Origin: an uncultured Candidatus Saccharibacteria bacterium | GTDB lineage: Bacteria; Patescibacteriota; Minisyncoccia; Phycocordibacterales; JAACPR01 | DNA length: 64,000 nt | Reading direction: 5' to 3' | NCBI GenBank assembly: GCA_964507955.1 | Contig: CAZDRR010000001.1 | Location: 344 to 64,343 of the forward strand | Shown here: positions 1 through 64,000 of the stretch, in pieces | How positions within the stretch are numbered: position 1 is the stretch's first letter | How the letters are laid out: every line of letters begins with the position of its first letter | Position numbers and translations under genes: made by a program | The notes under the pieces: generated by a model | What the model was told of the DNA's origin: nothing | Databases searched by the model: none | The model's input: only the letters and a program-made list of their open reading frames with translations

Positions 1-46
1 GAACTCTCCAATCCAATTCAAAGGCACCGATTCAATCAGTGATATT

Positions 47-319
47 TTGTCTAACTTCGGCAAGATCAAGACGAACCGCACGCTGCGGTTTACTTTGAGC
101 ATCAAGCTTGATAGCAAGATGCAAGTGGTGAATGTTCCTATCATCCCGAACAAGGATGACAAGGCGAGCGCGATGGAATCCCTAACGGAAACCGAACGGG
201 CGGAATTTGAACGCCTGACAGCGAAACTTGATAGGGAAGCGAAACGCCTTGCTAGTCTAAGAATCGACGGCGCGACTCAAGAGCGATGGACTACACGCGG
301 CGAGTGCGAGCTTGTCTAA
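47..319 (+). CDS. hypothetical 90-aa protein in an atypically GC-rich segment
   Basis: Intact ORF with in-frame stop upstream at 41-43; about 50% GC against about 33% for the window; immediately followed by strong intrinsic terminator; no recognisable motif. Confidence 0.35.
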   Translation: MSNFGKIKTNRTLRFTLSIKLDSKMQVVNVPIIPNKDDKASAMESLTETERAEFERLTAKLDREAKRLASLRIDGATQERWTTRGECELV

Positions 320-332
320 CCGAATCTAACGG

Positions 333-367
333 CCCTCCCCGTCGGAAACGATGGGGAGGGTTTTTTT
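333..367 (+). terminator. rho-independent terminator (8-bp GC stem CCCTCCCC/GGGGAGGG, GAAA-containing loop, T7 tract)
   Basis: ccctccccgtcggaaacgatggggaggg followed by ttttttt directly after stop of ORF 47..319. Confidence 0.75.
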
Positions 368-630
368 AAAGGTTTGTTCTAACGGTTAGAAATTGAAAAA
401 CGGGCGGGGGTGGGTATTACTATGAACTACCACCTTCTCAACCATTCCACATAAATAAACAAACGAATACATCATCCATCAACCATCCCAACTAAAAACA
501 TCTTTCTTCTTGCTTATATCCCTACCTATATATATCAAGAAAAAAAAGAACCCATGGGGGTTTTCTGAAAATCCACCTTTAACAAACCAAAGCACCGAAT
601 CTCCGAGGCCTAAAAAAAAGGGGCCACCTA

Positions 631-900
631 TTATTTCTGGCACTCTTTGTCCCGAATACCATTTTTATAAGTGAATCCTCCCGTTTCTATGTCTATGGAG
701 AATTCTTTACAAATATCCAAAACAACCCACCTTGGAGCATCTGTTTTTGCTTCCCTCCATAAAGGAATATGCCCCGTTTTGAATTTTCGGTAATAGATTA
801 AACTAAAGCCCCTCTTAAATAATTCATTAAAAAAGATATCTTCAAGAAATGAATGCTCGCTTTCCGTAGCCCGCAAGGTGAAAAAACATCCTTCTTTCAT
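631..900 (-). CDS. hypothetical small protein (early-gene cassette)
   Basis: 89-aa ORF, start overlaps stop of upstream gene (ATGA), part of co-oriented tightly packed minus-strand array. Confidence 0.4.
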   Translation of the reverse strand: MKEGCFFTLRATESEHSFLEDIFFNELFKRGFSLIYYRKFKTGHIPLWREAKTDAPRWVVLDICKEFSIDIETGGFTYKNGIRDKECQK

Positions 901-1175
901 TTTTTATCTTCTCTAGGAGCGTAAAGTGTTGGAAAGTTTTCGGGCATCTTATGGATTTTTTTATAGTCCGTTTGTCCTATACTATCATTATATTGAATAA
1001 ATTGAACAATATAAGCGTAAGCATCCGCCAATCCCCTATCTCGGGATCTCATTATTTCAGGCCGAGAAACATCGTTGGCCCGAGAATCATTTTGTTGATA
1101 ATGATAAAGGGCGGCAAAATAAACATTCTCCAATAATTTTTTATGTGATAGTTTTTTCATGTTAAATCCTTCCAA
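897..1175 (-). CDS. hypothetical small protein
   Basis: 92-aa ORF in coupled minus-strand array. Confidence 0.4.
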   Translation of the reverse strand: MEGFNMKKLSHKKLLENVYFAALYHYQQNDSRANDVSRPEIMRSRDRGLADAYAYIVQFIQYNDSIGQTDYKKIHKMPENFPTLYAPREDKK

Positions 1176-1573
1176 GCCGTATTTCTCTGAACTCCTTCAC
1201 AATCACAAACATCATAAGAATAATCGGTATGATCGTGACCTGTGGCAATGTATTTTTGCATGATTGGTTTCTCGCAACAAGAACAAACCCAGCATCCATA
1301 CATTTTCCTTGTAGTAATGTTTATGCCCATTTCTTTCCAAACCGCCTTTGCTTCATGAAGCGCGGATGTTTTGACATTTCTATCATAATCCATCTCAAAA
1401 ATAGGAACTTCATTAGTGGCCCAAAAATTCTCAATTTCTTTTATTCTCCTATGGACATCTCTAACCTCAGATTCGTAATGTTCTTTTAAAGATTTCAGGC
1501 TGTCTTTTTGTCTTTGGATATCCTCTAAAATTCTTTTTTTTTGTTGGGGAGTTGTAGAAACTTTTATTTTCAT
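1157..1573 (-). CDS. hypothetical Cys-rich (putative zinc-binding) protein
   Basis: 138 aa; N-terminal coiled-coil-like basic region, C-terminal cluster GCWVCSCCEK...HDH...CDCEG consistent with metal binding. Confidence 0.45.
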   Translation of the reverse strand: MKIKVSTTPQQKKRILEDIQRQKDSLKSLKEHYESEVRDVHRRIKEIENFWATNEVPIFEMDYDRNVKTSALHEAKAVWKEMGINITTRKMYGCWVCSCCEKPIMQKYIATGHDHTDYSYDVCDCEGVQRNTAWKDLT

Positions 1574-1574
1574 T

Positions 1575-1808
1575 TTAAGCAGTTTTTTTGGTTGTTTCTT
1601 CTTTTACGAAAGGAATGATATTGTTTGGCTTAATCGAAATTTTGAAGTCAATAATTTCGGCAGGGGAAGCCGCCGAAAACATAAATTCACCATTCTCATT
1701 CATCAATCCCTCTATTTGCAAAAGTTTGGCCAGATTAATCAAAATCTCCACTACTTGAGCGGCCTTGTCTTCGGGAGAAAGTTCCACTACATCGTTATTT
1801 TCACTCAT
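1575..1808 (-). CDS. hypothetical small acidic protein
   Basis: 77-aa ORF; stop/start 1 nt from next gene. Confidence 0.4.
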   Translation of the reverse strand: MSENNDVVELSPEDKAAQVVEILINLAKLLQIEGLMNENGEFMFSAASPAEIIDFKISIKPNNIIPFVKEETTKKTA

Positions 1809-1849
1809 ACCTTCTTATATTCGACCCCTAGAGAAAGTCAAGAATTTTT

Positions 1850-2314
1850 TCAATCAAAAAGCAATGATCCAATATCCACCCCAAAAGAATACAAGGAAGT
1901 AAAAACAAAATCTTCTTTTCTCAGAATGGCTTTAAAAATATCATCGCAATCTCTTCTTGATAAAGGAAAATCATCTTTTTTGTGAAATTGTAGTAGCGCA
2001 TCATGGGCTAAGGAAGCAAAAATAGTGGCCTTGAAATCTGGCGCTCCAAACCACAAACCGAAAATACAATATTTTGGAGTGCATCCATCCCATTGATAAC
2101 CCTTGTGAACGATCATTTCATATGCTTTAAGGGTCAGGAGAGGATTACCGTGTTTGTCGCGATAAACAATTTTATTTCCTATTGGCAATATTAATTCAGA
2201 GCTTTTAAAAGAAATGTCGCATAATGTTTCAAAACGATATTTAAAGAAAATATCCTTTGGATCACAATATTTAAAATTCTGATTTACTACTGGAGATGGA
2301 CATAGAACGTTCAT
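1850..2314 (-). CDS. hypothetical protein
   Basis: 154-aa ORF; start overlaps preceding gene (ATGA at 2311-2314). Confidence 0.4.
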   Translation of the reverse strand: MNVLCPSPVVNQNFKYCDPKDIFFKYRFETLCDISFKSSELILPIGNKIVYRDKHGNPLLTLKAYEMIVHKGYQWDGCTPKYCIFGLWFGAPDFKATIFASLAHDALLQFHKKDDFPLSRRDCDDIFKAILRKEDFVFTSLYSFGVDIGSLLFD

Positions 2315-2595
2315 GATTCGGTATATTTTCTAATTCCCATAATAACATGATCCGCAATCCAGCAAGCGGCTGCAACAGCAAATCCAAATTCCAATGCTTT
2401 GTCAAGCGATAAATCGCGAATAACCCAATTAATCCAGAATCCAATATGGAACCCCAAACATAAAGAGCAAGAAAACAATTTTTTGAAAAAGTCTATTCGC
2501 GACAAGAATTCTCTTATTTCTTTCAGGATGCTTCCATATCGCAGGACAAAGCATAGCCCGATATAAAACAGATATTCTTGTATGAACGCTTCCAT
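2311..2595 (-). CDS. hypothetical small membrane protein with CxxC pair
   Basis: 94 aa; two hydrophobic segments, CSLC motif. Confidence 0.4.
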   Translation of the reverse strand: MEAFIQEYLFYIGLCFVLRYGSILKEIREFLSRIDFFKKLFSCSLCLGFHIGFWINWVIRDLSLDKALEFGFAVAAACWIADHVIMGIRKYTES

Positions 2596-2774
2596 TATTT
2601 TTGTTGAATTTTAATTAGAGCTTCTGGCAAAAACGCGGCTTGTTCTGGAGTTAAAACAGCTACTCCTCCAAAATCATCCACAATTTTAATAAAACCATTT
2701 TCCTCTACGGAAATGACTGGACAATTACCTGAACAACATATGGAAACTGCGGTTTCTGAAATTTTTTTAATCAT
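2595..2774 (-). CDS. unlisted 59-aa ORF (MIKKISETAVSICCSGNCPVISVEENGFIKIVDDFGGVAVLTPEQAAFLPEALIKIQQK)
   Basis: Found by hand translation of the reverse strand; below the 60-aa track cutoff; stop overlaps start of 2311..2595 (TAATG); CCSGNC motif; first gene of the minus-strand cassette next to the divergent promoter region. Confidence 0.3.
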   Translation of the reverse strand: MIKKISETAVSICCSGNCPVISVEENGFIKIVDDFGGVAVLTPEQAAFLPEALIKIQQK

Positions 2775-2858
2775 ATTGATGATTACACTTTAATTTTAGT
2801 CGAAATAATTTAGAATTTTACTGATAAGTAAATTATCTATAAAGTGTAAAAATAACAG

Positions 2859-3614
2859 ATGCAATCTACTTCTTCCCGTCCAAAAAAGGGCGCAATCAAA
2901 AATGATATCGAGTCTTCGTTAGAAGCAAATTTCAAAGAGTTCGATTTTAAACTAAAGAAAAGGGAATTCAAGTTTACAGACAAGCAAAAATCCTTGATAG
3001 AATTGATCAATAGAGAAGGAACAAAAATTGTCCTTATTGAAGGCCCCGCAGGAACATCCAAATCCATCATTGGAGTATATTGTGGTCTGATGCAGTTGAA
3101 GGAGAAGCGAGTAACCAACATTATGTATCTTAGATCTGTTGTTGAAAGCGCACAAAAATCAATGGGATATCTCCCAGGTTCGTCCGACGAAAAATTATCA
3201 TTCTTTACGGCAATTGTAGATGATAAATTATCTGAACTTGTGGAACCTCAAGATATCAGCGGCTTTCATGCCAAGAAAAAACTTGAGACGATGCCCCTCA
3301 ATTATATCCGTGGGTGTAGTTGGAGAAAACAATTCATTCTTGCTGACGAAGCGCAAAACTATAATCTAAAGGAACTATTAAGCACCATGACTCGTATTGG
3401 GGAAGGAAGTGTTATGGTTATCTGTGGTGATAGAACCCAATCTGATATCAATAACAGCGGATTTGGGCAAGTTATCGAGATTTTCGACAACGATGAGGCT
3501 CGTTCAATGGGCATTCATACTTTTCAATTTACAGAAGACGATATTGTTCGTTCAGAAATTGTTAAATTTATTGTAAAAATGTTTAAAAGTGTGGAAAAAA
3601 AAGAAAAAGTGTAG
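2859..3614 (+). CDS. phoH: PhoH-like ATPase
   Basis: Walker A LIEGPAGTSKS, Walker B ILADEAQN, and PhoH-type VICGDRTQSD motif; 251 aa typical of phage PhoH. Confidence 0.85.
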   Translation: MQSTSSRPKKGAIKNDIESSLEANFKEFDFKLKKREFKFTDKQKSLIELINREGTKIVLIEGPAGTSKSIIGVYCGLMQLKEKRVTNIMYLRSVVESAQKSMGYLPGSSDEKLSFFTAIVDDKLSELVEPQDISGFHAKKKLETMPLNYIRGCSWRKQFILADEAQNYNLKELLSTMTRIGEGSVMVICGDRTQSDINNSGFGQVIEIFDNDEARSMGIHTFQFTEDDIVRSEIVKFIVKMFKSVEKKEKV

Positions 3615-3657
3615 ATTATTAGTGTATGGATGCAACAATCCTGCGTAATAATCTACT

Positions 3658-4038
3658 ATGAATAAAGAATTCTGTATGTCGTGTGGCCACAAAAATCTCT
3701 TTGAGATTAATAGGCCGAAATTCTGTGCTGGATGTGGATCGCCATTGAATACAAGTTTGGCGTCCATTACTAAAAGTAATTCTCCTTCCAAACAATCGTC
3801 TGATGATGAAGACTCTTTGGAAGAATTCGATTTGGAAAGTATTGATATCAATGCTATGCGCAATGGTATTCAGTTTGAAGGATTAGGTCGCAAAGTTTCT
3901 TTGGATGATCTGTGGCGTTCTCCAGCACCAAGCGATGGCACCCGCCGTCCACCAGCAAAAGGACCAGAAGGCAAGGAATTGCTGAAAGTCGTGCAAACAG
4001 AATGCGGTCCATCCAAATCAAGAGATATTGATGAGTAA
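3658..4038 (+). CDS. zinc-ribbon protein (CxxC...CxxC) with acidic/Ser-rich tail
   Basis: N-terminal CMSCGH...CAGCGSP four-Cys ribbon; low-complexity C-terminus. Confidence 0.45.
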   Translation: MNKEFCMSCGHKNLFEINRPKFCAGCGSPLNTSLASITKSNSPSKQSSDDEDSLEEFDLESIDINAMRNGIQFEGLGRKVSLDDLWRSPAPSDGTRRPPAKGPEGKELLKVVQTECGPSKSRDIDE

Positions 4039-4711
4039 TTTCAAATTTGAAGATAAAATAGATGATATCAATGATTTGCTATCCCGATATAGGGCTAAAT
4101 GGCAATTGAATGCCATTGCGTGGATGGATTATGATGATGTGTGTCAAATAATCCGTCTTCATTTTTATAATAAATGGCATTTGTGGAATCAGGATATGCC
4201 ATTCAAACCTTGGGCGTCAATGGTAATATCCAACCAGATGAAAAATATCGGTAGGAACAATTATTCCAACTTTGCCAAACCTTGTTTGAAATGTCCGCAT
4301 TTTCTTGGCAATGATGGTTGTGGGTGGACTAAAAGTGGAGTTCAGGATGAGGAATGCCCAGCAATGAAAAAATGGAAAGCTAAAAAAGAAAAAGTATATA
4401 ACCTGAAATTACCCCTTCCAATAGAAGAAGGGATCTTTATCGGACAAACTCATAAAGATGATCATTTCGACTATTCTTCTTCTGTGGATAGGCTACACGC
4501 TTCCATCATGGCGAAATTGAATGACAAGCACAAAATTATTTATGAAATGATTTATATTCATGGTAATACTGATGAGGAAATTGCGGAAAGATTCAAATTT
4601 AAATCTGATCCATCCAAACGCAAGCGCACACGTTATAAGCAAATAGCAAATCTAAAAAAGAAATTTTACGAATTGGCTGCAAAAATTTTAGAAGAGGAGG
4701 ATATCATATGA
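4028..4711 (+). CDS. hypothetical Cys/His-rich protein, possibly a divergent sigma-like or DNA-binding regulator
   Basis: CLKCPHFLGNDGCGW...ECP cluster; C-terminal segment EEIAERFKFKSDPSKRKRTRYKQIANLKKKFYEL resembles a sigma-70 region-4 style HTH; weak. Confidence 0.3.
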   Translation: MMSNFKFEDKIDDINDLLSRYRAKWQLNAIAWMDYDDVCQIIRLHFYNKWHLWNQDMPFKPWASMVISNQMKNIGRNNYSNFAKPCLKCPHFLGNDGCGWTKSGVQDEECPAMKKWKAKKEKVYNLKLPLPIEEGIFIGQTHKDDHFDYSSSVDRLHASIMAKLNDKHKIIYEMIYIHGNTDEEIAERFKFKSDPSKRKRTRYKQIANLKKKFYELAAKILEEEDII

Positions 4712-5772
4712 ATGAGGAATTCCAATTAACGGATGAACAAAAAGCTCAAATTCTGGAAGAGTTCAAAAAAAATCCAGATTTAAGAACTGTTGTCCAAGCC
4801 GTTTTCAATAATCCTGCCATAGATGGCCGTAGTGTTCAAGGTAGGGCCGTAAGATCATTTTTGGCAGAACAAAATAGACCCTATAAAACATCTCTTTTTG
4901 AACGTGCGGATTATGTTGAATTCACTTCCGAACAGAAAGAGTTCATGATGAGCAATAATGTTGAGGCGGGAATGAATGCCTTGGAAGTTGCTCGTTTGAC
5001 TTTCAAAGATAATAACATCGCTTCTTTAAGCCTTAAACATAGGGCTGTTTCTGAATTCTTGACGAAATACCGTCCAGAGATATTGGACGAAAATACAATG
5101 CTTGCTACGGAAAAATGGATAGCCCCAAAAGCTTTGTCAAGAGCTATAAAAAAAGTAAATGATTTTACTGGTAGCGAATGGGATGAACTAACCATGCCTA
5201 CCAAAATAAAAAGAAACTGCGAAAAGCTTTTGATTTATTTAAGAAGCCCTAGATTTTGTAGTTTAATCAATCAATTCAATACTGTCGCGGACAGGGAATT
5301 GTTTGAAAGCGAATTTGTCAGAGTTGTTTGGGATAAGGCTGATTTGACAAACGATGAATTAAATCTATACATTACTGTTTGTGCGAACTATATACGACAA
5401 AAAAATATCCAGTCCAGATTGGATAAATTGAATGCTTTATTGGAAGATGCGGAAAATGAACGTGATATTACTCTTCGATTGACTGAAATCATCAAGGCAA
5501 CCAGCGAAGAATTGAACCAGTGTGAAAAACGTATTGAGTCAATGTTGAAAGATCTAAACGGAAGTCGCACCAACCGTTTAAAAGCTCAAGGGGAACAAAA
5601 CTCCAATATTTTAGCTCTCGTTCAAGCATTTCAAGATGCGGAAGAACGTAGTCGTATGCAAAAAATGGCACAAATGCAAAATAGTTTAATTGAAAAAGAG
5701 TCGAATCGTTTAGAATCTATGGATGAGTTCAAGGCCAGAATCCTTGGAATAACGAAACGAGAATTATTATGA
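4708..5772 (+). CDS. hypothetical protein with long C-terminal coiled coil
   Basis: 354 aa; SD GAGGAGG upstream; heptad-rich Q/E/K/L C-terminal half; start overlaps upstream stop. Confidence 0.4.
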   Translation: MNEEFQLTDEQKAQILEEFKKNPDLRTVVQAVFNNPAIDGRSVQGRAVRSFLAEQNRPYKTSLFERADYVEFTSEQKEFMMSNNVEAGMNALEVARLTFKDNNIASLSLKHRAVSEFLTKYRPEILDENTMLATEKWIAPKALSRAIKKVNDFTGSEWDELTMPTKIKRNCEKLLIYLRSPRFCSLINQFNTVADRELFESEFVRVVWDKADLTNDELNLYITVCANYIRQKNIQSRLDKLNALLEDAENERDITLRLTEIIKATSEELNQCEKRIESMLKDLNGSRTNRLKAQGEQNSNILALVQAFQDAEERSRMQKMAQMQNSLIEKESNRLESMDEFKARILGITKRELL

Positions 5773-6710
5773 GCAATGTTTGTTTGGAATGCGGCAAGGA
5801 TTTTCCTTCTTTAAGGGCTTTACATGGGCATCTTAAAGCTCACGAAACATGCATCGGGGATTATTATGTAAAAAATTTCCAAAGAAGGGATTTGCTCACA
5901 AAAGATCTTCTCCAATTCACTAATTATGATAAATATTTCAATGAAGATTTTTCTTCTTACGAGAATTATTTGAATTGGATTAGAACCGCTCCACAACAAA
6001 CAGTCAAGGAATATATTGTCAAAAAAGCTAAAACCAAATTTGTTGAAAAAAATATACGAAAAGCCCCTCCAGACCTTTATTATAAATTAGGCAAAATGGC
6101 TGGAGTAAATGAATTGAATGTCCATTTTGGCAATTACGAAAATTTTTTGTCGGAAATTGGATTGGAGAATCATTTTAATAAAATGCTTCCAGATGAATTT
6201 TGGGAAACGAACTGTGCGGATATTCCAATCTGGATTGATACCAGAGAACAAAACCCCATTCATTTCCACAATGGTTTTTTTCATAAATTGGATTTCGGGG
6301 ATTATACAACTAATGGTAAATTATATTCAAAAACATTCATAGATAGAAAGGCACAAGATGATTTTAGAGGAACATTTGGAAAAGGTATCGACAGGTTTAA
6401 GAAAGAAATGGATCGTTGTAAGGATTTTGGCTCTTACATGTTTGTTGTGGTCGAATCTAGCATCAATAAAATCGAAGAAGACAACCGATCTTCGCGATTT
6501 AAAAGTAATCTGGAATTTGCATGGCACAATGTCAGGGAATTGATGTTGGATTATCCAGATAATATACAGTTTATTTTCGCGCACTCCCGCGAGGGAGCTA
6601 AAAAGATCATTCCTAAAATTCTGTATTATGGTAGGGATTTATGGAATGTTGACCTGCAATTTTTCTTAACAAAACGAATTAATGAGTTGGCACAAAGGAA
6701 TTCAAAATGA
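5769..6710 (+). CDS. C2H2 zinc finger fused to ERCC4/XPF-type nuclease domain
   Basis: N-terminal CLECGKDFPSLRALHGHLKAH (C-x2-C-x12-H-x3-H); central WIDTRE...LDFGDY...IDRKAQDDF matching the ERCC4 signature (V/IDxRE, GDY, ERKxxxD); overlaps start of terminase gene. Confidence 0.5.
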   Translation: MSNVCLECGKDFPSLRALHGHLKAHETCIGDYYVKNFQRRDLLTKDLLQFTNYDKYFNEDFSSYENYLNWIRTAPQQTVKEYIVKKAKTKFVEKNIRKAPPDLYYKLGKMAGVNELNVHFGNYENFLSEIGLENHFNKMLPDEFWETNCADIPIWIDTREQNPIHFHNGFFHKLDFGDYTTNGKLYSKTFIDRKAQDDFRGTFGKGIDRFKKEMDRCKDFGSYMFVVVESSINKIEEDNRSSRFKSNLEFAWHNVRELMLDYPDNIQFIFAHSREGAKKIIPKILYYGRDLWNVDLQFFLTKRINELAQRNSK

Positions 6711-8577
6711 ACGCCTAGAGTTCTCATCCGCAGAGTTGGATAAAGAACTTGAAAAGTATGATGGCAAGCATATGTCGGAAGAAGATGCCAAATATTGGCT
6801 ATATCGTTTCTTGCGCAATAATGTAACTTATTCTGCCGAACTGTTCTTGGGCGTTAAATTATTCCCGTTCCAATCCATGGCAATCAAAGGAATGTTGATT
6901 TCCGATTATTCCATGTTTGTTTTTTCCCGTGGTATGTCCAAGACTTATTCTACGGCTATTTATATTTTAATGGAGTGTTTGCTTCACCCGAAAGCCAATA
7001 TTGGCGTTATCGCGGGATCATTCCGTCAGGCGAAGATGATTTTCCTAAAAATGGAAGATATTTTATCGAAACCAGAAGCAAAATTAGCTAGAGATTGTGG
7101 TTTCAAAATCACAAAAGGAACAGACATGTGGACTTTGGAACTAGGTAATAGTAAGGCTATTGCTTTACCTTTGGCTAATGGAGAACGTCTTCGTGGTTTC
7201 CGTTTTAATAGGATCGTTCTTGACGAGTTCATCACTATTCCAGAAAAGATCTTTACCGAAGTTATTCTTCCTTTCATTGGTGTTATCGAAAACCCTACGG
7301 AAAGAGAAGATTTGTATAATTTGGAAAGTCAGTTGATTGATGCGGGTGGAATGACGGAAAATGACCGTTATGTTTGGCCAAATAACAAATTAATCATTCT
7401 TTCTTCTCCCTCTTATAAATTTGAATACATGTATAAATTGTATAAAAAATATGAGGCTTTAATTTTTGGAGAGGACGCTTCTCAAGAGGATGATGATGAA
7501 GATACTGTGGATAATGCTTATCGGCTTATCATGCAATTAAGTTATGAGTGCGCTCCAGTAAGATTATATGACCAAAACTTGCTCAAGCAAGCTAAAGCAA
7601 CAATGTCCGAAATGCAATATGCAAGAGAGTTCGGGGCGCAGTTTGTTGATGAAAGTGATGGTTATTATAGATTGTCTAAAATGTCTGCCTGCACGATTCC
7701 AGAAGGGGAAAAACCTCATGTGGAAATTGTAGGCAATCCAAAAGATGAATATACTCTTTCTTTTGACCCTAACTGGGCTGGAAATAGCAGCGCCGACCAT
7801 TTCGCAATGCATGTTTTCAAGCTTTTAAGAGATGAACAAAAAGCCGTTCTAGTTCATAGTTATGCTATAGCTGGAGTGGATTTGAAACTACATATGTTTT
7901 ATTTCTTATATCTATTGACTCACTTCAATATTGTTGGAATGTGTGGTGACTATAACGGTGGGCTTCAATTCATCAATTCCTGCAATGAAAGCGAAATCTT
8001 TAAAAAGGCAGGAATTAATATTAAATTAATAGAAGTAGATTTGGACAAGCCAGAAGTCTATCATGATGATCTTTTAGAAATGAAGAATCAATATAATTTG
8101 AAAGATCGTCGTATTTGTATCTTGCGCAAACCAACTTCCAATTGGATCAGAATTGGCAACGAAATGCTTCAAGCCGCAATTGATCATAAACACATCTTAT
8201 TCGCATCAAGGGCTGTGGAAGAGGATTTTGATATCCAAAGGAAACAACATTTGCCAATCGAACAATTAAAATGGGATCTTGGGGTGCCGAAATCATCTCC
8301 AGATAGTCTGAAAATTGATTTTCTTGATCACCAAAAAACAATTATTGAATTAACAAAAACCGAATGTGCGAATATCGAAGTTGTCTCCAATCCTCAAGGT
8401 AGCCAATCTTTCCAATTGCCTCAAAATTTAAAAAGACAAACTGGACCTAATCGCGCCCGCAAGGACTCTTATTCAGCATTGGTCTTGGGTAACTGGTTCA
8501 ATAAGGTATTCTTTGATATGGGTAAGGTCAAGGCAGAAAAGCCACCAACAGCAACGTTTATTCCATTTACAATCTGA
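6682..8577 (+). CDS. terminase large subunit
   Basis: 631 aa; Walker A-like FSRGMSKTYS, Walker B IVLDEF, C-terminal acidic nuclease-like region; position before portal-size gene. Confidence 0.8.
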   Translation: MSWHKGIQNERLEFSSAELDKELEKYDGKHMSEEDAKYWLYRFLRNNVTYSAELFLGVKLFPFQSMAIKGMLISDYSMFVFSRGMSKTYSTAIYILMECLLHPKANIGVIAGSFRQAKMIFLKMEDILSKPEAKLARDCGFKITKGTDMWTLELGNSKAIALPLANGERLRGFRFNRIVLDEFITIPEKIFTEVILPFIGVIENPTEREDLYNLESQLIDAGGMTENDRYVWPNNKLIILSSPSYKFEYMYKLYKKYEALIFGEDASQEDDDEDTVDNAYRLIMQLSYECAPVRLYDQNLLKQAKATMSEMQYAREFGAQFVDESDGYYRLSKMSACTIPEGEKPHVEIVGNPKDEYTLSFDPNWAGNSSADHFAMHVFKLLRDEQKAVLVHSYAIAGVDLKLHMFYFLYLLTHFNIVGMCGDYNGGLQFINSCNESEIFKKAGINIKLIEVDLDKPEVYHDDLLEMKNQYNLKDRRICILRKPTSNWIRIGNEMLQAAIDHKHILFASRAVEEDFDIQRKQHLPIEQLKWDLGVPKSSPDSLKIDFLDHQKTIIELTKTECANIEVVSNPQGSQSFQLPQNLKRQTGPNRARKDSYSALVLGNWFNKVFFDMGKVKAEKPPTATFIPFTI

Positions 8578-8628
8578 AATTGAAAGTTGAAAAGTGACTT
8601 TTGAAAGTTTTAGTGTAACTTTTAAAGC

Positions 8629-10689
8629 ATGAACGACGGACAAAAAAGAGGCTATCAAAAACGATCTGATTATTGGAACAAGTTTCAGAAAAAAGATGTT
8701 TCCATAGAATCTTTTCTGACACCAACAACTACCTACGAACCAGAATTAATTGGTGAAAGTTTTTATCAGGCTTCGGCATCTACCACGTCGTCTGGTTCTT
8801 CCAATGCAAGCCGTAGCAATCGCATTCACAAATCTTCTACAAAGGATAGATTTAAAAATATTGCAGAGGGTCTTTTGCCATTCAATTATACTTCTGATTT
8901 GGTAAATGCGAGCGAAGCTATCGAGCTATGCCAAAAAGCTTACTTCAATATCCCTACTTATAGGGCTACGATAGATTTAATGGCTGAATTTGCTGATGCA
9001 GAACTCTATCTTGAAGGGGGTTCTGCAAATGCAAAAAAGTTCATTAATGCTTGGTGGAAGCGCATTCAAATACATAATTTGAAGGGGCAATTTTTCAGGG
9101 AATATTATCGTTCGGGAAATGTTTTCTTTTTTCGTTTTGACGGAAAATTTAAATCAAATCAATCCAAGAAGGTCATTGAAGCTTATGGAGCGACAAATGC
9201 CAGAGCAGGAGTCCCTGTGAAATATCTTTTGCTTAACCCAACTACAATCGGCACCAATTCTACCCTTTCTTTTGATAATAATTATTGTAAGATTCTTACT
9301 TCTTATGAAATTGCACGCTTGAAAAAACCTTTGACGGAACAAGAAAAAGAATTCTATGAAGCTTTACCTCCAGAAGTTAAACAATCTTTGCAAGCCTCCT
9401 CGCGAGTAGGAAACCATATCCAATTTCCATTGGATAAAAGCAGGTTACATGCTGTTTTCTTCAAAAAGCAAGACTATGAGCCTTTTTCAATTCCATTAGG
9501 TTTTTCTGTTCTTGATGATATCAACAAAAAACTGGAACTCAAGAAAATAGACCAAGCTATCGCGAGGACTATTGAAAACGTTATTCTGCTTGTTACAATG
9601 GGCGCGGAACCCGACAAAGGCGGAATCAATGCTGCGAATATGGCAGCAATGCAAAATATTTTCAAAAATCAAAGCGTAGGTCGGGTTCTTGTGGCCGATT
9701 ATACAACAAAAGCGGACTTTATCATTCCTGACTTGAATAAAGTTTTAGGTAAAGAAAAATACGAAGTTCTGAATAAGGATATTGAAGAAGGTTTACAAAA
9801 TGTATTACTTGGCGAATCAAAGTATGCGGATACTCAACTTAAATTGCGCATTTTCATGCAACGTTTGGAAGAGGCTCGCGAGGTTTTCCTTGTAGAATTC
9901 CTACAACCAGAAATCAAGAGAATCTGCCTAAATCTTGGTATTAAAAATATTCCAGAAGCAAAATTCAAAACAACTGATACTTTGGACAATGCAGATTTGC
10001 AGAAATTAGTTATTAGAATGACTGAATTGGGTATTCTAACTCCAGAACAAGGAATCTCCACAATCAATACGGGAGCGTTTCCAAAGGCAGAAGAACTCGC
10101 ACCAGCACAAGAAAAATTCCTTTCGGAACGCGAATTAGGCTATTGGACTCCTTTGGTGAACAGCATTCAAATTCAACAACAGGAAGATCAATTGAAGCAA
10201 CAAGAGTTCGATAATCAATTGGCGCTGAAACAGCAAAAACTGAGCGAAAAAACCGCTGAAAATCAAGTCAAGATCGCCAAACAAGCGGCTACTCAAAAAC
10301 AAGCGAATAATAAAACCGCATCTGTTTCTGGACCTTCGGGCGGAAGACCAATGGGAACATCGAAAGCCGAACAATACTCGGCCAAGAATATTTCCCAAGC
10401 CGTGAAATTGATCAACGAATTCGAATTAAGAGCTTTTAGGGATTTTGCTTTGAAATTTGGGCTTGAACAACTTGAAGGATCGAAGCAAGAAACTGTGGAA
10501 AAAATCTGCGAACAAATCATTTCTTCTACAGAAATAGGTGAATGGGATGATGTTCTGGCCAGCGTTGTTGAAGATATATCAAACTTGGCTGAGAAAAAAA
10601 TCTCGGATAATGTTCTACAAATTGCTGAAAAACACCAATTGGATGATTTAGCTGCATCAATTTTATATCATTCAACAAAAATTGTGTAA
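8629..10689 (+). CDS. portal protein (putative)
   Basis: 686-aa ORF immediately downstream of terminase; size and position typical; C-terminal Q-rich coiled coil; no motif-level confirmation. Confidence 0.5.
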   Translation: MNDGQKRGYQKRSDYWNKFQKKDVSIESFLTPTTTYEPELIGESFYQASASTTSSGSSNASRSNRIHKSSTKDRFKNIAEGLLPFNYTSDLVNASEAIELCQKAYFNIPTYRATIDLMAEFADAELYLEGGSANAKKFINAWWKRIQIHNLKGQFFREYYRSGNVFFFRFDGKFKSNQSKKVIEAYGATNARAGVPVKYLLLNPTTIGTNSTLSFDNNYCKILTSYEIARLKKPLTEQEKEFYEALPPEVKQSLQASSRVGNHIQFPLDKSRLHAVFFKKQDYEPFSIPLGFSVLDDINKKLELKKIDQAIARTIENVILLVTMGAEPDKGGINAANMAAMQNIFKNQSVGRVLVADYTTKADFIIPDLNKVLGKEKYEVLNKDIEEGLQNVLLGESKYADTQLKLRIFMQRLEEAREVFLVEFLQPEIKRICLNLGIKNIPEAKFKTTDTLDNADLQKLVIRMTELGILTPEQGISTINTGAFPKAEELAPAQEKFLSERELGYWTPLVNSIQIQQQEDQLKQQEFDNQLALKQQKLSEKTAENQVKIAKQAATQKQANNKTASVSGPSGGRPMGTSKAEQYSAKNISQAVKLINEFELRAFRDFALKFGLEQLEGSKQETVEKICEQIISSTEIGEWDDVLASVVEDISNLAEKKISDNVLQIAEKHQLDDLAASILYHSTKIV

Positions 10690-10698
10690 GGAGAATAA

Positions 10699-12252
10699 AT
10701 GGATCTATCCGAGAACGTTCTTCACGCAAGTTTCAATGGCAGTATTCGTGCTGTGGACGAAGATGTTTTGTCCAAAATGGGAGTTTCCCAAGCATCTATC
10801 AACGAAAATGCGGCACCATTATTTCCCGAAGGATTTGACAAAAACAAAAACGTGGATGTTCTACCTGTTGTCTTTAATTTAGCTGTAGTTAATCAATTTA
10901 ATAAAAATGGAGATGGGATAGATGCAAAAACAGCTATGGCCGCTGTTAAACATTTTATCAACAAACCTATTAATGTTGAACATAAAAAGGACAAGATCGT
11001 TGGACATATTCTCAATGCTTCTTTTTCTTATGATGAACAGGATTTTAAAGATAATGATTTAGAAGCTTTTGCCTCTGAAACAAAACCTTTTTATATTACT
11101 GCCGCAGGAGTCATCTATCGAAAGATATTCCCAAAATTAGCGGCGGCAATCATTAAGGCGTCAGATGAAGAAAGTCCTGAGTATAAAAGTATTTGCACAA
11201 GTTGGGAGATTGCTTTCAAAGAGTTTTTGATGACTAAAGGATCTTCCATGTTGGAAGATTGCACTATCATTTCCGATCCAGATGAAATTGCCAAAGCTAA
11301 AAAATGCCATAAAGCTTTTGGTGGCAAAGGTGTTGATGAAAATGGAGTTATCATTAATAGATGGATTGTGGGAGAAACTTTACCGTTAGGTGCGGGCTTG
11401 ACATATGCTCCCGCCGCAAGTGTTGAAGGCGTTTTTGTCGTGGAAGATTTTGAAGAAGAAGATGATTTAGAAGAAACAGATGACGACGAAGAAGAAAATT
11501 CAGCAAATAATAAACAAAAAAATTCCCTTATAACTAAAAATGTTGTAAGGATTGGAAAATTCAAAGAAATTTTAAATATGGATAACGAACAATTCGATAA
11601 ATTCCTCCAAAAGTTAGAAGAGTCTGTGGCTTCTATCGGAACTGCTGGAGAAGGCCAAACCAAATCCGTAGGTTTGGTTGTTAAGGATGCTCTCGTTGAA
11701 TACAACAAGGTTTGGGAAAATAAAGTGGAAGCGGAAAAGCAATCTGCTGCTGCGGACAAACAAGCTTTGGCAAGTCTTCAAGAACAATTCCAAGCCGTGC
11801 AGTCCGAACTCGCGACTCTGAAACAAGAACAGGAAACTCAAGCGGCTGCATCCCTATTCAATCAACGCATGAACTTCATTGATGAAACTTATGTTTTAGG
11901 CGAAGATGAAATCAAGTTGGTAACAGAAGAACTTAAAGCCGTCGCTTCTACTGACGAAGCATTCGATGCTTTTAAAAACAAAATCGGCATCCTATTCGGT
12001 CATAAATCCAAGGCTTCTATCGCTGCAAACGAAAAAGCTATCGCTGATCGTATCGAAGAAGAAGTGGCAAAGAGAAGCAAGTCTCTTGAATCCAACGCTT
12101 CCACTACCGATAACAAGGAAGAAAATCAAGAAGATCTTGAAATCGAAGAAACTCAAGGATCTTCAATTCCAAACAATAACGAAGGAAATTCAAAACAAGA
12201 ATCTTTAATCGAAAAATTCCGCAAGAGTTTCGAAGTTAAAGTAGAAATCTAA
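10699..12252 (+). CDS. putative prohead protease/scaffolding protein
   Basis: 517 aa; AAGGAG SD; globular N-half then highly acidic segment (EDFEEEDDLEETDDDEEE) and long coiled coil, as in scaffold proteins; between portal and capsid genes. Confidence 0.35.
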   Translation: MDLSENVLHASFNGSIRAVDEDVLSKMGVSQASINENAAPLFPEGFDKNKNVDVLPVVFNLAVVNQFNKNGDGIDAKTAMAAVKHFINKPINVEHKKDKIVGHILNASFSYDEQDFKDNDLEAFASETKPFYITAAGVIYRKIFPKLAAAIIKASDEESPEYKSICTSWEIAFKEFLMTKGSSMLEDCTIISDPDEIAKAKKCHKAFGGKGVDENGVIINRWIVGETLPLGAGLTYAPAASVEGVFVVEDFEEEDDLEETDDDEEENSANNKQKNSLITKNVVRIGKFKEILNMDNEQFDKFLQKLEESVASIGTAGEGQTKSVGLVVKDALVEYNKVWENKVEAEKQSAAADKQALASLQEQFQAVQSELATLKQEQETQAAASLFNQRMNFIDETYVLGEDEIKLVTEELKAVASTDEAFDAFKNKIGILFGHKSKASIAANEKAIADRIEEEVAKRSKSLESNASTTDNKEENQEDLEIEETQGSSIPNNNEGNSKQESLIEKFRKSFEVKVEI

Positions 12253-12270
12253 TCTCAATAAACTACGACT

Positions 12271-12870
12271 ATGGCAAATACAATTACAAGAATGCTACCA
12301 TTCCGTCAGTATAATGAACAAGATGTTGTCAACATCTATGCTCTTGATGCTGCTACAGGGCAAGCTGGTTCTCTTGTTAAGGTAAGCAGTGCTGATCTTA
12401 ACGCAGAAACCATCGAACTCGTCAACTATGGCTTTACTAACCAAATGGGCCATGCTTCCTCCCAATATCCACAAAACCCACTAAAGGTTTCGAAAGTTAC
12501 CGCAACGGGTCAAGTAGCTTTGGGTATTCTTCTACGCGACGTTCGCACTGTAGATGAAAATGGTGAAAACCTTCTTTTCTATCCTCAGAAGAAAGACGAA
12601 CTTCAATGCGTTGTTTCTGGCGAAACAGTGCCTATCGCAACTCGCGGTCTGTTCATGTTCAACGTGGCAGGATTAGCGGGTGGTGTGGCACCAGCGATCA
12701 ACTCTTACGCTATTCCTGTGGGCGATGGCCTATTGACAGGCGTTGCTTCTCCAAGCGCAACCCAACTCCAATATTCTGTTGGCAAGTGGATTGCTACTGG
12801 TAGCCGTGCTTCCGTCTCCGATACGGACGCTTTCGAAGGTGCATATGCTCTGTTAAAACTTGAACTCTAA
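12271..12870 (+). CDS. hypothetical head protein (decoration/auxiliary capsid protein?)
   Basis: 199 aa; elevated GC and C-ending codon bias like the capsid gene; directly upstream of MCP. Confidence 0.3.
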   Translation: MANTITRMLPFRQYNEQDVVNIYALDAATGQAGSLVKVSSADLNAETIELVNYGFTNQMGHASSQYPQNPLKVSKVTATGQVALGILLRDVRTVDENGENLLFYPQKKDELQCVVSGETVPIATRGLFMFNVAGLAGGVAPAINSYAIPVGDGLLTGVASPSATQLQYSVGKWIATGSRASVSDTDAFEGAYALLKLEL

Positions 12871-12884
12871 TACCTTATAACTAG

Positions 12885-14021
12885 ATGAAAATTACCCTGA
12901 AAAAAACTGACGAGCAAGTTGCCTTGGTAAAGGCGATGGCAAGCAACAACCGTGATGAAGCTTATGAAGCGCAAGCTGCTGTAGCTACTCTGATGGGTCC
13001 AGTGCTTAATGAAGTGGTTAACAATGCTCCTACAGTGAGCAATGTTTTCACCACAATGTCTTTCAACGAAGACGACAATCCATCTCTTCCATTGGACTTG
13101 TTCCATGACATTACTGATGAAGATTTCATCACCGTTTACTCTCAACAAGTAGCGGGTGGTCTTCCATACAGCCAAGTGTTCCCTGCTCACAATGAATTGA
13201 AATTCACAACCTACAACCTTGATAGCGCGTTCGCTTTCGATAAGAAATACGCTCGCCGTTCCCGTTTGGACGTTGTTGGAAAGACATTCACCCGTATGGC
13301 GCAGGAAATCCTGTTGAAGCAAGAAAAAACCTCCTTCAATGTTTTGGCTTCCGCTCTTATCAACGCTCAAACCATCTCTACTGCGGGTGGTTCCAAGGCA
13401 AAGGGCAACCATATCATTGCAGCGACAACCGCTGATAGGTTCGTCTTGCATGATTTCAACCGTCTGATCACTCTTAGCAAGCGCATCAACGCTTCCTTCT
13501 CTAATGGAACTCCAGTTGGAGGTTCTAAGGTTGGGGTAACTGATTTGCTTGTATCTCCAGAAATGGTGCAAGAACTTCGTGCGATGGCTTACAATCCAAT
13601 CAACACATCCGAAGCTCCTTTTGGTTCGGCTCTTAAAGATTCGATTGCGGCTCCAGAAGCTCTTCGTATGCAACTCTATACCGCTGCTGGTCTTCCAGCG
13701 TTCTACGGCATCAACATTGTTGAAGTCCTTGAACTTGGTATCGGACAACGTTTCAACAAGATCTTTGATGCTCTTCTTACCGCCAATAGCGTATCGCTTT
13801 CTGGATGGTCTCAAACGGCTGACGAAATCTTGATTGGTATTGACCGCTCCCGCGATTCCTTGATTCGCCCTGTGGTTCAAGCCGAAGACGCTCCTTCGGA
13901 ATTCAATCTGATGGTGGATGATCAATTCGTTGGTCGCCAAAACAAGATTGGATATTACGGCAAGCTTGATGAAGGTCGTATGTGTATTGATGACCGCGCA
14001 TTAGTCGGTATCTACGTCTAA
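12885..14021 (+). CDS. major capsid protein (putative)
   Basis: 378 aa; highest GC/codon bias in the window; followed by a very strong terminator; canonical position after scaffold. Confidence 0.6.
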   Translation: MKITLKKTDEQVALVKAMASNNRDEAYEAQAAVATLMGPVLNEVVNNAPTVSNVFTTMSFNEDDNPSLPLDLFHDITDEDFITVYSQQVAGGLPYSQVFPAHNELKFTTYNLDSAFAFDKKYARRSRLDVVGKTFTRMAQEILLKQEKTSFNVLASALINAQTISTAGGSKAKGNHIIAATTADRFVLHDFNRLITLSKRINASFSNGTPVGGSKVGVTDLLVSPEMVQELRAMAYNPINTSEAPFGSALKDSIAAPEALRMQLYTAAGLPAFYGINIVEVLELGIGQRFNKIFDALLTANSVSLSGWSQTADEILIGIDRSRDSLIRPVVQAEDAPSEFNLMVDDQFVGRQNKIGYYGKLDEGRMCIDDRALVGIYV

Positions 14022-14037
14022 TAAACCATAACAACTA

Positions 14038-14069
14038 GGGTCGTCCCGCTGGGGCGACCCTTTTTTTTT
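14038..14069 (+). terminator. rho-independent terminator after capsid gene
   Basis: gggtcgtcccgctggggcgaccc hairpin plus T9 tract. Confidence 0.8.
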
Positions 14070-14103
14070 GTTTAAAATTTAGATTTTCTTTTTATCATAT
14101 AGT

Positions 14104-14544
14104 ATGAGCATTGATCCACAAAAATATCAAGAAGCTGAGAAAGAATATTCTCAAGAAGAACCAAAAAAAGATCTCGATTTATCAACCGTTGAAGAATTTG
14201 AAGTCGCGGATGGTAAAGATCGTGACGAAAAACAATTGGATGAACTGCGTAATTTGGAGGCTTTATTTGGAATCAAGGAGTCAAATCCTTATGGCACAAT
14301 GAATCGCCAAATTTTTAATGAAAAATTGGAAGAAATGACTGCTACTGATATGCAAAATCTTGCGATGAGAGTTGGAGTTCCCCCTTCTCGTAATAAAAAT
14401 GATTTACGCAGATTATTGATTAATTCTTTTAATGATTTTGTTAAAAGACATGATTACGGTGTAGCTTCTGCAATTAAACCAGTCATTAGTCCTTCTTCCC
14501 CTAACTATGAATCTGCTGTAAAGCTATTTAAGGAAGGCATTTAA
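14104..14544 (+). CDS. hypothetical protein (head completion region)
   Basis: 146-aa ORF, acidic N-terminus. Confidence 0.4.
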   Translation: MSIDPQKYQEAEKEYSQEEPKKDLDLSTVEEFEVADGKDRDEKQLDELRNLEALFGIKESNPYGTMNRQIFNEKLEEMTATDMQNLAMRVGVPPSRNKNDLRRLLINSFNDFVKRHDYGVASAIKPVISPSSPNYESAVKLFKEGI

Positions 14545-15029
14545 TGAACGATTTCGGTGATATCGCATATGACATTGTAAAATATGACTTTAAGGAAGAC
14601 GTTTCTCGTTTTCCTATCTCTTATATTTCTGGTTGGTTAGAAACTAATTTAGGAGAACTTAATGCGATAACACACGAAGAATTCTATATTAATGATAGTG
14701 GAAATATCGGGCCTAGTGGTTTAGCTCCAGTTGAAGAAAATATCTTTCGCAAATTATATACAATCCATTATTATAAAAAAGCTTCGCGAGAAGTTCTGAG
14801 AGGAATTGTCTGGAGCGATTCTTCCAGCGCGTCTGACTGGATTTCTATTAAAGAAGGAGACTCTTCCGTTCAAAGAACCAGTAAGAATTCCATTGCCAAA
14901 ACTCTTTCAGAAATGGCCACGAAAGAAGAAGAGGAATTAAAATTTCTTGTTTATTCTTATAATTCTGCCAAAGCCTCCCCTATTCAAGTTTTTGGAGAAG
15001 ACGCTTATTCTCCATTAATAACTAATTAA
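14544..15029 (+). CDS. hypothetical protein (head-tail connector region)
   Basis: 161 aa; AAGGAAGG SD; start overlaps previous stop. Confidence 0.4.
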   Translation: MNDFGDIAYDIVKYDFKEDVSRFPISYISGWLETNLGELNAITHEEFYINDSGNIGPSGLAPVEENIFRKLYTIHYYKKASREVLRGIVWSDSSSASDWISIKEGDSSVQRTSKNSIAKTLSEMATKEEEELKFLVYSYNSAKASPIQVFGEDAYSPLITN

Positions 15030-15031
15030 CA

Positions 15032-15478
15032 ATGCCTTCTCTTTTATCAGATGCCGAAAAAACAAGTGTTAATGCTATCTTGAGGGATTTGCATGATACC
15101 TTTGCGCAAGATATTGTCTTATATACAGAAATTAGAGAAGAGATTGTCGATGATAGTGACTATAATCCCCTTTATGGTCGAAAGAAAAATAATGGACAGA
15201 GTTCTTCATCTATTTCTTTTGCTAAAGAAACTGTTCAAGCTAGAGTCGCATATGTAAACGATCAAACTGATTTGCCTGACGCTTTAAGCAATCAATCAAA
15301 TATTTCTATTTCGAAAGGAATTGTTCGTTTGAAAATAAAAGAGGATATTTTTGAAAAAATAAAAAATGCAGCGAAGATTGAGATTGATGATCGGCTTTTT
15401 TCTTTAATTTCCGACGCGCAAATTGCGGGTCCATTCGGTTCTGAATTTTTTATTGTCTTTTTACAACGTGAAGGCTAA
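15032..15478 (+). CDS. hypothetical protein (head-tail joining region)
   Basis: 148-aa ORF. Confidence 0.4.
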   Translation: MPSLLSDAEKTSVNAILRDLHDTFAQDIVLYTEIREEIVDDSDYNPLYGRKKNNGQSSSSISFAKETVQARVAYVNDQTDLPDALSNQSNISISKGIVRLKIKEDIFEKIKNAAKIEIDDRLFSLISDAQIAGPFGSEFFIVFLQREG

Positions 15479-15560
15479 ATTTTTAAAAACGTCCACGTTC
15501 AATGTCACTGTTAATTCCAAACAGTTGATGAAAGAACTGTCTAATAGTAGGAGTCCGAGC

Positions 15561-16094
15561 ATGACGACTCTTATTACAGAACACGTTCGCCCTCGCGTTC
15601 TAGCGGCTCAAGAAGAAGCTATTCAACAATTTACTCTCCATCCTGTCACTGTGGAAATCCATGGAGGACCATACGCCTCTAATTCATCCAAATTGCTTGG
15701 AGGTATCGGAAACCTATTTTCCTTTATTGGGTTTGAATATGATGATGATCCTACCGAACCAATCTATAATATTCTACAAAGAGATATAAAATTGCATACA
15801 GTCCGCAGAGGGGCTGCTGGCAAATTTACAATCAAAATGGTATTACCAACAAAACAAGAAATTTTTGCGGAAACTCCTATGCCATGGGCCGCAGGACAAA
15901 GTTGGGCGGAAGGTATCGAAAAAGGTATTGCTGGTTTCGGCAAATACATGTATAATGATGAAATTGGATGGAAATCTTCAAGATCGGATAGTGGTTTGGA
16001 GGCTAAAGGAGATTTCCGAAGCGGTAAATTTAAAAATACGAAATATATTTCTGAAATCATCAGGGATTTTCATAAGAAAATAGGAATTAAATGA
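15561..16094 (+). CDS. hypothetical protein; start moved to internal ATG with AGGAG SD
   Basis: Track ORF 15423..16094 overlaps the previous gene by 56 nt; in-frame ATG at 15561 is preceded by taggag. Confidence 0.4.
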   Translation: MTTLITEHVRPRVLAAQEEAIQQFTLHPVTVEIHGGPYASNSSKLLGGIGNLFSFIGFEYDDDPTEPIYNILQRDIKLHTVRRGAAGKFTIKMVLPTKQEIFAETPMPWAAGQSWAEGIEKGIAGFGKYMYNDEIGWKSSRSDSGLEAKGDFRSGKFKNTKYISEIIRDFHKKIGIK

Positions 16095-16963
16095 ATACGC
16101 AATTTGATCACATCTTATTATCTAGTTTTTATTTATGGTTTGAACATGAATTGATCAGTTCGAACTCTAAGGCTTATGTCACAAATTTATCCAATGAATT
16201 CAAAAAAATCAATTTTACAGACTTGCCTTCTAATGTTTATGGATATCAAGGGATGTATAGGCAATTGGTTGCAGATAATTCCGTGGATGTTATTAATTCT
16301 GGCATTTTTATTAATGGAAATTTCATTTCTGGAGGAACTCCTAACATCTTTTTGGACTATGATAATGGAAGAGTTATCGTCCCAAAAGCTTCTGGTGCCT
16401 CATTAACTATTACCGCTAATTCTACGGTAAAAGAAATCAATACCTATATTGCGAATGATGATGATGAACATCTTTTGATTCACGGAGATTTTGTCGAACA
16501 AAACGCATCTCAACCATATTTCTATAATAAGGACAATCAACTTGATGAAAAAACGTATTTCTTACCTGCTTGTTTTATTTCTTTAACCAATTCTGAAAAC
16601 GAGGAATTTTCTTTTGGAGGAGAAGAGAATACAAAAACTCGTATTCATGTAACCGTTGTTACAAAGGACGATTATTTATTAGATTCTGTTCTATCGTATT
16701 TCAGAGATAGGGCGAGGGAAATGATTGTTCATATCCCATATGAACAATATCCTTATGGACGGTTCTCTTCTATTAAAAATTATCCATATAGTTATGAGGC
16801 TTTGAAAAATTCTCAAACCATTACTTCTGCCAACGTATCTTTGATTGATAAAGTCTCTTGTTCAAAGATCACCAATTCCGCTGTAAGAAAAGCGATCAAT
16901 AAAGACTTTTCGGTAGGATTTTTAGATTTTGATCTGGAAACTTATAGATTCCCTAGAATTTAA
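16091..16963 (+). CDS. hypothetical protein (tail completion/neck region)
   Basis: 290-aa ORF overlapping upstream stop. Confidence 0.4.
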   Translation: MNTQFDHILLSSFYLWFEHELISSNSKAYVTNLSNEFKKINFTDLPSNVYGYQGMYRQLVADNSVDVINSGIFINGNFISGGTPNIFLDYDNGRVIVPKASGASLTITANSTVKEINTYIANDDDEHLLIHGDFVEQNASQPYFYNKDNQLDEKTYFLPACFISLTNSENEEFSFGGEENTKTRIHVTVVTKDDYLLDSVLSYFRDRAREMIVHIPYEQYPYGRFSSIKNYPYSYEALKNSQTITSANVSLIDKVSCSKITNSAVRKAINKDFSVGFLDFDLETYRFPRI

Positions 16964-16995
16964 AAATGTGTAATTACAGGAAATAACTTACCATT

Positions 16996-18123
16996 ATGGC
17001 TAGAACAAGAATTATTTCTCAATCCAAAGCGGTGTATGCTTCTTCCACTGGCGCACCAACAACTCCTGATCAACTTCACAGAATTGATAAATTCTCTTTC
17101 GACGTTGATATCGCAGGCGCACGACAAGATGTTCGTGAATTCGGTCAATTAGCCCGTATCGCAACTGTTAGAGCGTCTGAATTAACTCCAAAAGTTTCCT
17201 TCGGTTATTATCTGACAGATGGTGAAAATGAAGGACATTTGGGTTTTAACATCAAAGGACTTACAGGATCAGTTGGAGGAATTGGATTGTCTGGGACAAG
17301 TCAATTTATTTCGGGTATTCTATCCGAAGACGCATCCAAAAAAGAAAAGAACATTTATGTAGTAACCGTAGGAGAAGGCGTTGATGCTTTTGATACGAAC
17401 TTCACTGGACAAAGAGCAAATCACTCTACCATCGGTTTCGGTAATGCGAACGTAACAAGTTATACAGCGAACTTTGCTGTCGGTGAAATCCCACGCGCAG
17501 ACGTTGAAATGGAATGCGGAAATATTATTTTCTATTCTGGATCTACTGGTATTAATCCTGCCGTTAATCGTCAAACTGCTGCATCTATTGGTGGCAGCTT
17601 TACTCTCCCTGCTCCTTCAACTGGAGACAGTGCTGTTGACGTATTAAAAGCGGGCGATGTTGCAGTAAGTTTCTCCGCTTCGTCTTTTGGTATTGGTGGA
17701 GCAAATTTCTCCAATATACATATTCAAAGCGCAAGTATTGAAGTTCCTCTTTCCCGCGCTCCAATCGAAAAACTCGGAAGCCAACTCCCATTTGCTCGCA
17801 CTTTGGAATTCCCAATTAATGTTACTTGCACAATCAATGGTATTGTCGATGACTTCACCACTGGAACACTGCAAACTCTATTGACTGGTTGCACAATCAG
17901 CGCAGGAACAGATATTGGAATTGTTGTTACTGATCGTTGTGGAACTAGCGCAAGAAAAGTTGTTTATCTATTGAAGAATGCCGTTCTCGATAGCCAAAAC
18001 TTCTCTATCGGCCTTGATGATAACGAAACAGTTGACTTAACATTCTCGGCGCAAATCGCGGGAACAACCACAACTACGGCTGGTGTGTTCATGTCGGGTT
18101 CTTCTACAACGACATTCGCGTAA
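16996..18123 (+). CDS. major tail (tube) protein, putative
   Basis: 375 aa; elevated GC/codon bias; Gly/Thr/Ser-rich beta-rich composition; followed by strong terminator; located before chaperone-like pair and tape measure. Confidence 0.45.
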   Translation: MARTRIISQSKAVYASSTGAPTTPDQLHRIDKFSFDVDIAGARQDVREFGQLARIATVRASELTPKVSFGYYLTDGENEGHLGFNIKGLTGSVGGIGLSGTSQFISGILSEDASKKEKNIYVVTVGEGVDAFDTNFTGQRANHSTIGFGNANVTSYTANFAVGEIPRADVEMECGNIIFYSGSTGINPAVNRQTAASIGGSFTLPAPSTGDSAVDVLKAGDVAVSFSASSFGIGGANFSNIHIQSASIEVPLSRAPIEKLGSQLPFARTLEFPINVTCTINGIVDDFTTGTLQTLLTGCTISAGTDIGIVVTDRCGTSARKVVYLLKNAVLDSQNFSIGLDDNETVDLTFSAQIAGTTTTTAGVFMSGSSTTTFA

Positions 18124-18142
18124 CCAAAATTGAATGATAATA

Positions 18143-18179
18143 CCGCTCCTCCTGTTTGGGGGGAGCGGTTTTTCTTTTT
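18143..18179 (+). terminator. rho-independent terminator after major tail gene
   Basis: ccgctcctcctgtttggggggagcgg hairpin plus tttttcttttt. Confidence 0.75.
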
Positions 18180-18194
18180 AGTGTAAAATGTAGT

Positions 18195-19118
18195 GTGTCA
18201 GTAACCCGTGTTCATTCTAGTAACTCTCAAATTTCTGTTAACGGAACCAGATTAACAGGCGTCTCACAATTTTCTTTCTCAAAAGAACAAGATGCTACTG
18301 ATTTAAGAGGTCTTGGCAGTTTTTATGTAGATGATCGAATTACACAATCTAATTCTAAAATAGAAACAACTATAGAATGGGCTTTAGGCAAAAACATTTC
18401 CGATCCATTTTTCGATATTCAACAAAGCGGACTTCTCTCTATAGAAAATTTCTTAATTGAAGCTAAAGATACTGTCGGAACTAATACTTTTAGTGGAGCT
18501 TATTTAACATCTTACGGTATCAATGCTTCCGTTGGGGATATCATCAAAGGCACCGTCAAATATGATGTGGATTCTCAAAATTGGAGTCCAAACGCCTTAT
18601 CTATTACCGATCAAACAAATGATTCCTGCCTTCCTTTTGTTCCAAGTAGAATAACAATTCATTCTACTGCCGAAGGGGGAGTTTCTTCCTCTGGAATGTC
18701 GATTCAATCCTTTAATTTTTCACTTCCTATTAATAGAAAGCCTGTTAAACGTGCTGGTAGTAAAAATGTTTCATTTAGATATCCAGAATTGCCGATTATT
18801 GGAGATATTTCGTTTTCTATTTTGAAAAATACCTTAACGGGTATGAAAGAAATCACGGTTTTGGAAAAAGGAACTATAGAAATCAATCTTGAAGACTGTT
18901 TAACTTCTGGAGAAAGAAATTTTCTTTTTCAAAATTGTAATTTGATTTCAATTAACGAATCTCTCAGTTTAGATGGGAATGCTTCTATTGATTTTGGTTA
19001 TAAATTTTCTTATGTTGATGTTTACGATACTCAAAATTATCTTCTTGATTCCAATAATTTAATTATGAAATCTTCTGAAGGTTATATTCTTCTTCCAACA
19101 TTAGTTTTTGCACCATGA
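18195..19118 (+). CDS. tail-associated hypothetical protein (start uncertain)
   Basis: Track start 18156 is a TTG inside the terminator stem; first plausible in-frame start is GTG 18195; no in-frame ATG nearby. Confidence 0.35.
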   Translation: MSVTRVHSSNSQISVNGTRLTGVSQFSFSKEQDATDLRGLGSFYVDDRITQSNSKIETTIEWALGKNISDPFFDIQQSGLLSIENFLIEAKDTVGTNTFSGAYLTSYGINASVGDIIKGTVKYDVDSQNWSPNALSITDQTNDSCLPFVPSRITIHSTAEGGVSSSGMSIQSFNFSLPINRKPVKRAGSKNVSFRYPELPIIGDISFSILKNTLTGMKEITVLEKGTIEINLEDCLTSGERNFLFQNCNLISINESLSLDGNASIDFGYKFSYVDVYDTQNYLLDSNNLIMKSSEGYILLPTLVFAP

Positions 19119-19567
19119 AAGTATATTCCCAACAAAATCTTCATAGTGATTTCACGGCTAATTTAGAGTTTACAATCAATTCTCCTTCAGAAATTTTTGC
19201 TTTCTCTGTCGGTCTTGGCACGGGCGAAGGGTTTTTCCAAACAGGATTTTCTTTTTCTGGCTATAATGGTTATTTATTTGATCAAAGTGGAAATTTCTTT
19301 GGAGGATATCAAAGTGGCAAATCTTTTTCCATTCAAGCAAATGTTTTCGATGGGAATAGACTTAGTTATTTTTATAACGATACTCTTATTGCGAATAATA
19401 TTGCTGTAGCAACAGGATTGAATTGCTTTGAATTTAATAAAAATTCCGATGATTCAGTTCAAATTAGTTTTGCATCTATTAAACCGTCAAATTATCTAGG
19501 ATTTTTAAATGATGTTGATGGAATTTATCTTCTTTCTTCTGAAACTTTGTTCTTGAAGACAAATTAA
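19115..19567 (+). CDS. hypothetical tail protein
   Basis: 150 aa; ATGA overlap with upstream gene. Confidence 0.35.
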   Translation: MKVYSQQNLHSDFTANLEFTINSPSEIFAFSVGLGTGEGFFQTGFSFSGYNGYLFDQSGNFFGGYQSGKSFSIQANVFDGNRLSYFYNDTLIANNIAVATGLNCFEFNKNSDDSVQISFASIKPSNYLGFLNDVDGIYLLSSETLFLKTN

Positions 19568-19606
19568 TTGAAATATTCGTTTTTGCGCCTATAATTTATC
19601 ATAGAA

Positions 19607-20467
19607 ATGAAAGAGATCTACACTTTTATCGCAACAAGCAAGGTTGAAAAACAAGTGCCAATTATGAAAAAGGTTGGCAAGGAAAATGTCCAATCTACAA
19701 AATCTGTAATTGAAGACGTAAAAACCAGAATTGTCTTCGTCAAGCCTTCAATGTCCACGGTGGAAGCTGCCGAATTCTTTTACGGACAAAAATTTAATGA
19801 ATATATTAATGCTGGTTTCTTGACCAGAGCCATGTTGAATAAAAAGATGGGGGATATTGGTGGACTAGCATCTAAAATGACTCAAGAGGGTCTTCAAAAA
19901 CTGATTCTGGATAATATCAATGCAACACAACTTGTAGAATTTTATGGAGGTTCTAAAACCCTCAACGAAGAACAAACTAAATTGCTGGAACAAGCTAAAG
20001 AAAAAATCGTTTCGACAAGAACTGAAATTTTGGAATACGAACAAGCCATGCGTTCCCAATTCTCGCAAACAGCAGATACTAAAGCAGAACAAAAATTAAT
20101 TGAATGGCTTGTTTTCAACCAATCTTTTTATGAAGAAGAAGTTGATAATAAGAAACAACTTTTCCCATTGTTCGCTGGCGACTCCTTCGATGAAAAAAGA
20201 GCTTTATATTTGGAACTTTGCGAAGATATCTCAGATATCCAAGATCCAACTGTTTTAAAAATTAAAAACATTTTTGACCAATCTTTCTCTACTTTGGTAA
20301 GGGTAGCGAGCATTTGGTATAATAAAATTGCAGATACTCAGGAAACGATTGATAAAGCTTTGCAGGAAATGTTTGACGATACAGAAGTAAAAGTTGATAC
20401 ATTGACCTCTCCTGAACAAGCTCAAGATGAAACAGGAGCAACAATCGAAGCTTCTCAAGAGGGCTAA
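19607..20467 (+). CDS. putative tail assembly chaperone (G-like)
   Basis: 286 aa; second-to-last gene before tape measure; 41-nt overlap with next ORF in a different frame. Confidence 0.4.
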   Translation: MKEIYTFIATSKVEKQVPIMKKVGKENVQSTKSVIEDVKTRIVFVKPSMSTVEAAEFFYGQKFNEYINAGFLTRAMLNKKMGDIGGLASKMTQEGLQKLILDNINATQLVEFYGGSKTLNEEQTKLLEQAKEKIVSTRTEILEYEQAMRSQFSQTADTKAEQKLIEWLVFNQSFYEEEVDNKKQLFPLFAGDSFDEKRALYLELCEDISDIQDPTVLKIKNIFDQSFSTLVRVASIWYNKIADTQETIDKALQEMFDDTEVKVDTLTSPEQAQDETGATIEASQEG

Positions 20468-21317
20468 TTCAGCTTTATTGGATATATATCGAGGCCATAG
20501 CGTGTTAAACGCGAATGGCCGTATTTTTTATTTTAAGCACTTCTCCATTTTAGATACTTTAAAAATGGAGGAAGAATACGAAAAATATTTGCTGATTGCT
20601 AAAAAGAATGGCATTAAAACCGAAGAAGAATTGATTGATATGGCCATCAGTCAAAAAAAATGGTCAAAAGCCAAGGAAGAATCCCAACAATCTTTAAGAT
20701 GGAGTATAGATAAGTTGAATGAAACTTTAAAGAAAATTTCTGATACTCAAATGCAGAAAAATGTCAAAGCTTCGATTGAAGGCAAAGAAAAGGAACTTGA
20801 ATCTCTTGCCTTGGAGCGTAAGGCAATTACTAATTACAGCGCCGAAAATTTTGCAGAACATAAAAGAATGAAGTATTTACTGGAAATCAGTTGTTTTGAA
20901 GATGAAGCCTGCACGACTAATCTTAAAGAAGAAGATCTACTTATTGCTTATTTTGCATTCTTTGAAAAATTAGGAGAATTGAATGAACGCAATTTTTTAT
21001 TAAATGTCGCGTTTAATACTCCGTTTTTTGAATTGTTTTCTTTAAACTATAGACAACCAAGCGTTCTATTTGAAAAATCGGGCCTTAATCTAACCATTTT
21101 TCAGAGAAATTTGTTGGTTTACGCAAATTCCCTGTTAAATAAATTGAAGTCCACAACTATTCCTGATGGTATAGCGAATGATCCAGTGAAGATTCTGGAT
21201 TATTCAGAAGAAACGGCTAATACAAAAGCTTCAAAAGTTTCTCATGGTATTGGAGATTTAGTTGAAAAGAATAAAGCCAGAGGCGGAACTTTAAAACCCG
21301 AAGATTTTCTGACTTAA
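20427..21317 (+). CDS. putative chaperone extension (GT-like, +1 frame) or independent ORF
   Basis: 296 aa; begins inside the 3' end of the previous ORF in the +1 frame; immediately upstream of tape measure. Confidence 0.35.
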   Translation: MKQEQQSKLLKRANSALLDIYRGHSVLNANGRIFYFKHFSILDTLKMEEEYEKYLLIAKKNGIKTEEELIDMAISQKKWSKAKEESQQSLRWSIDKLNETLKKISDTQMQKNVKASIEGKEKELESLALERKAITNYSAENFAEHKRMKYLLEISCFEDEACTTNLKEEDLLIAYFAFFEKLGELNERNFLLNVAFNTPFFELFSLNYRQPSVLFEKSGLNLTIFQRNLLVYANSLLNKLKSTTIPDGIANDPVKILDYSEETANTKASKVSHGIGDLVEKNKARGGTLKPEDFLT

Positions 21318-21336
21318 TTATGTGTAATTAAGATAG

Positions 21337-24300
21337 ATGCCTCAAGGTCAAGGAAGTTTTAATGTTAGTGCGAATCTGGTTCTGAATCCTCAGAGCCTTG
21401 TTCAAGCGTCTCGTCAAGCTAAACAAGCTTTGGGACGTATTACTGGACAAGCTTCGGAATTCCAAAAATCTCTGGATGCATCTACAGCGCGTGTTTTCGC
21501 GTTCGGCGCTACTACAAGCGTTTTAACAGGTGTGGCTTCTGCTTTTAAAGCTTTGGTTGCTTCGACTATTAGCGTTGAAAAACGTTTGGTCGAAATTAAC
21601 TCTATTTTAAATGCTTCGGCATCTGATTTTGCTGACTTTAGAAACACAATTTTCTCTGTAGCAAAATCTACTGGACAATCTTTTGATATTGTCGCTGATG
21701 CGGCTGCGGAATTAGCTCGTCAAGGTTTAAGTGCCGCAGAGACAGCAAAAAGATTAGAAGCGGCGTTAATTTTGACTCGCGTATCGGGTTTGGATTCTGT
21801 TAAATCAGTTAATGCCCTTACAGCCGCAATTAATGGCTATACTTCTGCTGGACTCACTGCCGAACAAATTACTAATAAATTAGTTGCTGTGGATACGAAC
21901 TTTGCTGTATCTGCAAAAGATTTAGCGGAAGCTTTAAGTCGTGCGGGTTCTACGGCGGAAGATGCTGGGGTTAGTTTCGATGAATTATTGGGTATCGTTA
22001 CCGCCGTTCAACAAACAACGTCGCGTGGTGGCGCTGTTATTGGTAACGCTTTAAAATCCATCTTCACTCGTTTAGGTAGAGGAAAAACTATTGATTCCTT
22101 ACAAGCTCTTGGTGTAGCTATTGATGCTTCGCAATCTGGCGTTCAAAAGTTACAAGCATTAGCTTCGGCATTATCTCAAATTAGTGATCCAACACAAGCA
22201 AACGCTATTAAAGAACTCGCTGGTGGTGTTTATCAAATCAACCTTGTAAGTGCGGCTTTAAAAGATTTACAATCGCAATCTTCGATTTTTTCTCAAGCTA
22301 CTGCGATTTCTTCTAAAGCAACGAATGAAGCATTAATTAAAAACGAACAATTAAATCAATCTATTGCAGCTCAAATTAATACTTTGGTCGCTGGAGTTAC
22401 TAATTTAGCTGAAAAAATTGGACAATTGACATTTGCCCCTGTTCTAAAAAGTCTTCTTTCTTTAACCAATAAATTTGTTGGATGGTTGGATACAGCTTTA
22501 GATCCAGAAAAAGGTAATAAATTTATTCAAGCATTATTTAAAACAATAGGTTCTTTCTTAGGAGGTCCAGCTATCGTATTAGTAACAGCAGCATTTTTGA
22601 AAATTTTTACATTAGTTGCTAGATATGCTAAAGAAGGTTTTAAAACGGTTCTAAATATCGGCACACAAACTGAACGTATTAAAAATCTTGAAGCTGGGAT
22701 CAAAACATTCCTAGACAAAAATGCCAAACTCCATGAATTAATTAGCAATTCTACATTAACAGAAGCTCAAAAACATCAATTAATTTTAGATGTTATTAAA
22801 CAAGAAAATAGAGAATTAGCAAAACAGCAACAATTATTAACAAGTCTAGCAAATTTTGCATATTCAAAAGGCGTTCGTGGTTTCAATGAAGATTTATCCG
22901 CTTATGGGAAAGGCGGTAAGAAAATCAGCGCGGCTGGTTTTATTCCTAATTTCGCCAATGGGCAAATGCTTGAAAATATTGGGGCGCAACAACATGGCTA
23001 CAAAGCTGGAAAAGCCCGCCAAATCCGCATCCACGATGGAAATGGAAAATCTTTTAATTCTTTCGTAAACGACAGGGAAAAGATCTTTAACTTCACTAAC
23101 TCGAAAGGTAATAGAGCAACCATTGTTCGTCCTCCAAATGGATTCGGCGCAGGAACGCAAGTTGCTGGTATGGCATCTGGATTTATTCCTAATTTTGCGA
23201 ACTTTGAAGGTTGGAGTCGTGCTGCTTTAGACGCAGTATTAAATGGTTTAAGAAAAAGTCCTCGCGAATTACAAGCAAAACTTTCAGGAGCAAGAACCAC
23301 TCCCGCAGAATTACAAGCTATTCAATTTTTATTGAAAGCCATGGGTTCAGGCACTTTTAATAAAAATGAAATCAAACAAGAAGTTGAAGCTCTGATTAGA
23401 AAACCTCGCGAAGTAGCAAAAGAATTTGTTACTCCTCAAAGTTTAAATCAAGGAGACAGTTTAAGATTAATTCTTGGGAAGATTGGAGCTAAATCTATTG
23501 ATGATCTAGCTAAATATAAAAATGCTGGTTTAGACTCTTATAATTTATCTTCTCTTGGAGGATCTTCGAAAGTTTATCGTTCTGTATTAGATAGTTATTT
23601 TTCCAGAAATGCCCAAGCAAGATTTGAAAATCAAGCCAAAGAAGAAAAAAATCGCTTAGAAAATTTCATTGACGAATATACTGTCAGCGCAAATAGCATC
23701 GGAGGTATTGGATTAATTAGTCCTCGTTTCGGAGGGCAGGGCAGAACTTTTGCTAAAATGCCTTTATATGGAATTAACTCCCTATATAAACTAAAAGGAG
23801 CGGATGGAACGCCATTTTTAGGCAAGAAAGACGAAAAAGCTATATTTAATAAGAAATCTACAATGACGATTTCTGACATTACAACTTCTGGAGTGCCTTC
23901 TGGTCAAGATGTTGTAGATATATCTAAAAATATAAATGAATTCTTCGCGGGACCATTAGTTAATCTTGCGGATAGCATGTATGGTCAATTGTTTGATGTA
24001 TCCAATCGTTCGGAATTCCAAAACGATTTAGCTAAATTTAAAGCTACAAGTGCGGGGGGTATATTATCTCCATCCGCAGAAGGAGCTATTTTTGAATCTG
24101 CAAGTAAAATTGCTCTTTCTTCGATGAAAGAGATGAAGAGTATTTTTGATCCTACTGATACAAATAGGCCATTTGACTTTTCAAATTCCGCCGCTCTTAA
24201 AAAAATCTTAGGTATTAATGTTCTTAAAGGTGAAGCTAAAAGGCTTGGTGAAAAACAAATAACTGGACAAACCAACGGCCTTGTTATCAAGGCTTTCAAT

Positions 24301-27300
24301 GATCCAGATTATAGCCCAAAATTAATCAAGCAAATGTATGAACAATACTTGTCTTCTCCAAATCGAGTATTAGAAAAAACGAAAAAAGCTGCAAGTGGTT
24401 TTATCCCAAATTTTGTAGGTAAGAGTTCTTTAATTGGAGAGGGATTCTTTGGAAAGTTTCATAAATTAAACGATACTTTGGGAGTGAAACGTTTTAAGAA
24501 AAATCGTTATAAGAACCCCGACGCCCTTTCAGAAGCGATAGCCGAAGAATTCGCGATTTCTAAAATTCTTGCAGAAGAACCTTTGGTTTCTGGCGTAGAT
24601 GCTCCAGATGTTGTCGATACTTTACAACGAGCATTGCAAGCTAAAAGCGTTCGCAAAAAAATAATTTCTGATCCAGTTGCGATAAAGGCTATTGGTGGAC
24701 ATGAATCTAATCAATTAGGCGATGTTATCTCTAATTTGTTAGATAACGCGGGCATGCAAGCAGAAGACTTGCATGGCAATAACTTCACAGTAAATCAAGC
24801 TGCCGAAGAATATATTCGTAAAAATGATGATTGGTTAACTTTAAAATCGTCTTTTGAAAGAACATATGCTGGTAATAAAAATTATTTACAAGATATTGCT
24901 CAAGCAGGAGGTAAAATTAACATTTTGGACGCAGGTTATATGCGCCCAATGACTGAGCATTTATTTAATCTCTATAAAAAATATAGCACTCTACCAGCAT
25001 CACAAGCCGCAGGTTTCATTCCAAACTATTCCAAAGCATTAAAAGACGCTGTTAAACGTGAAATTTCCGCAGGAGTAGATCCTTCCAAGGTTTATATTGA
25101 TCAACATTCTTCATTACGTTCTTCCCGTAATCCAAGTGGATTAATGGTAGCGAATACTATTGATGAACCAAAAGGAGGAATCCAAGGAATTAATAGGGCC
25201 AGAAAAGAAGGTCGTAATCCAAAAATGTATGGTGCCGCAAAAGGATTTATTCCTAATTATGCAAAAAAAAGATATGGTAAAAAAGAGAATAAAATATCTG
25301 ATACTTCTCAAATTACTACTCCTCTTTTACCACAAATTAAAGAAAATGCATTAATTGCTTTGCCGAAAGAAATTAATGATATGATTCGCAATGCTCATAA
25401 TTTTAACGTAGCTTCTTTAGAAGCGTCTAAAGATTTACAAAAATTAAATAAAGAATTATCTCCAGAAAAAACGCCTTTTTCAAAAAAAATTTCTAAATTA
25501 AAAGAAAAAACGTCTCTTTTTACAGAAGCTTATTCTGAATCTAGTTTGAAGAGAGACCAAGGCCAAGGATTTTTAGGAAAAATTCAATCTCATACAGGTA
25601 AAATTCAAGGATCTTTATTGAGCTTGTCTTTAGGAGCAAATATGCTTGGAGATTCAATGCCAGAATTATCTGATACTATTACAAAAGCAACTACAGCTCT
25701 TTCTATTCTTGATTTATCAAGTGGTCTTTTTGGCCCTCTAGTTTCTGGAATAAAAGGTTTATCCGCTGCTATAGGAGGAGCAACTGTTGGAATTTTTGCA
25801 ATTACAGCGGCAGCAGCAGGCGTATCCGCATACTTATTCAATAAAGAAACAAGTAGGTTAGTAGATGCTCAAGAAAAAAATATTGCAGGTATAGAAGAAG
25901 AAACCCGAGTAAGGGCGCAAAAATTGACATTAAGCAGAACTGCAAAAGAAGCTGGAGTTACTGATTTGACAGGTTTGTATAGGCAAACTCGCGGAACAAA
26001 AATTGGTAATCAAATTAATTCTTTGCAAGATCAATTAAAACAAGCCTATAAAGCAAATGATTACGATAAAATCGAAGAAGTTCGTCAAAAATTATTAGAG
26101 GCATTTCGAGAAGCTGCTAAAGAAACTAATATTTATAATATTCAATTAAAGGAATTAAAAGATAGTTCTTTATTACTTGCCGATACATTCATCGCTCAAT
26201 CTGATAAAATCTCCACCGCTATTGGAAAAATAGTTTCTAAACTAGAAAATCAAGCTTTAGCCAATAAAGTTGCAAGCAATGTTCCTTTAAGAGACGAAGC
26301 CAAATATGGAGATAGACTAAGTAATTTGTTAAAAATTCAATCTAATAAAAACCAAGCTCTTCAAGCGAATGCTGGATTTTTACAGTCCTTTTTCCAAAAG
26401 GCAAAATTTGATGAAGCGGGCAAATTAACTTCTGGAGGTATTTTTGATTTGATCAAACAACGTTTGGAAACAGATCAAGCTTTTGGTCTAACAAGTCCCA
26501 CTGGTTATAACAAGCAACAAGATATCAGTAATCAAATTACTTCTGGAAAGTTTTTGAAAGATTCATTCAAGTCTTTTATGGAAGGCGGAACAGACGCTTT
26601 AAAATCAAAGTTAGAAGAAGCAATCGGTCCTATTAAAGATAATGAAGCGGGGCAACAATTTTTAGATTCTGTCAAAGAAGCGGCTCTAAATTTTCGTGAT
26701 CAAACTATTGAAGCCTACCAATCGGTTAAAAATACTCAGTTGGAAATCATTAATAAATTAATTGATTCTATTAGTGAATTAAAAAATGCACAAAATGAAT
26801 CCTTGAGGACTCTTCCTTCAAAAGTTTCAGAAATTAAATCAGGTGAATCTGTCGATCCATTATTCTTGTTCAAGAAATTTCAAGAAGCGGCAAAATTATT
26901 GAATTCTTCTGATTTATCTACACGCGCACAAGGAACTAATATTTTAGGATCTATTTCTGGAGGCACAGATATCTTTAAAAAACTTTTTGGGGACAAGGCT
27001 TTGACAAGCCTCCAAGTATCGGCGGGATTAAAACCTTCCGATGTTTCCAAGGCTGTCGGTTCTGCAACAATGGATAGAACAAATTTCGCAATGATAAAAA
27101 ATTCTATCAAAGAAATGTTTGGCGGTAATGAATTTTTCAGAGCATCTCAAGCATTAGATAAAGCCAAGCAAGATCCAACAAAAATTAATGATCTAATTAA
27201 TATAATTAAATCTTCTTTAACAACAAGAAATGCTGAAAAAGGAAAAGCTTTAATTAACACTTTGACATCTATTTCTCAAGCTTCTTTTGAAAATGAAGAA

Positions 27301-27558
27301 GTTGAAAAAATTAAAAAGAGCCAAAACGAATTGGCTTCAAAATTACAAGAAACAACAATCGAAGTCGAAAAATTCCGCACTCTTATGAAAGATACTGGAA
27401 TTCCAGACTCTATTGATAGCCTAAGCAAATCTGTATTTGAAGCATCTGAGAATCTTAAAGATTTTAACTCTTTTACAAAAAGTTTATCAAACCTATCTCT
27501 TTCTGTAACTTCTCGTTTAGATGAATTAACTCAAAGAGTCAATAAATTAAGCTCTTAA
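21337..27558 (+). CDS. tail tape measure protein
   Basis: 2073 aa; long alpha-helical Ala/Gln/Leu-rich protein; hydrophobic Gly-rich segment (GLSAAIGGATVGIFAITAAAAG); five GFIPN[FY] repeats. Confidence 0.85.
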   Translation: MPQGQGSFNVSANLVLNPQSLVQASRQAKQALGRITGQASEFQKSLDASTARVFAFGATTSVLTGVASAFKALVASTISVEKRLVEINSILNASASDFADFRNTIFSVAKSTGQSFDIVADAAAELARQGLSAAETAKRLEAALILTRVSGLDSVKSVNALTAAINGYTSAGLTAEQITNKLVAVDTNFAVSAKDLAEALSRAGSTAEDAGVSFDELLGIVTAVQQTTSRGGAVIGNALKSIFTRLGRGKTIDSLQALGVAIDASQSGVQKLQALASALSQISDPTQANAIKELAGGVYQINLVSAALKDLQSQSSIFSQATAISSKATNEALIKNEQLNQSIAAQINTLVAGVTNLAEKIGQLTFAPVLKSLLSLTNKFVGWLDTALDPEKGNKFIQALFKTIGSFLGGPAIVLVTAAFLKIFTLVARYAKEGFKTVLNIGTQTERIKNLEAGIKTFLDKNAKLHELISNSTLTEAQKHQLILDVIKQENRELAKQQQLLTSLANFAYSKGVRGFNEDLSAYGKGGKKISAAGFIPNFANGQMLENIGAQQHGYKAGKARQIRIHDGNGKSFNSFVNDREKIFNFTNSKGNRATIVRPPNGFGAGTQVAGMASGFIPNFANFEGWSRAALDAVLNGLRKSPRELQAKLSGARTTPAELQAIQFLLKAMGSGTFNKNEIKQEVEALIRKPREVAKEFVTPQSLNQGDSLRLILGKIGAKSIDDLAKYKNAGLDSYNLSSLGGSSKVYRSVLDSYFSRNAQARFENQAKEEKNRLENFIDEYTVSANSIGGIGLISPRFGGQGRTFAKMPLYGINSLYKLKGADGTPFLGKKDEKAIFNKKSTMTISDITTSGVPSGQDVVDISKNINEFFAGPLVNLADSMYGQLFDVSNRSEFQNDLAKFKATSAGGILSPSAEGAIFESASKIALSSMKEMKSIFDPTDTNRPFDFSNSAALKKILGINVLKGEAKRLGEKQITGQTNGLVIKAFNDPDYSPKLIKQMYEQYLSSPNRVLEKTKKAASGFIPNFVGKSSLIGEGFFGKFHKLNDTLGVKRFKKNRYKNPDALSEAIAEEFAISKILAEEPLVSGVDAPDVVDTLQRALQAKSVRKKIISDPVAIKAIGGHESNQLGDVISNLLDNAGMQAEDLHGNNFTVNQAAEEYIRKNDDWLTLKSSFERTYAGNKNYLQDIAQAGGKINILDAGYMRPMTEHLFNLYKKYSTLPASQAAGFIPNYSKALKDAVKREISAGVDPSKVYIDQHSSLRSSRNPSGLMVANTIDEPKGGIQGINRARKEGRNPKMYGAAKGFIPNYAKKRYGKKENKISDTSQITTPLLPQIKENALIALPKEINDMIRNAHNFNVASLEASKDLQKLNKELSPEKTPFSKKISKLKEKTSLFTEAYSESSLKRDQGQGFLGKIQSHTGKIQGSLLSLSLGANMLGDSMPELSDTITKATTALSILDLSSGLFGPLVSGIKGLSAAIGGATVGIFAITAAAAGVSAYLFNKETSRLVDAQEKNIAGIEEETRVRAQKLTLSRTAKEAGVTDLTGLYRQTRGTKIGNQINSLQDQLKQAYKANDYDKIEEVRQKLLEAFREAAKETNIYNIQLKELKDSSLLLADTFIAQSDKISTAIGKIVSKLENQALANKVASNVPLRDEAKYGDRLSNLLKIQSNKNQALQANAGFLQSFFQKAKFDEAGKLTSGGIFDLIKQRLETDQAFGLTSPTGYNKQQDISNQITSGKFLKDSFKSFMEGGTDALKSKLEEAIGPIKDNEAGQQFLDSVKEAALNFRDQTIEAYQSVKNTQLEIINKLIDSISELKNAQNESLRTLPSKVSEIKSGESVDPLFLFKKFQEAAKLLNSSDLSTRAQGTNILGSISGGTDIFKKLFGDKALTSLQVSAGLKPSDVSKAVGSATMDRTNFAMIKNSIKEMFGGNEFFRASQALDKAKQDPTKINDLINIIKSSLTTRNAEKGKALINTLTSISQASFENEEVEKIKKSQNELASKLQETTIEVEKFRTLMKDTGIPDSIDSLSKSVFEASENLKDFNSFTKSLSNLSLSVTSRLDELTQRVNKLSS

Positions 27559-29078
27559 TGTCCTTATTAATTCATAATGTTTTAAGTTGTTCATCCAAAA
27601 TAGATTTTTCTTATTTGGATGGAACGGCTTCTTTCGGATATAACGTTTCCAACACTTATACGATTGATATTTCTGACGTTCAATTCTTCGATGGGGACAT
27701 TCCCCTATTAAGCGGAGAAGCGGCCTTAAAAGAGGCTTATATGCGTCCTAATTTAGTCGCCCGTATCGGCACCGACGAATTTATCAATGGGCGAATTACA
27801 AACCTATCTTTGCCTTCTTCTTCATTAAGCGGATCTTCCACGGCAACAATTACAATTGAAGAATCTAAAAAGTTGGATTCATATGCGAACAATGTTTTCG
27901 CGCAAAACATCCCTTCTCCGCATCTTTTAGATTCCTTTCAGGAGAACTTCTCTTTTTCTCGTTCCGAGGATTCTTATTCTTATACCAGAACTGTTTCTAT
28001 AAAATATAAGCAAGGTATTGGGGATCAATTTCTAAATCACGCCCACTTTTTCTTAAAAAACTTCTATTTTGTAAATAGACCGAACTTTGGCTATGCCGTC
28101 GATGGAATTTCTGAAAATGCCAGAACGGATTCTGGTTTCAAACCCCTGTTAACGGAATCTTATGATTTAATAGATCTTTCGGTTTCTCTTACAGAAAATT
28201 TTGAATCATCCTCTATTAGTGGAGATGTATCCGTAAAAAAGAGTTACAACATTGGTATTAACGAGTCTGGATTTACTGAAAAAAAATATACAATTGAAAT
28301 CAAGGCTTTAAAAGAACCTTTGGAAATTGTTGCGAATAATGCTTGCGCCGATATCTTAGACAATTTGATTTACGAAAATTCTTCTTTCAATAACCCCGTT
28401 TCTATTGAAAAAGGGATTAATAAAGATGGTGGCATTATTAGCCTTTCTGTAGAATTTTCCAACGATCCAAGCAAATCTGAAACAAATAAAATCTCTTATA
28501 CTGTCACTAAAACCAAAAGAGACGCATTTTACGATTATACTTTATCCATTAATTTTTCATCTTTAGGAAAATCTTATACAGAACGTTTTATTAAAACAAA
28601 AACGCTTTGGAAAGGATTTCAGTCTTCTATAAAGACAAAAATCCAAACTATGTTCCCCGAAGCCAACCCTATTTACGAAAAATCGCATTCAACAACTTTT
28701 GCAAAGTTAGAGGGTAAAATTTCTGAATCCGTAGTTTATACGGACGATCCTGCGTATATACAAGATGGTCTTCCAGAAAATGCTTTAAAATTAAAAGTGA
28801 CTAATAAAGTCACAGAACAAAACAGCCGATTTTTTAGATTTCTTAATCTTCTTGATTTAAAAGAAAAATTTATCTTATCTGAATTACCAACAATTGGAGA
28901 AGGAAGTATCTCTATCGAAATAGTTACTAAAACTCCAGAAGATATTTTTGGCGGATATAAAATTCTGCAATCAATGTCTTTTTTAAATGGAAATCAATAC
29001 CCAACTTCTGACGTTATTACAATTGATACTGCCAATGGCGCGACTACCCGTGTAATTGGTTATGTATTCTATCAATGA
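27558..29078 (+). CDS. distal tail protein (putative)
   Basis: 506 aa; directly follows TMP (TAATG overlap). Confidence 0.4.
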   Translation: MSLLIHNVLSCSSKIDFSYLDGTASFGYNVSNTYTIDISDVQFFDGDIPLLSGEAALKEAYMRPNLVARIGTDEFINGRITNLSLPSSSLSGSSTATITIEESKKLDSYANNVFAQNIPSPHLLDSFQENFSFSRSEDSYSYTRTVSIKYKQGIGDQFLNHAHFFLKNFYFVNRPNFGYAVDGISENARTDSGFKPLLTESYDLIDLSVSLTENFESSSISGDVSVKKSYNIGINESGFTEKKYTIEIKALKEPLEIVANNACADILDNLIYENSSFNNPVSIEKGINKDGGIISLSVEFSNDPSKSETNKISYTVTKTKRDAFYDYTLSINFSSLGKSYTERFIKTKTLWKGFQSSIKTKIQTMFPEANPIYEKSHSTTFAKLEGKISESVVYTDDPAYIQDGLPENALKLKVTNKVTEQNSRFFRFLNLLDLKEKFILSELPTIGEGSISIEIVTKTPEDIFGGYKILQSMSFLNGNQYPTSDVITIDTANGATTRVIGYVFYQ

Positions 29079-30634
29079 TTGTCAAATATGGTAACTATTT
29101 TTTCCCATCTCCTCTGCCGTTTGTTGCAGTAGAAGATAATCCAATTATTGCCGAAGGGAATATTGATAGCGTTCTTAAAAAAATTACTTTAATTGGTTCT
29201 ATTACTGGAGAAAATTTGCCAACATTAGCTTCTGGCAAAAGAGATATTTTATCAGGACTAAAATCTGAATATTTGGGATTAACAATTGGGGATCAATCCT
29301 TTTCTTGCGTCAAACCTGTTTCTCTATCTTTTGATGAGTCGCCATTAACCACAGTTTTACCTTATTCCATAGAATTCGAAGTATATGAAGAAACTACTTT
29401 CTCAAATTATTTTAGAGTTAAAAATCCTGTTAATACTTGGACTTTTACCGAACAACAAGGGAGAATTGTCAAGGCTTCTCACCAAGCATCTGCTGTAGGA
29501 GCCAAAGTCGATAATGAAGACCCTTTGGTTAATGCGAAAACTTTTGTTGATAATTTATTTAATGGTCTGGAAAATCTAAGTGTTTTTAATAGCGGGACTT
29601 ACCCTATACTCAGCGCCTCCACAGAAGAAATTGATAGACAAAAAGGCAGCTACTCACGTTCTCAAGAATTTACTTTCTCCACAAGTTCAAATTTGATAAA
29701 TACGGGGGCAATTATTTCCGCCACAACGCAATTATCTTATTCACAAGAAGGAAATCTACAAGCGTCTGTGAATGGTTCTATTGTCGGTCCATTAAATGGA
29801 GATATGGTTAATACGGGAATGTTTTCGCCATCCCACGCAACGGAATTAGCGAAAAATGCTGCCATCAACAGTATGTCGGCTTATGAAAATGATCTTTACG
29901 GATACATTTGCAATGGCCCTTCTTCTTACAATTATGAAGTAAATGAAGCGGCAAATTCAATTAATTTTACTTTCAATTTTAAAGATCCTACCGACGAAAC
30001 ATCAACAAATATCTACAATAACCAAACAGTTGTAGTTTCTGCAACAAAAGATTCAAATATTTTCAATGTAAGTGTCAATGGCAATATTACTTATAGGTCT
30101 GATTTTGATATTTTTGGGGGAGGAAATATTGATACAAATCAACGATTTGTGTTAATCGAAGATGCCTTTGAAAAAATTGATTTCGCAGCAGTCGCTTTGG
30201 ATGGTCTAGTTACTTTCTTAGACGGGGTTGAAAACTATGATTCCAAAGCTTATATCAATCCTCAACCAAGGGAATCCTCTGTTACTAAAAATCCATTTAT
30301 CCCATCCATAGATTATGATTATACTTTCACGAATGCCATAGATTTTTCAAATGGACAATTAAATAATCTTTCTTTTACTATTTCCGATAATCTTCCAATT
30401 GCCATTACGGGAGTAAAAGAATCTATTGCGGGCTTTGTCGCCCAAAAAATCATGGACAGAAAACTTGGAGAATTGGACGTTCAAGCTTCCTGCAAAGATG
30501 GAATCGACAAATTGCCTACGTTAAAATCCATTACTACAGGATTATTTAAAGATAAAATCTGTGAAAGAATTACAACCAGCAACTACACTTCTGGCGAATC
30601 TCTTCTTAATTATTCCTTTACCTCATTATATTAA
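29075..30634 (+). CDS. tail/baseplate protein (putative)
   Basis: 519 aa; Asn/Ser/Thr-rich beta composition; coupled to neighbours. Confidence 0.4.
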   Translation: MIVKYGNYFFPSPLPFVAVEDNPIIAEGNIDSVLKKITLIGSITGENLPTLASGKRDILSGLKSEYLGLTIGDQSFSCVKPVSLSFDESPLTTVLPYSIEFEVYEETTFSNYFRVKNPVNTWTFTEQQGRIVKASHQASAVGAKVDNEDPLVNAKTFVDNLFNGLENLSVFNSGTYPILSASTEEIDRQKGSYSRSQEFTFSTSSNLINTGAIISATTQLSYSQEGNLQASVNGSIVGPLNGDMVNTGMFSPSHATELAKNAAINSMSAYENDLYGYICNGPSSYNYEVNEAANSINFTFNFKDPTDETSTNIYNNQTVVVSATKDSNIFNVSVNGNITYRSDFDIFGGGNIDTNQRFVLIEDAFEKIDFAAVALDGLVTFLDGVENYDSKAYINPQPRESSVTKNPFIPSIDYDYTFTNAIDFSNGQLNNLSFTISDNLPIAITGVKESIAGFVAQKIMDRKLGELDVQASCKDGIDKLPTLKSITTGLFKDKICERITTSNYTSGESLLNYSFTSLY

Positions 30635-31992
30635 TGTCCTTTAATGCTCTTACATATGTTTTGGATGAAAATGCCTTAAATGATAGTTTGAAGGTTTGTT
30701 ATGATTTTGGAAATTACTCCGTTGTTACTTTAGGAATTCAACAAGGAGTTTTGGAAAATATTGCCCCTTTATCGTCGGGAGTAAATAAGGGGATTATCTA
30801 TAACGGAACTGGAACAACAACTAATCAAGCATTAAATCAAATTACAGGAGCCAACAAATTTTTATCCAATAGTGGATCAGGCGATTTCTCTAAAAGCAAT
30901 ATTCTGATTAGTGGCAATGTTGATTTTAATCTCAATGGCAGTTCTGCTATTTTTCAATTCCATAATATCAATGCTTATAAAAATGGTATCATTTTTGGAT
31001 GTTTAGAACATCTCACAGAAACTTATAATGGGGTAGATTACAAAAGCGCAAAAGGTATAAATTTTGGCATAACGGATCGAGGCCATCTATTCATGGAACT
31101 TTTCTCAAATAATGGTCCAGAAATTCATGTTTTTAATAATATAGAATTATCTCCAAAAAACATTGTATCTTTTTCTATTGGCGCTGGAGAAATTGAAGTC
31201 TGCCGATTTGATTATATCAATCAACAAACATATTCTGAAAGTTTCAATTTTGATACAAGTCTAATCATTAATCCTTCAAATATTTATTTAGGAGCTTCTC
31301 CTTCTTATTATAGGGCTAGTGGAATTGCGACCCCAACTTTTAGCGGATATATCAACAACTTTTTGCTTTTCTCCGAAAGATTGAATAAAGACACTTTATA
31401 TCGAGTTGGAGAGGGGCTTGTTTCTGAATATTATTATTCATCAGGTATTGAAGAAACTGCATCCCGAATTACAGGTTATAATTCCATACCTCTCTACAAT
31501 ACAGGAATTACAGGATATTCTTTCTCCCAAACTGGTTATTTACTATTACCATCTGGATCTTCTTTTCTTTCTGGAGGATTTGCGATGACGGGAACATATT
31601 CCATAAGGGAAGGAGATCGCTATTTTATTTTTACAAGCGGCCAAAATCCAGAAATCGAAACCTATTTTAAAGAAGAAGTCGGATTTTTGAATCCTACTTT
31701 GTTCGGTTCATATGAACCCACGGGAACAAATGCTTTTGATACACTTGGTTTACAAAATTCAAGCGGTATTGTAACTGGTTATACAGAAACAACTGGTTTT
31801 TATACTAATTACGTTCAACAACCTTTATATGATATACAACCATTAACTGGCATAACTACCGAAATCACAGGTTATTCCAGCACTCCTTTATATGAGGAAT
31901 ATTTGATTTCTCGTCCAAATTCTTCTGGCATTGCCCTTTCAGGGTCTTCCTATGGTTACTTGAAAAACTATTTATTTTATTTGGATCAATGA
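30634..31992 (+). CDS. tail/baseplate protein (putative)
   Basis: 452 aa; Gly/Tyr/Ser/Thr-rich repeats (TGYxxxxxYxxxxxxP-like) in C-terminal third. Confidence 0.35.
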   Translation: MSFNALTYVLDENALNDSLKVCYDFGNYSVVTLGIQQGVLENIAPLSSGVNKGIIYNGTGTTTNQALNQITGANKFLSNSGSGDFSKSNILISGNVDFNLNGSSAIFQFHNINAYKNGIIFGCLEHLTETYNGVDYKSAKGINFGITDRGHLFMELFSNNGPEIHVFNNIELSPKNIVSFSIGAGEIEVCRFDYINQQTYSESFNFDTSLIINPSNIYLGASPSYYRASGIATPTFSGYINNFLLFSERLNKDTLYRVGEGLVSEYYYSSGIEETASRITGYNSIPLYNTGITGYSFSQTGYLLLPSGSSFLSGGFAMTGTYSIREGDRYFIFTSGQNPEIETYFKEEVGFLNPTLFGSYEPTGTNAFDTLGLQNSSGIVTGYTETTGFYTNYVQQPLYDIQPLTGITTEITGYSSTPLYEEYLISRPNSSGIALSGSSYGYLKNYLFYLDQ

Positions 31993-32756
31993 ATATTAAC
32001 TTTGAATTAAATACTGGAAGTTCAACCTTGTCTGGATGTAGATCGCTATCCAGAATTTCGAATTATTATGCTTCCACTACAGAACAAACAATCTATTTCA
32101 ATAATACGATTACGGGAGATAATAGCACTAAACTTTCTTTGAATTCCCAAACATTAACAGAAGGGCCATTGGAAATTGTTGATCTGGCTTTCGAAGATTT
32201 ATATCTTTCTTCTGGCGATTATTACTTATTACCGAATACTAATAAAGTTGCCTCTATTACCAATGATCTTACTTTAAATGAAATAGAAGGAGATATTACT
32301 ATTTTATACGAATCTCGTCCACAAGCTTCTGGCGCTATTTTTATCTTTTCTAACTCTGGAGAAGTTAATACTGGACTAAAAAATCAGATTAATCTGAACT
32401 TGCCAACATATACAAATAATTTAAGTGCATTAGATTTCTTTTTGAACGGACAAAAAATTTATAGTGGAGAATCTTATACTATTACAGGAGCGAACAATGG
32501 ATTTTCTTATCTATCAAATGTTACTGGAAAAATTTTCGCAATTCCAAAATATTCAAACCTTTTAAATATTACTGGAGAATCAGGCCAAGTTTATGCTACA
32601 GAATTCATAGAAAACAACAATGCCATTTATTTAAATGGAATGGAACAAGCAAGTATATCTTGGCTTGAAATTAATACTGGTGTAAATATGATTGTCAAAA
32701 ATAATCCTGTAAATTTTACGATAGATAATCCTTTTTATCAAACATTTGCATTATGA
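31989..32756 (+). CDS. tail/baseplate protein (putative)
   Basis: 255 aa; coupled ORF. Confidence 0.35.
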   Translation: MNINFELNTGSSTLSGCRSLSRISNYYASTTEQTIYFNNTITGDNSTKLSLNSQTLTEGPLEIVDLAFEDLYLSSGDYYLLPNTNKVASITNDLTLNEIEGDITILYESRPQASGAIFIFSNSGEVNTGLKNQINLNLPTYTNNLSALDFFLNGQKIYSGESYTITGANNGFSYLSNVTGKIFAIPKYSNLLNITGESGQVYATEFIENNNAIYLNGMEQASISWLEINTGVNMIVKNNPVNFTIDNPFYQTFAL

Positions 32757-35302
32757 GCATTTCTAATATTGAAATTAATCTTTCTTCTAATGGCAGTCCC
32801 CATCAAGCAACTGTCACAGAGGTTATTGGTAAAAATGCTTGTGATCGAAAATCTATAGCTTCTATTATTAGTGCATCTAAGGGGCAAAGCCTTCGCGTCA
32901 ACAACGATAAAATCAATAATTTATTATCGCAATTTGTTATAGAATCTATTACGACAACTGTTGATCCTTCTTCTGAAAAGAAAGATTATAAATTAATTGA
33001 TAAATTATCCGCTATCCTAGATAGTTATATTGTTTTAGTAAGAGGAATTACGGCTCCTCCTATTATCGACAAATTTCCTTCTCCTATAGAATTTTTAAAT
33101 GATCCTAAATTTCCAAATAGCAAAACTGTTTTTGCAGGGCCAGTATTTCCATCTTCTGAACTCCCTTTAAGTGCTTTCGGACCTACTACAGAAGGAGCAA
33201 CTACCTCTGTTTATAAACCCAAAGCTATTTTGGATACTAGAGGAAGCTATTCTTCTCCTATAATTGATATTCTTGGTAATGTGGTTATTCTCGGTTCCAC
33301 ATATAGTATTATAACTCAACAGATCCATAACGAACGTTCTTTTCAAACATACAATAAAGGAAAAAAAATTAGTAAACTTTCTGAAAATTCTCAATATACG
33401 GAACCTGTTGTCATTATGGATAACGGAGATCCTCCAAAAGAAATAAAATTTATTGATCCTTTAGAGGGCCAGAAACAAGATCCAACAAAAGCGACTATAA
33501 AATATGGATATACGGCTAAAGAATTTTTTAAAATTTTTGACCTATTATCCATTAAATTCGATAAAAATCCATTAAAAAATATGGATAATGTTTTATTCGA
33601 AACTACTGGTAATTTAAGAGATTGTCTTTCCGCTATTTGTTCTTTTTATGGATATTATTGGTATATTCAATTAAATAGCGATTCTAATAAATTTCCATCT
33701 TTATACATTTTATCATCAGAGGAAGCGTTTGCTTTAACAATAGAAGATCCTCGCACAGAAGCATTATCTGATCCGTCTTTAGTATCCTATTCCTTTTCCG
33801 AAGGAGGAAGATCTCCTTATACAGTAGCTTCTTTTGTAGGAAATTCCGCCCCTCCAGAAAGAGCAGACCAATCGCCTTTCCAAATTGAAGATACTCCTAT
33901 TCATAAAGAATTTAAAAGAGTAAACTGTGAAAAATTTTTCAAAATTCGCTCTGAAAATATCTCAGAGGAAGAAGCTAAAACAATTGAAGCCTTTTTCTTA
34001 TTTTTTTATTCGGAAGAAGCTGATTCAACAGAATCCTTTGATAAATTTTTTCTTTTGGGCAAACATTTCTTTGAAAATTTTCAATGCGATTATTTTTATG
34101 ATTACAAAATTGCAGACAAATATAAAGGTTTCGCAAAATATTTAAATGAAGCGGCTTCCGAAGAATCTGCCGATATGAGTTTGATTAAAGAAACGATTAA
34201 AAATTCAAAATACAGCGGTGCTTTCCCTATAGATACTTCTAAAACTTTAACAATGCTTCAAGAAGAAGGGTCTCCACTTCCTTTGCCAAGCACTATGACT
34301 GTTTATACAATTTTCAAAAACTATTTTAAATATTTTGGATCTCTATTTATTTCTAATGGATATTCGAAATCTTTTACCGAAAGAGTTAATTTTACAGGTG
34401 GAGATATTTCCATCTCAAAAGCTTATTTAGGATCTACAAAATTATCAGAAGTAGAAGAATTAGTTGATTTTAATAATTTCTTAGAGGCTTTTGGAATTAA
34501 GAATGTAACGATGCAGGACTTAGCTAATTATGCCAATGTAAATATTGGATTAGGCACTGATAAATATTTTTATATTGCCATGTTGCCAATCAATAAAACT
34601 CTTGGCGCAAAGACAAAAAATGATGAAGCTAGTTTTGAAGCAAAACGTTTTGAATTTTTAGAAAAAAAAGTTTGGCTAGGATTCCCTTTGGGATCTTCCG
34701 CTTCTCGTCAAGTTATTTTATATAATATCTCAACAGAAGAAGAAGCCGATATGCGCAAAAAAATTAATGATTTATATACTACTTCGCGAGAAAAATTCTT
34801 AAAAGCCCACAAAAATTTAAAAGAAAGAGTTCTTGTCCAAATGTCTCGTATAGATAATGGTCCAGATGGCACAGAAGACTCTGGAGAAAGAGAAAGACTT
34901 TCTTTTGAGAATTCTATTTATAAAATTTTCATCCCAACAATTGATGGGAAAGAACGTTCTATTTCTATGGTAAAAGCCGAATTGAAAACTTTTACTGGAA
35001 GTATCACCGATATAAAAACATTAATAAAAGCAAATAGATCTCAACTCATAGGTCTTGACTATAATTTAAATTCGGCAAGCAAAACTTATTATAGATTATA
35101 TATCCCAACATTTTCAATAAAAATTGATTCAATTTCTATTCAATTTGCCAATGATGGTATCTCTACAACTATTGCGGAAAGTAATAAAGGAATTATTCCT
35201 GTAGATCAAACATTAATCTTAAGCGACTCTAAAGTTGCAAGATCTTCTAACTTTAGAACATTCTTTACCGCTGGCCAGAAGAATTTCTTTAGAATGAATT
35301 AA
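32753..35302 (+). CDS. large tail fibre/baseplate protein (putative)
   Basis: 849 aa; last gene of the + strand structural block. Confidence 0.35.
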   Translation: MSISNIEINLSSNGSPHQATVTEVIGKNACDRKSIASIISASKGQSLRVNNDKINNLLSQFVIESITTTVDPSSEKKDYKLIDKLSAILDSYIVLVRGITAPPIIDKFPSPIEFLNDPKFPNSKTVFAGPVFPSSELPLSAFGPTTEGATTSVYKPKAILDTRGSYSSPIIDILGNVVILGSTYSIITQQIHNERSFQTYNKGKKISKLSENSQYTEPVVIMDNGDPPKEIKFIDPLEGQKQDPTKATIKYGYTAKEFFKIFDLLSIKFDKNPLKNMDNVLFETTGNLRDCLSAICSFYGYYWYIQLNSDSNKFPSLYILSSEEAFALTIEDPRTEALSDPSLVSYSFSEGGRSPYTVASFVGNSAPPERADQSPFQIEDTPIHKEFKRVNCEKFFKIRSENISEEEAKTIEAFFLFFYSEEADSTESFDKFFLLGKHFFENFQCDYFYDYKIADKYKGFAKYLNEAASEESADMSLIKETIKNSKYSGAFPIDTSKTLTMLQEEGSPLPLPSTMTVYTIFKNYFKYFGSLFISNGYSKSFTERVNFTGGDISISKAYLGSTKLSEVEELVDFNNFLEAFGIKNVTMQDLANYANVNIGLGTDKYFYIAMLPINKTLGAKTKNDEASFEAKRFEFLEKKVWLGFPLGSSASRQVILYNISTEEEADMRKKINDLYTTSREKFLKAHKNLKERVLVQMSRIDNGPDGTEDSGERERLSFENSIYKIFIPTIDGKERSISMVKAELKTFTGSITDIKTLIKANRSQLIGLDYNLNSASKTYYRLYIPTFSIKIDSISIQFANDGISTTIAESNKGIIPVDQTLILSDSKVARSSNFRTFFTAGQKNFFRMN

Positions 35303-36060
35303 TTCAATTCGGACAACATCTTTGTTAAAATTCTACATTCTTTTGTTGGAATGTCTTTAAACGATTTCCATTGAGAGCAATCATCATTACGATATTTATT
35401 CTCTTTCCAAAGAGTTCTCAACCATTGGATAAATTGATCGAAATTTAAATTCTTTTCTTCTGCTGTTTTTTCAAGAAGCGCCCAAGGTTTTAAAATAACA
35501 TTTTCTTCTTCCGTTTGAGAACTTTCTGATCCAGAAGAACGCATGATTTCATCTGCCCCGACAATATGGATATTTAAAAAATTGCGCACGGCACGGACAA
35601 AAGCCCTATTACAAGCCATGGTTTCTAAAAATTTTTGACCAAAATCATCTGTATTTTTTACAGATGCATTTGCGCAATCCGAAAATTTTACAACATAAGG
35701 TGTTTCATAATTCGGAATCCATGTAATTGTGCAGGTAGCTATAGCATTTTCTGTATTACCAGAAATATTATATGAGACTTCGGAAAATCCCCTTAATTTA
35801 GCTAACTCTTTAATACCCCCGAGCATTATTAATAATTGTTTGTCTTTTAAGCCTTCAATAGAAGAAGGAATTGGCTTTTGTCTGTTTTCAAACCATTCCT
35901 TATTCACATAAAGGAATTCTGGTTTGATCATTTCTCTCCAATTAATTGATCCATCTTCATTAAAGACGTATGCAACATTAGGATAAAGTCCTGTAGAAGT
36001 ATTACGAGAATATTTTTGAACAGCTTGCTCTACAAGCGTTGCGGGGATTTCTTCACTCAT
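35299..36060 (-). CDS. hypothetical protein
   Basis: 253 aa; terminal gene of minus-strand operon; start overlaps the stop of the upstream gene (CATCAT at 36053..36060). Confidence 0.4.
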   Translation of the reverse strand: MSEEIPATLVEQAVQKYSRNTSTGLYPNVAYVFNEDGSINWREMIKPEFLYVNKEWFENRQKPIPSSIEGLKDKQLLIMLGGIKELAKLRGFSEVSYNISGNTENAIATCTITWIPNYETPYVVKFSDCANASVKNTDDFGQKFLETMACNRAFVRAVRNFLNIHIVGADEIMRSSGSESSQTEEENVILKPWALLEKTAEEKNLNFDQFIQWLRTLWKENKYRNDDCSQWKSFKDIPTKECRILTKMLSELN

Positions 36061-37186
36061 GATTGTTACTATAAATATACATCCAGTCTAAGTCAAGTAA
36101 AAACAAGTCCATAGACTTGTAAACTGCGAATATATTTGGATAAACGTCCGCGCCACAAACAATTTTTTTATTAGATATAATCGAAATATCTTCGTAAGAA
36201 GCGTTATTGATTTTTTGTCGATTGTCTTCTATCGTTTTTTCAACATTAAAATTAATAATGGCGTTATTGAAAAACTTAGCTCTTTCGTTTTTTAAATTTT
36301 CCTCGTTTGTGCAAATTAAATTAACTGGAATACCAAGTAATTTTAAATCTTCCACAAATTTCTTATCGAAAGATCCTGAAACATAATTGACACATAGAAG
36401 ATTTTTAACGAAAGGAAAGTTTAAGTTAAATGGTTGCGCCGTAGTTACTTCTCCAGTATTGCGCGAAAGAATATCTACCATTATTTTATGAGTTTCCATA
36501 TCACAAAATAAATCAAGTCTAATATTGACATTTTTTAAAACTAATGGACAGGGTAAAGATGGAATAATATCTATACATTTATCTTTATATCTCAAACCAG
36601 CATAAATCGTTTTAAATGGAATGTTATTGTTAAATCCAAGCATCTCAAGAATAGTTTGAGCAATAATTTCGGGATTTATTTTGTTGATTTTTTTAGGGAA
36701 TTCATTTAATATAAAAGATGGATTTTCATCTTTTTCGCGAGGAGTTTCGATAAGAAATTGTTTCTTTTTATCTCCCCAATATGGTGCCGAACAATTCGCA
36801 AAAGATTCCCCGAAAATAGCCGTAATTGGTTTGTTATAAACACTCGCAATTTGTGCTGCCAAAGAATCTACTCCAACAAATGCCATGCTGTTCTTAATGA
36901 CATTTGATGTTTGTCTAAAATTTAACTTGCCTCTTAAATCCAAATCACATTGCACGGATGGGTCTTTTAGAGAACCAATTTGAACAACCTTTATATTTTC
37001 ACGTTGCAAAAATGGCAAACAGAGATTCAAAACTAAATTCCAATGGTCATAATCTCTTAAATTGTTTTTTTTAGAAGCGTAAAAACAAATATATTTATCA
37101 AAAACTATAGGATAGTAATGTTCCAAAATTTCTATGGAAGAAATTGGAACGCCTGTCGATAATGCATATCTCTCAATTAAATGCAT
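36053..37186 (-). CDS. GT9 (heptosyltransferase-like) C-terminal domain protein with about 230-aa extension
   Basis: N-terminal 150 aa carry GT9 C-domain motifs (YASKKNNLRDYDHW ~ GASxxxKRWP; GVDSLAAQIASVYNKPITAIFG ~ GNDSGPMHLAAALGxPxVALFG); no GT9 N-domain present in this ORF. Confidence 0.55.
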   Translation of the reverse strand: MHLIERYALSTGVPISSIEILEHYYPIVFDKYICFYASKKNNLRDYDHWNLVLNLCLPFLQRENIKVVQIGSLKDPSVQCDLDLRGKLNFRQTSNVIKNSMAFVGVDSLAAQIASVYNKPITAIFGESFANCSAPYWGDKKKQFLIETPREKDENPSFILNEFPKKINKINPEIIAQTILEMLGFNNNIPFKTIYAGLRYKDKCIDIIPSLPCPLVLKNVNIRLDLFCDMETHKIMVDILSRNTGEVTTAQPFNLNFPFVKNLLCVNYVSGSFDKKFVEDLKLLGIPVNLICTNEENLKNERAKFFNNAIINFNVEKTIEDNRQKINNASYEDISIISNKKIVCGADVYPNIFAVYKSMDLFLLDLDWMYIYSNNHE

Positions 37187-37190
37187 GTTC

Positions 37191-38897
37191 TTATTCTTTA
37201 ATGTTCAAAGTAATGATATCGTTGCCATGATGCAAGTAATCCAAATGTTTTTGAGTCCCAATATGAGGCAGAAAACAAATTTCGAAATATCCTTTATGAG
37301 ATCCTTGTCCTTCCATCATGAATAAATTTTCCATATGAGGATGAAAATCAAGCACTTTATAGATGAACCTATTGCCTAAAAGAATTTCTTTGAATTGGGG
37401 CTTTGTAGCGAAATAAATGTCTTTATCTGGATAAGCCTTTTTGATTGATGGCAGCAAAGCTGTAGATAAAAAGACATCTTCTTCGGATTCTGGCATCACG
37501 AACAAAATACGATCTTTCCTTTCTTTATCTAAAAATGAATCAAAAGGAATCACTTTTAATTCTTCGGAAGGCTTGGCATTTTTGAAACTTATTATGGGTT
37601 GCTTTACTGTTTCGAGAATTTTTCCTTTTAGATTCTCAACAATTTTCTCAACGCTAAATTCTGCTTCTATCCATTTCTTGCCATTATCAACTAATTCTTG
37701 TTTTCTCTCTTGATCCAATCCATAAACATACAACAATGTATTACATATCGAATTAGCGTCGGTAGAAGCTTTGATGAATTGGGATTGGGGTTCTCTATAT
37801 TCATGCCATTTTAAAGGAAGTCCCCCTTGATGCTCATAGCACGAATCTGTGCCACAAGAGTATTCTGTAACCAATGTAATTAAGCCTGCGGCTTTAGCTT
37901 CTTGAATTGGTAATTCTTGCCCTCCAGAAGTAAATGGATGACAATATACGTCCATACAATTATAAACTTCATTTAATTGTTCCTCGGTTAATCCAGCAAT
38001 CGCTGTTTTTGTTTTAAAGGTTTTGGCCGAATTGCAGAATGGGCAATTAATTTCCGCACCTTCAAAATTTTTAATAGAATATCGTCCGCAAGAACTACAA
38101 CGATAAGTTGCTAAAACATCATGCGGACTAATCTTCTTTTCTTTTAAATATCGAACGATATCCCAGCCAGCTTGATTATCTCCCCAATCCGTATGCAAAA
38201 TTAGTTTAGCTTCTGGAACTATTTGTTTGAATAATTTAAATCCATCTAGGAGATTTGGAACAGATTTTCTCAATTGATTTTTGAAAACAAAACCTATGAC
38301 AAAATTTTTATCAAGGCCGTGTCTTTGGCGAATTTCGCGTCTATTTTCAAGAGGTTTAAAATGATTTAAATCAATAGCCCCATGTATTGTTGAAATATTA
38401 TGAATGCCAAATTTTTTCATTTCCTGTGTGGCGAAATCAGCCCAAACAAGAAATTTGTCGCAAGACTTCGCCATAATCATAGATTCTTCCATCAATGGAA
38501 GGCTGTCTAACGTTGTCCAAATGATTTTATGGGTAGTGTTCCACCAAGGCTTTGCAACGAAGCCAGAGAAGGCCCAAATGTCTTCAATGCCTACGTAAAC
38601 ATCTGGTTTTACAATATCAATAATCTTGTCTATTTCGTAATAGCCATATGATGCAGCGCGGTTTTTAAACGGATCGTTTGCAATTGAAGCCAATACTTCT
38701 GGATTCTCTGTCATAGTTCCATAACAAGGCCAAGGAGTCTTAACATCCCTACCAAATGGAACGCCATTCGCTGCTTCATAAACCTCAATATCTGGATCAT
38801 TATGCAATGCGAGAAGAACATTCTTCATGTTCTTCCCGAATCCAGTAACCATTCTACTGTAATTAGAATGAAAAAGAACTTTGATTTTCTTGTTCAT
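37191..38897 (-). CDS. GT4-type glycosyltransferase with inserted zinc ribbon and C-terminal GT9 N-domain-like module
   Basis: GT-B C-domain E-x7-E region GGQELPIQEAKAAGLITL; inserted CSSCGRYS...CPFCNS; C-terminal 150 aa (ILFVMPESEEDVFLSTALLPSIKKAYPDKDIYF...) resemble the N-terminal domain of WaaC/WaaF-type GT9 enzymes. Confidence 0.6.
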   Translation of the reverse strand: MNKKIKVLFHSNYSRMVTGFGKNMKNVLLALHNDPDIEVYEAANGVPFGRDVKTPWPCYGTMTENPEVLASIANDPFKNRAASYGYYEIDKIIDIVKPDVYVGIEDIWAFSGFVAKPWWNTTHKIIWTTLDSLPLMEESMIMAKSCDKFLVWADFATQEMKKFGIHNISTIHGAIDLNHFKPLENRREIRQRHGLDKNFVIGFVFKNQLRKSVPNLLDGFKLFKQIVPEAKLILHTDWGDNQAGWDIVRYLKEKKISPHDVLATYRCSSCGRYSIKNFEGAEINCPFCNSAKTFKTKTAIAGLTEEQLNEVYNCMDVYCHPFTSGGQELPIQEAKAAGLITLVTEYSCGTDSCYEHQGGLPLKWHEYREPQSQFIKASTDANSICNTLLYVYGLDQERKQELVDNGKKWIEAEFSVEKIVENLKGKILETVKQPIISFKNAKPSEELKVIPFDSFLDKERKDRILFVMPESEEDVFLSTALLPSIKKAYPDKDIYFATKPQFKEILLGNRFIYKVLDFHPHMENLFMMEGQGSHKGYFEICFLPHIGTQKHLDYLHHGNDIITLNIKE

Positions 38898-39523
38898 TAA
38901 AATGGAACATCGTCGTCAACATCATTGTCATCTACTTCTTCCGATTGGGAATTTTTGGAATTGGAAGATTGATTGTCTAAACCGAAATCATCATCATTTT
39001 GATTCTTATCGTTTTGTTTATTGTCAGGACGGAATTCTTCCTTCGCAGCATATAAAACTTGGGCAATAAATTCTTTTAAAAGAACGGCTAAAACTTCCGT
39101 TTCTCCAGCTTCTAAAGCAATCTTGAATGTCAATGCGGAATTTTTAACAATAGAAAGGCCAAAAGCATCAGAATCATAAGTCAAATTCTCATCTTTACCT
39201 TTGATTGTTCTTGGCTTATCCCAAGGAGTAAATTTGATAGAAGTTGAATCGTCGTTATTCTTATGGAAGGTAGCATAAGGAATTCTCGTCTTTAGAGATG
39301 ACAGTAATTCTCCAGCTTCATTCGCATTTAACTTGATTGTAATTGATTTTTTAGGGTTCTTAGCATTTTCTTTAAAAGACCCTGTTTTTGAGTTATCATT
39401 CCAACTGCTTTGGAGGACTGCGGAAACGAATAAAGCTACTCCTCCATCTCGGAGAGTGCCGATTTCAAAGCTCATTGCGCAACCATTATTTTTTGAGTTC
39501 GGTTTATAAAGAGTGTATTTCAT
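38897..39523 (-). CDS. ssDNA-binding protein candidate with bacterial-SSB-like acidic tail (DDDVPF)
   Basis: C-terminus ...EEVDDNDVDDDVPF closely mimics the E. coli SSB tail tip DDDIPF; long acidic/Asn-Gln linker before it; start placed at MKYTLYKP (alternatives 39475 or 39640). Confidence 0.45.
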   Translation of the reverse strand: MKYTLYKPNSKNNGCAMSFEIGTLRDGGVALFVSAVLQSSWNDNSKTGSFKENAKNPKKSITIKLNANEAGELLSSLKTRIPYATFHKNNDDSTSIKFTPWDKPRTIKGKDENLTYDSDAFGLSIVKNSALTFKIALEAGETEVLAVLLKEFIAQVLYAAKEEFRPDNKQNDKNQNDDDFGLDNQSSNSKNSQSEEVDDNDVDDDVPF

Positions 39524-39562
39524 TTTGAAATAAGTGTAATTTCTTCTGACATATTGTAAAAG

Positions 39563-41116
39563 ATGTATTCCAAAATTCAACCCCAACAAATCAATTTGCA
39601 TACATTTTCCAGCCCAAGCGGACATTTTACGATTTCGCAAGGTTCCGATTATGTTTATCTTGATTTAAACAAGTATTTAACTGGAGATTTTAATTTTACA
39701 GGAAATATTTTAATTAATGGATCTCCTATTTTTACATCGGATACCACTAATGTCGTTGATCATTCTGATAATTTAATTTTATTGGGATCAAATAATACAG
39801 CCAATGGAACAGGAAACGTCATTGTAAATTCTATTTCAACAACAATTCATGGAACGAATAATCTTGTTTTAAATTCTTTTCCTGCTGGAACTTTTGACCA
39901 AAGCGTTACAAAATGCACAATTTTAGCAGGAACTTATGCTGGATTTAATAATAGTATTTCTGGATCAACTATTTTAAAAGATCAATCCAATTCAACATCT
40001 TGCACCGCTACAAAAAATAATGCTCTTTATGTTTCTTTTGTTGGAGGGAGTTATTTTGATGGCAATGTTAATTTTAGTAATTCTGTTTCTCTGGAAGATT
40101 TTGCCGATTTAAAATTAGCATCACAAAGTTCGGGCCTCTTTTCTGGAGATATTAATGTTTTAGGTAATATCTATTGGAAAAATACTTTAATTCCTTCTAT
40201 TAGTGATGTTACAGGAATTAGCGGAAGCTTACAGACTCAAATTACCAATTCTGGAGCTTTGTTAACAAGCGATTTAGACGCCTTAGAATTTCTTGTTACT
40301 GGAACATCTACAAATCTAAGTGGCAAAAGTGTTTTTACAACAGGCGATCAAACAATTTCTGGAATTAAAACTTTTTATAATGATATCCTTTTATCTTCTT
40401 CTTCTTTAATTGGAGATACGGGAATAAGTAACTTTATTCAATTTGCGGATAAAAACGTCGTTAATTCTTCTGGTGATTTGCTCAAAATAGTTTCAAAAGA
40501 CTCTTGCGCTATTTTAATTGATTCTAATGATACTAAGTCTGGAGATTCAAATTTCTTTAATGGAGATACTTCTTTCAATAATTCTTTTGTTATTGGTAAG
40601 GGATTTGATGATTTGGATGGGGCAGATCCTTTAATGGCAGTAGATTACTATGGCAATTTAGTTGTTACTGGAAATTTAATCTTAAAAAATAGTGCGGGAT
40701 TAGTGCCTACTGGAGATTCTGACGCTATAGGAACTCATGGAGCTTTTGTTCAAAAAAATCAATATCTTTACATTAAAAATAACAATACTTGGATGAGATT
40801 CTCTGGAATCAGCACTTGGGATAATTCTAATCCAGATATCATCGCAGCGGGTTATCAAATTGTGCCAAATAATGGAACTGCCAATAGTCATGGATTTTTC
40901 CGCTCAAATGGCACTACACCAAGTTCTTCTGGACTTGATCTTGCCAGCGGCATATATACGGCAACCGTTATTTCTCCACCAGTATTAATTGCATGGTCCT
41001 ACACAACCTCAGATGCGCAATGGCCAAGTTATGCGGAGTGTTCAATAAGCACTCATACTATCAGAACAACTTATGATTTGGAAAATGAAGCCTTTTATGT
41101 AAAGGTTATTTCTTAA
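39563..41116 (+). CDS. beta-helix tail fibre/tailspike-like protein
   Basis: 517 aa; Asn/Gly/Ser/Thr-rich short repeats typical of right-handed beta-helix receptor-binding or depolymerase proteins; lone + gene; start overlaps divergent neighbour, so one start is miscalled. Confidence 0.45.
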   Translation: MYSKIQPQQINLHTFSSPSGHFTISQGSDYVYLDLNKYLTGDFNFTGNILINGSPIFTSDTTNVVDHSDNLILLGSNNTANGTGNVIVNSISTTIHGTNNLVLNSFPAGTFDQSVTKCTILAGTYAGFNNSISGSTILKDQSNSTSCTATKNNALYVSFVGGSYFDGNVNFSNSVSLEDFADLKLASQSSGLFSGDINVLGNIYWKNTLIPSISDVTGISGSLQTQITNSGALLTSDLDALEFLVTGTSTNLSGKSVFTTGDQTISGIKTFYNDILLSSSSLIGDTGISNFIQFADKNVVNSSGDLLKIVSKDSCAILIDSNDTKSGDSNFFNGDTSFNNSFVIGKGFDDLDGADPLMAVDYYGNLVVTGNLILKNSAGLVPTGDSDAIGTHGAFVQKNQYLYIKNNNTWMRFSGISTWDNSNPDIIAAGYQIVPNNGTANSHGFFRSNGTTPSSSGLDLASGIYTATVISPPVLIAWSYTTSDAQWPSYAECSISTHTIRTTYDLENEAFYVKVIS

Positions 41117-41490
41117 AATTCAATAATTGCAGATTTTGTCTCAATTTTCTTTGGCGTATCTTTTAAGTGCTTTTTACCCTTATTTTTCTTCTTATAATCG
41201 TCAAAGAATTTACGTTTAACAGGATCTTCTCCAGTTGCAGATGCCCGTTTTTCAGAAAGTTCGGCAGATAAATCCATCATATCTCCAACAGTTCCTTTTT
41301 TGGAACCTGTTTTATTTACGAAATCTTTTGCAGAATGAGGATCAATAGTTGTATCTATTGAGGCATTTGGAATAGTAAAAATTCTTTTCCACGCAATACC
41401 ATCTTGGTAATACTCATGTTTGTCATTCATGCCTTGGAGAATTTCTTTGATTTCTCCAGTTTCTTCATTCTGGTAAAGGTAAAGTGGCAT
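41113..41490 (-). CDS. hypothetical basic protein
   Basis: 125 aa; Lys-rich C-terminus. Confidence 0.4.
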   Translation of the reverse strand: MPLYLYQNEETGEIKEILQGMNDKHEYYQDGIAWKRIFTIPNASIDTTIDPHSAKDFVNKTGSKKGTVGDMMDLSAELSEKRASATGEDPVKRKFFDDYKKKNKGKKHLKDTPKKIETKSAIIEF

Positions 41491-42569
41491 TATAGCATCT
41501 TTGTTAAAATTTGATCAACTGTATTTTTATAAGTAAATTGTTTCCCCATTATCAATCCGTTTGTATTGACGGTTTTGGCTTTTAATACCGCTCTTTCCAT
41601 ACCATCAATCAAAGAATCTTCGCTAAGAAGAAAGTAATTGCCCTGATTAAAAGGAAGACCTTTTCTGAAAAAGAAATTATCGTAGCACGGTTGTTCTCCG
41701 ACAGGCTCAACAAGAATTGAATTATCTTCTGTAGCCCAATCTTTATGAGAAGAACAATTAGAAACTACCGACCATTTTCCTAAAGCCGTCGTATTAAATG
41801 CCCCCATATTCCAACCCTCTCCATTCGAAAAACCAGATAAATCAATATCTATAGCGTTCATCAATTCAAGAACTTCGGAATTTGTATCGAGCGATGGAAG
41901 AAAATTGATATTTGTCCACTCTTTATCCCCAAGGGTTTCTTGTAAAATTTGTTTGTATTGTTCTGGAGTAAAAAAGGGATTATTGACAAGGCAAGTTAAT
42001 AAATATTTTGGGTCGTTGCCATATTTTTTCAACCAAGTTTGGATAATTTGTCGAGTATTTTTCCTGCGTTCAAATTTTCCAATTAATCCAAAATGTATAA
42101 CGTCATCGTTAAACTTTTTATCAATTACATGAAAGTCTTCGTCAAATCCTAAAGGAACATGGGAAACATTATCGCAGCCAGCATTTTTAAAGATATTTGC
42201 GGCAATGGAACTTGAAAAGAAAACATGTTCTTGACTTTTCACTAAAGCGATTTCTTCTTGGGTTGGAGAAGAAACTTCGTAATATGTATAAAGAAATTGT
42301 TTTGGAGCAATTCTGTTTTCAGAACCATTGATATGCCAATTTTTAAGAACAGGATACTTTTTGTCCAACGTTTTGAATCTATTCTGTCCAGATTCCTTAA
42401 TCCAATCAATGAATTCTTTTGGAGCTTTGTCGAAGGCTTGGAAATTAGCCTGATCGCCTACGGGGAAAAGGGAAACTTCGGCATTTCTTTTCCAAAGTTC
42501 CTTTAAAAAATTCATTGATACATTCCCTAAACTCAAGGAATTGATGGGGCCATTAAAGTGAAGTTTCAT
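41490..42569 (-). CDS. GT-B glycosyltransferase (GT1/GT4-like)
   Basis: HFGLIGKFERRKN and SGFSNGEGWNMGAFNTTALGKWSVVSN resemble GT-B C-domain sugar-donor binding motifs. Confidence 0.55.
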   Translation of the reverse strand: MKLHFNGPINSLSLGNVSMNFLKELWKRNAEVSLFPVGDQANFQAFDKAPKEFIDWIKESGQNRFKTLDKKYPVLKNWHINGSENRIAPKQFLYTYYEVSSPTQEEIALVKSQEHVFFSSSIAANIFKNAGCDNVSHVPLGFDEDFHVIDKKFNDDVIHFGLIGKFERRKNTRQIIQTWLKKYGNDPKYLLTCLVNNPFFTPEQYKQILQETLGDKEWTNINFLPSLDTNSEVLELMNAIDIDLSGFSNGEGWNMGAFNTTALGKWSVVSNCSSHKDWATEDNSILVEPVGEQPCYDNFFFRKGLPFNQGNYFLLSEDSLIDGMERAVLKAKTVNTNGLIMGKQFTYKNTVDQILTKML

Positions 42570-43146
42570 TTTCTTCTATTTTTTTGAGAATTTTTGAGAG
42601 ATTTTTATCATGTATTCCAATACATCCTTGAATAGATAGATTCATTTTTTCGGCAACTTCTTTCCATGCTTTTAATTTCCCGTTAGTTGTAGAAAAATAT
42701 CTTTCCATAAAGATTTCTTTGATACGCTTATCAGTAAATGAGTCAAGAGCTTTATTAATTTTTTCAAGCAATTCACTTTTCTCCATGGCGCAATCAGGGC
42801 TATCACTTTCCGAAGGAAGACAATAACCTAAAGAATCGAAATCTACAATATTCGCGCTTTTTTTGTTATTTGTTTTGTTTGTCAAACATAAGTATCTTGT
42901 GCGTAAAGCTAAAAAAGTAGAAAATTTGCTTTTTGTTGGATCGTAATTTAATGCCGCATTATAAATATTGTAATTCTTTTCAAGCATTAAATCGTCAAAT
43001 TGGGTATCTGTCAAACTTGATCCACCATACTTCATTATCATGTCAACGTAAATACCAGAATGTCTTTGGATCAATTCATCCAAAGCCATAGGATCATTTT
43101 CTTGTTTAACTTTATCTACTAATTGGCTATCTAAAATTTCTGTCAT
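42553..43146 (-). CDS. sigma-70 family RNA polymerase sigma factor (phage-encoded)
   Basis: 197 aa; region-2-like FSTFLALRTRYLCL and C-terminal region-4-like segment (KEVAEKMNLSIQGCIGIHDKNLSKILKKI). Confidence 0.6.
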   Translation of the reverse strand: MTEILDSQLVDKVKQENDPMALDELIQRHSGIYVDMIMKYGGSSLTDTQFDDLMLEKNYNIYNAALNYDPTKSKFSTFLALRTRYLCLTNKTNNKKSANIVDFDSLGYCLPSESDSPDCAMEKSELLEKINKALDSFTDKRIKEIFMERYFSTTNGKLKAWKEVAEKMNLSIQGCIGIHDKNLSKILKKIEENETSL

Positions 43147-43745
43147 AGAAAATACTTAATATTGTTCATAACGAAAGACTCACACAATTTTTTTGACATG
43201 ATTTTCAAATCTTCTGGAGTTTTGGCGGAAGGCCAATCTATTTGAAAGTCTGCATTTTTATGCAGGACTGGATCATTGCGTTTTTCGTCTTCGTTTGGAG
43301 CTTTAAAATATTTCTTTTTGTCTGCCACAAGATCAAAGCGTTTAATATGAATTAATTTACCATTTTGATTTTTAAGCCAAAACAATTCATCCGCTTCGTT
43401 GTCAGCATATCGAATATCTGAAATGATATATACGTCGGCTTTCTCAATGTCCATTCTTTGTTGCAACATAGATGTGAAATATCCGCCTTTGGTAGCTATT
43501 CGCTTGGCATATCCATAAGCGACCAATAAAGGGCGAAATCGTTCTTTTTCTTCACCATCTAATTCAAAGACATCGACATTAAATTTTTCTTTTAAGAAAG
43601 GGGCCATTTCTTCTTTTAAGCACTGCGCTAAAGAAACCCTCTGAACGTTAAGATTTGGAAAGGAATTTTTGATTTCCTTTTCCAAGGCGTCCGCGATTGT
43701 ATCTTTTCCAGAACGAGCTAATCCTGATACTCCAATAATTTTCAT
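43143..43745 (-). CDS. deoxynucleoside monophosphate kinase (T4 gp1-like)
   Basis: MKIIGVSGLARSGKDTIAD closely parallels the T4 gene 1 N-terminus MKLIFLSGVKRSGKDTTAD; 200 aa. Confidence 0.7.
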   Translation of the reverse strand: MKIIGVSGLARSGKDTIADALEKEIKNSFPNLNVQRVSLAQCLKEEMAPFLKEKFNVDVFELDGEEKERFRPLLVAYGYAKRIATKGGYFTSMLQQRMDIEKADVYIISDIRYADNEADELFWLKNQNGKLIHIKRFDLVADKKKYFKAPNEDEKRNDPVLHKNADFQIDWPSAKTPEDLKIMSKKLCESFVMNNIKYFL

Positions 43746-44251
43746 AATCCTGTGCTGCCAAAGCCTCCTTCTCCTCTTTCGGATTCGCCCACTTCGCCAA
43801 CCTCCAAAGTTGGAACGGAAACTGGCATGAACACCAATTGGGCAATTTTATCTCCTTTTTTGTAAATGTTTTGAAAGCCTGACCAATTGCTGACACTTAC
43901 CTGAATCCCAATTAAATCCTTGAAAACAAGATCTTTGGGCTGAATAATGTATTTAAATCGGACAATTAAATTTCCTTTGTAAGAAGGGTCAATGACACCT
44001 ACAGAATTTGCCAAAACCAAATCGTATTTTGACAAAGAGGATCTTGGGATAATCATCGTAAAAAATCCCTGTGGGGGATTTACTTTTACACCAGTATCAT
44101 ACTCAATATAGTCAATTCTTGTCCAATCACCATTAAAATTCTTTTCTCCAACAATTTTTGGATCTGTGGCTGCGATCAAATCGAATCCTACGTCTCCCTC
44201 AAGTGCTGGGGTGCGGATGCCATCTAAATTAGAAACCGTTGCTTTCGACAT
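43742..44251 (-). CDS. dut: dUTP diphosphatase
   Basis: dUTPase motifs GDVGFDL, RSSL, VGVIDPSYKG, and C-terminal glycine-rich motif. Confidence 0.85.
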   Translation of the reverse strand: MSKATVSNLDGIRTPALEGDVGFDLIAATDPKIVGEKNFNGDWTRIDYIEYDTGVKVNPPQGFFTMIIPRSSLSKYDLVLANSVGVIDPSYKGNLIVRFKYIIQPKDLVFKDLIGIQVSVSNWSGFQNIYKKGDKIAQLVFMPVSVPTLEVGEVGESERGEGGFGSTGL

Positions 44252-44295
44252 TGCCTTATAGTAAATTTTGTGTTCGAAATGTCAAGAACTTTTTA

Positions 44296-44333
44296 CGATT
44301 ACAAAAAAAGTTGCCCGATTACAAAAAAAGTTG
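44296..44333. repeat. two tandem 18-bp direct repeats cgattacaaaaaaagttg (2-bp spacer)
   Basis: Exact copies at 44296-44313 and 44316-44333 in the dut/RNR divergent intergenic region. Confidence 0.8.
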
Positions 44334-44513
44334 TTGAATTCCTTTTTTTCGTGCCTATATATTTAAGTGGGTTCTGATGGATCAAACTTAATCTTACGAT
44401 AACCAAATTTAACTATAACTTCGTTTAGTTTAAATATAGTTACGTTAAAGTTATTTAATTACTCACTACGTTCGTAATTAAATGGGAAATTTGGGTTCCG
44501 AGCAAAAAAGTTC

Positions 44514-44541
44514 TTGACAAGAAAAATTTCCTTGTTATAAT
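44514..44541 (+). promoter_or_regulatory. consensus sigma-70-type promoter TTGACA-16-TATAAT directed toward the RNR gene
   Basis: TTGACA at 44514-44519 and TATAAT at 44536-44541; about 290 nt upstream of the RNR start. Confidence 0.55.
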
Positions 44542-44630
44542 TAAAAAGTCCAAGCTAGTTGCGACAAAGTTTCGCACTTGATCAATTCCGATTATTGGGC
44601 TAAGGTTACGACAAAATTAAAACGCCCAAT

Positions 44631-44658
44631 GGGACTCACAAGTTCGTCCCCCTTTTTT
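44631..44658 (+). promoter_or_regulatory. terminator-like hairpin within the RNR 5' leader (possible attenuator/riboswitch expression platform)
   Basis: gggac-tcacaagttc-gtccc followed by cctttttt then aaaaaa; lies between the promoter and the start codon. Confidence 0.4.
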
Positions 44659-44835
44659 AAAAAATTATTTCTAAGACTCTGTGCTAACGTCAAAGTTCCG
44701 ACTTCTTCTTCGAAGAAAAGCTAGTGAAATCTCGCAAGCTCGATTTCATATTATACATCGCGTTTATGAAAAATTTTTGGCAAAAATGTGTTGCCAATTT
44801 TGGATATCGCGTTAGAATGTGTAAGATAAGAGACT

Positions 44836-46839
44836 ATGATTGACGTGCGCGATTTACGACAAAATGAGGTTAGAGAGTATCATGAAAAATATTGCATTTC
44901 CGAACTACTTCCAGAAGATTTTTTAAACAAATACAAGAATAAACAGCCTAATTGGGGCTTTAATGGGTTGGGCTATATTGTTTACAAAAGGACTTACGCT
45001 AGAGAAATTGTCAAGGGATTGACGGAGGAATGGTGGGAAACAGTTGCTCGTTGCGTTAACGGTGCGCAAAAAATTGGTGCGAAATATTCTGTTGAAGAAG
45101 CCCAAAGATTATATGATCTAGTCTTCAATTTAAAATGTAATTTTGCAGGACGAATGCTTTGGCAGTTGAATACGTCAACTGTTGAAAGATTCGGACTTGC
45201 CAGTTTGCTCAATTGCTGGTATTGCGCGATGAGGGACATTGATGACTTTTGTTTTGTATTTGAACATTTGATGTTAGGTGGGGGAGTGGGTTTTTCGGTC
45301 AAAAGGGAAGACGTTCATGAACTGCCTAGAGTTAAAAAAGGAGTAAGGATTACTCATGAAAAAACCAAAGATGCTGATTTTATTGTCCCTGATTCTCGAC
45401 AAGGATGGGTTGAATTGTTAAGAAAAACCATGCAATCATTTTTTGTCACGGGTAAATCTTTTTCATATTCAACAATTCTTGTGCGTGGCGCTGGAGAAAA
45501 AATTGCTGGATTCGGCGGCACTGCGAGCGGCCCACAAATCTTGATAGACGGAATCCAACAAATCGCGAATATTATCGCGAAAAGAGAAGGTAAAAAATTG
45601 CGTTCAATAGACGTTTTAGATATTAACAATATTATTGGCGATATTGTTGTGGCGGGCAATGTCAGGAGAAGTGCGGAAATTGCAATTGGAGATGCGGATG
45701 ATTATTTATATTTAAGGGCTAAAAATTGGAGTAATGGCAATATTCCAAACTGGAGGAGTAAATCGAACAATAGTATTGAAGCAGATTCATTTGAACACAT
45801 CAGCGATGAACTTTGGGAAAATGGTTATGTTCTTGATCCAAAGACAGGATTAGCAAAAGGCGAAGCTTACGGCTTCATCAATTTACAACTTTGTAAACAA
45901 TATGGGCGCTTAGGGGAAGAAAGAAAGGAAAACTGCGAAGGAGTTAATCCATGTGCGGAAATCACTCTTGCGGATGGGGAAGCATGTAATTTGGCAGAAC
46001 TTTATTTAAACAATATTGATTCTAAAGAAGAATTAATTGAATGTGCGAAACTACTTTATAAAACCCAAAAAGCGGTTTGGAATCTACCAGCACTTTACGA
46101 GAAAACAGAAAAAATTGTTTCCAAGAACAGGCGTATTGGGCTTGGAGTAACAGGTGTATGCCAATCTCTTGATAAACTTGATTGGTTGGACGAATGTTAC
46201 GTTACTCTTAGAGAATATGATAAAGAATGGAGTGCGCAAAATGGACTTCCAGAGAGCATCAAATTAACAACAGTTAAGCCAAGCGGCACCCTTTCCTTAT
46301 TGGCTGGATCAACAGCAGGAGGACATGCGGGCTATTCTCGTTGGATGATCAGAAGAGTAAGAATGGCTTCAACAGACCCTCTTATCAAGTTGTGCAGAGA
46401 AGCTGGATATAAAACCGAATACCTGTTACGCTTTGATGGAACAGAAGATTATTCTACAACTGTTGTAGAATTTCCTTGTGAGTTTTCTCCAGAAACCGTA
46501 TTGGCGAAAGATTTATCGGCTGTGGACCAAATGAATTTGGTGAAAAAGTTACAGACAATTTGGGCTGACAATTCCGTATCGGTGACGATTTATTATCAAC
46601 CAGAAGAATTGGATTCCATCAAAGATTGGATGAAGGAAAATTATAAAAATAGCACGAAAACACTAAGCTTTTTAATGCATAACAAACACGGATTTAAACA
46701 AGCTCCATTAGAAGAAATTTCCGAAGAAACATATCGCAAGATGATTAAAAAAGTTAAACCAATTGAACAAATTTTTGATATTGGTTCTACTCTCATTGAA
46801 GGTTTGGAATGCGAAGGAGGAGCATGTCCATTGAGGTAA
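44836..46839 (+). CDS. ribonucleotide reductase, class II-like (B12-dependent type), monomeric size
   Basis: 667 aa; active-site VNPCAEITL...EACNLAELYLNN matching RNR NPC[GA]E...CNL.S motifs; C-terminal CEGGAC redox pair; no NrdB-like partner in window. Confidence 0.6.
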   Translation: MIDVRDLRQNEVREYHEKYCISELLPEDFLNKYKNKQPNWGFNGLGYIVYKRTYAREIVKGLTEEWWETVARCVNGAQKIGAKYSVEEAQRLYDLVFNLKCNFAGRMLWQLNTSTVERFGLASLLNCWYCAMRDIDDFCFVFEHLMLGGGVGFSVKREDVHELPRVKKGVRITHEKTKDADFIVPDSRQGWVELLRKTMQSFFVTGKSFSYSTILVRGAGEKIAGFGGTASGPQILIDGIQQIANIIAKREGKKLRSIDVLDINNIIGDIVVAGNVRRSAEIAIGDADDYLYLRAKNWSNGNIPNWRSKSNNSIEADSFEHISDELWENGYVLDPKTGLAKGEAYGFINLQLCKQYGRLGEERKENCEGVNPCAEITLADGEACNLAELYLNNIDSKEELIECAKLLYKTQKAVWNLPALYEKTEKIVSKNRRIGLGVTGVCQSLDKLDWLDECYVTLREYDKEWSAQNGLPESIKLTTVKPSGTLSLLAGSTAGGHAGYSRWMIRRVRMASTDPLIKLCREAGYKTEYLLRFDGTEDYSTTVVEFPCEFSPETVLAKDLSAVDQMNLVKKLQTIWADNSVSVTIYYQPEELDSIKDWMKENYKNSTKTLSFLMHNKHGFKQAPLEEISEETYRKMIKKVKPIEQIFDIGSTLIEGLECEGGACPLR

Positions 46840-46997
46840 CAAAGTGTATCTGTCACAATATCTCTTTTCAGGAGATTCTCAAAAAGAATAAACCCCTTCC
46901 TCTTTTACAGGAGGCGGGGGTTTGTGCTAATAAATGTAAATTATGCGTTCCCTTTTTGGAAAAAATAATTTTGAAAAAAGAAGAGAAAAATGAATAA
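46824..46997 (+). CDS. small Bfd-like [2Fe-2S]-binding domain protein (putative)
   Basis: 57 aa from in-frame ATG 46824; CICH...CANKCKLC gives the C-x-C...C-x2-C pattern of BFD-like domains; overlaps the RNR 3' end. Confidence 0.35.
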   Translation: MSIEVTKCICHNISFQEILKKNKPLPLLQEAGVCANKCKLCVPFLEKIILKKEEKNE

Positions 46998-47003
46998 TCT
47001 GAT

Positions 47004-47852
47004 GTGGACGTATTATTCATTTCAGATTTTAATTTAGAACATAACTCTGGCGGTGCGCAGGTAAGCAATGACGCTATTATTCGTGCAGGACGAGAACGAG
47101 GATTGTCTATTACAGAATTTAATCATGATACAAGTTCTTTAAAATTAATGTATCGGTATGATTTGTTGATTAGTTCCAATTTGGAAGTTTTGAGTCATCG
47201 TTCTGATTATATATTTGATAGGATTATTAATCACCCAAACCATATACGATTAGAACACGATTCCTGTAGTTATCTGCCTGCGGATAAACGTCGTAAACTG
47301 TTTTCTTCGACAAAGAAAAATTTCTTTTTATCGCAGTTTCATCTGGATTTCTTTAAAGAAGCATATGGTGATTATTTCGAGAATGTAGAAATAAACTTTG
47401 ATCCTATTGATACTAAAATTTTTTATCCAAGTTCCAATAAAAAGCGAAAGTATGATATTGTTTATTGCGGATTCTTGCATGAGCTAAAAGGAGCATATAA
47501 TCTCATTCATACTGCGGTTTTCAATCCCCAAAGGAAATTTGATGTTTTTGGATGGAGCGACAATGAGAGATTGATAAAGGAGTTGCAACAATATCCAAAT
47601 ATAGAATTACATCAACCCGTCCCTTTAAATGAAGTCGGAGAGATTTATAGAAATGCAAAATTTATTTTCCATGATCCAGTTGTTAACGAACCATTTTGTA
47701 GAATGGTTGGTGAGGCACTGATTTGTGGTTGCGAATTGATGGGCAACGGAGATAAAATTGGCAGTTATCAGGAATTTTACAAATTAGGGAGTGACGAATT
47801 CCGCGCACAAACAGAGAAAGCACAACACACGTTTTGGGATAAAATTTTATGA
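47004..47852 (+). CDS. GT-B glycosyltransferase (GT4-like)
   Basis: C-domain EPFCRMVGEALICGCELMGNGD matches the GT4 E-x7-E donor-binding region; GTG start per track. Confidence 0.6.
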   Translation: MDVLFISDFNLEHNSGGAQVSNDAIIRAGRERGLSITEFNHDTSSLKLMYRYDLLISSNLEVLSHRSDYIFDRIINHPNHIRLEHDSCSYLPADKRRKLFSSTKKNFFLSQFHLDFFKEAYGDYFENVEINFDPIDTKIFYPSSNKKRKYDIVYCGFLHELKGAYNLIHTAVFNPQRKFDVFGWSDNERLIKELQQYPNIELHQPVPLNEVGEIYRNAKFIFHDPVVNEPFCRMVGEALICGCELMGNGDKIGSYQEFYKLGSDEFRAQTEKAQHTFWDKIL

Positions 47853-48580
47853 AATCAGTTTCCGCAATTATTAATTGTTTTCAACGCCCACACGCTTTAA
47901 GAAGTCAATTTGAAGCGATAGAATCTCAATCTATCAAGCCGAAAGAGATTATGATTTGGCAAAATGCCCCAATGAATGGAGCGCAATTTGATTATTCTTT
48001 TTTAAATAAATCAATTATTAGCTTAAATAATTATAATTATGGAGTATGGGCTCGATTCGCATTTGCTTTAAATTCTCATTCTGATTATATTTGTATATTT
48101 GATGACGATACTATTCCAAACGAAAATTGGTTTGAAAATTGTTTAGAACAAATTGAACAAAATGGGAATGGTCTTTATGGAACTATTGGAGTAACATTTA
48201 ACGATTTAGATTATCGTTCTTATATTCGTCATGGTTGGGCGAATCCAAATAATAAGGTTGAGCAAGTAGATATTGTAGGACATTCTTGGTTCTTCCATAG
48301 AGATTTATTATCTGCATTTTGGAGAGAAACAGATTTGCCACTTTCCTATTTGTGTGGTGAAGACATGCATTTTTCATATTCAATTCAGAAATATCTTGGA
48401 TTAAATACTTTTGTGCCTCCTCATCCGATAGAAGATTTGTCTTTATGGGGTAGCCGACCCCAATCAGCGATGGAATTAGGCGTTGATAATAATGCTATTT
48501 CTGTGAATTTTCATTCACAAATTTTTGGAGAATCTTTAAAGCATTATCATAAAAAAGGCTTTAAATTATTAAATTTATGA
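47849..48580 (+). CDS. GT-A fold glycosyltransferase (GT2-like)
   Basis: N-terminal Rossmann-like SAIINCFQRP, DxD-type motif FDDDTI; 243 aa. Confidence 0.6.
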   Translation: MKSVSAIINCFQRPHALRSQFEAIESQSIKPKEIMIWQNAPMNGAQFDYSFLNKSIISLNNYNYGVWARFAFALNSHSDYICIFDDDTIPNENWFENCLEQIEQNGNGLYGTIGVTFNDLDYRSYIRHGWANPNNKVEQVDIVGHSWFFHRDLLSAFWRETDLPLSYLCGEDMHFSYSIQKYLGLNTFVPPHPIEDLSLWGSRPQSAMELGVDNNAISVNFHSQIFGESLKHYHKKGFKLLNL

Positions 48581-49584
48581 AAAAAATACTTGTAATATAT
48601 GGGACTCGCCCAGAATATTTAAAAGTTAAAAATTTCTTGAAAAAAAATGACGTTTTTGACATAAAAAGTTTACATATTAAACAACACTCTAATATCATTA
48701 ATTTTGGCGATCCCGATTATTTAATAGAAATTGAAAATAAAAATATAGATAGGTTAAACAATATTTTTAGTGAAATTTTTTTAAAATTACCAGAAATTAT
48801 TAAAGACTTTGATTATATTGTTATTCAGGGAGATACGGCATCTGTTATGGCTTCTGCTGTTTGCGCTTTTAATTTGAAGAAAAAAATTATTTATATTGAA
48901 TCAGGATTAAGAACTTGGGATTTGGATAATCCTTTTCCAGAAGAGGGATATAGACAAATGGTTGCGCGTATTTCATATATAAATTTTTGTCCGACAGAAC
49001 GTTCTAATTTAAATTTAATTAAAGAAAATATTAACCAAAATTGTTTTGCTGTAGGCAATACGTCTTTAGATAATTTATTGAATTTAAAAGAAAAATGCTC
49101 TTATCAGGACAAGGTTTTAATTACTTTACATAGAAATGAAAATTTAAATATTTTATCAGAATGGTTGTCCATAATAGATCAATTTGCAAGAGAACATCCA
49201 GAATTAATGTTTATTTTTCCAGCGCATTTAAATCCTATTGTGCAAACAGCGGCGTCTAAAACAAAATATTTAAAAATAATTAAACCTTTAGAACACGAAG
49301 ATCTTTTAGATATTTTAAAAGATGCAAAATTCGTTATTACTGATTCTGGAGGAATCCAAGAAGAGGCTTGTTTTTTAAATAAAAAAATTATTGTATGTCG
49401 TAAAACAACAGAACGTCCAGAAGGCATTTCGACTGGACATATAAAAATTGCAGAAGATCCTTCTAAATTGAAAAATCTATTAGAAGAAGTAAATACGAAT
49501 TTTATAATAGATGGATCATGCCCATATGGAGACGGGCAATCTACCCAGCGAATTTTACGAATATTAGCAAATGAAAGACTTTAA
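48577..49584 (+). CDS. UDP-N-acetylglucosamine 2-epimerase family enzyme (WecB/NeuC/CapG-like)
   Basis: Signature motifs GTRPE (N-terminus), VIQGDT, DSGGIQEE, TERPE. Confidence 0.8.
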   Translation: MKKILVIYGTRPEYLKVKNFLKKNDVFDIKSLHIKQHSNIINFGDPDYLIEIENKNIDRLNNIFSEIFLKLPEIIKDFDYIVIQGDTASVMASAVCAFNLKKKIIYIESGLRTWDLDNPFPEEGYRQMVARISYINFCPTERSNLNLIKENINQNCFAVGNTSLDNLLNLKEKCSYQDKVLITLHRNENLNILSEWLSIIDQFAREHPELMFIFPAHLNPIVQTAASKTKYLKIIKPLEHEDLLDILKDAKFVITDSGGIQEEACFLNKKIIVCRKTTERPEGISTGHIKIAEDPSKLKNLLEEVNTNFIIDGSCPYGDGQSTQRILRILANERL

Positions 49585-50263
49585 ACAAGAATTATTAATA
49601 ATGCATGATAGACTTATAAAAGGAGAGTCGTTTGCATTTTCTAAATATGCGGATGGGGAATGGGCCGCGATGTTAAATTTACCTTTAGATAATAGAGAAT
49701 TTAAAAACGAAAATTCTTTCGAAACTTCTCGCAAAGAGTTAATTGAATCTTTTAGATTTAAACACCCAAACTATTTTGTTGGAATTTCTTGTGAGTGTTG
49801 TCAAGGAGAAAACCATTTTCGAATGAAAGAATTTTCAACACAACCTATTGAAAATTTAACTTATGCGAATTTATTTGTTAATAGCAATTATCCGATTTAT
49901 AAACAATTATTTCTTCCAGAATATGAAAAAAGAGATGTTCATTTAGTGTGCAATAAATTATCGAAAATAGAAAATTTACCTTTTGTGCCAGAAGAAACAT
50001 ATTTTGTTGGATATAATGCATGGGTAGAAGACCACGATCTTATTAAAAAAATACAAGATAAGAATTTATCGGATAAATTATTTTTATTTTGTTGCGGGCC
50101 ATTCGGTAATTTATTAGCCCACCAACTATTTTCGTCAAATCAAAAAAATATATATTTAGACATTGGATCAACATTAAATCCGTGGTTACAATCAGAAGGA
50201 TTTAAAAGAGATTATTATTCTAATGGATTCTACGCTGGTCGAAAATGTTTTTGGAGGGAATAA
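49571..50263 (+). CDS. hypothetical protein, possible GT-D/DUF1792-like glycosyltransferase
   Basis: 230 aa; N-terminal FSKYADGEWAAM (DxE-type metal motif); weak. Confidence 0.3.
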   Translation: MKDFKQELLIMHDRLIKGESFAFSKYADGEWAAMLNLPLDNREFKNENSFETSRKELIESFRFKHPNYFVGISCECCQGENHFRMKEFSTQPIENLTYANLFVNSNYPIYKQLFLPEYEKRDVHLVCNKLSKIENLPFVPEETYFVGYNAWVEDHDLIKKIQDKNLSDKLFLFCCGPFGNLLAHQLFSSNQKNIYLDIGSTLNPWLQSEGFKRDYYSNGFYAGRKCFWRE

Positions 50264-50265
50264 CA

Positions 50266-51117
50266 ATGATACAAAAAAATAAACGATACTTAATTACTGG
50301 AGGAACTGGATTTTTGGGAGAGGCTTTAATTGCTCGACTACAAAAATTCGGATGCACAATAAGAATTTTGGCAAGAAATGAGGGAAAGCTAATAGCTTTA
50401 AAACAAAAATATCCAAATTTAGAAATTCATACAGGAGATATTTCAGATCCTTTTGAAGTAAAACAAGCAATGAAGGATGTCGATGGAGTTTTCCATCTAG
50501 CAGCTTCAAAACACGTTGGATTAGCAGAAACATTTGTTAGAGAATGCGTTAAGTCTAATACTATAGGATCATTAAATATATTAGAAAATTCATTGAATCA
50601 AAAATTAGATTTTGTTATCGGAATTTCGACAGATAAAGCCGCCCAAGTAGCAGGGGTTTATGGAGCTTCAAAACTTTTAATGGAGCGTTTATTTAAACAG
50701 TTTGAGGAATTAAATCCTCTTTGTAAATATAGAATTGTTCGATATGGTAACGTTTTATATTCTACAGGTTCGGTTTTGTGTAAATGGAAAGAATTAATTC
50801 AATCAGGACAACCATGTGCAGTTTCAGATTTAAATGCTACTAGATTTTATTGGACAGTAGAACAGGCAATTGAGTTAATTTTTGAATGTTTATCCAAAGC
50901 AGAAAATGCTTCCCCTTTTGTTCCTCAAATGAAGTCTATTAGAATCAAAGATTTATTAGAAGCAATGTATGAAAAATATGGCAATGGATTTCAGTTAAAT
51001 CCAATTGTTTATGGATTACAACAAGGGGAAAATTTACACGAAAGGATTTTGGAGGATGGACCTTATTCCAACGAAGTTCCCTTATATAGCAAGAAAGAAA
51101 TTTTAGAACTGATATGA
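50266..51117 (+). CDS. UDP-GlcNAc 4,6-dehydratase, PseB/CapE/FlaA1-like SDR
   Basis: TGGTGFLG NAD motif; ISTDKAAQVAGVYGASK (YxxxK); RYGNVLYSTGSVLCKWKELIQSGQPCAVSDLNATRF closely parallels PseB RYGNVMASRGSVIPLFIEQIKANQPLTITDPNMTRF; start moved to ATG 50266 with GGAGGG SD. Confidence 0.8.
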   Translation: MIQKNKRYLITGGTGFLGEALIARLQKFGCTIRILARNEGKLIALKQKYPNLEIHTGDISDPFEVKQAMKDVDGVFHLAASKHVGLAETFVRECVKSNTIGSLNILENSLNQKLDFVIGISTDKAAQVAGVYGASKLLMERLFKQFEELNPLCKYRIVRYGNVLYSTGSVLCKWKELIQSGQPCAVSDLNATRFYWTVEQAIELIFECLSKAENASPFVPQMKSIRIKDLLEAMYEKYGNGFQLNPIVYGLQQGENLHERILEDGPYSNEVPLYSKKEILELI

Positions 51118-51788
51118 AAGAACTAACTTTATTAATTGGTAGTTGCGATAACTATGCTTCTTTATGGCCTATTTGCGCAGATTTAATTCAAAAATATTGG
51201 GAGATTGATTGCGATAAAATTATAGTTGCAGAAAATTATTCACAATCATGTCCACAAGAATTTAAGTTAATTAATGCTGGGTGCAGAACTTGGACGGAAA
51301 GAATGTTATATGCATTAGATTCTGTTAAAACTCCGTATGTTTTTTTTATATTAGAAGATTATTTTTTAAGCGAAAGAGTTTCTAAGGAAATGATTGATCA
51401 ATTTTTATTTTTTCTGAAAATTCACGAAGCTAATAAAATAGCTTTAACAACAATTCCAGAAGGATTTTATAAAACATCGAAATTTTATGAAAATTTATAT
51501 GATAATATTTATAAAATGGATGACGATAGCGATTACTTAACAAGTGTTCAACCTGCAATTTGGAAGACTTCTTTTTTAAAAGAATTATTACAACAAGATA
51601 ATTGGAATCCATGGGAATTTGAAATTATTGGTAGCGCAAGGATAAAAGGGAAGGATAATAAAATTTTTATCAAGAAAAAAAATGACCCAATTTATTTTAA
51701 TGCAGTTAGAAAAGGAGGTTATTTTTCAGAAGGTTATTTTGAATTTATAGAGAAAGAATTGAATAAAGAAGTTGACAAGAATCATTGA
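51114..51788 (+). CDS. hypothetical protein in sugar-nucleotide operon
   Basis: 224-aa coupled ORF; no recognisable motif. Confidence 0.4.
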   Translation: MKELTLLIGSCDNYASLWPICADLIQKYWEIDCDKIIVAENYSQSCPQEFKLINAGCRTWTERMLYALDSVKTPYVFFILEDYFLSERVSKEMIDQFLFFLKIHEANKIALTTIPEGFYKTSKFYENLYDNIYKMDDDSDYLTSVQPAIWKTSFLKELLQQDNWNPWEFEIIGSARIKGKDNKIFIKKKNDPIYFNAVRKGGYFSEGYFEFIEKELNKEVDKNH

Positions 51789-52879
51789 ATACGCATAATA
51801 TGAACGCGAATATGAAAAAAGTGCTAATAACAGGAGTCACAGGAATGGACGGGAGCCTTATGGCAGATTATTTATTAAAGCATACAGATAATTTTATTGT
51901 TGGAGGTATTCGTAGATTGAGTGTGCCGAATCATAAAAATATAGAACATCTCATTGGGCATCCTAGATTTAAACTTATTGATTTAGATATTACAGATGCG
52001 ATTAATGTTGCGTTAGTGATTAAAGAAGAACGACCAGATTATTTTATTAATTTTGCGGCGAATTCTTTTGTAGGCAATAGTTGGACGATGCCAGTTAATC
52101 ATTTTACGACGAATTGTTTATCGGTGCTTTATCAATTAGAAGCTATTCGCAAATATGCTCCAAACTGTCATTATTATAATGCAGGCTCTTCTGAGGAGTT
52201 TGGTGATGTTGTAACTGTTCCTCAGTCAGAAAGTCATCCTTTACGCCCACGAAGTCCTTATGGGGCAGCTAAGGCTTCTTCAAGACATCTTGTGAAGGTT
52301 TATAGAGAATCTTATAATCTTTACGCTATTCAGGGTTGGTTATTTAACCACGAAGGAATTCGCAGGGGAGAAGAATTTGTCACCCGCAAAATTACCAAAG
52401 GCGTTGCAAGAATTAAACATGCCATTGAAAATAAACTTCCATTTGAACCTCTTGAACTCGGTAATCTTGATTCAACAAGGGATTGGAGCGATGCAGAAGA
52501 TTTTGTAGATGGTATATGGAAAATGCTCAATCAAGAATTTCCAAAAGAATATGTTCTATCGTCTAATGAGACCCATTCTATTAAAGAATTTGTAGAATTA
52601 GCTTTTTTATCGGCTGGGATTCATGGTGTTTGGGTTGGAGAAAAATTAGATACATTATATCTTCTTCCAAATGCTGACGCGGAATATTGTGAATTTGCAT
52701 CAATTAAATTAGTAAAAATTAATGAAAAATTTTATCGCCCAGCAGAAGTAGAAATTCTTTATGGGGATTCAAGTAAAGCACGGACAGAATTAAATTGGCA
52801 ACCAAAAATTTCTTTTAAAAACCTTGTAAAAAAAATGGTTGAAAACGATATAAAAGAATATGCCAAAACCCATTCGTAA
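51785..52879 (+). CDS. gmd: GDP-mannose 4,6-dehydratase
   Basis: ITGVTGMDGSLMADYLL, SPYGAAK, LFNHEGIRRGEEFVTRKIT, YFRPAEVE and the C-terminus align closely with E. coli Gmd. Confidence 0.92.
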   Translation: MNTHNMNANMKKVLITGVTGMDGSLMADYLLKHTDNFIVGGIRRLSVPNHKNIEHLIGHPRFKLIDLDITDAINVALVIKEERPDYFINFAANSFVGNSWTMPVNHFTTNCLSVLYQLEAIRKYAPNCHYYNAGSSEEFGDVVTVPQSESHPLRPRSPYGAAKASSRHLVKVYRESYNLYAIQGWLFNHEGIRRGEEFVTRKITKGVARIKHAIENKLPFEPLELGNLDSTRDWSDAEDFVDGIWKMLNQEFPKEYVLSSNETHSIKEFVELAFLSAGIHGVWVGEKLDTLYLLPNADAEYCEFASIKLVKINEKFYRPAEVEILYGDSSKARTELNWQPKISFKNLVKKMVENDIKEYAKTHS

Positions 52880-53210
52880 ATTTTCTAAAGAAAGAAAAAT
52901 TTTCATTCAGAGAATGCTTCAAGGCCGTCCAAAGAATTTCGCTTTGGAAATGAAAACGGCTTATGAGCTTTTCGAAATGCACGAATTTGACTTGAATTTT
53001 TTCGAGAAAGTTTCTCCTCCTCCATTTAAAATCAATAGCCTTTTATGGTTTAAAACCAGAGATGGTTTAAAGTTCTTGGCTAAGAAAAAAATGGAAATGA
53101 AGTTCCAAGTGCCTGAATATGAAAAAGTTGTTGAAATTGGGGAGAAATGCGGAGAAGATACATTGACTGAAATCAAACCACGAACAATCAGAAAATTTTT
53201 AAATGGCTAG
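52860..53210 (+). CDS. hypothetical protein
   Basis: 116-aa ORF. Confidence 0.4.
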   Translation: MPKPIRKFSKERKIFIQRMLQGRPKNFALEMKTAYELFEMHEFDLNFFEKVSPPPFKINSLLWFKTRDGLKFLAKKKMEMKFQVPEYEKVVEIGEKCGEDTLTEIKPRTIRKFLNG

Positions 53211-54363
53211 AACAAAAAATAATCCAACAACTCCAGAACAAGATAAAAAAGAAAAGCCTGATGATCAAGCTTTTGCTTCGTCTTTCTTTAATTCTAATAA
53301 AGAATTCCACTATAATCTTGTGGAAGAAGCGGAAGATTTTACCGTATCAAGCGGCTCATTAAAATTTGACTATATTCTTTCTGGAGGTTTTAAAAAAGGA
53401 CTATTCCGTTTTACAGGCGTAACAGAAGGCGGCAAAACTTCATGTGCTTTGACAGTTTTGAAAAACATGCTGGATACCGTTCCTAATTCCAAAGGGATTT
53501 ATGTCAAGGCGGAAGGACGTTTGCGTAAAGAGATTCAGGAGAGATCTGGTATTAAATTTGTTTTCTCTCCCGAAGAATGGGAAGTAGGAACTTGTCTTGT
53601 TTTCGAATGTAATGTTTTCGAAACAGTATTTGATTTTTTTAGGGGTTTGTTAAAAAATAATCCTAAGAAAATTCGTTTCGGTTTTATTGTTGATTCTGCT
53701 GATGGATTAATTCCAAAAGGCGATTTGGAAAAATCTTCGGAAGAGGCTGGGAAAGTTGCGGGTGGAGCTTTATTAAGTTCTGACTTCTTCAAGAGAGTTT
53801 CTTTGGGAATGTCTAAATTCGGGCATTTAGGAATCTTTTTATCTCAAGTTCGGGCTAGAGTCGAAGTGAATCAATACGCTCCAAAAGATCAAAACAACAG
53901 GACTTCTGCGAGTGGCGGCAACGCCCATTTGCATTATCCAGATTGGATTATCGAATTCAAGAGACCGAATAAGGACGACTTTATTGCAAAAAATCCAGAA
54001 GCACCTTTATCTTTAGATAATCCTCCTATTGGTCATAAGGCAAAAATTCTTATCTGCAAATCTCCTAATGAAACTACTGGTATGATTTTGGATTATCCAA
54101 TCAAACATGGTAGAACTGGAGGTCGTTCTGTTTGGATCGAAAGAGAAATTATTGATCTATTATTAATGTGGGAATTTTTCACTAAGAAAGGATCATGGTA
54201 TTCTTTTGACGAAGAGATTCAAGCTCACTGTCAAGAATTCGGTTATGATTTGTCGAACGCCATTCAAGGTATTCCAAACTTATACAAACTCTTGGAAGAA
54301 GACGCAAAATTAGCAGAAATTTTGAAGAACTTTGTAAAAGTTAACTGTTTAGTAATGAAATGA
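53203..54363 (+). CDS. RecA/UvsX-family recombinase
   Basis: Walker A GVTEGGKTS, Walker B FIVDSADGL, GGNAHLHY region comparable to RecA GGNALKFY. Confidence 0.75.
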   Translation: MARTKNNPTTPEQDKKEKPDDQAFASSFFNSNKEFHYNLVEEAEDFTVSSGSLKFDYILSGGFKKGLFRFTGVTEGGKTSCALTVLKNMLDTVPNSKGIYVKAEGRLRKEIQERSGIKFVFSPEEWEVGTCLVFECNVFETVFDFFRGLLKNNPKKIRFGFIVDSADGLIPKGDLEKSSEEAGKVAGGALLSSDFFKRVSLGMSKFGHLGIFLSQVRARVEVNQYAPKDQNNRTSASGGNAHLHYPDWIIEFKRPNKDDFIAKNPEAPLSLDNPPIGHKAKILICKSPNETTGMILDYPIKHGRTGGRSVWIEREIIDLLLMWEFFTKKGSWYSFDEEIQAHCQEFGYDLSNAIQGIPNLYKLLEEDAKLAEILKNFVKVNCLVMK

Positions 54364-54773
54364 TTTTTAAATCAGCAACATCTAATAAAAATGTTAAACT
54401 CAGAAATGCCACTCGATATTTAATAAAATGGAATGGTAAATGTAGGAGTAAAATACAAGCCAAGGTAAAGGACAAACTTTACCCATTTTGGTTTGCAGAT
54501 ATCGTTTTTGAAGAGTTGCCAGTTGTAGGAACCCGATTGACGTTAGATTTTTATAACGCTAATAAGCAAATTGCTATTGAAGTAGATGGTTCCCAGCATT
54601 ATAAATTCAATAAATTTTTCCACAATAACTCCCGTATAAAATTTTTAAATCAACTTGAGAGAGACGATATCAAAGAAAAATTCTGTGAGAAAAACAATAT
54701 CAAGCTTGTTAGAATTTTGGATACAGATGTGCTTGACAAAGAGCTATTTAGGAAGTTAGGATTAATCAAATGA
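54360..54773 (+). CDS. DUF559/Vsr-like PD-(D/E)xK endonuclease domain protein
   Basis: LDFYNANKQIAIEVDGSQHY...ERDDIKEKFCEKNNIKLVRI matches the DUF559 pattern; inserted between recA-like and dnaB-like genes. Confidence 0.55.
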   Translation: MIFKSATSNKNVKLRNATRYLIKWNGKCRSKIQAKVKDKLYPFWFADIVFEELPVVGTRLTLDFYNANKQIAIEVDGSQHYKFNKFFHNNSRIKFLNQLERDDIKEKFCEKNNIKLVRILDTDVLDKELFRKLGLIK

Positions 54774-54988
54774 AGGCAACAAATAATATTCCAGAAACCT
54801 TATTAAGTAAGGTCTTTGACGCAACAGGCTCCGCTTCTGGCGGCAATAGAGGTTATATTATTGCCATGGTTAATTCCAATGGAGACCCGACAATCATTTC
54901 TCGATTTGAAAATTCTTGTGTGAGCCTTGCTTTGAGAAAAGCCCTTGAATTATTTGTTGACACAGATAATCAACAATTAAACCAATGA
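54770..54988 (+). CDS. hypothetical small protein
   Basis: 72-aa coupled ORF. Confidence 0.35.
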   Translation: MKATNNIPETLLSKVFDATGSASGGNRGYIIAMVNSNGDPTIISRFENSCVSLALRKALELFVDTDNQQLNQ

Positions 54989-56541
54989 TTTATTCTTACG
55001 AGTTGGAAAAAAAAGTGCTGTCTGGTATTTTACAGCACCAACATAAATGGGCGGAAATATCCCTTTTTTTAAAGGAGTCGGATTTTTATTCTGACGATTC
55101 TAAAGTAAACGTTTCCATTTTTCGTTTGTTAAAAAATGCATTGGATAATAAAGAAGTTGTTGATGAAACGATTTTAACACAAAGAATTCAACAATTAAAA
55201 GTTAGTTTTCCAGATTGTATTGATATCGGAGAATATATCTATTCTTTGGCGTTTTATAAAATTTCGGAAGATGTTTTTATTTCATCAATCAAAGAACTCA
55301 AAAAGTTTTCTGCCCGAAGAGGAATCTACATTGCTGCTAAAGACGTAGCTTCTTTTGTCAAAAAAACAGATCCAAATTTATCCTATTCTTCTATTGTCGA
55401 ACAGGCGGATAAATTATACAACGACGCAATTCAAAAATTTGAGTCTTTAGATTCTGGCCCCATTAATTTGTTTGAAGTAATGGAGGAAATGATTGAAGAA
55501 CGCGGGAATAATCCTATACAAGAGTTTGGATTAATGGGTCCTCATCCACGCATTAATCAAATTTATGGCTCTTTGCTTAGAGGAGGGAATATTACGGTTA
55601 TTGTAGCTCGTTCTGGAGTGGGCAAGAGTCAATTTGCGATGGATTTTTCTACCAAAGTTGCAGCGATGAATAACGATATTCCCGTGCTTCATTTGGATAA
55701 CGGAGAAATGAGCGAAGAAGAGCTTATTTTCCGTCAGATGGCCGCTATGACAGGTTTACCCGTTCACTTGTTCGAAACAGGTTTATGGCGCTCTTGCACA
55801 TACAAAGACATGTCTTCTAGGGAAATTGTTGACTTAGTTCGTCATACATTTTCAAAGATTAAAAACATGAAGTTCTTTTACGTTAATGTCGCGGGCATGA
55901 CGGTTGAGGAAATGGTAGCTTTGACAAAGAGATTTTACTTTTCCAAGGTTGGACGCGGGAACAAAATGATTCTCAGTTTCGACTATATTAAGAGTGATTT
56001 TAGCAATATAGGTAAAGCAGACGGATGGCAACAAGTAGCCTTTATGGTTAATAAATTTAAACAATGTATCCATCGGGAACTTTGTTTTGATGGTGATCGT
56101 CCCGTGGCTATGATTACATCCGTTCAGTCAAATAGGCTGGGTATTACGACGAATAGGGCTGCTGAAAATATTGTTGACGATGAAAGCGTTGTTAGTTTAT
56201 CAGATGCTATTACTCAATTTTGTTCTCATTTGTTTTTGTTGCGCAAAAAAGTAATGGAGGAGATTCAGGAGGAGGGAACAAAGTTTGGCACCCATAAATT
56301 TATCAATTTAAAATCTAGGCATTTGGGCAAAGACCCAATGAGGGCTATTAATCCCGTCACGATGCCTGATGGTTCTAAAAAGAACAATTATATCAATCTG
56401 GATTTCAATAACTTTTCTATTACAGAGAAAGGCGATCTTGTTGATTGGGTTGAAACAATGAATGGTGGAGGCTCAACAGAATTGGAGACTTTTGATGCGG
56501 AATTTGTTGATGATATTCCAGAATTATTAACTAATGGTTGA
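54985..56541 (+). CDS. DnaB-like replicative helicase
   Basis: DnaB-type N-terminal domain; RecA-fold ATPase with Walker A VIVARSGVGKSQ and Walker B LHLDNGEM. Confidence 0.75.
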   Translation: MIYSYELEKKVLSGILQHQHKWAEISLFLKESDFYSDDSKVNVSIFRLLKNALDNKEVVDETILTQRIQQLKVSFPDCIDIGEYIYSLAFYKISEDVFISSIKELKKFSARRGIYIAAKDVASFVKKTDPNLSYSSIVEQADKLYNDAIQKFESLDSGPINLFEVMEEMIEERGNNPIQEFGLMGPHPRINQIYGSLLRGGNITVIVARSGVGKSQFAMDFSTKVAAMNNDIPVLHLDNGEMSEEELIFRQMAAMTGLPVHLFETGLWRSCTYKDMSSREIVDLVRHTFSKIKNMKFFYVNVAGMTVEEMVALTKRFYFSKVGRGNKMILSFDYIKSDFSNIGKADGWQQVAFMVNKFKQCIHRELCFDGDRPVAMITSVQSNRLGITTNRAAENIVDDESVVSLSDAITQFCSHLFLLRKKVMEEIQEEGTKFGTHKFINLKSRHLGKDPMRAINPVTMPDGSKKNNYINLDFNNFSITEKGDLVDWVETMNGGGSTELETFDAEFVDDIPELLTNG

Positions 56542-57586
56542 TTATAGAAATATTTTAGAGAATTTGGGCTACAAGCTAATAGATCGAGGATCATATTGGC
56601 ATACAGCCGCTATTTTTCGTAATGGAGATAATCCAACAGCAATTCAAATTTATAAAGATACTGGAGTATGGCGAGATTTTGTAGAAGATTCTCCTTTTGC
56701 TCCATTTGAGGCTTTGGTAAAAAAAACTTTAAATACGAATGATTCATCGCTCATTAAAAGCATATTAAATAATAATAGCAACGATATAGAAGCCGTTTCC
56801 TCGAAAAAAAAATTATTGAAAGAAGAGCGCGTTTTCGAAAGTTCTTGTTTGAAAAGACTATTGCCACATTACGACTTTTATACTTCTCCAGAGAGAAATA
56901 TTTCAATCCAAACGCTTGAAGATTATCAATGCGGATTGGCTACTTCTGGTAAATTTTATCAAAGATTAGTTTTTCCTATTTTCAGATATGACGGCAAAAT
57001 ACATGGGTTCTCTGGTAGAAAAATTCTCGAAAGCAACAACAAAAGCAAGTGGTTTCATTCTGGCAAAGTTGCTAATTGGGTATATCCAACTTACACCACT
57101 CCTTTTACAAGTTCGGCTATTTTAAATAAGAAAAGAGTATTTCTTGTAGAATCCATTGGAGATTCGTTGGCGATGTATGATAAAGGAATTCAAGAAAATC
57201 TTGTTTCTTTTGGTTTATCTATTTCTCCAAAATTAGCTGCTCATTTAGGATCATTAGAAGTTGAGAAGATTGTTTTCGCATTCAATAACGATTTTGAAGC
57301 AGAAAAAAATAGGGGTGTAATCGCCGCTGTTAAAAATATCATCAAACTTTCTAGTCACTTGGATTTCACAAAAATTTATATATGTCCTCCTCATAAAAGT
57401 GATTTTGGCAAAATGACGGATCAAAAAGATTTTGAACTTTATCTAAAATATTTTGATAATATGACTCACGAAGAGTCTATGCGCAAAGTAGTCGATCAGG
57501 CGGAAGCGTTAGGAAATAATGTTTCTGACGATTTTAAAATATTAAGAAGAAAGTTCAACAAACTCTATTCATTCCATTATGAATAA
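56534..57586 (+). CDS. DnaG-like primase (Toprim) with degenerate zinc-binding domain
   Basis: Toprim-like FLVESIGDSLAMYDKG; N-terminus follows the DnaG zinc-domain pattern but with SYWH...TGVW replacing CxxH...CxxC. Confidence 0.5.
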   Translation: MVDYRNILENLGYKLIDRGSYWHTAAIFRNGDNPTAIQIYKDTGVWRDFVEDSPFAPFEALVKKTLNTNDSSLIKSILNNNSNDIEAVSSKKKLLKEERVFESSCLKRLLPHYDFYTSPERNISIQTLEDYQCGLATSGKFYQRLVFPIFRYDGKIHGFSGRKILESNNKSKWFHSGKVANWVYPTYTTPFTSSAILNKKRVFLVESIGDSLAMYDKGIQENLVSFGLSISPKLAAHLGSLEVEKIVFAFNNDFEAEKNRGVIAAVKNIIKLSSHLDFTKIYICPPHKSDFGKMTDQKDFELYLKYFDNMTHEESMRKVVDQAEALGNNVSDDFKILRRKFNKLYSFHYE

Positions 57587-58619
57587 ACCATTATCAGCTT
57601 CCAGAATCAAAGTCTTACAAACTTGCTCTTATTTATATTGGGCGAAGTATCATTTAAAACTTCCCGATAAGGCTAACGAGGGTAGTTTGAGAGGCAACAT
57701 TTGTCATACTGTTTTTGAAGTTCTTGGCGATCCTCGCCATAGGAAACATTATGATGCAATTGTCTCTTTGCAAGATGTTGCTGCTTCACAAGCAATAGAG
57801 AGATTGATTTTGTCTTATGCCAAAAAGAATGGCATAGATTCTTTCGAGAATTTGGATTTAATCAACAAGATGATCTTGGAAGGATTGAATTATGATTTTT
57901 TTGGAACCAAAAATGGGAAACCCACATATGGATTAAGCGAATGCGATTTCGATATTGATGTGAATACTGATAAGAAAAATTATCGCATTTTGGGTTTCAT
58001 AGATAAATTGTTCTTGTTCAAAAAGAAAAAACTAGCAATTATTCGTGACTTTAAAACATCAAAGGGAATTTTTTCTGGAGAAGAAGTCGAGGATAATTTG
58101 CAAAATTTAATGTATTGCCTTGCAGTAAAATACTTGTATCCAGAATATTTACAGAGAAAAATGGAATTTCTGTTTTTGAAATTTGATTTGAATAACGGAG
58201 GCTTGCTGGAAATGGCAGAGGTTTCAACAGATGAATTGGAAGGTTTCGAAATTTTCTTGACTCAGGTTCAAAAAGTTATCAATAATTTCAACGAAAAAGC
58301 CGCATTGGCAGATATGGCGTATCACAAAGGCTTTGGACAAGGATTTACTGGAAGGACAGTATGCGGACAAGGAATGAACCCAAATGCTCTTAAAAAGGAT
58401 GGAACGCCCATGTGGGCATGTGCGGCAAAATGGCCTTTCGACTATTATGTATTATTGGATGAAAAGAAAACTGTGATAGGCTCTTCGTTAGATAAAATTG
58501 ATTTGGAGCAAAAACAAACAAAGTATCCAAATTCTAAAATTGAAAAACGCAAATATGAAGGATGCCCAGCTTGGAACGTAAAGAAGAAAATTCTTGACAA
58601 ATACGATCCATTTTTATAA
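57579..58619 (+). CDS. Cas4/RecB-family PD-(D/E)xK exonuclease with Fe-S cysteine set
   Basis: IIRDFKTSK and QNLMYC (QxxxY) nuclease motifs; one N-terminal Cys plus three C-terminal Cys. Confidence 0.55.
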   Translation: MNKPLSASRIKVLQTCSYLYWAKYHLKLPDKANEGSLRGNICHTVFEVLGDPRHRKHYDAIVSLQDVAASQAIERLILSYAKKNGIDSFENLDLINKMILEGLNYDFFGTKNGKPTYGLSECDFDIDVNTDKKNYRILGFIDKLFLFKKKKLAIIRDFKTSKGIFSGEEVEDNLQNLMYCLAVKYLYPEYLQRKMEFLFLKFDLNNGGLLEMAEVSTDELEGFEIFLTQVQKVINNFNEKAALADMAYHKGFGQGFTGRTVCGQGMNPNALKKDGTPMWACAAKWPFDYYVLLDEKKTVIGSSLDKIDLEQKQTKYPNSKIEKRKYEGCPAWNVKKKILDKYDPFL

Positions 58620-59316
58620 AAAAAGAATAGTGATTCCATTATTTAAAACTCATTACAGCGTTGGAAAGAGTATTTTAACTCCTTCTAATATTTTTTCATT
58701 TATAGATGATTCTCCGCAGGTTGTTTTTGTTGAGGATAGTTTTTGTGGTTTCCGTAATATTTTCAATGAGGCTACGAAACATAAAAAGCAATTGATTTTT
58801 GGAATTCGGCTACCAGTTATCCAAAATTCTTTGGAAGAACGTCCGAGTAAACTTGTTTTTTTTGCAAAAAACGATGAAGGAGTTGGGGATTGCAAACAAC
58901 TTTTTTCAAAAACTTATTGTTCTGATGAAAAAGTTTTAAAATTAGGGGATTTAAAACCCAAGAATCTTAAAAACATCAAAATAGGAGTGCCTTTTTATGA
59001 CTCTTATGTTTACAATAACGTATTTTATTTTGGGTTGTCGGAATTGCATTTGAAAAAATTTGATCATTTTTACTTTGAAGAAAGCAACAATCATCCTTTT
59101 GATTTTCAAATTTCGAATGCCCTAAAAGAAGTTTCAGAAGAAACAGTCTTGGCGAAAACAATCTTGTATAAGAATTACGATGATTTTGATGCCTTTACAA
59201 TGTATAAGGCAATTTGTAATAGAGGTCACGGGAAATCGCCAACGCATTCAGCGCCGAATATCAATCATCTATGTTCCAACGAATTTTGCTGGGAATCTTT
59301 CAAATTAAATAAATGA
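58594..59316 (+). CDS. degenerate PHP-domain protein (detached N-terminal domain of Pol III alpha)
   Basis: LFKTHYSVGKSIL, FVEDSFCGFRNIFNEATKHKKQLIFGIRL and LVFFAKNDEGVGDCKQLFS parallel DnaE PHP-domain segments but lack the metal-ligand histidines. Confidence 0.45.
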   Translation: MTNTIHFYKKRIVIPLFKTHYSVGKSILTPSNIFSFIDDSPQVVFVEDSFCGFRNIFNEATKHKKQLIFGIRLPVIQNSLEERPSKLVFFAKNDEGVGDCKQLFSKTYCSDEKVLKLGDLKPKNLKNIKIGVPFYDSYVYNNVFYFGLSELHLKKFDHFYFEESNNHPFDFQISNALKEVSEETVLAKTILYKNYDDFDAFTMYKAICNRGHGKSPTHSAPNINHLCSNEFCWESFKLNK

Positions 59317-59978
59317 GCTTACCATTTGACCAAAAATACATAACCTTTGATACAGAAACAGAAGGCTTGAATTTACATAATTCTCGTCCATGGCAATTGG
59401 CGTGGAATCGAGCAAAAGGAAACAAGTCTCTTAATGCAGAAAATAGATTTTTATATTGGTCTGATTTAAAAGTATCAAGAGACGCGGCGAGGATCACAGG
59501 ATTTGATATAGATTTTTATGAAAATATTGGCAGGGATAATCATAAATACAAAATTTTTGGCAAGGAGTTTAAAGCGGAAAATCCAGAGGTCGTTTTAAAC
59601 GATTTTGAAAAAGAGTTGTATGATCCCAAGAACATTATTGTTGGGCAAAACTTATTAGGATACGACGTTTATATTATTGCCACTTTACAACGTATTTGTG
59701 GCAAAAAACAGGATTTCTCTTATTTATCCCGCATTTATGATACGAGACCGCTGGGTATGGCTTATAGAGAAGGATTGACAAAACCAAAGAATTGCGACAT
59801 GCTTTCTTGGCAATATAAAATATTAAATGACGCATCTTTGAAAGCAAAAGTTTCACAACTCGCACAATTGAAATTTTTAGGCATTGAATTTGATGAAACG
59901 AAACTTCATGATGCCTTATATGATAATGAAATGTGCTTCCAAATTTTTCAAGCACATAAAAAGAATTTAAGCCTATGA
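59313..59978 (+). CDS. DnaQ-like DEDDh 3'-5' proofreading exonuclease
   Basis: Exo I FDTETEG, Exo II GQNLLGYDV, Exo III HDALYDNEM; ATGA-coupled to both neighbours. Confidence 0.8.
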   Translation: MSLPFDQKYITFDTETEGLNLHNSRPWQLAWNRAKGNKSLNAENRFLYWSDLKVSRDAARITGFDIDFYENIGRDNHKYKIFGKEFKAENPEVVLNDFEKELYDPKNIIVGQNLLGYDVYIIATLQRICGKKQDFSYLSRIYDTRPLGMAYREGLTKPKNCDMLSWQYKILNDASLKAKVSQLAQLKFLGIEFDETKLHDALYDNEMCFQIFQAHKKNLSL

Positions 59979-62545
59979 TTTTTCATGATGTAAAACCATA
60001 TGTCGAACCAGAGCCAGTAGGCGTCGAACTACCTAAAATTTTTGTTACAGAACAAGAATTAAAAGAAATTGACGACAAACTTACCGTCAACAGCAGCAGT
60101 TTTGATCTTTTGAAGTCGCTGGTCAGAAAGGGATTGAAAGACAAGGGAATTGTTAATCGAGACGATAAACAAACATATTTTGATAGGGCAAAACAAGAAC
60201 TGGATACTTTCGAAGAATTGGGATTCACAGACTATGTTCTTTTAAATTGGGACATTTTGAATTTTTGTCATAAGAACAATATCCCTACAGGCGCGGGCAG
60301 AGGTTCTGCGGCAGGCAGTTTAGTTCTTTTTTTATTAGGGGTTACAAATATAGATCCGCTTGAACATAATTTATTCTTCGAAAGATTCGTTTCCAAATCC
60401 CGTGCGAAGAAAATCCTTTCCAAATCAGGAAAACAATTTCTTGTTGGAAGCTTGTTACCCGACGTTGATTCAGACATTTCATATGATCAACGCTCCAAAG
60501 TTATCGCTTATATTGAGGAAAAACACAGAGGAAAGACTTCTAAAATTTTGACCTTTAATACTTTCAGTTCCAAACTTTGCATTAGAGAAACAGCGAAGTA
60601 TTTTTGTGAAGCTTCTGAATTTGAAGCCAGTGAAGTTAGCGACATGATTCCGAAATTACACGGAGTCGTTGCTGATTTGGAAGATGCATATGAAGAAGTT
60701 GAATCTTTTAAAAATTGGGCAAACCGTTATCCAGACGCTTATAAAAATGCTTTAAAAATAGAGAACTTGAATAAAAATACGGGAGTTCATCCTTCTGGAA
60801 TTGCTATTTGCTCCGATACAATTTCGAATATTATTCCTCTTCAAAAAACAAAGGATGGAGATTTGGTGTCGGGTTATGATATGAATGGAGTATCGGATTT
60901 GATGGTTAAATTCGATATCTTGGGACTAAGAACACTTACTGTCGCCCAAAATACCTGTAATCGTCTAGGCATCTCTCTGGACGATATTCCATATAATGAT
61001 GAGTTCATTTATAAAGCGTTACAGGATTTCAAACATCCGATGGGATTATTCCAAATTTCTGCGGATACAAACTTTAGGGTAGCGCAAGCAATTAAGCCAA
61101 GCAACTTACAAGAATTGTCTGATGTTATCGCTCTTGCAAGGCCCGGAGCCTTGCAATTCCTTACAGACTATAAAGAGAACAAACAGACCTTAAAAGAACT
61201 TGGTATGCATGAAGAGTTAGATCATATTCTTTCATGGTCAAAGAATGTTATCTTATATCAGGAACAATTGATGATGATCGCCAACAAGGTTTTCGGATTC
61301 TCTTTAGAAGAAGCTGAAATCTTGAGAAGAATTGTTGGTAAGAAAAAACGTGATGAGATGCCCCCATGGAAAGAAAAAATTTATAATGCGGGCAAAGAAA
61401 GAGGATTGGATACAAAAATCAGCGATTTCTATTGGTCCGCTCTTGAAGCCTCTGCGGATTATTCTTTCAATTTAAGTCATAGCGTTAGTTATGCGACTTT
61501 GGCGGCGAAAACCGTATATTTGAAATACAAGTATCCTCAAGAATTCTTTATTTCTCTATTAGAATCTGCTGAATTCGAACCAGATCCATTAGCGGAAATT
61601 TCCCTTATCCAAAAAGAATTACAGGATTTTGGTATTAAACTTCTTCCACCTTCCCTTGAAGTATCCGATATGACATTTTCGGTTGAAAATGAAAATATTC
61701 GTTATGGATTAAGAACTATTAAAGGTATCTCCTCCAAGTCATTAGCTTCATTGGTTGATTTTCGAGGCAAGAAATTTGCAAATAAGTATGAAGTGTTTTC
61801 TGCGGCCAAGAATGCAGGTATCAACATTTCTGTTCTCGCGGCATTGATTCAGGCTGGAACAATGGATCAGTCTGGACAGAATAGAAGTCGCATGGTTCTG
61901 GAGGCACAAGCATTTAACCTTTTAACAGATAGGGAAAAGCGTAATTTTATGCTTATCGGAGAAAGATTTGGATTTGACCTGTTGAATACAATTGCTGATG
62001 TGGTGGACAAACAAATTATTGGAGACGATAATCGGGTGATTATGTCCAATAAAAGGTTGGAAACCTTCAAACGCGATTTCCAAAAATATCTGACAATTTA
62101 TCGCCAAAATCGCAAGTATGATAAATTTGCAAAATGGTGGTATGAGAACACATTATTAGGGTATAGTTATTCGATTCTTTTAAAAGATTGTTTTGTTGAT
62201 ACGTTTGGTGTTTTGGATAACATTAAGGATTTGGAAGAAGCTGACGATAGATCGACATTTAAAGTTGCTGGTCAAGTTGAAGATTTCTTTGTTAAAACGA
62301 GCGCGGCTGGAAATAAATATATGTCCATTCTTCTTTCAGACAATACAGCGACCCAAAAATTTCTTTTTATGGATAATCGCAGGGCAGCTAAATTAACAGA
62401 ATTTTTAGAGTTTAATAAACTGATCAAAAAGGATATAATCGTATTGACAGGGACAAAAAGTTCGGATAGCTTATTTGTGAATTCTATAGAAAAAATAGAC
62501 TGTTCAATTTACATGAAACCGAAAGATATCAAAGATGAATCTTGA
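59975..62545 (+). CDS. dnaE: DNA polymerase III alpha catalytic core (lacking PHP domain)
   Basis: GAGRGSAAGSLV, PDVDSDI catalytic aspartates, FERF, C-terminal OB-fold; begins where DnaE thumb/palm starts. Confidence 0.85.
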   Translation: MIFHDVKPYVEPEPVGVELPKIFVTEQELKEIDDKLTVNSSSFDLLKSLVRKGLKDKGIVNRDDKQTYFDRAKQELDTFEELGFTDYVLLNWDILNFCHKNNIPTGAGRGSAAGSLVLFLLGVTNIDPLEHNLFFERFVSKSRAKKILSKSGKQFLVGSLLPDVDSDISYDQRSKVIAYIEEKHRGKTSKILTFNTFSSKLCIRETAKYFCEASEFEASEVSDMIPKLHGVVADLEDAYEEVESFKNWANRYPDAYKNALKIENLNKNTGVHPSGIAICSDTISNIIPLQKTKDGDLVSGYDMNGVSDLMVKFDILGLRTLTVAQNTCNRLGISLDDIPYNDEFIYKALQDFKHPMGLFQISADTNFRVAQAIKPSNLQELSDVIALARPGALQFLTDYKENKQTLKELGMHEELDHILSWSKNVILYQEQLMMIANKVFGFSLEEAEILRRIVGKKKRDEMPPWKEKIYNAGKERGLDTKISDFYWSALEASADYSFNLSHSVSYATLAAKTVYLKYKYPQEFFISLLESAEFEPDPLAEISLIQKELQDFGIKLLPPSLEVSDMTFSVENENIRYGLRTIKGISSKSLASLVDFRGKKFANKYEVFSAAKNAGINISVLAALIQAGTMDQSGQNRSRMVLEAQAFNLLTDREKRNFMLIGERFGFDLLNTIADVVDKQIIGDDNRVIMSNKRLETFKRDFQKYLTIYRQNRKYDKFAKWWYENTLLGYSYSILLKDCFVDTFGVLDNIKDLEEADDRSTFKVAGQVEDFFVKTSAAGNKYMSILLSDNTATQKFLFMDNRRAAKLTEFLEFNKLIKKDIIVLTGTKSSDSLFVNSIEKIDCSIYMKPKDIKDES

Positions 62546-64000
62546 TTATTATACCTCTCAATTACAATTTGTTATTAAAGAAAGCGAAAGGTTCGCTCAA
62601 AACAATGGATTTAAATATGTAACAGAAGATATTCTGTTTTATTCTTTAATATCTTCTCATAGTTCAACTTGTATTTTAGCATTTGAGAAGGCCCAAATTA
62701 ATATAGCGGCATTAGCGGGAGAAGCGATTAAATCAATTATTCTTCCTAAAAAACATCAAGAATTTTGTGGTTTTTCCAAAAAGGCAAAATCTATATTAAA
62801 ATTTGCGGAAGCTATCGCTGCGAGTCAATTCCGTCAGGAATATTTGTCTCCAGAAATTGTGCTGTTAGCTTTCTTTTCTCAAGAGCATTTGCCGAAAGCT
62901 TTGAAGAATTTTTTCAAAGTGAGTTTAACAGAAGAAATCTTGGAAAACCCTCAAGTGTTGTCTTTATTTGAAGGCGTTGCAATTGTGGTAAAAGATTTAG
63001 ATTTCTCAATTAAGGAAGAAGTTGAGCCAGAAAATGAGGATGTTAATAACATCCCTATGTTTGAATTGAATCCGATTCTTTCTCAATTTTCGGATAATTT
63101 GAATTTACAAGCAGCTATTGGGTTGTTTGATACCATTGTGGATTTTGATTCCAAGATAGATGAAATTGCGACAATTTTATGCCGCAAAAAGAAACCGAAT
63201 GCGATTTTGGTAGGTCCTGCGGGGACGGGAAAAACAAGTTTAGTGCAAGGTTTGGCTACAAAAATTGTAAAGGGAGAAGCTCCTGATTTACTTTTGAATA
63301 AGGTAATTTACTCAGTAAACTTATCTTCTATGGTGGCAGGGACACAATATCGCGGACAATTCGAAAAGCGCCTTGAAGATTTTATTAATGAAGCCAAGAA
63401 ATATTCCAACTTGATTCTTTTTATTGATGAAATTCACACGCTTGTAGGCGCGGGAGGAGGATCTTCATCTTCTCTTGAAGCCTCCAATATATTAAAACCT
63501 GAATTGGCAAGAGGAAGCATTTCTTGTATTGGAGCGACAACAATTAACGAATATACGAATACTATTAAAAAAGATTCAGCATTGGATCGTCGTTTTGAAA
63601 AAGTAATTGTCAGGGAACCGTCTAAGTTTCAAATGGAGAAAATTCTTCCTGAAATTTTGAATTATTATGAAGAGTTTCACGGCGTTGAATATACAGAAGA
63701 ATTTGTAAATAACATCATTTATTTTTGTGAACAGTTCTTGCCAAACAGAAGATATCCAGATAAGGCGATTGATGTTATAGACCACTGCGGAGCGCAAGCC
63801 AAAGTTAAGTTTTGGGAAATGGATGCTGAATTGAAAGATTACCAAAAGCATATTCGCGAAGGTATTGAAGAAACTGGTGAGGTTGATCAAAAAGCTTTGG
63901 ATCTTTTAAATAAAAAAATAGATGTGTGGGAAGGCAAACTGTTGTCGGAAACCGCTAAAGTTCAATTAAGCCATTTGAAAGCATTCTTCCTTAATAAAGG
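62534..64000 (+). CDS. ClpA/ClpC-like AAA+ unfoldase (5' partial, runs off window end)
   Basis: Hand-translated open frame with no stop by 64000: Clp_N-like N-domain, Walker A ILVGPAGTGKT, Walker B LFIDEIHTLVGAG, sensor/arginine-finger region ALDRRFEKVIVREPS, DKAIDVIDHCGAQ. Confidence 0.75.

Follow-up and report, generated by a model that had tools for sequence, protein, structure and literature searches.

In the 64,000-nucleotide stretch of phage DNA that we analyzed (the window), dut (43742–44251, minus strand; Pfam dUTPase) and the gene for a class II RNR (44836–46839, plus strand) are transcribed away from each other across a gap of 584 bp (44252–44835), and no larger non-coding gap occurs anywhere in the window. 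It stands at the head of two operons. Leftward, the region leads into dut, a dNMP kinase and a sigma-like factor of the phage (42553–43146); rightward, it leads into RNR, glycosyltransferases and genes for recombination and replication, with every gene from 44836 to at least 62545 on the plus strand. Shine-Dalgarno sequences are missing from the genes, and several promoters directly adjoin a start codon. A preliminary description of this DNA had proposed a divergent control region packed with five elements (a consensus promoter, a terminator-like hairpin, tandem 18-bp repeats, an 8-bp inverted repeat and a repeated 12-mer). All five are present where it had placed them or close by, and the divergent control region is borne out at 44252–44835, with promoters in both directions that are kept in relatives, whereas its further characterization as highly structured is not borne out by folding energy, the z-scores being −0.66 to −1.74. 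Judged by its sequence, the gap holds divergent promoters, the strongest of which would transcribe non-coding DNA for a conserved hairpin with covarying stems. We read it best as a pair of back-to-back early promoters together with a conserved structured leader, or possibly an sRNA, followed by RNR, which has a proximal promoter of its own. A scan for tRNA and tmRNA found none, and the small ORFs of the gap, of 25, 31 and 48 residues, show no conservation.

Full synteny across the region was found only in two relatives, L271 and L273 (RNR 78–79% identical), with a third, L270, partial. The window, L271 and L273 have in common a promoter abutting the dut ATG, a perfect distal promoter, a proximal RNR promoter followed by GTGTAA, and a non-coding stretch between the distal and proximal promoters. 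The gap measures 584 bp in the window versus 284–295 bp in these relatives, and the non-coding stretch downstream of the distal promoter ~245 nt versus ~165 nt. Sequence similarity in the leader is marginal: the best local alignment of the window with L271 spans the TTACGAC motif, and 11 of 500 shuffles score as well, while against L273 there is none. RNR relatives at 69–74% identity have no such leader. Searches of the gap by blastn and tblastx against 149 related loci returned identical Logan copies only, with no tblastx match in relatives; the window has no DNA match among INPHARED phage genomes, its capsid none among isolated phages, and the nearest isolate RNRs are merely 47–50% identical. 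RNR identity does not exceed 68% in the relatives drawn from IMG/VR and JGI metagenomes, most of which differ in gene order, and pattern scans of IMG/VR with the 18-mer, the loop of HP3 and the promoter module (all described below) gave unrelated matches only, four of them for the 18-mer.

The hexamers of three sigma-70-type promoters, P_dut, P_dist and P_prox, are conserved in L271 and L273 while their spacers diverge. On the minus strand, P_dut (44258–44285) consists of TTGACA (44285–44280), a 16-nt spacer and TACTAT (44263–44258); six nucleotides separate its −10 from the dut ATG (44251), which implies a leaderless or nearly leaderless dut mRNA, and minus-strand promoters also adjoin dut in L271 (TTGACT-16-GATAAT), L273 (TTGACT-16-TATAAT), L139 and L010. 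On the plus strand, P_dist (44505–44541) is formed by the right arm of a 15-nt inverted repeat, AAAAAGTTCTTGACA, a 16-nt spacer and TATAAT, with a predicted start at ~44548. The consensus promoter claimed here (TTGACA-16-TATAAT, 44514–44541) is confirmed as a 12/12 match with a TG before the −10; the 64 kb contain no second one on either strand, none arose in 2000 simulated regions, and the promoter is kept as a 12/12 match with a 16-nt spacer of unrelated sequence in L271 and L273. The left arm of the perfect 15-nt inverted repeat, TGTCAAGAACTTTTT (44280–44294), comprises the A-tract and −35 of P_dut, and the two promoters share a symmetric A-tract plus −35 module. Inverted repeats of at least 15 nt occurred in 3.5% of simulations. 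The same symmetric A/T-tract plus −35 module is found in L271 and L273, with only 23 nt between the −35 hexamers, and AAAAAGTTCTTGACA is a generic strong-promoter module that is also present in unrelated phages. A third copy of the module, AAAAAGTTG, precedes a weak third promoter-like site on the plus strand (44334–44363; TTGAAT-18-TATATT, 9/12), which is not conserved.

P_prox (44791–44824, plus strand) combines TTGCCA-16-TAGAAT (44791–44818) with GTGTAA (44819–44824), the latter 17 nt before the RNR ATG. It is weaker than P_dist and leaves RNR a leader of ~10–12 nt without a Shine-Dalgarno sequence. Its equivalents are TTGCCA-17-TAAGAT in L271, TTGCAA-16-TACAAT in L273 and TTGTAA-17-TAGTAT in L270, each followed by GTGTAA and each with an unrelated spacer. 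Among 77 distinct relatives, 52 carry GTGTAW 17–28 nt before the RNR ATG (0.017 expected), and the motif precedes eight genes of the window; it matches no promoter type known to us. Because RNR has this conserved proximal promoter of its own, the 290-nt leader is not the only route to expression of the gene and possibly not the main one; of the earlier proposal of a 290-nt leader from P_dist, the promoter stands. Hints as to the host of the phage point to Flavobacteriaceae, and recognition of TTGACA/TATAAT would not be expected of the main sigma factor in that family. The Bacteroidetes −7 motif TAnnTTTG was neither enriched nor well placed, and a search for epimerase homologues for host inference gave mixed taxa.

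Comparison with the relatives also shows which parts of the gap are new: the 18-bp repeats, the AT-rich inverted repeats and a GGGAC/T6 hairpin are all insertions or duplications specific to this phage, the first and last of them recent insertions missing from its nearest relatives. The tandem 18-bp repeats reported at 44296–44333 are present as two exact copies of CGATTACAAAAAAAGTTG (44296–44313 and 44316–44333, plus strand; period 20), have the best TRF score in the window, were matched in 0 of 2000 simulations and are absent from L271 and L273. Each 18-mer copies the A-tract/GTT part of the promoter module, placing A7 tracts every 20 bp, so that the 20-bp duplication reproduces part of that module. 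An AT-rich segment (44410–44483) with inverted repeats of 8 bp (44410–44417 / 44435–44442) and 10 bp (44453–44462 / 44474–44483) belongs to a window-specific insertion of ~205 bp (44295–44504) and has no counterpart in L271 or L273. The 8-bp inverted repeat had been singled out earlier; it exists but is at chance level, since 54% of simulated regions contain one.

The GGGAC hairpin (44631–44658, plus strand) consists of GGGAC (44631–44635), a 10-nt loop, GTCCC (44646–44650), CC and T6 (44653–44658). It is weak, with a 5-bp stem of −6.1 kcal/mol and the CC before T6, in comparison with a clear terminator after the capsid gene (~14039–14071) at −18.8 kcal/mol, and it is missing from the terminator scan list because its loop is too long. 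A comparable pattern occurred in 0.4% of simulations, under criteria that were set post hoc. The 5′ arm aligns to a conserved CAGGG, and the 3′ arm and T6 lie within a window-specific stretch of ~75 nt (44636–44710). The terminator-like sequence that had been claimed is therefore present, but its reading as an attenuator is not upheld, the 3′ arm and T-run being absent in L271 and L273; conservation in related genomes was the preliminary description's own measure, and since the hairpin is not conserved in relatives the attenuator claim fails by it.

Other hairpins of the leader are shared. HP1 (44560–44576, plus strand; TGCGA-N7-TCGCA, −4.7 kcal/mol) lies 12 nt past the predicted start, and its position in L271 and L273 is occupied by GCCGC-N3-GCGGT, whose closing G-U pair can form only in a plus-strand RNA. 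HP3 (44725–44748, plus strand) is built of TGAAATC, the loop TCGCAAGCTC and GATTTCA; in L271 and L270 it reads AGATATTCT-TCGCCAAGCTC-AGAATATCT, and in L273 AGAAATTAT-TCGCCAAGCTC-ATAATTTCT. Its loop, TCGC(C)AAGCTC, is identical at 10 of 11 positions while the stems covary, and the G-U pairs of HP1 and HP3 both fit the plus strand. We aligned HP3 from trimmed arms, anchored on the loop, because MAFFT mis-registered the hairpins of the window. In this alignment (A9), 96% of cells pair and both sides have changed in six of nine pairs, versus 33–48% pairing in slid controls, although with three independent sequences and one partial one the covariation is beyond statistical testing. HP4 (44777–44797, plus strand; TTGGCAA-N7-TTGCCAA, then TTTTGG; −6.6 kcal/mol) is in the terminator scan list, and its 3′ arm doubles as the −35 of P_prox. 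The relatives have in its place a covarying 6-bp hairpin with a TAAA loop and a T-rich tract just upstream of the proximal −35, changed on both sides in four of six pairs and weak (−1.1 to −5.4 kcal/mol, the weakest being that of L271). As a near-perfect DNA palindrome, HP4 could be a protein site.

Taken together in the relatives, HP3 and HP4 are 97.9% paired with both sides changed in 6 of 16 pairs (three distinct sequences), and covariance models from the three relatives (R1, R2) did not recover the HP3-HP4 stretch of the window (44700–44810) at E ≤ 10. Folding energies of the leader are unexceptional (z −1.1 to −1.7). No reading frame is shared among the window and its relatives in the leader: the conserved ATGTGTAA falls in three different frames relative to RNR, and the conserved ATG does not keep one frame across the four sequences. 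An Rfam scan of the 64 kb, a check that had been suggested for cobalamin riboswitches among others, gave no match at the gathering score, cobalamin included; at E ≤ 10, 44100–45000 returned chance-level miRNA, snoRNA and ribozyme matches only, and L270, L271 and L273 gave no match. What survives of the cis-regulatory RNA proposed for this region is a conserved hairpin with compensatory changes downstream of a promoter, and not the riboswitch or attenuator in the form suggested.

The recurring TTACGA motif is well founded, with four plus-strand copies versus 0.2 expected (P ~5e-5), all in the same orientation and irregularly spaced, and one TTACGA(C) copy is at a conserved position, where the core (T/G)(A/G)CGAC aligns with TTACGAC in L271 and GTGCGAC in L273. 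In the window, a hairpin of ATTGGGC and GCCCAAT (44594–44630, plus strand; 7 bp, −7.6 kcal/mol) has a 23-nt loop that carries TTACGACAAAAT (44606–44617), and this stem enclosing the TTACGAC core has no counterpart in L271 or L273. A second copy of TTACGACAAAAT (44854–44865, plus strand) occupies RNR codons 7–10, within a 7-residue N-terminal extension of RNR that the closest relatives do not have. Both copies of the 12-mer had been reported; the second begins at 44854 and not at 44857, a shift of 3. Any 12-nt direct repeat turns up in 7.5% of simulated regions, and a match of 12-mer length between the leader and the first 60 nt of the coding sequence in 0 of 300 shuffles; L271 and L273 have no equivalent leader/coding-sequence repeat.

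We propose that P_dist would act as a strong early promoter read by host RNA polymerase, and that its transcript would pass weak hairpin/U-tract sites (HP4 in every genome and, in this phage, also GGGAC plus T6) and continue through RNR along the rightward operon. On this transcript the shared hairpins would act in cis, by 5′-end stabilization, by pausing or partial termination, or by binding a factor in a manner that may be likened to antitermination sites in the leaders of other phage early operons, while P_prox and GTGTAA would allow expression at a later stage and without the leader, possibly by way of the sigma-like protein that the phage encodes. We put the probability of this whole model at about 0.5. 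We also speculate, tentatively, that the P_dist transcript may be a new RNA element, confined so far to a small clade of uncultured phages from freshwater, in which the HP3 loop UCGC(C)AAGCUC and (U)UACGAC would recruit a phage or host factor controlling elongation, stability or translation of the RNR/replication operon, and in which, through the exact UUACGACAAAAU copy in RNR codons 7–10 of this phage, the leader would become a decoy, or an additional site, for that factor.

Other readings of the same leader assign the P_dist transcript a different fate. P_dist could drive an independent sRNA gene that acts in trans through the conserved HP3 loop or the TTACGAC loop and ends at T6 (~110 nt) and/or at HP4 with its U-tract (~250 nt here, ~160 nt in relatives), with RNR transcribed from P_prox only. 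The perfect promoter and the terminator-like ends would suit such a gene, since the terminator scan lists HP4 for the window and for L273 and a hairpin plus T6 seldom arises by chance; moreover, with a conserved proximal promoter, transcription of RNR does not need the upstream RNA, and apical loops that pair or bind are typically conserved. The candidate terminators are weak, however, at −1.1 to −6.6 kcal/mol compared with −18.8 kcal/mol for the real one, the T-run of the relatives begins 4 nt past the stem, the HP4 of L271 is not listed as terminator-like, the complement of the HP3 loop occurs nowhere in the 64-kb window, and no Rfam family matches. We regard an sRNA gene as unlikely. That GGGAC-N10-GTCCC plus T6 might instead be a riboswitch or attenuator, controlling RNR from the 290-nt leader in response to a metabolite such as B12 or dNTPs, is the reading that we rank last: a hairpin with T6 does exist between a strong promoter and RNR, and chance seldom produces one, but both syntenic relatives lack its 3′ arm and T-run, its stem is weak with a 10-nt loop, no Rfam aptamer matches (cobalamin included), folding stability is not in excess, and the conserved P_prox lies between the hairpin and RNR.

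The remaining alternatives dispense with RNA structure. If the region acted at the DNA level, its TTACGA-type and 20-bp direct repeats, phased A-tracts, AT-rich inverted repeats and palindromes (HP4) would be protein-binding sites, for a phage regulator such as the HTH protein encoded at 41113–41490 or for the sigma-like protein, or would make up an origin of replication, where P_dist would supply the priming transcript next to iterons and an unwinding element. TTACGA is enriched in a single orientation, the A7 tracts have a 20-bp period, cumulative GC skew has a local minimum at 44.0–44.8 kb, the HP4 of the relatives is a perfect palindrome with a 2-nt center, unlike an RNA hairpin, and L139, the other relative with divergent dut and RNR, has an AT-rich gap full of TACGT repeats. 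Yet the skew switch coincides with the coding-strand switch and is not independent evidence of an origin (we discarded it because gene orientation confounds it), the exact repeats number just two and both are in the window-specific insertion, TTACGA spacing is irregular, NrdR boxes are missing, and HP3, with variable arms and a conserved center, is the opposite of a typical operator; we judge a DNA-level element improbable. Still less probable is that only the promoters matter and the remainder is neutral, fast-evolving spacer inflated by duplications and insertions, its hairpins functionless. The great variation in length (584 bp versus 284–295 bp), the poor similarity of the leader sequences, the unexceptional folding energy and the lack of a leader in more distant relatives would all be expected of such a spacer, but HP3 would not: in three lineages its loop is identical at 10 of 11 positions and its arms differ yet remain perfectly complementary, amid flanks that have diverged beyond alignment, a pattern whose chance we roughly estimate at ~1e-6.

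If the hairpins are functional, they would represent a cis-regulatory or small RNA not described before, placed where a nucleotide-metabolism/replication operon begins, in a phage lineage that is abundant, uncultured and found in freshwater; were the new-element reading true, deoxynucleotide supply would be switched by an RNA that is related neither to NrdR nor to known riboswitches. If they are not, the gap would be a divergent promoter region of the ordinary kind that local duplications have enlarged. The unusual expression style, with promoters abutting start codons, no Shine-Dalgarno sequences and GTGTAA ~15 nt before start codons, could aid gene, promoter and host prediction in such metagenomic phages.

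Several known systems share parts of this architecture. According to PMC13584703, NrdR boxes upstream of bacterial nrd operons are two 16-bp partial palindromes 15–16 bp apart. The gap resembles these in its position upstream of RNR, and its AT-rich half-palindromes TAACTATA / TATAGTTA loosely resemble half-sites, but unlike those of NrdR boxes they are 17 bp apart and not adjacent, and a search of 44252–44900 for the NrdR consensus ACACWATATATWGTGT with up to three mismatches found no site. With iteron origins the region shares direct repeats, phased A-tracts, AT-rich inverted repeats, a promoter and a GC-skew turning point; it differs in having two exact repeats only, which are not conserved, in a skew confounded by gene orientation, and in that no initiator gene was identified adjoining the region; an iteron-type origin would have at least three regularly spaced repeats, conserved in relatives, by an unwinding element. 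Like attenuators and riboswitch platforms such as that of cobalamin (RF00174), it places a hairpin and U-tract between a promoter and a metabolic gene, and unlike them it has no Rfam aptamer, a candidate terminator that is not conserved, a promoter downstream, and weak stems.

The closer likenesses are with phage early regions. In T4, genes of nucleotide metabolism are expressed by early read-through and from middle promoters. As in the divergent early regions of lytic and temperate phages, where early promoters stand in tandem with middle or late ones, back-to-back consensus promoters head two operons here and a second promoter lies near the gene, and as in phage early/middle regions, this phage has its own sigma-like protein and a phage-wide motif, GTGTAA; it is unlike regions such as those of T4 in that its leaders are extremely short or absent and without a Shine-Dalgarno sequence. 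Phage early leaders can also contain cis-acting RNA sites, among them lambda nut, composed of boxA and a boxB hairpin, and HK022 put. The element described here has, within the scope of the Rfam scans, no sequence similarity to boxA or boxB, occurs in the rightward operon only, and is accompanied by no identified N-like or Q-like protein. Like nut and put, it would present a hairpin whose loop is conserved while its stem varies, together with a conserved linear motif, shortly downstream of a strong early promoter and before a long operon, a resemblance, by analogy, of position and architecture rather than of membership.

Comparison with syntenic relatives shows the 584-bp gap between dut on the minus strand and the class II RNR gene on the plus strand (44252–44835) to be a divergent region with three conserved predicted promoters of the sigma-70 type and, downstream of the strongest, a conserved non-coding segment that includes at least one covarying hairpin. 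The gap is the largest non-coding stretch of the window, which is part of an uncultured phage whose RNR protein was found in identical form on a 139-kb NCBI contig in a large protein search. Structural genes (~2.8–35 kb, plus strand) are followed by a minus-strand block (35.3 to 44.25 kb) that contains, from the gap outward, dut, dNMP kinase, a 197-residue sigma-like protein, a glycosyltransferase-like protein and a 125-residue HTH protein. The plus-strand block starts at 44836 with the monomeric class II RNR and continues with glycosyltransferases, sugar epimerases, a UvsX-like recombinase, a DnaB-like helicase, primase, exonuclease and a DnaE-type polymerase. Within the minus-strand block, a 517-residue plus-strand ORF (39563–41116) without a family match overlaps the start of gene 38897–39640 and has GTGTAA upstream, at 39534. 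The window RNR is free of the ~0.5–1 kb insertions that interrupt many homologous genes (loci L053, L054, L057, L058, L132–L135, L140, L144, L271, L273 and L399), which in proteins P0003, P0004 and P0011–P0013 carry LAGLIDADG and intein-splicing domains.

IMG/VR and JGI metagenomes supplied ~140 RNR loci (RNR ≤68% identical) whose gaps could not be aligned with that of the window; in most of them the order is sigma-like gene, 359-residue gene, HTH gene and RNR on a single strand. The sole relative from these searches with the divergent dut/RNR layout, L139, has a 339-bp AT-rich gap (2647–2985) full of TACGT repeats, with promoters near the RNR ATG; its repeats are of the TATACGT/ACTATA type, a hint that CG-containing repeats may recur in control regions of these phages. 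The large protein search supplied closer RNRs (78–79% identical), with full synteny in contigs L271/L272 and L273 and just 120 nt upstream of RNR in L270. RNRs at 69–74% identity have other gene contexts, with a single simple promoter and ~25–35 nt of leader.

The distal plus-strand promoter (P_dist, 44514–44541) matches the consensus TTGACA-16-TATAAT at 12/12 positions, is the only such match in 64 kb and had no equal among 2000 simulated versions of the region (first-order Markov). It shares a perfect 15-nt inverted repeat, TGTCAAGAACTTTTT/AAAAAGTTCTTGACA (44280–44294 and 44505–44519; 3.5% of simulations), with the dut promoter (P_dut, TTGACA-16-TACTAT, minus strand), with an A-tract and a −35 hexamer in each arm; the left arm holds the −35 of P_dut. 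In unrelated phage contigs this module (AAAAAGTTCTTGACA) is a generic strong-promoter element. One of these contigs, L223 (IMGVR_UViG_3300007538_000076, 542–8793), has six exact copies; a −10-like hexamer (TTACAT, TTATAT or TATAAT) lies 16–18 nt past each of them, a Shine-Dalgarno sequence after several and tRNA-like sequence after two, an arrangement resembling a repeated strong-promoter cassette. The third promoter, P_prox (44791–44818, plus strand), reads TTGCCA-16-TAGAAT and is followed by GTGTAA at 44819. Both relatives keep all three, with smaller gaps (295 bp in L271, 284 bp in L273): minus-strand TTGACT-16-(G/T)ATAAT on the dut side, a perfect plus-strand TTGACA-16-TATAAT starting 23 nt from the divergent −35, and TTGCCA-17-TAAGAT (L271) or TTGCAA-16-TACAAT (L273) directly before GTGTAA, with the RNR ATG 18–19 nt later. 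The spacers are unrelated among the three sequences, as expected of real promoters with kept hexamers. With the −10 of P_dut ending 6 nt ahead of the dut ATG, a leaderless or nearly leaderless mRNA is to be expected for dut. Sigma-70-like promoters ending 4–11 nt ahead of start codons occur at dut (44251–44285, minus) and ahead of a gene that starts at 19607 (19568–19609), with a further example at L273 2716–2752, and imply leaderless or near-leaderless mRNAs, a reading that fits the near-total absence of Shine-Dalgarno sequences across the window.

GTGTAA precedes eight window genes (plus-strand positions 2844, 8613, 10684, 16968, 21322, 29050, 39534 and 44819), in each case 15–29 nt upstream of the ATG on the correct strand and usually with an A/T-rich −10-like hexamer ahead; both strands of the 64 kb hold only 18 copies. 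GTGTAW also lies ahead of RNR in 52 of 77 distinct relatives, irrespective of the upstream gene. Most probably the motif serves as a promoter or initiation signal specific to the phage, one that the sigma-like protein may read; the alternative is a translation signal.

From the distal to the proximal promoter, the window, L271 and L273 share one order of features: first a short hairpin at the 5′ end, then (T/G)(A/G)CGAC with CAGGG or TGGGAC after it, the purine run GAAGAAAAG, two hairpins (HP3 and HP4) and, behind HP4, T-rich sequence. The loop of the window's HP3 (44725–44748) reads TCGCAAGCTC, against TCGCCAAGCTC in L270, L271 and L273. Its arms differ yet remain complementary: TGAAATC/GATTTCA in the window, AGATATTCT/AGAATATCT in L271 and AGAAATTAT/ATAATTTCT in L273. 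In a loop-anchored alignment, 96% of HP3 cells pair (33–48% in slid controls) and 6/9 pairs have both-side changes; for a 10/11 loop match to arise by chance in the 243-nt leader with a perfect 7-bp inverted repeat around it, our rough figure, inferred rather than computed, is 1e-6. RNAalifold predicts both hairpins from the relatives alone, with 97.9% of cells paired and both-side changes in 4/6 HP4 pairs. Covariance models from three relatives, nearly sequence-specific (effective sequence number 1.8–2.1) and with HP4 mis-registered in the first, did not recover HP3–HP4 in the window, where a 29-nt insert separates them, and IMG/VR yielded no further members of the element. The leaders show marginal local sequence similarity, centred on the TTACGAC region. 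They share no reading frame: with respect to RNR, the conserved ATGTGTAA occupies three frames. A 25-codon ORF (MKNFWQKCVANFGYRVRMCKIRDYD, 44766–44843) extends 8 nt into the RNR gene and is conserved in none of L270, L271 and L273. An alternative hairpin, TTTCATA-N14-TATGAAA (44744–44771, −2.6 kcal/mol), falls partly in a window-specific insert; it overlaps the HP3 3′ arm, so the two are mutually exclusive, and it may be coincidental.

Several features emphasized in the preliminary description belong to segments specific to the window. The divergent −35 hexamers are 228 nt apart, as against 23 nt in the relatives, and the extra ~205 bp (44295–44504) contains AT-rich inverted repeats, a weak third promoter and the 18-bp tandem repeats, which are indeed exact (period 20; an 18-nt repeat in 0/2000 simulations), the second of them recreating a third module copy (AAAAAGTTGTTGAAT). 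TTACGA is enriched, with four plus-strand copies against 0.2 expected. The 8-bp inverted repeat exists, but 54% of simulations have one with a short loop. The 12-mer occurs twice, at 44606 and at 44854 rather than 44857, and 7.5% of simulated regions hold some 12-nt direct repeat. Its second copy (TTACGACAAAAT) lies within a 7-residue N-terminal RNR extension (MIDVRDL, 44836–44856) absent from the closest relatives, which suggests that part of the leader was duplicated locally into the gene start. Those relatives show no leader/CDS repeat of this kind. Further window-specific segments lie in the leader (~44636–44710) and between HP3 and HP4 (~44749–44776).

The same description read the hairpin GGGAC-N10-GTCCC plus T6 (44631–44658) as an attenuator or riboswitch platform. 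The hairpin is present, and comparable ones arise in 0.4% of simulations, but it is weak (5 bp, 10-nt loop, −6.1 kcal/mol) against our in-genome standard for a real terminator, GGGTCGTCCC-GCT-GGGGCGACCC plus T9 (14039–14071, −18.8 kcal/mol), directly after a 378-residue gene (12885–14021) taken to encode the capsid. Such an attenuator is unlikely, since its 3′ arm and T6 belong to the window-specific leader segment and a conserved promoter lies downstream. Nor does the predicted leader fold better than shuffled sequence (z −0.66 to −1.74), so calling it highly structured is without thermodynamic support. An Rfam scan gave no match, and no NrdR box was found under the two-box definition of PMC13584703.

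We infer that the rightward operon would use P_dist as its early promoter. The structured leader would work in cis by stabilising the 5′ end, by pausing or partial termination, or by binding a factor as antitermination sites do, and P_prox/GTGTAA would give leader-independent expression, probably later. The segment could also be a separate small RNA, or have no function at all. Operator or origin functions at the DNA level are possible too: HP4 is very weak in L271 (−1.1 kcal/mol), and its sequence in the relatives, palindromic around 2 central nt, would suit a protein-binding DNA site as much as an RNA hairpin. For an origin, the GC-skew minimum at 44.0–44.8 kb coincides with the coding-strand switch, and is therefore not independent evidence. 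The promoter architecture is ordinary, and the HP3/HP4 leader, with just three independent sequences behind it, is a candidate for a new RNA element whose general kind is known.

Follow-up and report, generated by a model that had tools for sequence, protein, structure and literature searches.

Gene organization at the locus

The window, by which we mean the whole 64 000-nucleotide stretch of DNA analysed here, carries a ribonucleotide reductase (RNR) gene on its forward strand, and the 3′ end of this gene is overlapped by a small ORF (the mini-gene, encoding the mini-protein). The features of the locus are as follows.

44514..44541, + strand: sigma-70-type promoter-like site, TTGACA-16-TATAAT, 12/12 with a TG extension (consensus match only)
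44836..46839, + strand: class II (adenosylcobalamin-dependent) RNR, monomeric RTPR/NrdJm type, 667 aa (TIGR02505, Pfam, PDB 1L1L)
46810..46827, + strand: codons for the RNR redox pair CEGGAC (C659...C664), aligned with RTPR C731/C736
46824..46839, + strand: 16-nt overlap of the RNR 3′ end with the mini-ORF 5′ end, from the ORF coordinates (putative translational coupling)
46824..46997, + strand: predicted BFD-like mini-ferredoxin gene, 57 aa (family alignments A1 and A3, PF04324 in relatives, Bfd alignment, AF2/Foldseek, dN/dS)
46845–46847, 46851–46853, 46935–46937 and 46944–46946, + strand: codons for the predicted [2Fe-2S] ligands C8, C10, C38 and C41, respectively (family alignments)
46923–46925, + strand: codon for an extra cysteine, C34, kept only in some subfamilies (family alignments)

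The mini-ORF runs from an ATG at 46824 to a stop codon at 46995–46997, and its product begins MSIEVTKCICHNISF. Five cysteines, at positions 8, 10, 34, 38 and 41, form the pattern C-x-C...C-x3-C-x2-C. The start codon arises within GCA TGT, which encodes Ala663/Cys664 of the RNR redox motif, while GAAGGAGGAG, which encodes the E-G-G of the same motif, doubles as a Shine-Dalgarno-like sequence 3–4 nt before the ATG. The 16-nt overlap with a 57-aa ORF described in an earlier note on this DNA proved exact. An alternative in-frame ATG at 46809 would give a 62-aa product; we favour the start at 46824 because homologues begin 2–7 residues ahead of the CxC. The junction between the two genes takes several forms in relatives, with overlaps of 1 nt, 4 nt or approximately 30 nt, or short gaps.

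Upstream of the RNR, the promoter-like site falls in a 584-nt divergent gap that follows a dUTPase gene on the minus strand; in total, the region has no more promoter-like sites than shuffled sequences do. No terminator-like site separates the RNR from the mini-ORF, or the mini-ORF from the gene that follows.

The RNR is a monomeric class II enzyme

By sequence comparison, the window RNR is a phage-encoded class II enzyme of the monomeric L. leichmannii RTPR type, which upholds the class II-like assignment of the earlier note and makes it more specific. A class II HMM search, as that note had proposed, gave a TIGR02505 score of 368.7 bits, above the curated equivalog cutoff of 340.05, and PDB 1L1L (L. 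leichmannii RTPR) matched over the full length (E = 1e-93). Pfam matches were obtained for PF17975, PF02867 and PF21995; the last of these, with 37.7 bits (cutoff 27; E = 2.6e-9), is the B12-RNR insertion domain, a mimic of the dimer interface. The PHROGs match was phrog_367 (E = 7e-128).

The NPC[A]E...CNL signature and the C-terminal CEGGAC pair noticed earlier align with RTPR residue by residue. In the 1L1L alignment, NPCAE (N371, C373, E375) corresponds to N406, C408 and E410, C384 of EACNL to C419, C127 of LLNCWYC to C119, and C659/C664 of the C-terminal CEGGAC to C731/C736. The thiyl-radical cysteine C373, the active-site pair C127/C384, N371/E375 and the CxxxxC tail are all present. Pfam scans of 34 window ORFs found no RNR small subunit (PF00268), the window being part of a genome. 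The TIGR02505 and 1L1L matches rule out a class I alpha subunit with nrdB encoded elsewhere.

The mini-gene is conserved and under purifying selection

Searches with the single 57-aa sequence against a word-indexed database found no homologues, a look-up of contigs by exact sequence was likewise empty, and GenBank phages gave no match to the locus or the mini-protein by nucleotide search or tblastn. An exhaustive search of 1.84 billion representative proteins returned 18 matches at E ≤ 1e-3, linking homologues to the window mini-protein at E = 2e-8 to 7e-4. A profile search with the family gave 53 matches, and a motif scan yielded 97 bacterial loci with homologues; these were collected with a degenerate DNA pattern, a narrower alignment scan giving only three loci.

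C8, C10, C38 and C41 are invariant in the 65 sequences of alignment A3. The dN/dS of the mini-gene is 0.06–0.19 in close phage pairs, and for the window copy pS is saturated against a pN of approximately 0.27–0.31. Judged by these substitution patterns, the mini-ORF is a real gene under purifying selection. A chance ORF is rejected by the conservation and the dN/dS; a frameshifted C-terminal piece of the RNR is rejected too, since RTPR itself ends at the same CEGGACP motif. The earlier note had suggested looking for the mini-ORF and its cysteines downstream of RNRs in related phages; the ORF recurs in phage loci, with the four invariant cysteines kept. Of the three grounds on which it would have dropped its proposal, namely lack of conservation, synonymous-like drift or a class I alpha subunit, none was found.

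The mini-protein family is BFD-like

The same note had likened the ORF to BFD-like [2Fe-2S] domains, and this holds at the level of the family. The PF04324 search it had put forward gave no match to the window mini-protein, even at E ≤ 10, and single-sequence searches of NCBIfam, PHROGs and the PDB gave no meaningful match; matches to DUF5363 (E = 0.035) and DCAF16 (E = 0.9) were treated as noise. Among relatives, PF04324 matched 13/20 sequences of alignment A1 and 55/65 of A3 (best E = 3.8e-11). Alignment with P. aeruginosa Bfd by hhalign gave a probability of 78% and E = 1.9e-5 with all four ligand cysteines aligned, and hmmsearch agreed in placing C8, C10, C38 and C41 opposite Bfd C4, C6, C38 and C41. 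The AF2 model of the mini-protein (pLDDT 80.9) had P. aeruginosa Bfd as its top three PDB matches in Foldseek (including 4E6K_G and 6E6R), with TM scores of 0.57–0.66, an rmsd of 2.1–2.7 Å and E = 0.18–0.41, the E-values being high because the domain is tiny. We conclude from these alignments that the family is BFD-like.

C8, C10, C38 and C41 are thus predicted to hold one [2Fe-2S] cluster, although zinc may take its place. Of the five-cysteine set originally highlighted, only these four are universal. C34 is kept in the phage, Phycisphaerales, Gemmatimonadales and most DCD-linked subfamilies and gives way to V, S or F where subfamilies are linked to TonB receptors, so we rejected it as a fifth universal ligand; by homology it would not be a cluster ligand, because canonical Bfd lacks it.

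The family shares with Bfd (PF04324; PDB 4E6K, 6E6R) its size of approximately 55–75 aa, the C-x-C...C-x2-C ligands, which match residue for residue, and a predicted helix-turn-helix fold (TM 0.65–0.66 for the model). It differs in a PY motif after the last cysteine, in the extra cysteine of many members and in a C-terminal TGETEF motif in bacterial and some phage members, and the Pfam model does not recognize the window copy. Its domain family and ligand pattern, and the label ‘bacterioferritin-associated ferredoxin’ that some sources give to homologues, would fit the canonical Bfd function of mobilizing iron from bacterioferritin. However, identity to Bfd is only 13–16%; bacterioferritin was not recognized in the recurrent neighbour clusters of the 97 bacterial and approximately 22 phage loci, where the neighbours are instead class II RNRs, cobalamin adenosyltransferases (ATRs) and B12-riboswitch operons, and a Bfr-like family is absent from the window ORFs scanned. 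We therefore regard a role in iron mobilization as highly improbable.

Phage mini-genes accompany class II RNRs

In all but one (L085) of the approximately 22 distinct phage loci, the mini-gene comes after a class II RNR, an order seen in the window and in L072, L084, L065, L073/L209, L078, L079, L081, L082/L083, L086/L087, L211, L066/L067, L088 and L080. All RNR neighbours of the mini-gene (21/21) are class II; the phage loci showed neither a class I nor a class III enzyme in this position. These enzymes represent four lineages: three RTPR-like groups, which are 22–26% identical to one another and match only 1L1L in the PDB, and one dimeric lineage resembling T. maritima NrdJ. L082 and L084 have flanks that are approximately 90–100% identical and RNRs from different lineages, and both keep the mini-gene (89% identity). 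The pairing has thus survived a natural swap of the RNR cassette.

It is not an obligatory pairing. The mini-gene follows the RNR in 14/16 loci of the subclade with RNRs at least 69% identical to the L082 enzyme and is found in 0/39 loci with more distant RNRs. Near RNRs 60–64% identical to the window enzyme, a mini-ORF was found in none of 64 viral loci, either downstream or within ±4 kb.

Two phages bring an ATR into the arrangement. In L065 a PduO ATR (PF01923, 9e-39) directly follows the mini-gene in the order RNR-mini-PduO, and in L080 the order is NrdJ-endonuclease-mini-PduO; scans for additional phage PduO adenosyltransferases returned only these two, which were already known. L230/L231 have RNR-PduO without the mini-gene. 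Local CobA and PduO HMMs found no ATR in the 64-kb window, and the window has no cobalamin riboswitch.

The overlapping, apparently translationally coupled genes of the window and most phage loci would suit a direct redox partner of the RNR. Such a mini-ferredoxin would reduce the C-terminal cysteine pair or the active-site disulfide, replacing or feeding thioredoxin, or acting in trans as an analogue of the cysteine-rich C-terminal domain of dimeric NrdJ. Tight coupling to the RNR, not to the ATR, could equally fit this role, and Wei et al., in 2015, reportedly described a ferredoxin-dependent route to class III RNR, which we count in its favour. In dimeric class II RNRs a cysteine-rich zinc-finger C-terminal domain (CRD) mediates re-reduction by thioredoxin, and monomeric NrdJ never has it (PMC5704485); the IscU-like C-terminal domains of dimeric class II RNRs hint at an Fe-S connection (PMC9669993). 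Like the mini-protein, these are small cysteine-rich modules attached to class II RNRs. However, they are fused, have other cysteine patterns, bind zinc or mostly lack ligand cysteines, and are absent from monomeric NrdJ, whereas the mini-protein is encoded by a separate gene, is homologous to Bfd and is also found without any RNR.

Two points weigh against direct thiol reduction. A [2Fe-2S] centre carries one electron, so disulfide reduction would additionally need an FTR-like enzyme, and none was seen nearby. Class I RNRs share the logic of a C-terminal cysteine pair and thioredoxin, yet none was found beside a mini-gene. A Trx/Grx-like CxxC ORF was found neither in the window nor near the RNR in mini-bearing loci, which might suggest a thioredoxin substitute; we rejected this argument because such genes are equally scarce near the 64 RNRs without a mini-gene (1/64), making their absence uninformative. 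Overall, we consider a direct partnership with the RNR fairly unlikely.

Bacterial homologues in B12 operons and other contexts

Twenty bacterial mini-gene loci, which belong to Bacteroidota, Ignavibacteria, Rhodothermales and Phycisphaerales, are preceded on the same strand by a cobalamin riboswitch (RF00174; 34–118 bits). These operons encode a BtuB-like receptor, and some also an adenosyltransferase of the CobA or PduO type. L074 and L075 have a cobalamin riboswitch followed by a TonB receptor, a CobA/BtuR ATR (PF02572, 4e-46) and then the mini-gene; an ATR gene also adjoins the mini-gene in L093, L101 and L148 (CobA) and in L126 (PduO). No RNR was found within 4–5 kb of the mini-genes of B12-uptake/ATR operons, a further point against a direct RNR partner.

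Since its relatives lie beside B12-dependent reductases, adenosyltransferases and B12 riboswitches, the mini-protein most likely services the B12 cofactor. The ties to PduO and CobA, the riboswitch operons free of RNR and the restriction to class II among RNR neighbours point to the cofactor side of the enzyme rather than the thiol side. The earlier note had offered a thioredoxin replacement, a regulator or a metal-delivery partner for the RNR, without reference to these ties. Our preferred explanation, to which we give an even chance, is a B12-linked mini-ferredoxin whose electrons would go to cobalamin reduction and adenosylation, not to RNR thiol reduction, the acceptor being inferred from gene neighbourhoods.

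The same B12 contexts would also suit a different cobalamin-handling role, in which the mini-protein does not donate electrons to an ATR. Examples are reductive decyanation or dealkylation of imported corrinoids, an escort with Cys34 as cobalt ligand, and reduction of cob(II)alamin while it is bound to the RNR. Next to the mini-gene, most riboswitch operons have no ATR but a TonB receptor together with a DUF5074 or DUF1559 protein, and the retention of C34 in the subfamilies listed above is in keeping with an escort. However, C34 is lost precisely in the TonB-receptor-linked subfamilies, the most clearly B12-regulated ones. A 57-aa helix-turn-helix fold offers no obvious corrin pocket, and homology to CblC/CblD-type proteins was not detected. 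We judge a role of this kind unlikely.

A visible B12 link is confined to about one-third of the 97 bacterial homologues sampled. In approximately one-fifth, a dCTP deaminase precedes the mini-gene. The order dCTP deaminase-mini-RsmE occurs in 17 Balneolaceae-type loci, with no riboswitch in the two scanned, and SDR-mini-histidine kinase in 13 Gemmatimonadales loci, with none in the four scanned. These contexts raise the possibility of a general small ferredoxin, or a redox or iron sensor, for dNTP metabolism with no specific B12 link, which would modulate RNR in phages and dCTP deaminase in Balneolaceae according to iron or oxygen status. Overlaps or gaps of 0–21 nt between dCTP deaminase and mini-gene in 15–17 loci are consistent with this, as are the 59% identity of a dCTP deaminase-linked homologue (P0002) to the window mini-protein and the presence of the family in unrelated contexts (SDR/histidine kinase, AI-2E transporter). 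Such a sensor would leave unaccounted for the 20 riboswitch-controlled loci, the adjacency to ATRs and the class II restriction among RNRs, and the mini-protein has no DNA-binding or regulatory domain. We find this quite improbable.

A proposed role in cobalamin reduction

Returning to the B12-linked mini-ferredoxin, we propose that it is co-translated with the monomeric AdoCbl-dependent enzyme and acts on the cobalamin side of the RNR. It would be reduced by a host ferredoxin/flavodoxin-NADP+ reductase, a plausible candidate for this step, and its electrons would allow imported or damaged cobalamin to be converted, or reconverted, to adenosylcobalamin, providing the phage RNR with its cofactor while dNTP synthesis surges. 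The window phage would use the host ATR, which we propose because 64 kb of the phage has been read with no ATR.

Small redox proteins that maintain an RNR cofactor have precedents. YfaE, the [2Fe-2S] ferredoxin of the E. coli nrdAB operon, services the RNR radical cofactor. NrdI is typically encoded in an RNR operon (PMC8463856). Like the proposed mini-ferredoxin, both are encoded with the RNR and serve the radical-generating cofactor, not substrate chemistry. They differ in fold, YfaE being a plant-type ferredoxin and NrdI, a class Ib/Ie activase, a flavodoxin, and they act at the beta-subunit metal site of class I enzymes.

For adenosyltransferases, FldA and Fpr with CobA provide a flavodoxin-based route of cobalamin reduction. 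An ATR and an Fe-S corrin reductase can be encoded together with B12 enzymes, as for PduS/PduO (PMC2982820). The job proposed for the mini-protein, one-electron reduction of cob(II)alamin for ATR-made AdoCbl, is that of PduS-PduO and FldA/Fpr-CobA. However, PduS, a large flavoprotein, contains [4Fe-4S] clusters, FldA belongs to the flavodoxins, and neither has sequence or fold similarity to the mini-protein. CbiW is a thioredoxin-like ferredoxin, with a fold unlike that of the mini-protein.

The earlier note had called an Fe-S carrier coupled to an RNR unusual. In our literature searches, combinations of BFD-like proteins with cobalamin or ATR, of Bfd with the cobalamin riboswitch, and of class II RNR with ferredoxin and phage returned nothing relevant; no class II RNR helper of this kind is described in the literature searched.

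Implications

Class II RNRs are regarded as self-sufficient, requiring the protein, AdoCbl and thioredoxin. An RNR-overlapping gene found across four RNR lineages, with links to ATRs and riboswitches, suggests that cofactor supply or repair is a limiting, genetically provisioned step for these enzymes. We advance tentatively, at a little under an even chance, the broader view that the family is a missing class II RNR accessory, a dedicated [2Fe-2S] mini-ferredoxin that keeps AdoCbl charged, and also a widespread, overlooked cobalamin reductase of B12 salvage that phages borrowed. If this is true, the mini-protein would stand to class II enzymes as YfaE/NrdI do to class I and NrdG to class III. 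The B12-salvage operons concerned would be those of Bacteroidota, Rhodothermota and Planctomycetota, from which phages would have borrowed the gene to secure dNTP synthesis. Many proteins annotated as ‘bacterioferritin-associated ferredoxin’ are probably unrelated to bacterioferritin. Confirmation would provide a 57-residue redox protein that is simple to assay in vitro, name a physiological electron donor for cobalamin adenosylation in several phyla and add a B12-maintenance module to phage auxiliary metabolism.

The RNR gene and its overlapping mini-ORF

The window is a portion of a large tailed-phage genome (GC content approx. 35%), which also encodes RecA-like, DnaB, primase and Pol III alpha proteins; no tRNAs were found in it.

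Features of the window
6682-8577: T4-type large terminase
21337-27558: 2073-aa ORF of tape-measure size
44252-44835: divergent intergenic region (584 nt) between the dUTPase (minus strand) and RNR (plus strand) genes
44514-44541: sigma-70 consensus promoter-like site (12/12, with TG extension), upstream of the RNR
44777-44797: palindromic terminator-like hairpin just ahead of the RNR start
44836-46839, plus strand: ribonucleotide reductase (RNR), 667 aa
46824-46997: mini-ORF, 57 aa (ATG at 46824, stop codon 46995-46997)

The RNR is a class II enzyme, as the earlier note had proposed, and is monomeric; it is not a class I alpha subunit with nrdB elsewhere. It scores 368.7 bits (cutoff 340) on TIGR02505, the model for adenosylcobalamin-dependent ribonucleoside-triphosphate reductase, and contains the B12-RNR insertion domain PF21995. 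The Lactobacillus leichmannii enzyme RTPR (PDB 1L1L) aligns with it over the full length (E=1e-93), covering the thiyl cysteine C373, the redox pair C127/C384, N371/E375 and the C-terminal C659/C664.

The earlier note had also described a tiny cysteine-containing ORF overlapping the RNR end, and this is borne out: the two genes have 16 nt in common. The mini-ORF start codon is formed from the Ala663/Cys664 codons of the C-terminal CEGGAC motif, and GAAGGAGGAG, which encodes Glu-Gly-Gly in the RNR, doubles as its Shine-Dalgarno-like sequence. No terminator-like site lies between the RNR, the mini-ORF and the glycosyltransferase genes after them, and an Rfam scan of the window matched no family. 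A sugar/polysaccharide cluster begins right behind the mini-ORF (47004-52879; also 36053-38897 and 41490-42569, minus strand), with GT1-like, GT2, UDP-GlcNAc 2-epimerase, Polysacc_synt_2 (CapD/PseB-like), GDP-mannose 4,6-dehydratase and further glycosyltransferase-like genes. Separately, a GC-rich island at 12001-14000 (0.448 versus approx. 0.35 elsewhere) coincides with a 378-aa ORF (12885-14021, plus strand) lacking a Pfam match, opposite which runs a nearly full-length antisense ORF (12867-13940, minus strand).

Searched as a single sequence, the mini-protein had no match in Pfam, NCBIfam, PHROGs or the PDB. When 1.84 billion representatives were searched exhaustively with HMMER, 18 proteins of 51-76 aa emerged (E=2e-8 to 7e-4), and a profile search added 53 family members. 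Across 65 aligned sequences C8, C10, C38 and C41 are invariant, with Pro-Tyr after C41. The BFD-like assignment through PF04324 (Fer2_BFD) holds at the family level, with 55 of the 65 sequences matching (best E=3.8e-11), but not for the window copy itself, which gave no match. Aligned with Pseudomonas aeruginosa Bfd, the family profile places its four cysteines on the Bfd cluster ligands (hhalign probability 78%, E=1.9e-5). The three best PDB matches of the AlphaFold2 model (pLDDT 80.9) are Bfd structures (4E6K, 6E6R; TM at most 0.66, rmsd 2.1 Å), and their E-values are weak, in keeping with a length of 57 residues. A fifth cysteine, C34, has no counterpart in Bfd; it is kept in phage and several bacterial subfamilies, and in others V, S or F takes its place. 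Close phage pairs of the mini-gene give dN/dS of 0.06-0.19, which together with the invariant cysteines indicates conservation rather than synonymous-like drift; for the window copy pN is approx. 0.27-0.31 and synonymous sites are saturated. Sequence conservation and homology thus identify the mini-ORF as a real gene whose product is a divergent BFD-like domain protein.

Pairing with class II RNRs in phages

In searches with the mini-protein or its profile, a class II RNR was just upstream in every phage or metagenome locus except one (L085). These RNRs fall into four lineages, and no family member was seen beside a class I or class III RNR.

RNR lineages beside mini-genes (L numbers denote relative loci)
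Lineage 1, window-type: the window, L072 (59% identical) and L084 (75% identical)
Lineage 2, L065-type: 26% identical to the window enzyme, inteins frequent
Lineage 3, L066-type: 22% identical to the window enzyme
Lineage 4, L080: dimeric, Thermotoga maritima NrdJ-like (1XJE, E=4e-61)

For the two divergent RTPR-like lineages, 1L1L was the sole match in PDB searches. The genes overlap by 1, 4, 16 or approx. 30 nt or are separated by short gaps, and in several loci a homing-endonuclease-like ORF (LAGLIDADG-like, HNH-like or a 344-350-aa repeat-Cys type) is inserted exactly at the junction (L073 4939-5985, and L209; L078 4198-4992; L079 3958-4992; L080 3943-4995). In L065, L073 and L081 the RNR is interrupted by inteins.

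The mini-gene is present in 14 of 16 loci whose RNR is at least 69% identical to that of L082, in none of 39 with more distant RNRs, and in none of 64 whose RNR shares 60-64% identity with the window enzyme. This makes the pairing a clade-specific and dispensable one. L082 (IMGVR_UViG_3300032281_000616) and L084 (3300032312_000796) provide a natural experiment, since a clean RNR cassette replacement has occurred between them: despite flanks approx. 90-100% identical on both sides, the former carries an L065-type and the latter a window-type RNR. Both retain the mini-gene (89% identical), and similarity restarts within it, placing the downstream breakpoint near locus position 5057. Since the mini-gene was kept through the swap, the partnership is independent of lineage-specific co-evolved RNR surfaces.

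Tight coupling to the RNR itself would also suit a thioredoxin-like role at the C-terminal cysteine pair, and ferredoxin-dependent electron delivery to class III RNR, as cited in PMC5704485, offers a precedent. This alternative is alive, yet class I enzymes share the C-terminal pair while only class II RNRs adjoin the mini-gene, which argues against it. [quoted passage not shown] A targeted search of the open-access literature, with most subscription papers outside it, found no description of an RNR/mini-ferredoxin pairing.

Association with cobalamin genes

The mini-gene also neighbours cobalamin adenosyltransferases (ATRs). In L065 the order is RNR, mini-gene, PduO-type ATR (PF01923, E=9e-39), and in L080 it is NrdJ, endonuclease, mini-gene, PduO. 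In L230/L231 the phage RNR/B12 module takes a third form: a PduO-type enzyme (L231 6216-6803) directly follows an intein-containing class II RNR, without a mini-gene. Three phage contigs that otherwise differ share a conserved protein of approx. 95-106 aa (…GG.CPFQLEAQTEDGR.IYLRYRGG…) without a Pfam match, encoded shortly downstream of the RNR/mini/ATR module (L065 8406-8726; L072 1269-1550; L080 5799-6092).

Scanning one genome per GTDB species with a degenerate pattern gave 120 loci, 97 with bona fide family members, which have an additional C-terminal TGETEF motif.

Contexts of the 97 bacterial loci
Rhodothermales/Bacteroidota/Ignavibacteria, approx. 17: TonB receptor, then DUF5074, CobA or PduO, then mini-gene
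Balneolaceae, approx. 17: 400-aa dCTP deaminase, mini-gene, RsmE
Phycisphaerales, 13-14: DUF1559 protein, then mini-gene
Gemmatimonadales, approx. 13: SDR, mini-gene, histidine kinase
Remainder: miscellaneous

In Balneolaceae-type genomes (L068, L071, L076, L090, L102, L103, L106, L118, L122, L134, L138, L155, L161, L168, L188, L190, L193, L197) the deaminase and mini-gene have an overlap or gap of 0-21 nt, with the RsmE-like methyltransferase on the other side; one deaminase-linked protein (P0002) shares 59% identity with the phage copy.

Rfam scans covered 58 bacterial loci, and the cobalamin riboswitch (RF00174) lies upstream of the mini-gene on the same strand in 20. Among scanned loci with sufficient upstream sequence, it was present in every one of TonB-receptor type and in six of eight from Phycisphaerales; most misses were loci ending short upstream. 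It was not found in the scanned dCTP-deaminase loci (L068, L076) or the Gemmatimonadales, Zetaproteobacteria, Zixibacteria and Chthonomonadales samples. Two Bacteroidota contigs, L074 and L075, have the riboswitch (113-116 bits) followed by a TonB-dependent receptor, the adenosyltransferase CobA/BtuR (PF02572, E=4e-46), the mini-gene and DUF5074. In Phycisphaerales L108, L095, L104, L149, L142 and L179 it precedes an operon of an uncharacterized dockerin-repeat-like protein, a DUF1559/prepilin-type protein and the mini-ferredoxin, which may represent an undescribed B12-related system in Planctomycetota.

A predicted role in cobalamin supply

Neighbours of three independent kinds have adenosylcobalamin (AdoCbl) in common: RNRs that depend on it, from four lineages; adenosyltransferases of two unrelated families; and, in several phyla, cobalamin riboswitches. 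An adenosyltransferase requires cob(I)alamin, and a one-electron donor is therefore needed. Known B12 enzyme clusters carry a corrin reductase gene beside that of the ATR, as PduS with PduO illustrates (PMC2982820), and a protein of the Bfd [2Fe-2S] type would be a plausible donor for cobalamin reduction. Functionally the mini-protein does not count as a Bfd, because no bacterioferritin was recognized among its neighbours. The predicted role resembles those of YfaE and NrdI, cofactor-maintenance partners of class I RNRs (PMC8463856), and of corrin reductases serving adenosyltransferases.

The earlier note was thus right on structure (a Bfd-like protein beside a class II RNR), while its functional framing, a dedicated electron carrier for the RNR, is redirected towards B12. 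We regard the cobalamin-reduction mechanism as evenly balanced between right and wrong, and the unexplained dCTP-deaminase and SDR contexts lower confidence in a single function for the whole family. Because of the shared AdoCbl neighbours, the electron requirement of ATRs and the plausibility of a Bfd-type donor, the mini-protein is predicted to be a cobalamin-side helper. Searches of the window turned up no ATR; the phage would use that of its host, with the mini-protein securing AdoCbl for the phage RNR.

Follow-up and report, generated by a model that had tools for sequence, protein, structure and literature searches.

Why would a phage region carry three enzymes that activate sugars and none that would finish them? 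At 48577-52879 of the window, meaning here the whole stretch of DNA analysed, genes for a WecB-type epimerase, a short SDR and a GDP-mannose 4,6-dehydratase (GMD) have two unannotated ORFs between them. The window covers 64 kb of a 138,977-bp source contig, and every absence given below is an absence within those 64 kb. The five ORFs were confirmed; all lie on the plus strand, and their stops and starts overlap or abut. In the cassette as a whole, four glycosyltransferase (GT) genes are interleaved with the three sugar-nucleotide enzyme genes:

47004..47852, plus strand: GT-B (GT1/GT4)-like glycosyltransferase, 282 aa (Glycos_transf_1 24.4 bits, E 2.4e-5, slightly below gathering score)
47849..48580, plus strand: GT2 (GT-A) glycosyltransferase, island core gene (Glycos_transf_2 E 7.3e-9)
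48577..49584, plus strand: non-hydrolysing UDP-GlcNAc 2-epimerase, WecB type, core gene (Epimerase_2 223 bits; predicted product UDP-ManNAc)
49571..50263, plus strand: GT-D-fold (DUF1792-like) glycosyltransferase, core gene (predicted fold, invariant DxE motif)
50245..51117, plus strand: short Polysacc_synt_2 SDR (283-290 aa), predicted UDP-HexNAc 4,6-dehydratase, accessory (Polysacc_synt_2 203 bits)
51114..51788, plus strand: GT-A-fold glycosyltransferase without a Pfam family, accessory gene (DxD-like motif; directly after the short SDR gene)
51785..52879, plus strand: GMD, accessory (GDP_Man_Dehyd 338 bits)

The preliminary description had named a WecB-like epimerase, a CapE/PseB-like dehydratase and a GMD, and all three assignments hold on profile scores and solved relatives. 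The epimerase passes the NCBIfam wecB model (TIGR00236 223.3, cut-off 210.15). For the short SDR the best NCBIfam models, PseB (172.8, cut-off 407.75) and FnlA (134.2, cut-off 730), both fall below cut-off; of solved proteins, CapE (3e-41) and FlaA1/PseB (1.6e-37) match it best. It carries S-T-D-K-A-A and Y-G-A-S-K motifs, the latter of the Tyr type seen in FlaA1/PseB and not with CapE's Met. Its homologues number more than 7000, are about 284 aa long, and show 65-76% identity among the matches listed. The GMD scores 309.5 against the gmd model TIGR01472, below the cut-off of 415; every one of its best solved relatives is a GMD (about 1e-74), its S-S-E, Y-x3-K and R-R-G motifs align with theirs, and translation probably begins at ATG 51800 or 51812. 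Catalytic residues are retained in both dehydratases. That both score below their NCBIfam equivalog cut-offs is a caveat to the island reading developed below.

The absence of reductase, aminotransferase and synthase steps, also claimed earlier, is borne out throughout the 64 kb. Fcl-like, RmlD-like, GalE-like, other SDR, DegT, WbqC and PIG-L proteins from related loci, used as queries against the six-frame translation, matched nowhere but at the two SDR genes named above; Pfam scans covering the remaining window ORFs outside the structural block gave no partner enzymes, and the suggested look for downstream fcl/rmd/pseC-like genes, carried out on the window, found none. Nor did the window yield a priming transferase, flippase, polymerase or multi-pass membrane protein, or a hydrophobic segment in any of its GTs. 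Relatives sometimes have an Fcl/GMER partner or DegT-type tailoring genes, none of which lies in this phage's window; reductases could lie in the approximately 75 kb of the genome outside it.

Missing activities might have resided in the two unannotated ORFs, in which methyltransferase, acetyltransferase or reductase folds were to be looked for. Profile searches gave no family match for 51114-51788, nor any Pfam, NCBIfam or PHROG match for 49571-50263. Both have GT folds with metal-binding motifs, and of the folds of tailoring enzymes (Rossmann SDR, PLP, acetyltransferase, SAM-methyltransferase) they show none. The AF2 model of 49571..50263 (pLDDT 94.5) has significant Foldseek matches in the PDB to 4PHR, 4PFX and 5V4A only (E 1e-7 to 2e-6, TM 0.62), that is, to the DUF1792/GT-D domain of streptococcal dGT1; the PDB titles give streptococci as the source of the solved GT-D structures. 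Besides the fold, the phage protein shares with this domain an N-terminal D-x-E metal motif (D28-G29-E30, invariant in its family), solubility and an adjoining GT2-type GT-A partner. It differs in being a stand-alone 230-aa protein of about 15% identity, with a Pfam GT-D score of 14 bits against a threshold of 27, and in belonging to a subfamily that appears from sequence searches to be virus-restricted: among 185,579 species genomes there were only three matches, all MAGs, one of them a mis-binned phage contig. Pfam GT-D is matched at E <= 0.1 by 32 of 35 homologues, all sub-threshold. The streptococcal enzymes take part in cytoplasmic O-glycosylation of a serine-rich adhesin. The region is thus very likely a glycan-assembly island in which both unannotated ORFs encode GTs.

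These are not the only transferases. At least seven GT genes lie within the window, four adjacent in the island and three elsewhere:

36053-37186, minus strand: GT-B-like gene, GT9-like, one of two further GT-B-like genes (36053..38897)
37191-38897, minus strand: GT-B-like gene, family f8, GT1/GT4, the second of the two
41490..42569, minus strand: GT1/GT4-family glycosyltransferase, family f6, conserved in 36 loci

The 41490..42569 protein has no Pfam match itself and matches family f6 at 1.7e-120, whose representative matches Glycos_transf_1 at 3.6e-13; PF00534 is likewise present in the L006 orthologue of 47004..47852. In the GT2 family of 47849..48580, D85-D86-D87 is invariant and the family profile matches GT2 structures weakly.

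Comparison across about 90 related phage loci, with family counts taken over 86 including this window, clarifies which of these genes belong together. The GT-D family is present in 85 loci, GT2 in 81, WecB in 53 (this window included) and the GT-A family in 36, and 43 loci share 64 extended SDRs. Gene order is GT2-WecB-GT-D in 29 loci and GT2-GT-D in 24, and family f8 stands directly 5' of GT2-(WecB)-GT-D in five (L055, L057, L071, L072, L074). The island divides into a conserved core, GT2-(WecB)-GT-D, and a hypervariable accessory segment after it: 3' of GT-D, loci variously hold FkbM methyltransferases, HAD-NTP_transferase fusions, a carbamoyltransferase, a transaldolase, a WavE-like gene or SDRs. 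Among the 52 other WecB loci an extended SDR is absent within 10 kb in 22 and a short SDR occurs in only two, so WecB is not a CapG/PseG-type partner; conversely, L079, L081 and L082 have the short SDR without WecB. These three and L003 have it without GMD, and six loci have GMD with no other SDR within 10 kb. Since the short SDR occurs without GMD, neither SDR partners the other; they are independent accessory modules. The GT-A family is found in about 30 loci that have no short SDR and is therefore not specific for that enzyme's product.

Two readings take the locus as a pathway cut short. In one, a truncated CapE-CapF-CapG or Pse/Leg pathway stands beside a GDP-6-deoxyhexose pathway, and the unannotated ORFs supply the missing tailoring steps. 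The alternation of known sugar enzymes with unannotated ORFs overlapping at stop and start codons fits this, as do the short SDR's closest solved relatives, and the window shares with the Cap (UDP-L-FucNAc) and PseB-PseC-PseH-PseG-PseI (pseudaminic acid) pathways a first enzyme of the Polysacc_synt_2 family, with S-T-D-K and Y/M-x3-K motifs, and a WecB-superfamily enzyme. Against it stand the GT folds of both ORFs, the near absence of loci with both WecB and short SDR, and the score of the WecB-type gene against the NeuC/hydrolysing-epimerase model (57.5, cut-off 235.9): it scores as a non-hydrolysing UDP-GlcNAc epimerase, evolutionarily uncoupled from the short SDR. The window has no CapF, PseC, PseH or PseI, and the short SDR is some 45 residues shorter than PseB or CapE. 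This reading is largely refuted, and we give it very little credence; with it falls the proposed analogy to the Cap, Pse and Leg routes. In the other, the orphan dehydratases are decaying, functionless remnants of pathways once complete, as complete versions in relatives might suggest: L033 and L050 pair GMD with an Fcl-like protein (238 and 410 bits, respectively), and in L091 the short SDR heads a full pathway of SDR, DegT, WbqC and PIG-L. Both dehydratase ORFs, however, are intact and tightly packed in the gene array with catalytic residues kept, the short SDR shares 71-76% identity with the nearest orthologues among the matches listed, and the arrangements recur, the orphan short SDR in L003, L006, L079, L081, L082 and one further related locus, and partnerless GMD in six further loci. 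Decay is accordingly most improbable.

A glycan-assembly island fits the region better than a monosaccharide pathway cut short, and 48577-52879 is best explained as the variable half of that island. Its conserved core comprises the GT1-like gene, GT2, WecB and GT-D. The analysis establishes gene identities, folds and motifs, the division into core and variable parts, the mutual independence of the three sugar enzymes and the lack of tailoring genes in the window; what we infer of substrates, of the fate of the keto-sugars and of the acceptor would run as follows. WecB would need no partner to convert host UDP-GlcNAc to UDP-ManNAc in one step. One accessory module would be the short SDR with the GT-A directly after it, a second the GMD, fed by host GDP-mannose. 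On each branch the phage would contribute just the committed, entry-point reaction. In ATCV-1, likewise, the UDP-rhamnose pathway is represented by its first, limiting enzyme (UGD) alone (PMC4691112). The 4-keto-6-deoxy products might be reduced by the dehydratase itself, as the bifunctional PBCV-1 GMD makes GDP-D-rhamnose alone (PMC4691112), finished by host reductases, or transferred as such; the keto-sugar 2-acetamido-2,6-dideoxy-xylo-hexos-4-ulose occurs in several bacterial polysaccharides (PMC3210612, PMC12392001). Each of these three routes has a precedent. Host completion and direct keto-sugar use survive from the earlier interpretation, and novel activities of the unannotated ORFs do not. 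The four adjacent soluble GTs and the three others in the window could then assemble an oligosaccharide in the cytoplasm, with donor and acceptor specificities as their folds suggest.

When the island acts may be judged from its surroundings:

44514..44541, plus strand: sigma-70-type promoter consensus (TTGACA, 16 nt, TG-TATAAT), preceding the long plus-strand gene array that contains the island
44836..46839, plus strand: adenosylcobalamin-dependent ribonucleoside-triphosphate reductase (RTPR), upstream flank (TIGR02505 368.7 bits, cut-off 340)
52860..54363, plus strand: 116-aa ORF and UvsX/RecA recombinase, downstream flank, outside the island (RecA and PHROG UvsX matches)

The promoter is the sole 12-of-12 match in 44000-55000, and promoter-like sites in general occur no more often than they do after shuffling; no convincing terminator was found inside the island. 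In L003-L006 and one further related locus, the island has an RNR gene (RTPR or class I) immediately up- or downstream, and the 116-aa ORF accompanies RecA in L006 and one further related locus. GC content is 0.285-0.30 at 48-52 kb and 0.31-0.45 in the remaining window. Because the island shares its sigma-70-headed array with RNR, RecA, DnaB, primase and DnaE, early or middle expression is suggested, rather than co-expression with late virion genes, a point against the virion acceptor favoured below.

What would such a glycan be attached to? A virion protein is the likeliest single acceptor, a choice we make tentatively. Capsid and tail-tube C-termini are glycosylated in mycobacteriophages (Freeman 2023, as relayed in PMC12619734). 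In this phage the product of 16996-18123, putatively a tail protein from gene order, has a T/S-rich C-terminal tail, and its homologues' C-termini are variable and often S/T/P-rich; it is a weak candidate, since the T/S-rich tail is short and overlaps a conserved G-G-x-x-x-T motif. Somewhat less probable is a host envelope glycan (LPS O-antigen/core, capsule or teichoic acid) remodelled in infection, whether for superinfection block or to prevent progeny from adsorbing to debris, with host lipid-linked intermediates as acceptors and export by host flippase and polymerase. The classic genes of O-antigen and capsule synthesis include those for WecB, GMD and PseB/CapE-like dehydratases; the WavE-like, heptose-type (HAD-NTP_transferase, transaldolase) and carbamoyl/methyl decorating genes of relatives typify surface polysaccharides, and the hypervariability is like that of O-antigen loci. 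Placement suggesting early or middle expression fits action on the host, and the GT-A ORF has TarP, TarS and RmlT, all teichoic-acid enzymes, among its structural neighbours. Yet the window holds no priming phosphoglycosyl transferase, Wzx, Wzy, ABC exporter or membrane protein; seven phage GTs imply a whole new glycan, not a simple serotype-converting decoration; the GT-D subfamily is nearly absent from cellular genomes, unexpected if its substrate were a common bacterial intermediate; and the characterised GT-D enzymes, to our knowledge, all act on a protein.

Oligosaccharide hypermodification of the phage's own DNA, with the sugar-nucleotide enzymes supplying unusual donors, is improbable in our estimate. 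Precedents are T4, RB69 and the phage GT clusters of Pyle et al.; phage clusters put mono- to trisaccharides (hexose, HexNAc, heptose) on 5hmC with GTs related to LPS and teichoic-acid enzymes (bioRxiv 10.1101/2023.12.21.572611), and phage-encoded sugar-nucleotide synthesis is documented for DNA arabinosylation (PMC13326640). Like these clusters (T4 a-gt/b-gt with gp42, RB69/DLP3 arabinosylation, MT-5mYOX-GT), the island has soluble GTs, here among nucleotide-metabolism and replication genes (dUTPase, dNMP kinase, RTPR, UvsX/RecA), much as T4 b-gt and gene 42 adjoin uvsX. There is, however, no visible source of the required reactive base: a T4 gp42 query found no thymidylate-synthase homologue in the window or the roughly 90 related loci, those loci hold no b-gt-like protein and no ThyA-like protein near their islands, the window ORFs scanned have no Thymidylat_synt, TET/JBP, 5mYOX or C5-methyltransferase match, and the Pfam lists precomputed for relatives contain only ThyX and an N6/N4 methylase. 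Seven GTs, and the methyl and carbamoyl decoration in relatives, also go beyond known DNA glycans. Some other acceptor is unlikely, if less so than DNA.

Among systems already described, the mycobacteriophage clusters (Che8, Corndog, Myrna; Freeman et al. 2023), so far as the secondary account describes them, share phage-encoded soluble GT sets that vary between related phages, with methyltransferases in some relatives, and place cytoplasmic O-glycans on capsid and tail-tube C-termini, where the island's acceptor is putative; they have no sequence relationship to the island, whose core is GT2-WecB-GT-D and which encodes nucleotide-sugar enzymes of its own and sits in the replication module. 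In giant viruses (PBCV-1 GMD/GMER, ATCV-1 UGD only, Megavirus Mg534-536) dehydratases and 2-epimerase-like genes likewise adjoin GT genes, but these are eukaryotic viruses with other GT families, and the Megavirus 2-epimerase comes after a dehydratase and a reductase of the same pathway; WecB here, by contrast, is independent of the short SDR. We consider it rather probable that this locus is a phage-specific, soluble glycan-assembly island that uses entry-point enzymes only, with a virion protein as the favoured acceptor. As both unannotated ORFs would be transferases and not missing steps, the phage would build a variable glycan of its own.

The stretch 48577-52879 is made up of five plus-strand ORFs whose stops and starts overlap or abut, exactly at the coordinates given in the preliminary description, and two glycosyltransferase genes of the same island lie directly upstream, outside the finding proper. 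The functions given throughout are predictions, drawn from sequences, modelled structures and the surroundings of each gene.

Genes of the island and the matches obtained for them
47004-47852, plus strand: GT1-like glycosyltransferase, directly upstream of the flagged region
47849-48580, plus strand: GT2 glycosyltransferase, directly upstream of the flagged region
48577-49584, plus strand: WecB (TIGR00236 score 223.3, cut-off 210.15)
49571-50263, plus strand: 230-aa ORF without a family match
50245-51117, plus strand: Polysacc_synt_2 short SDR (PseB model TIGR03589 172.8, cut-off 407.75)
51114-51788, plus strand: 224-aa ORF without a family match
51785-52879, plus strand: probable GMD (Pfam GDP_Man_Dehyd, 338 bits over its full length; gmd model TIGR01472 309.5, under the cut-off of 415)

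The preliminary description had envisaged partial sugar pathways that host enzymes complete, that the two ORFs without a family match complete as novel tailoring enzymes, or whose keto intermediates are used directly. On the second option, predicted folds and metal motifs argue instead that both encode glycosyltransferases. PDB sequence searches with either ORF, single-sequence or profile, gave marginal matches only, and the folds were therefore predicted. For the ORF at 49571-50263 there are 729 homologues, some with a weak annotation as PF08759 (GT-D); one-by-one scans of 35 homologues gave 32 matches to this Pfam family at E <= 0.1 (best 7e-6), all below threshold, and the ORF itself scores 14.2 bits without reaching the gathering cut-off of 27, so that it is best regarded as a remote subfamily. 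Its AlphaFold (AF2) model, built on the family alignment, has a pLDDT of 94.5, and the only significant Foldseek matches in the PDB are 4PHR, 4PFX and 5V4A, all DUF1792/GT-D structures (E 1.2e-7 to 2.2e-6, TM 0.62-0.63; the next-ranked match stands at E 0.07). In the sequence alignment D28-G29-E30 is invariant across 35 homologues and corresponds to the D-x-E motif that binds Mn2+ and defines the GT-D family (PMC9804384). The model and motif together identify this protein as a predicted glycosyltransferase of GT-D fold.

The subfamily is practically virus-restricted: a search of 185,579 species genomes gave three matches, of which one falls on a phage contig placed in the wrong bin. The proteins encoded by L089 (VFHP01000009.1), a 93.7-kb contig binned as SAR202, match those of the IMG/VR phage contig L037 at 92-100% identity, and L089 is therefore probably phage DNA in a bacterial bin. 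L088 (JBAXPN010000001.1), a 432-kb contig binned as Falkowbacteria that may be cell or huge phage, carries GT2, GT-D, WecB-like and FkbM genes. The GT-D enzymes characterized so far, to our knowledge, all act in the cytoplasm, where they elongate the O-glycan on a serine-rich adhesin. A full-text literature search for DUF1792 with phage, as represented by titles and abstracts, returned no phage-encoded GT-D. The idea that GT2 and GT-D are a split version of streptococcal dGT1, in which GT-D is fused to the GT-A domain CgT, was rejected: the match of the GT2 profile to CgT reaches only E 0.009 and is not stronger than its matches to other GT2 enzymes.

The ORF at 51114-51788 has 38 homologues and no Pfam family. 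Its predicted model (pLDDT 94.1) has a nucleotide-diphospho-sugar transferase fold, with Foldseek matches to TarP, TarS, SpsA, B4GALNT1 and RmlT and also to IspD and KdsB; on comparison it lies closer to the glycosyltransferases than to the nucleotidyltransferases, and the G-x-G-x-R motif of the latter is absent. D82 is invariant in the family within an L-[D/E]-D-Y motif of D-x-D type that follows a beta strand, and in a profile search with the family these residues line up with the DDD motif of B4GALNT1 (E 0.23). The protein is thus predicted to be a GT-A-fold glycosyltransferase of an unclassified family. Taken together, fold and motif evidence indicates that neither ORF encodes a reductase, aminotransferase, acetyltransferase or methyltransferase.

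Among the sugar-nucleotide enzymes, WecB passes its equivalog cut-off and scores 57.5 on the hydrolyzing NeuC model (cut-off 235.9); the simple reading would have it convert UDP-GlcNAc to UDP-ManNAc, for which a partner is unnecessary. The best solved relatives of the short SDR are CapE (3e-41), FlaA1/PseB (1.6e-37) and other UDP-GlcNAc 4,6-dehydratases, and its catalytic motifs S-T-D-K-A-A and Y-G-A-S-K align with CapE and FlaA1, the latter motif being of the tyrosine type found in PseB and not the methionine type of CapE. It falls below the equivalog cut-offs for both PseB and FnlA-CapE (TIGR04130, 134.2 against 730), at a length of 283-290 aa against ~324-337 model positions in PseB/FnlA. 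Truncation as an explanation for this shortness was ruled out: homologues below 1e-20 number more than 7000, and among the 120 listed nearly all are equally short (282-288 aa), 64-76% identical, and annotated by JGI as UDP-GlcNAc 4,6-dehydratase. GMD has as its eleven best PDB matches GMDs or a GMD-like structural-genomics target (3e-74 to 6e-64), aligned end to end, against a far weaker match to heptose 4,6-dehydratase (1e-25); alignment to solved GMDs shows that the S-S-E, Y-x3-K and R-R-G motifs are retained. The true start is probably ATG 51800 or 51812.

Partner genes were sought throughout the 64-kb window, which is part of a 138,977-bp contig. Fcl-like, RmlD-like, GalE-like, DegT, WbqC and PIG-L queries against its six-frame translation matched only the two known SDR genes. 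The 64 kb hold no GMER (Fcl) or RMD partner for GMD and no further SDR to serve as a CapF/WbjC reductase, while the DegT search and Pfam scans revealed no aminotransferase (PseC/LegC), N-acetyltransferase, hydrolyzing epimerase or NeuB-type synthase. The lack of fcl-, rmd- and pseC-like genes suspected in the preliminary description is borne out across the window.

Related loci offer another view of the same enzymes. We compared the neighborhoods of GT-D and GT-A homologues in assemblies (L003-L007 and one further locus) and in 80 IMG/VR loci, using simple longest-ORF calling and single-linkage clusters as families; GT1-like and GT2 genes fell into one cluster and were split by best match. The 85 GT-D-bearing loci contain 68 distinct GT-D sequences.

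Occurrence among the 86 loci (several IMG/VR loci are near-duplicates, so counts are of loci and not of independent lineages)
GT-D: 85 of 86 loci
GT2: 81 of 86 loci
WecB: 53 of 86 loci
GT-A family: 36 of 86 loci
Extended SDRs: 64 genes in 43 of 86 loci

Gene order is GT2-WecB-GT-D in 29 loci and GT2-GT-D in 24. Downstream of GT-D the content varies by locus and includes FkbM methyltransferases, HAD-NTP_transferase fusions (up to three copies), carbamoyltransferase, transaldolase, WavE-like proteins, PfkB kinase and diverse SDRs. An extended SDR is missing within 10 kb in 22 of the 52 other WecB loci, and only two of the 52 have the short SDR, which in turn occurs without WecB in three loci (L079, L081, L082). 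WecB is a core gene independent of the short SDR, and this uncoupling argues that it is not a late enzyme of CapG, WbjD or PseG type; with the short SDR in only those two WecB loci and no CapF/WbjC in the window, the analogy to CapE-CapF-CapG and Pse routes drawn in the earlier note is not supported. The short SDR and GMD are likewise mutually independent, the former occurring without GMD in four loci (L003, L079, L081, L082) and GMD without the short SDR in a dozen. The possibility that the short SDR is the reductase partner of GMD was rejected on these four loci and on its retention of the dehydratase D-K pair. GMD has an Fcl/GMER-like neighbor in L033 (238 bits) and in L050 (410 bits), matches to such a gene are weaker in L004 and L008, and six loci have GMD with no other SDR within 10 kb. 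At L091 the short SDR is the first gene of a complete module that also includes another SDR, a DegT aminotransferase, WbqC and PIG-L; such partners do not accompany it in the window, L003, L006 or one further assembly locus. Partner genes are therefore optional in the phage gene pool.

Seven of the related loci (L005, L011, L013, L015, L018, L057, L071) have HAD-NTP_transferase fusions, transaldolase, carbamoyltransferase and FkbM methyltransferases downstream of GT-D, and in many of them an unannotated 149-aa gene precedes GMD. This gene set may represent a route to heptose or another unusual NDP-sugar. L003 contains inteins in the class I RNR large subunit (1239-4595, LAGLIDADG) and in ThyX (17827-19548, HNH), and L005 (GCA_046464045.1, 103,757 bp) encodes a tubulin-family protein at 1-643, a few kb from its island.

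Further glycosyltransferases and a promoter lie outside the island.

Window features outside the island
36053-37186, minus strand: GT-B-like gene with a weak GT9 match
37191-38897, minus strand: GT-B-like gene of family f8, other members of which carry Glycos_transf_1 (1e-12 to 1e-13)
41490-42569, minus strand: GT-B-like gene of family f6, other members of which carry Glycos_transf_1 (1e-12 to 1e-13)
44514-44541, plus strand: extended -10 sigma-70 promoter (TTGACA, 16 nt, TG-TATAAT), a perfect match

In several related phages, members of families f8 and f6 immediately precede GT2-(WecB)-GT-D, which extends the glycosylation system beyond the flagged region; with the island enzymes, the three minus-strand genes bring the window to at least seven glycosyltransferase genes. 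The encoded glycosyltransferases all lack hydrophobic segments, and neither a multi-pass membrane protein nor a priming transferase, flippase or polymerase was found in the window.

The window belongs to an uncultured tailed phage and encodes PhoH, terminase, a portal-sized protein, a 2073-aa tape-measure-sized protein and two sigma-like proteins, as well as dUTPase, dNMP kinase, RTPR, UvsX/RecA, DnaB, primase and a DnaE-type polymerase, assignments supported by synteny with the assembly locus L006. A nucleotide search of island DNA against 50,697 phage records gave zero matches, and the terminase is 23-26% identical to those of Bacillus, Staphylococcus and Clostridium phages; this is a phage without a cultured relative. 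The promoter at 44514-44541 lies upstream of the RTPR gene, in an intergenic region of 585 bp between divergent genes, and heads a plus-strand array that runs from RTPR through the island to the DnaE gene. Promoter and terminator scans within the island are at chance level, the sole exception being this consensus promoter upstream of the RNR gene. GC content over the variable part of the island (48001-52000) is 0.285-0.30, the lowest of the 64 kb, against 0.31-0.45 elsewhere; it reaches 0.448 at 12001-14000, over the capsid gene at 12885-14021 and the cement-like gene at 12271-12870, and is 0.31-0.39 in the remaining window. Scans of the whole window for tRNAs and Rfam families found none, and 38897-39563 and 62545-64000 contain very short ORFs only. 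Two small proteins (4028-4711, plus strand; 42553-43146, minus strand) have weak sigma-70 region-2 matches, and the phage may thus have its own sigma factors. Just upstream of the terminase gene, 5769-6710 (plus strand) encodes a 313-aa protein with an N-terminal C2H2 zinc finger and a weak ERCC4-nuclease match.

We propose that the phage would tap host pools of UDP-GlcNAc and GDP-mannose and supply only the committed step of three branches: 2-epimerization, UDP-HexNAc 4,6-dehydration and GDP-Man 4,6-dehydration. The resulting keto-sugars could be reduced by a bifunctional dehydratase or, as the preliminary description also suggested, finished by the host or transferred directly, and the soluble glycosyltransferases would then assemble an oligosaccharide. 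Each possibility for the keto-sugars has a counterpart: PBCV-1 GMD is bifunctional, makes GDP-D-rhamnose by itself and limits its pathway under feedback control, and ATCV-1 encodes a single UDP-rhamnose pathway enzyme, the first, and depends on its host for the rest (PMC4691112); the 4-keto product of UDP-GlcNAc dehydration is a polysaccharide residue in Pseudoalteromonas rubra, Vibrio ordalii, Flavobacterium columnare and pneumococcal types 5 and 38 (PMC3210612, PMC12392001).

As acceptor we favor a virion protein. The soluble character of the glycosyltransferases, the virus-restricted GT-D subfamily and the protein acceptor of the characterized GT-D enzymes fit this reading, as does the failure to find lipid-carrier or export machinery in the window, which also weighs against the host envelope. 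In favor of an envelope acceptor, genes of these kinds are usual in loci for surface polysaccharides. Mycobacteriophages (Freeman 2023, as cited in PMC12619734) provide a precedent for virion protein glycosylation. A possible candidate for O-glycosylation is the product of 16996-18123 (plus strand), a putative major tail protein by gene order only, whose T/S-rich C-terminus reads AGTTTTTAGVFMSGSSTTTFA; its homologues have a common core and variable C-terminal tails, often S/T/P-rich (e.g. P0171, P0185, P0164). PHROG, Pfam and PDB searches gave no names for the structural proteins, this candidate included. Against a virion acceptor, the island shares its orientation with replication genes and lies downstream of a consensus sigma-70 promoter.

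Such a genomic position would fit phage DNA as the acceptor. The b-gt gene for DNA beta-glucosyltransferase and gene 42 for dCMP hydroxymethylase adjoin uvsX in T4 (L093, the T4 segment, 23570-26219), and at 47004-54363 of the window the island likewise abuts UvsX/RecA, a positional parallel only, as no gp42-like or b-gt-like protein was found; glycosyltransferase clusters of phages that glycosylate their DNA are documented (bioRxiv 10.1101/2023.12.21.572611; PMC13326640). A T4 gp42 query, however, finds no ThyA homologue in the window or ~90 loci, and TET/JBP and C5-methyltransferase families are absent from those window ORFs that were scanned with Pfam. That the GT2-(WecB)-GT-D core and its hypervariable accessory genes form a widespread virus-only system placing strain-specific oligosaccharides on phage DNA strikes us as improbable. 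Were it so, the glycans would contain ManNAc and 6-deoxy or 4-keto sugars, with chemistry outside the ThyA-homologue and MT/5mYOX routes. Less radically, though still new, the system could create O-antigen-like "serotypes" on the virions of aquatic phages, keto-sugar residues included.

Virus-encoded glycosylation is well documented in giant viruses and a few mycobacteriophages, while the "LPS-like" genes of most environmental phages are annotated singly and left unexplained. The kind of system described here, virus-encoded glycan synthesis, is already known; the variant appears undescribed, with its GT2-(WecB)-GT-D core, virus-restricted GT-D subfamily, unclassified GT-A family and O-antigen-like variable tail with recurrent orphan dehydratases. 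Two hypothetical proteins become predicted glycosyltransferases, and a core is defined in ~85 related loci, 80 of them IMG/VR viral contigs, with sugar-modifying genes shuffled as in an O-antigen locus. Recurrence of "orphan" 4,6-dehydratases in phages makes their role testable, whether bifunctional, host-dependent or feeding keto-sugars into glycans. If the acceptor is the virion, this would be a common route to surface variation among aquatic phages; a DNA acceptor would make it a hypermodification of a new class.
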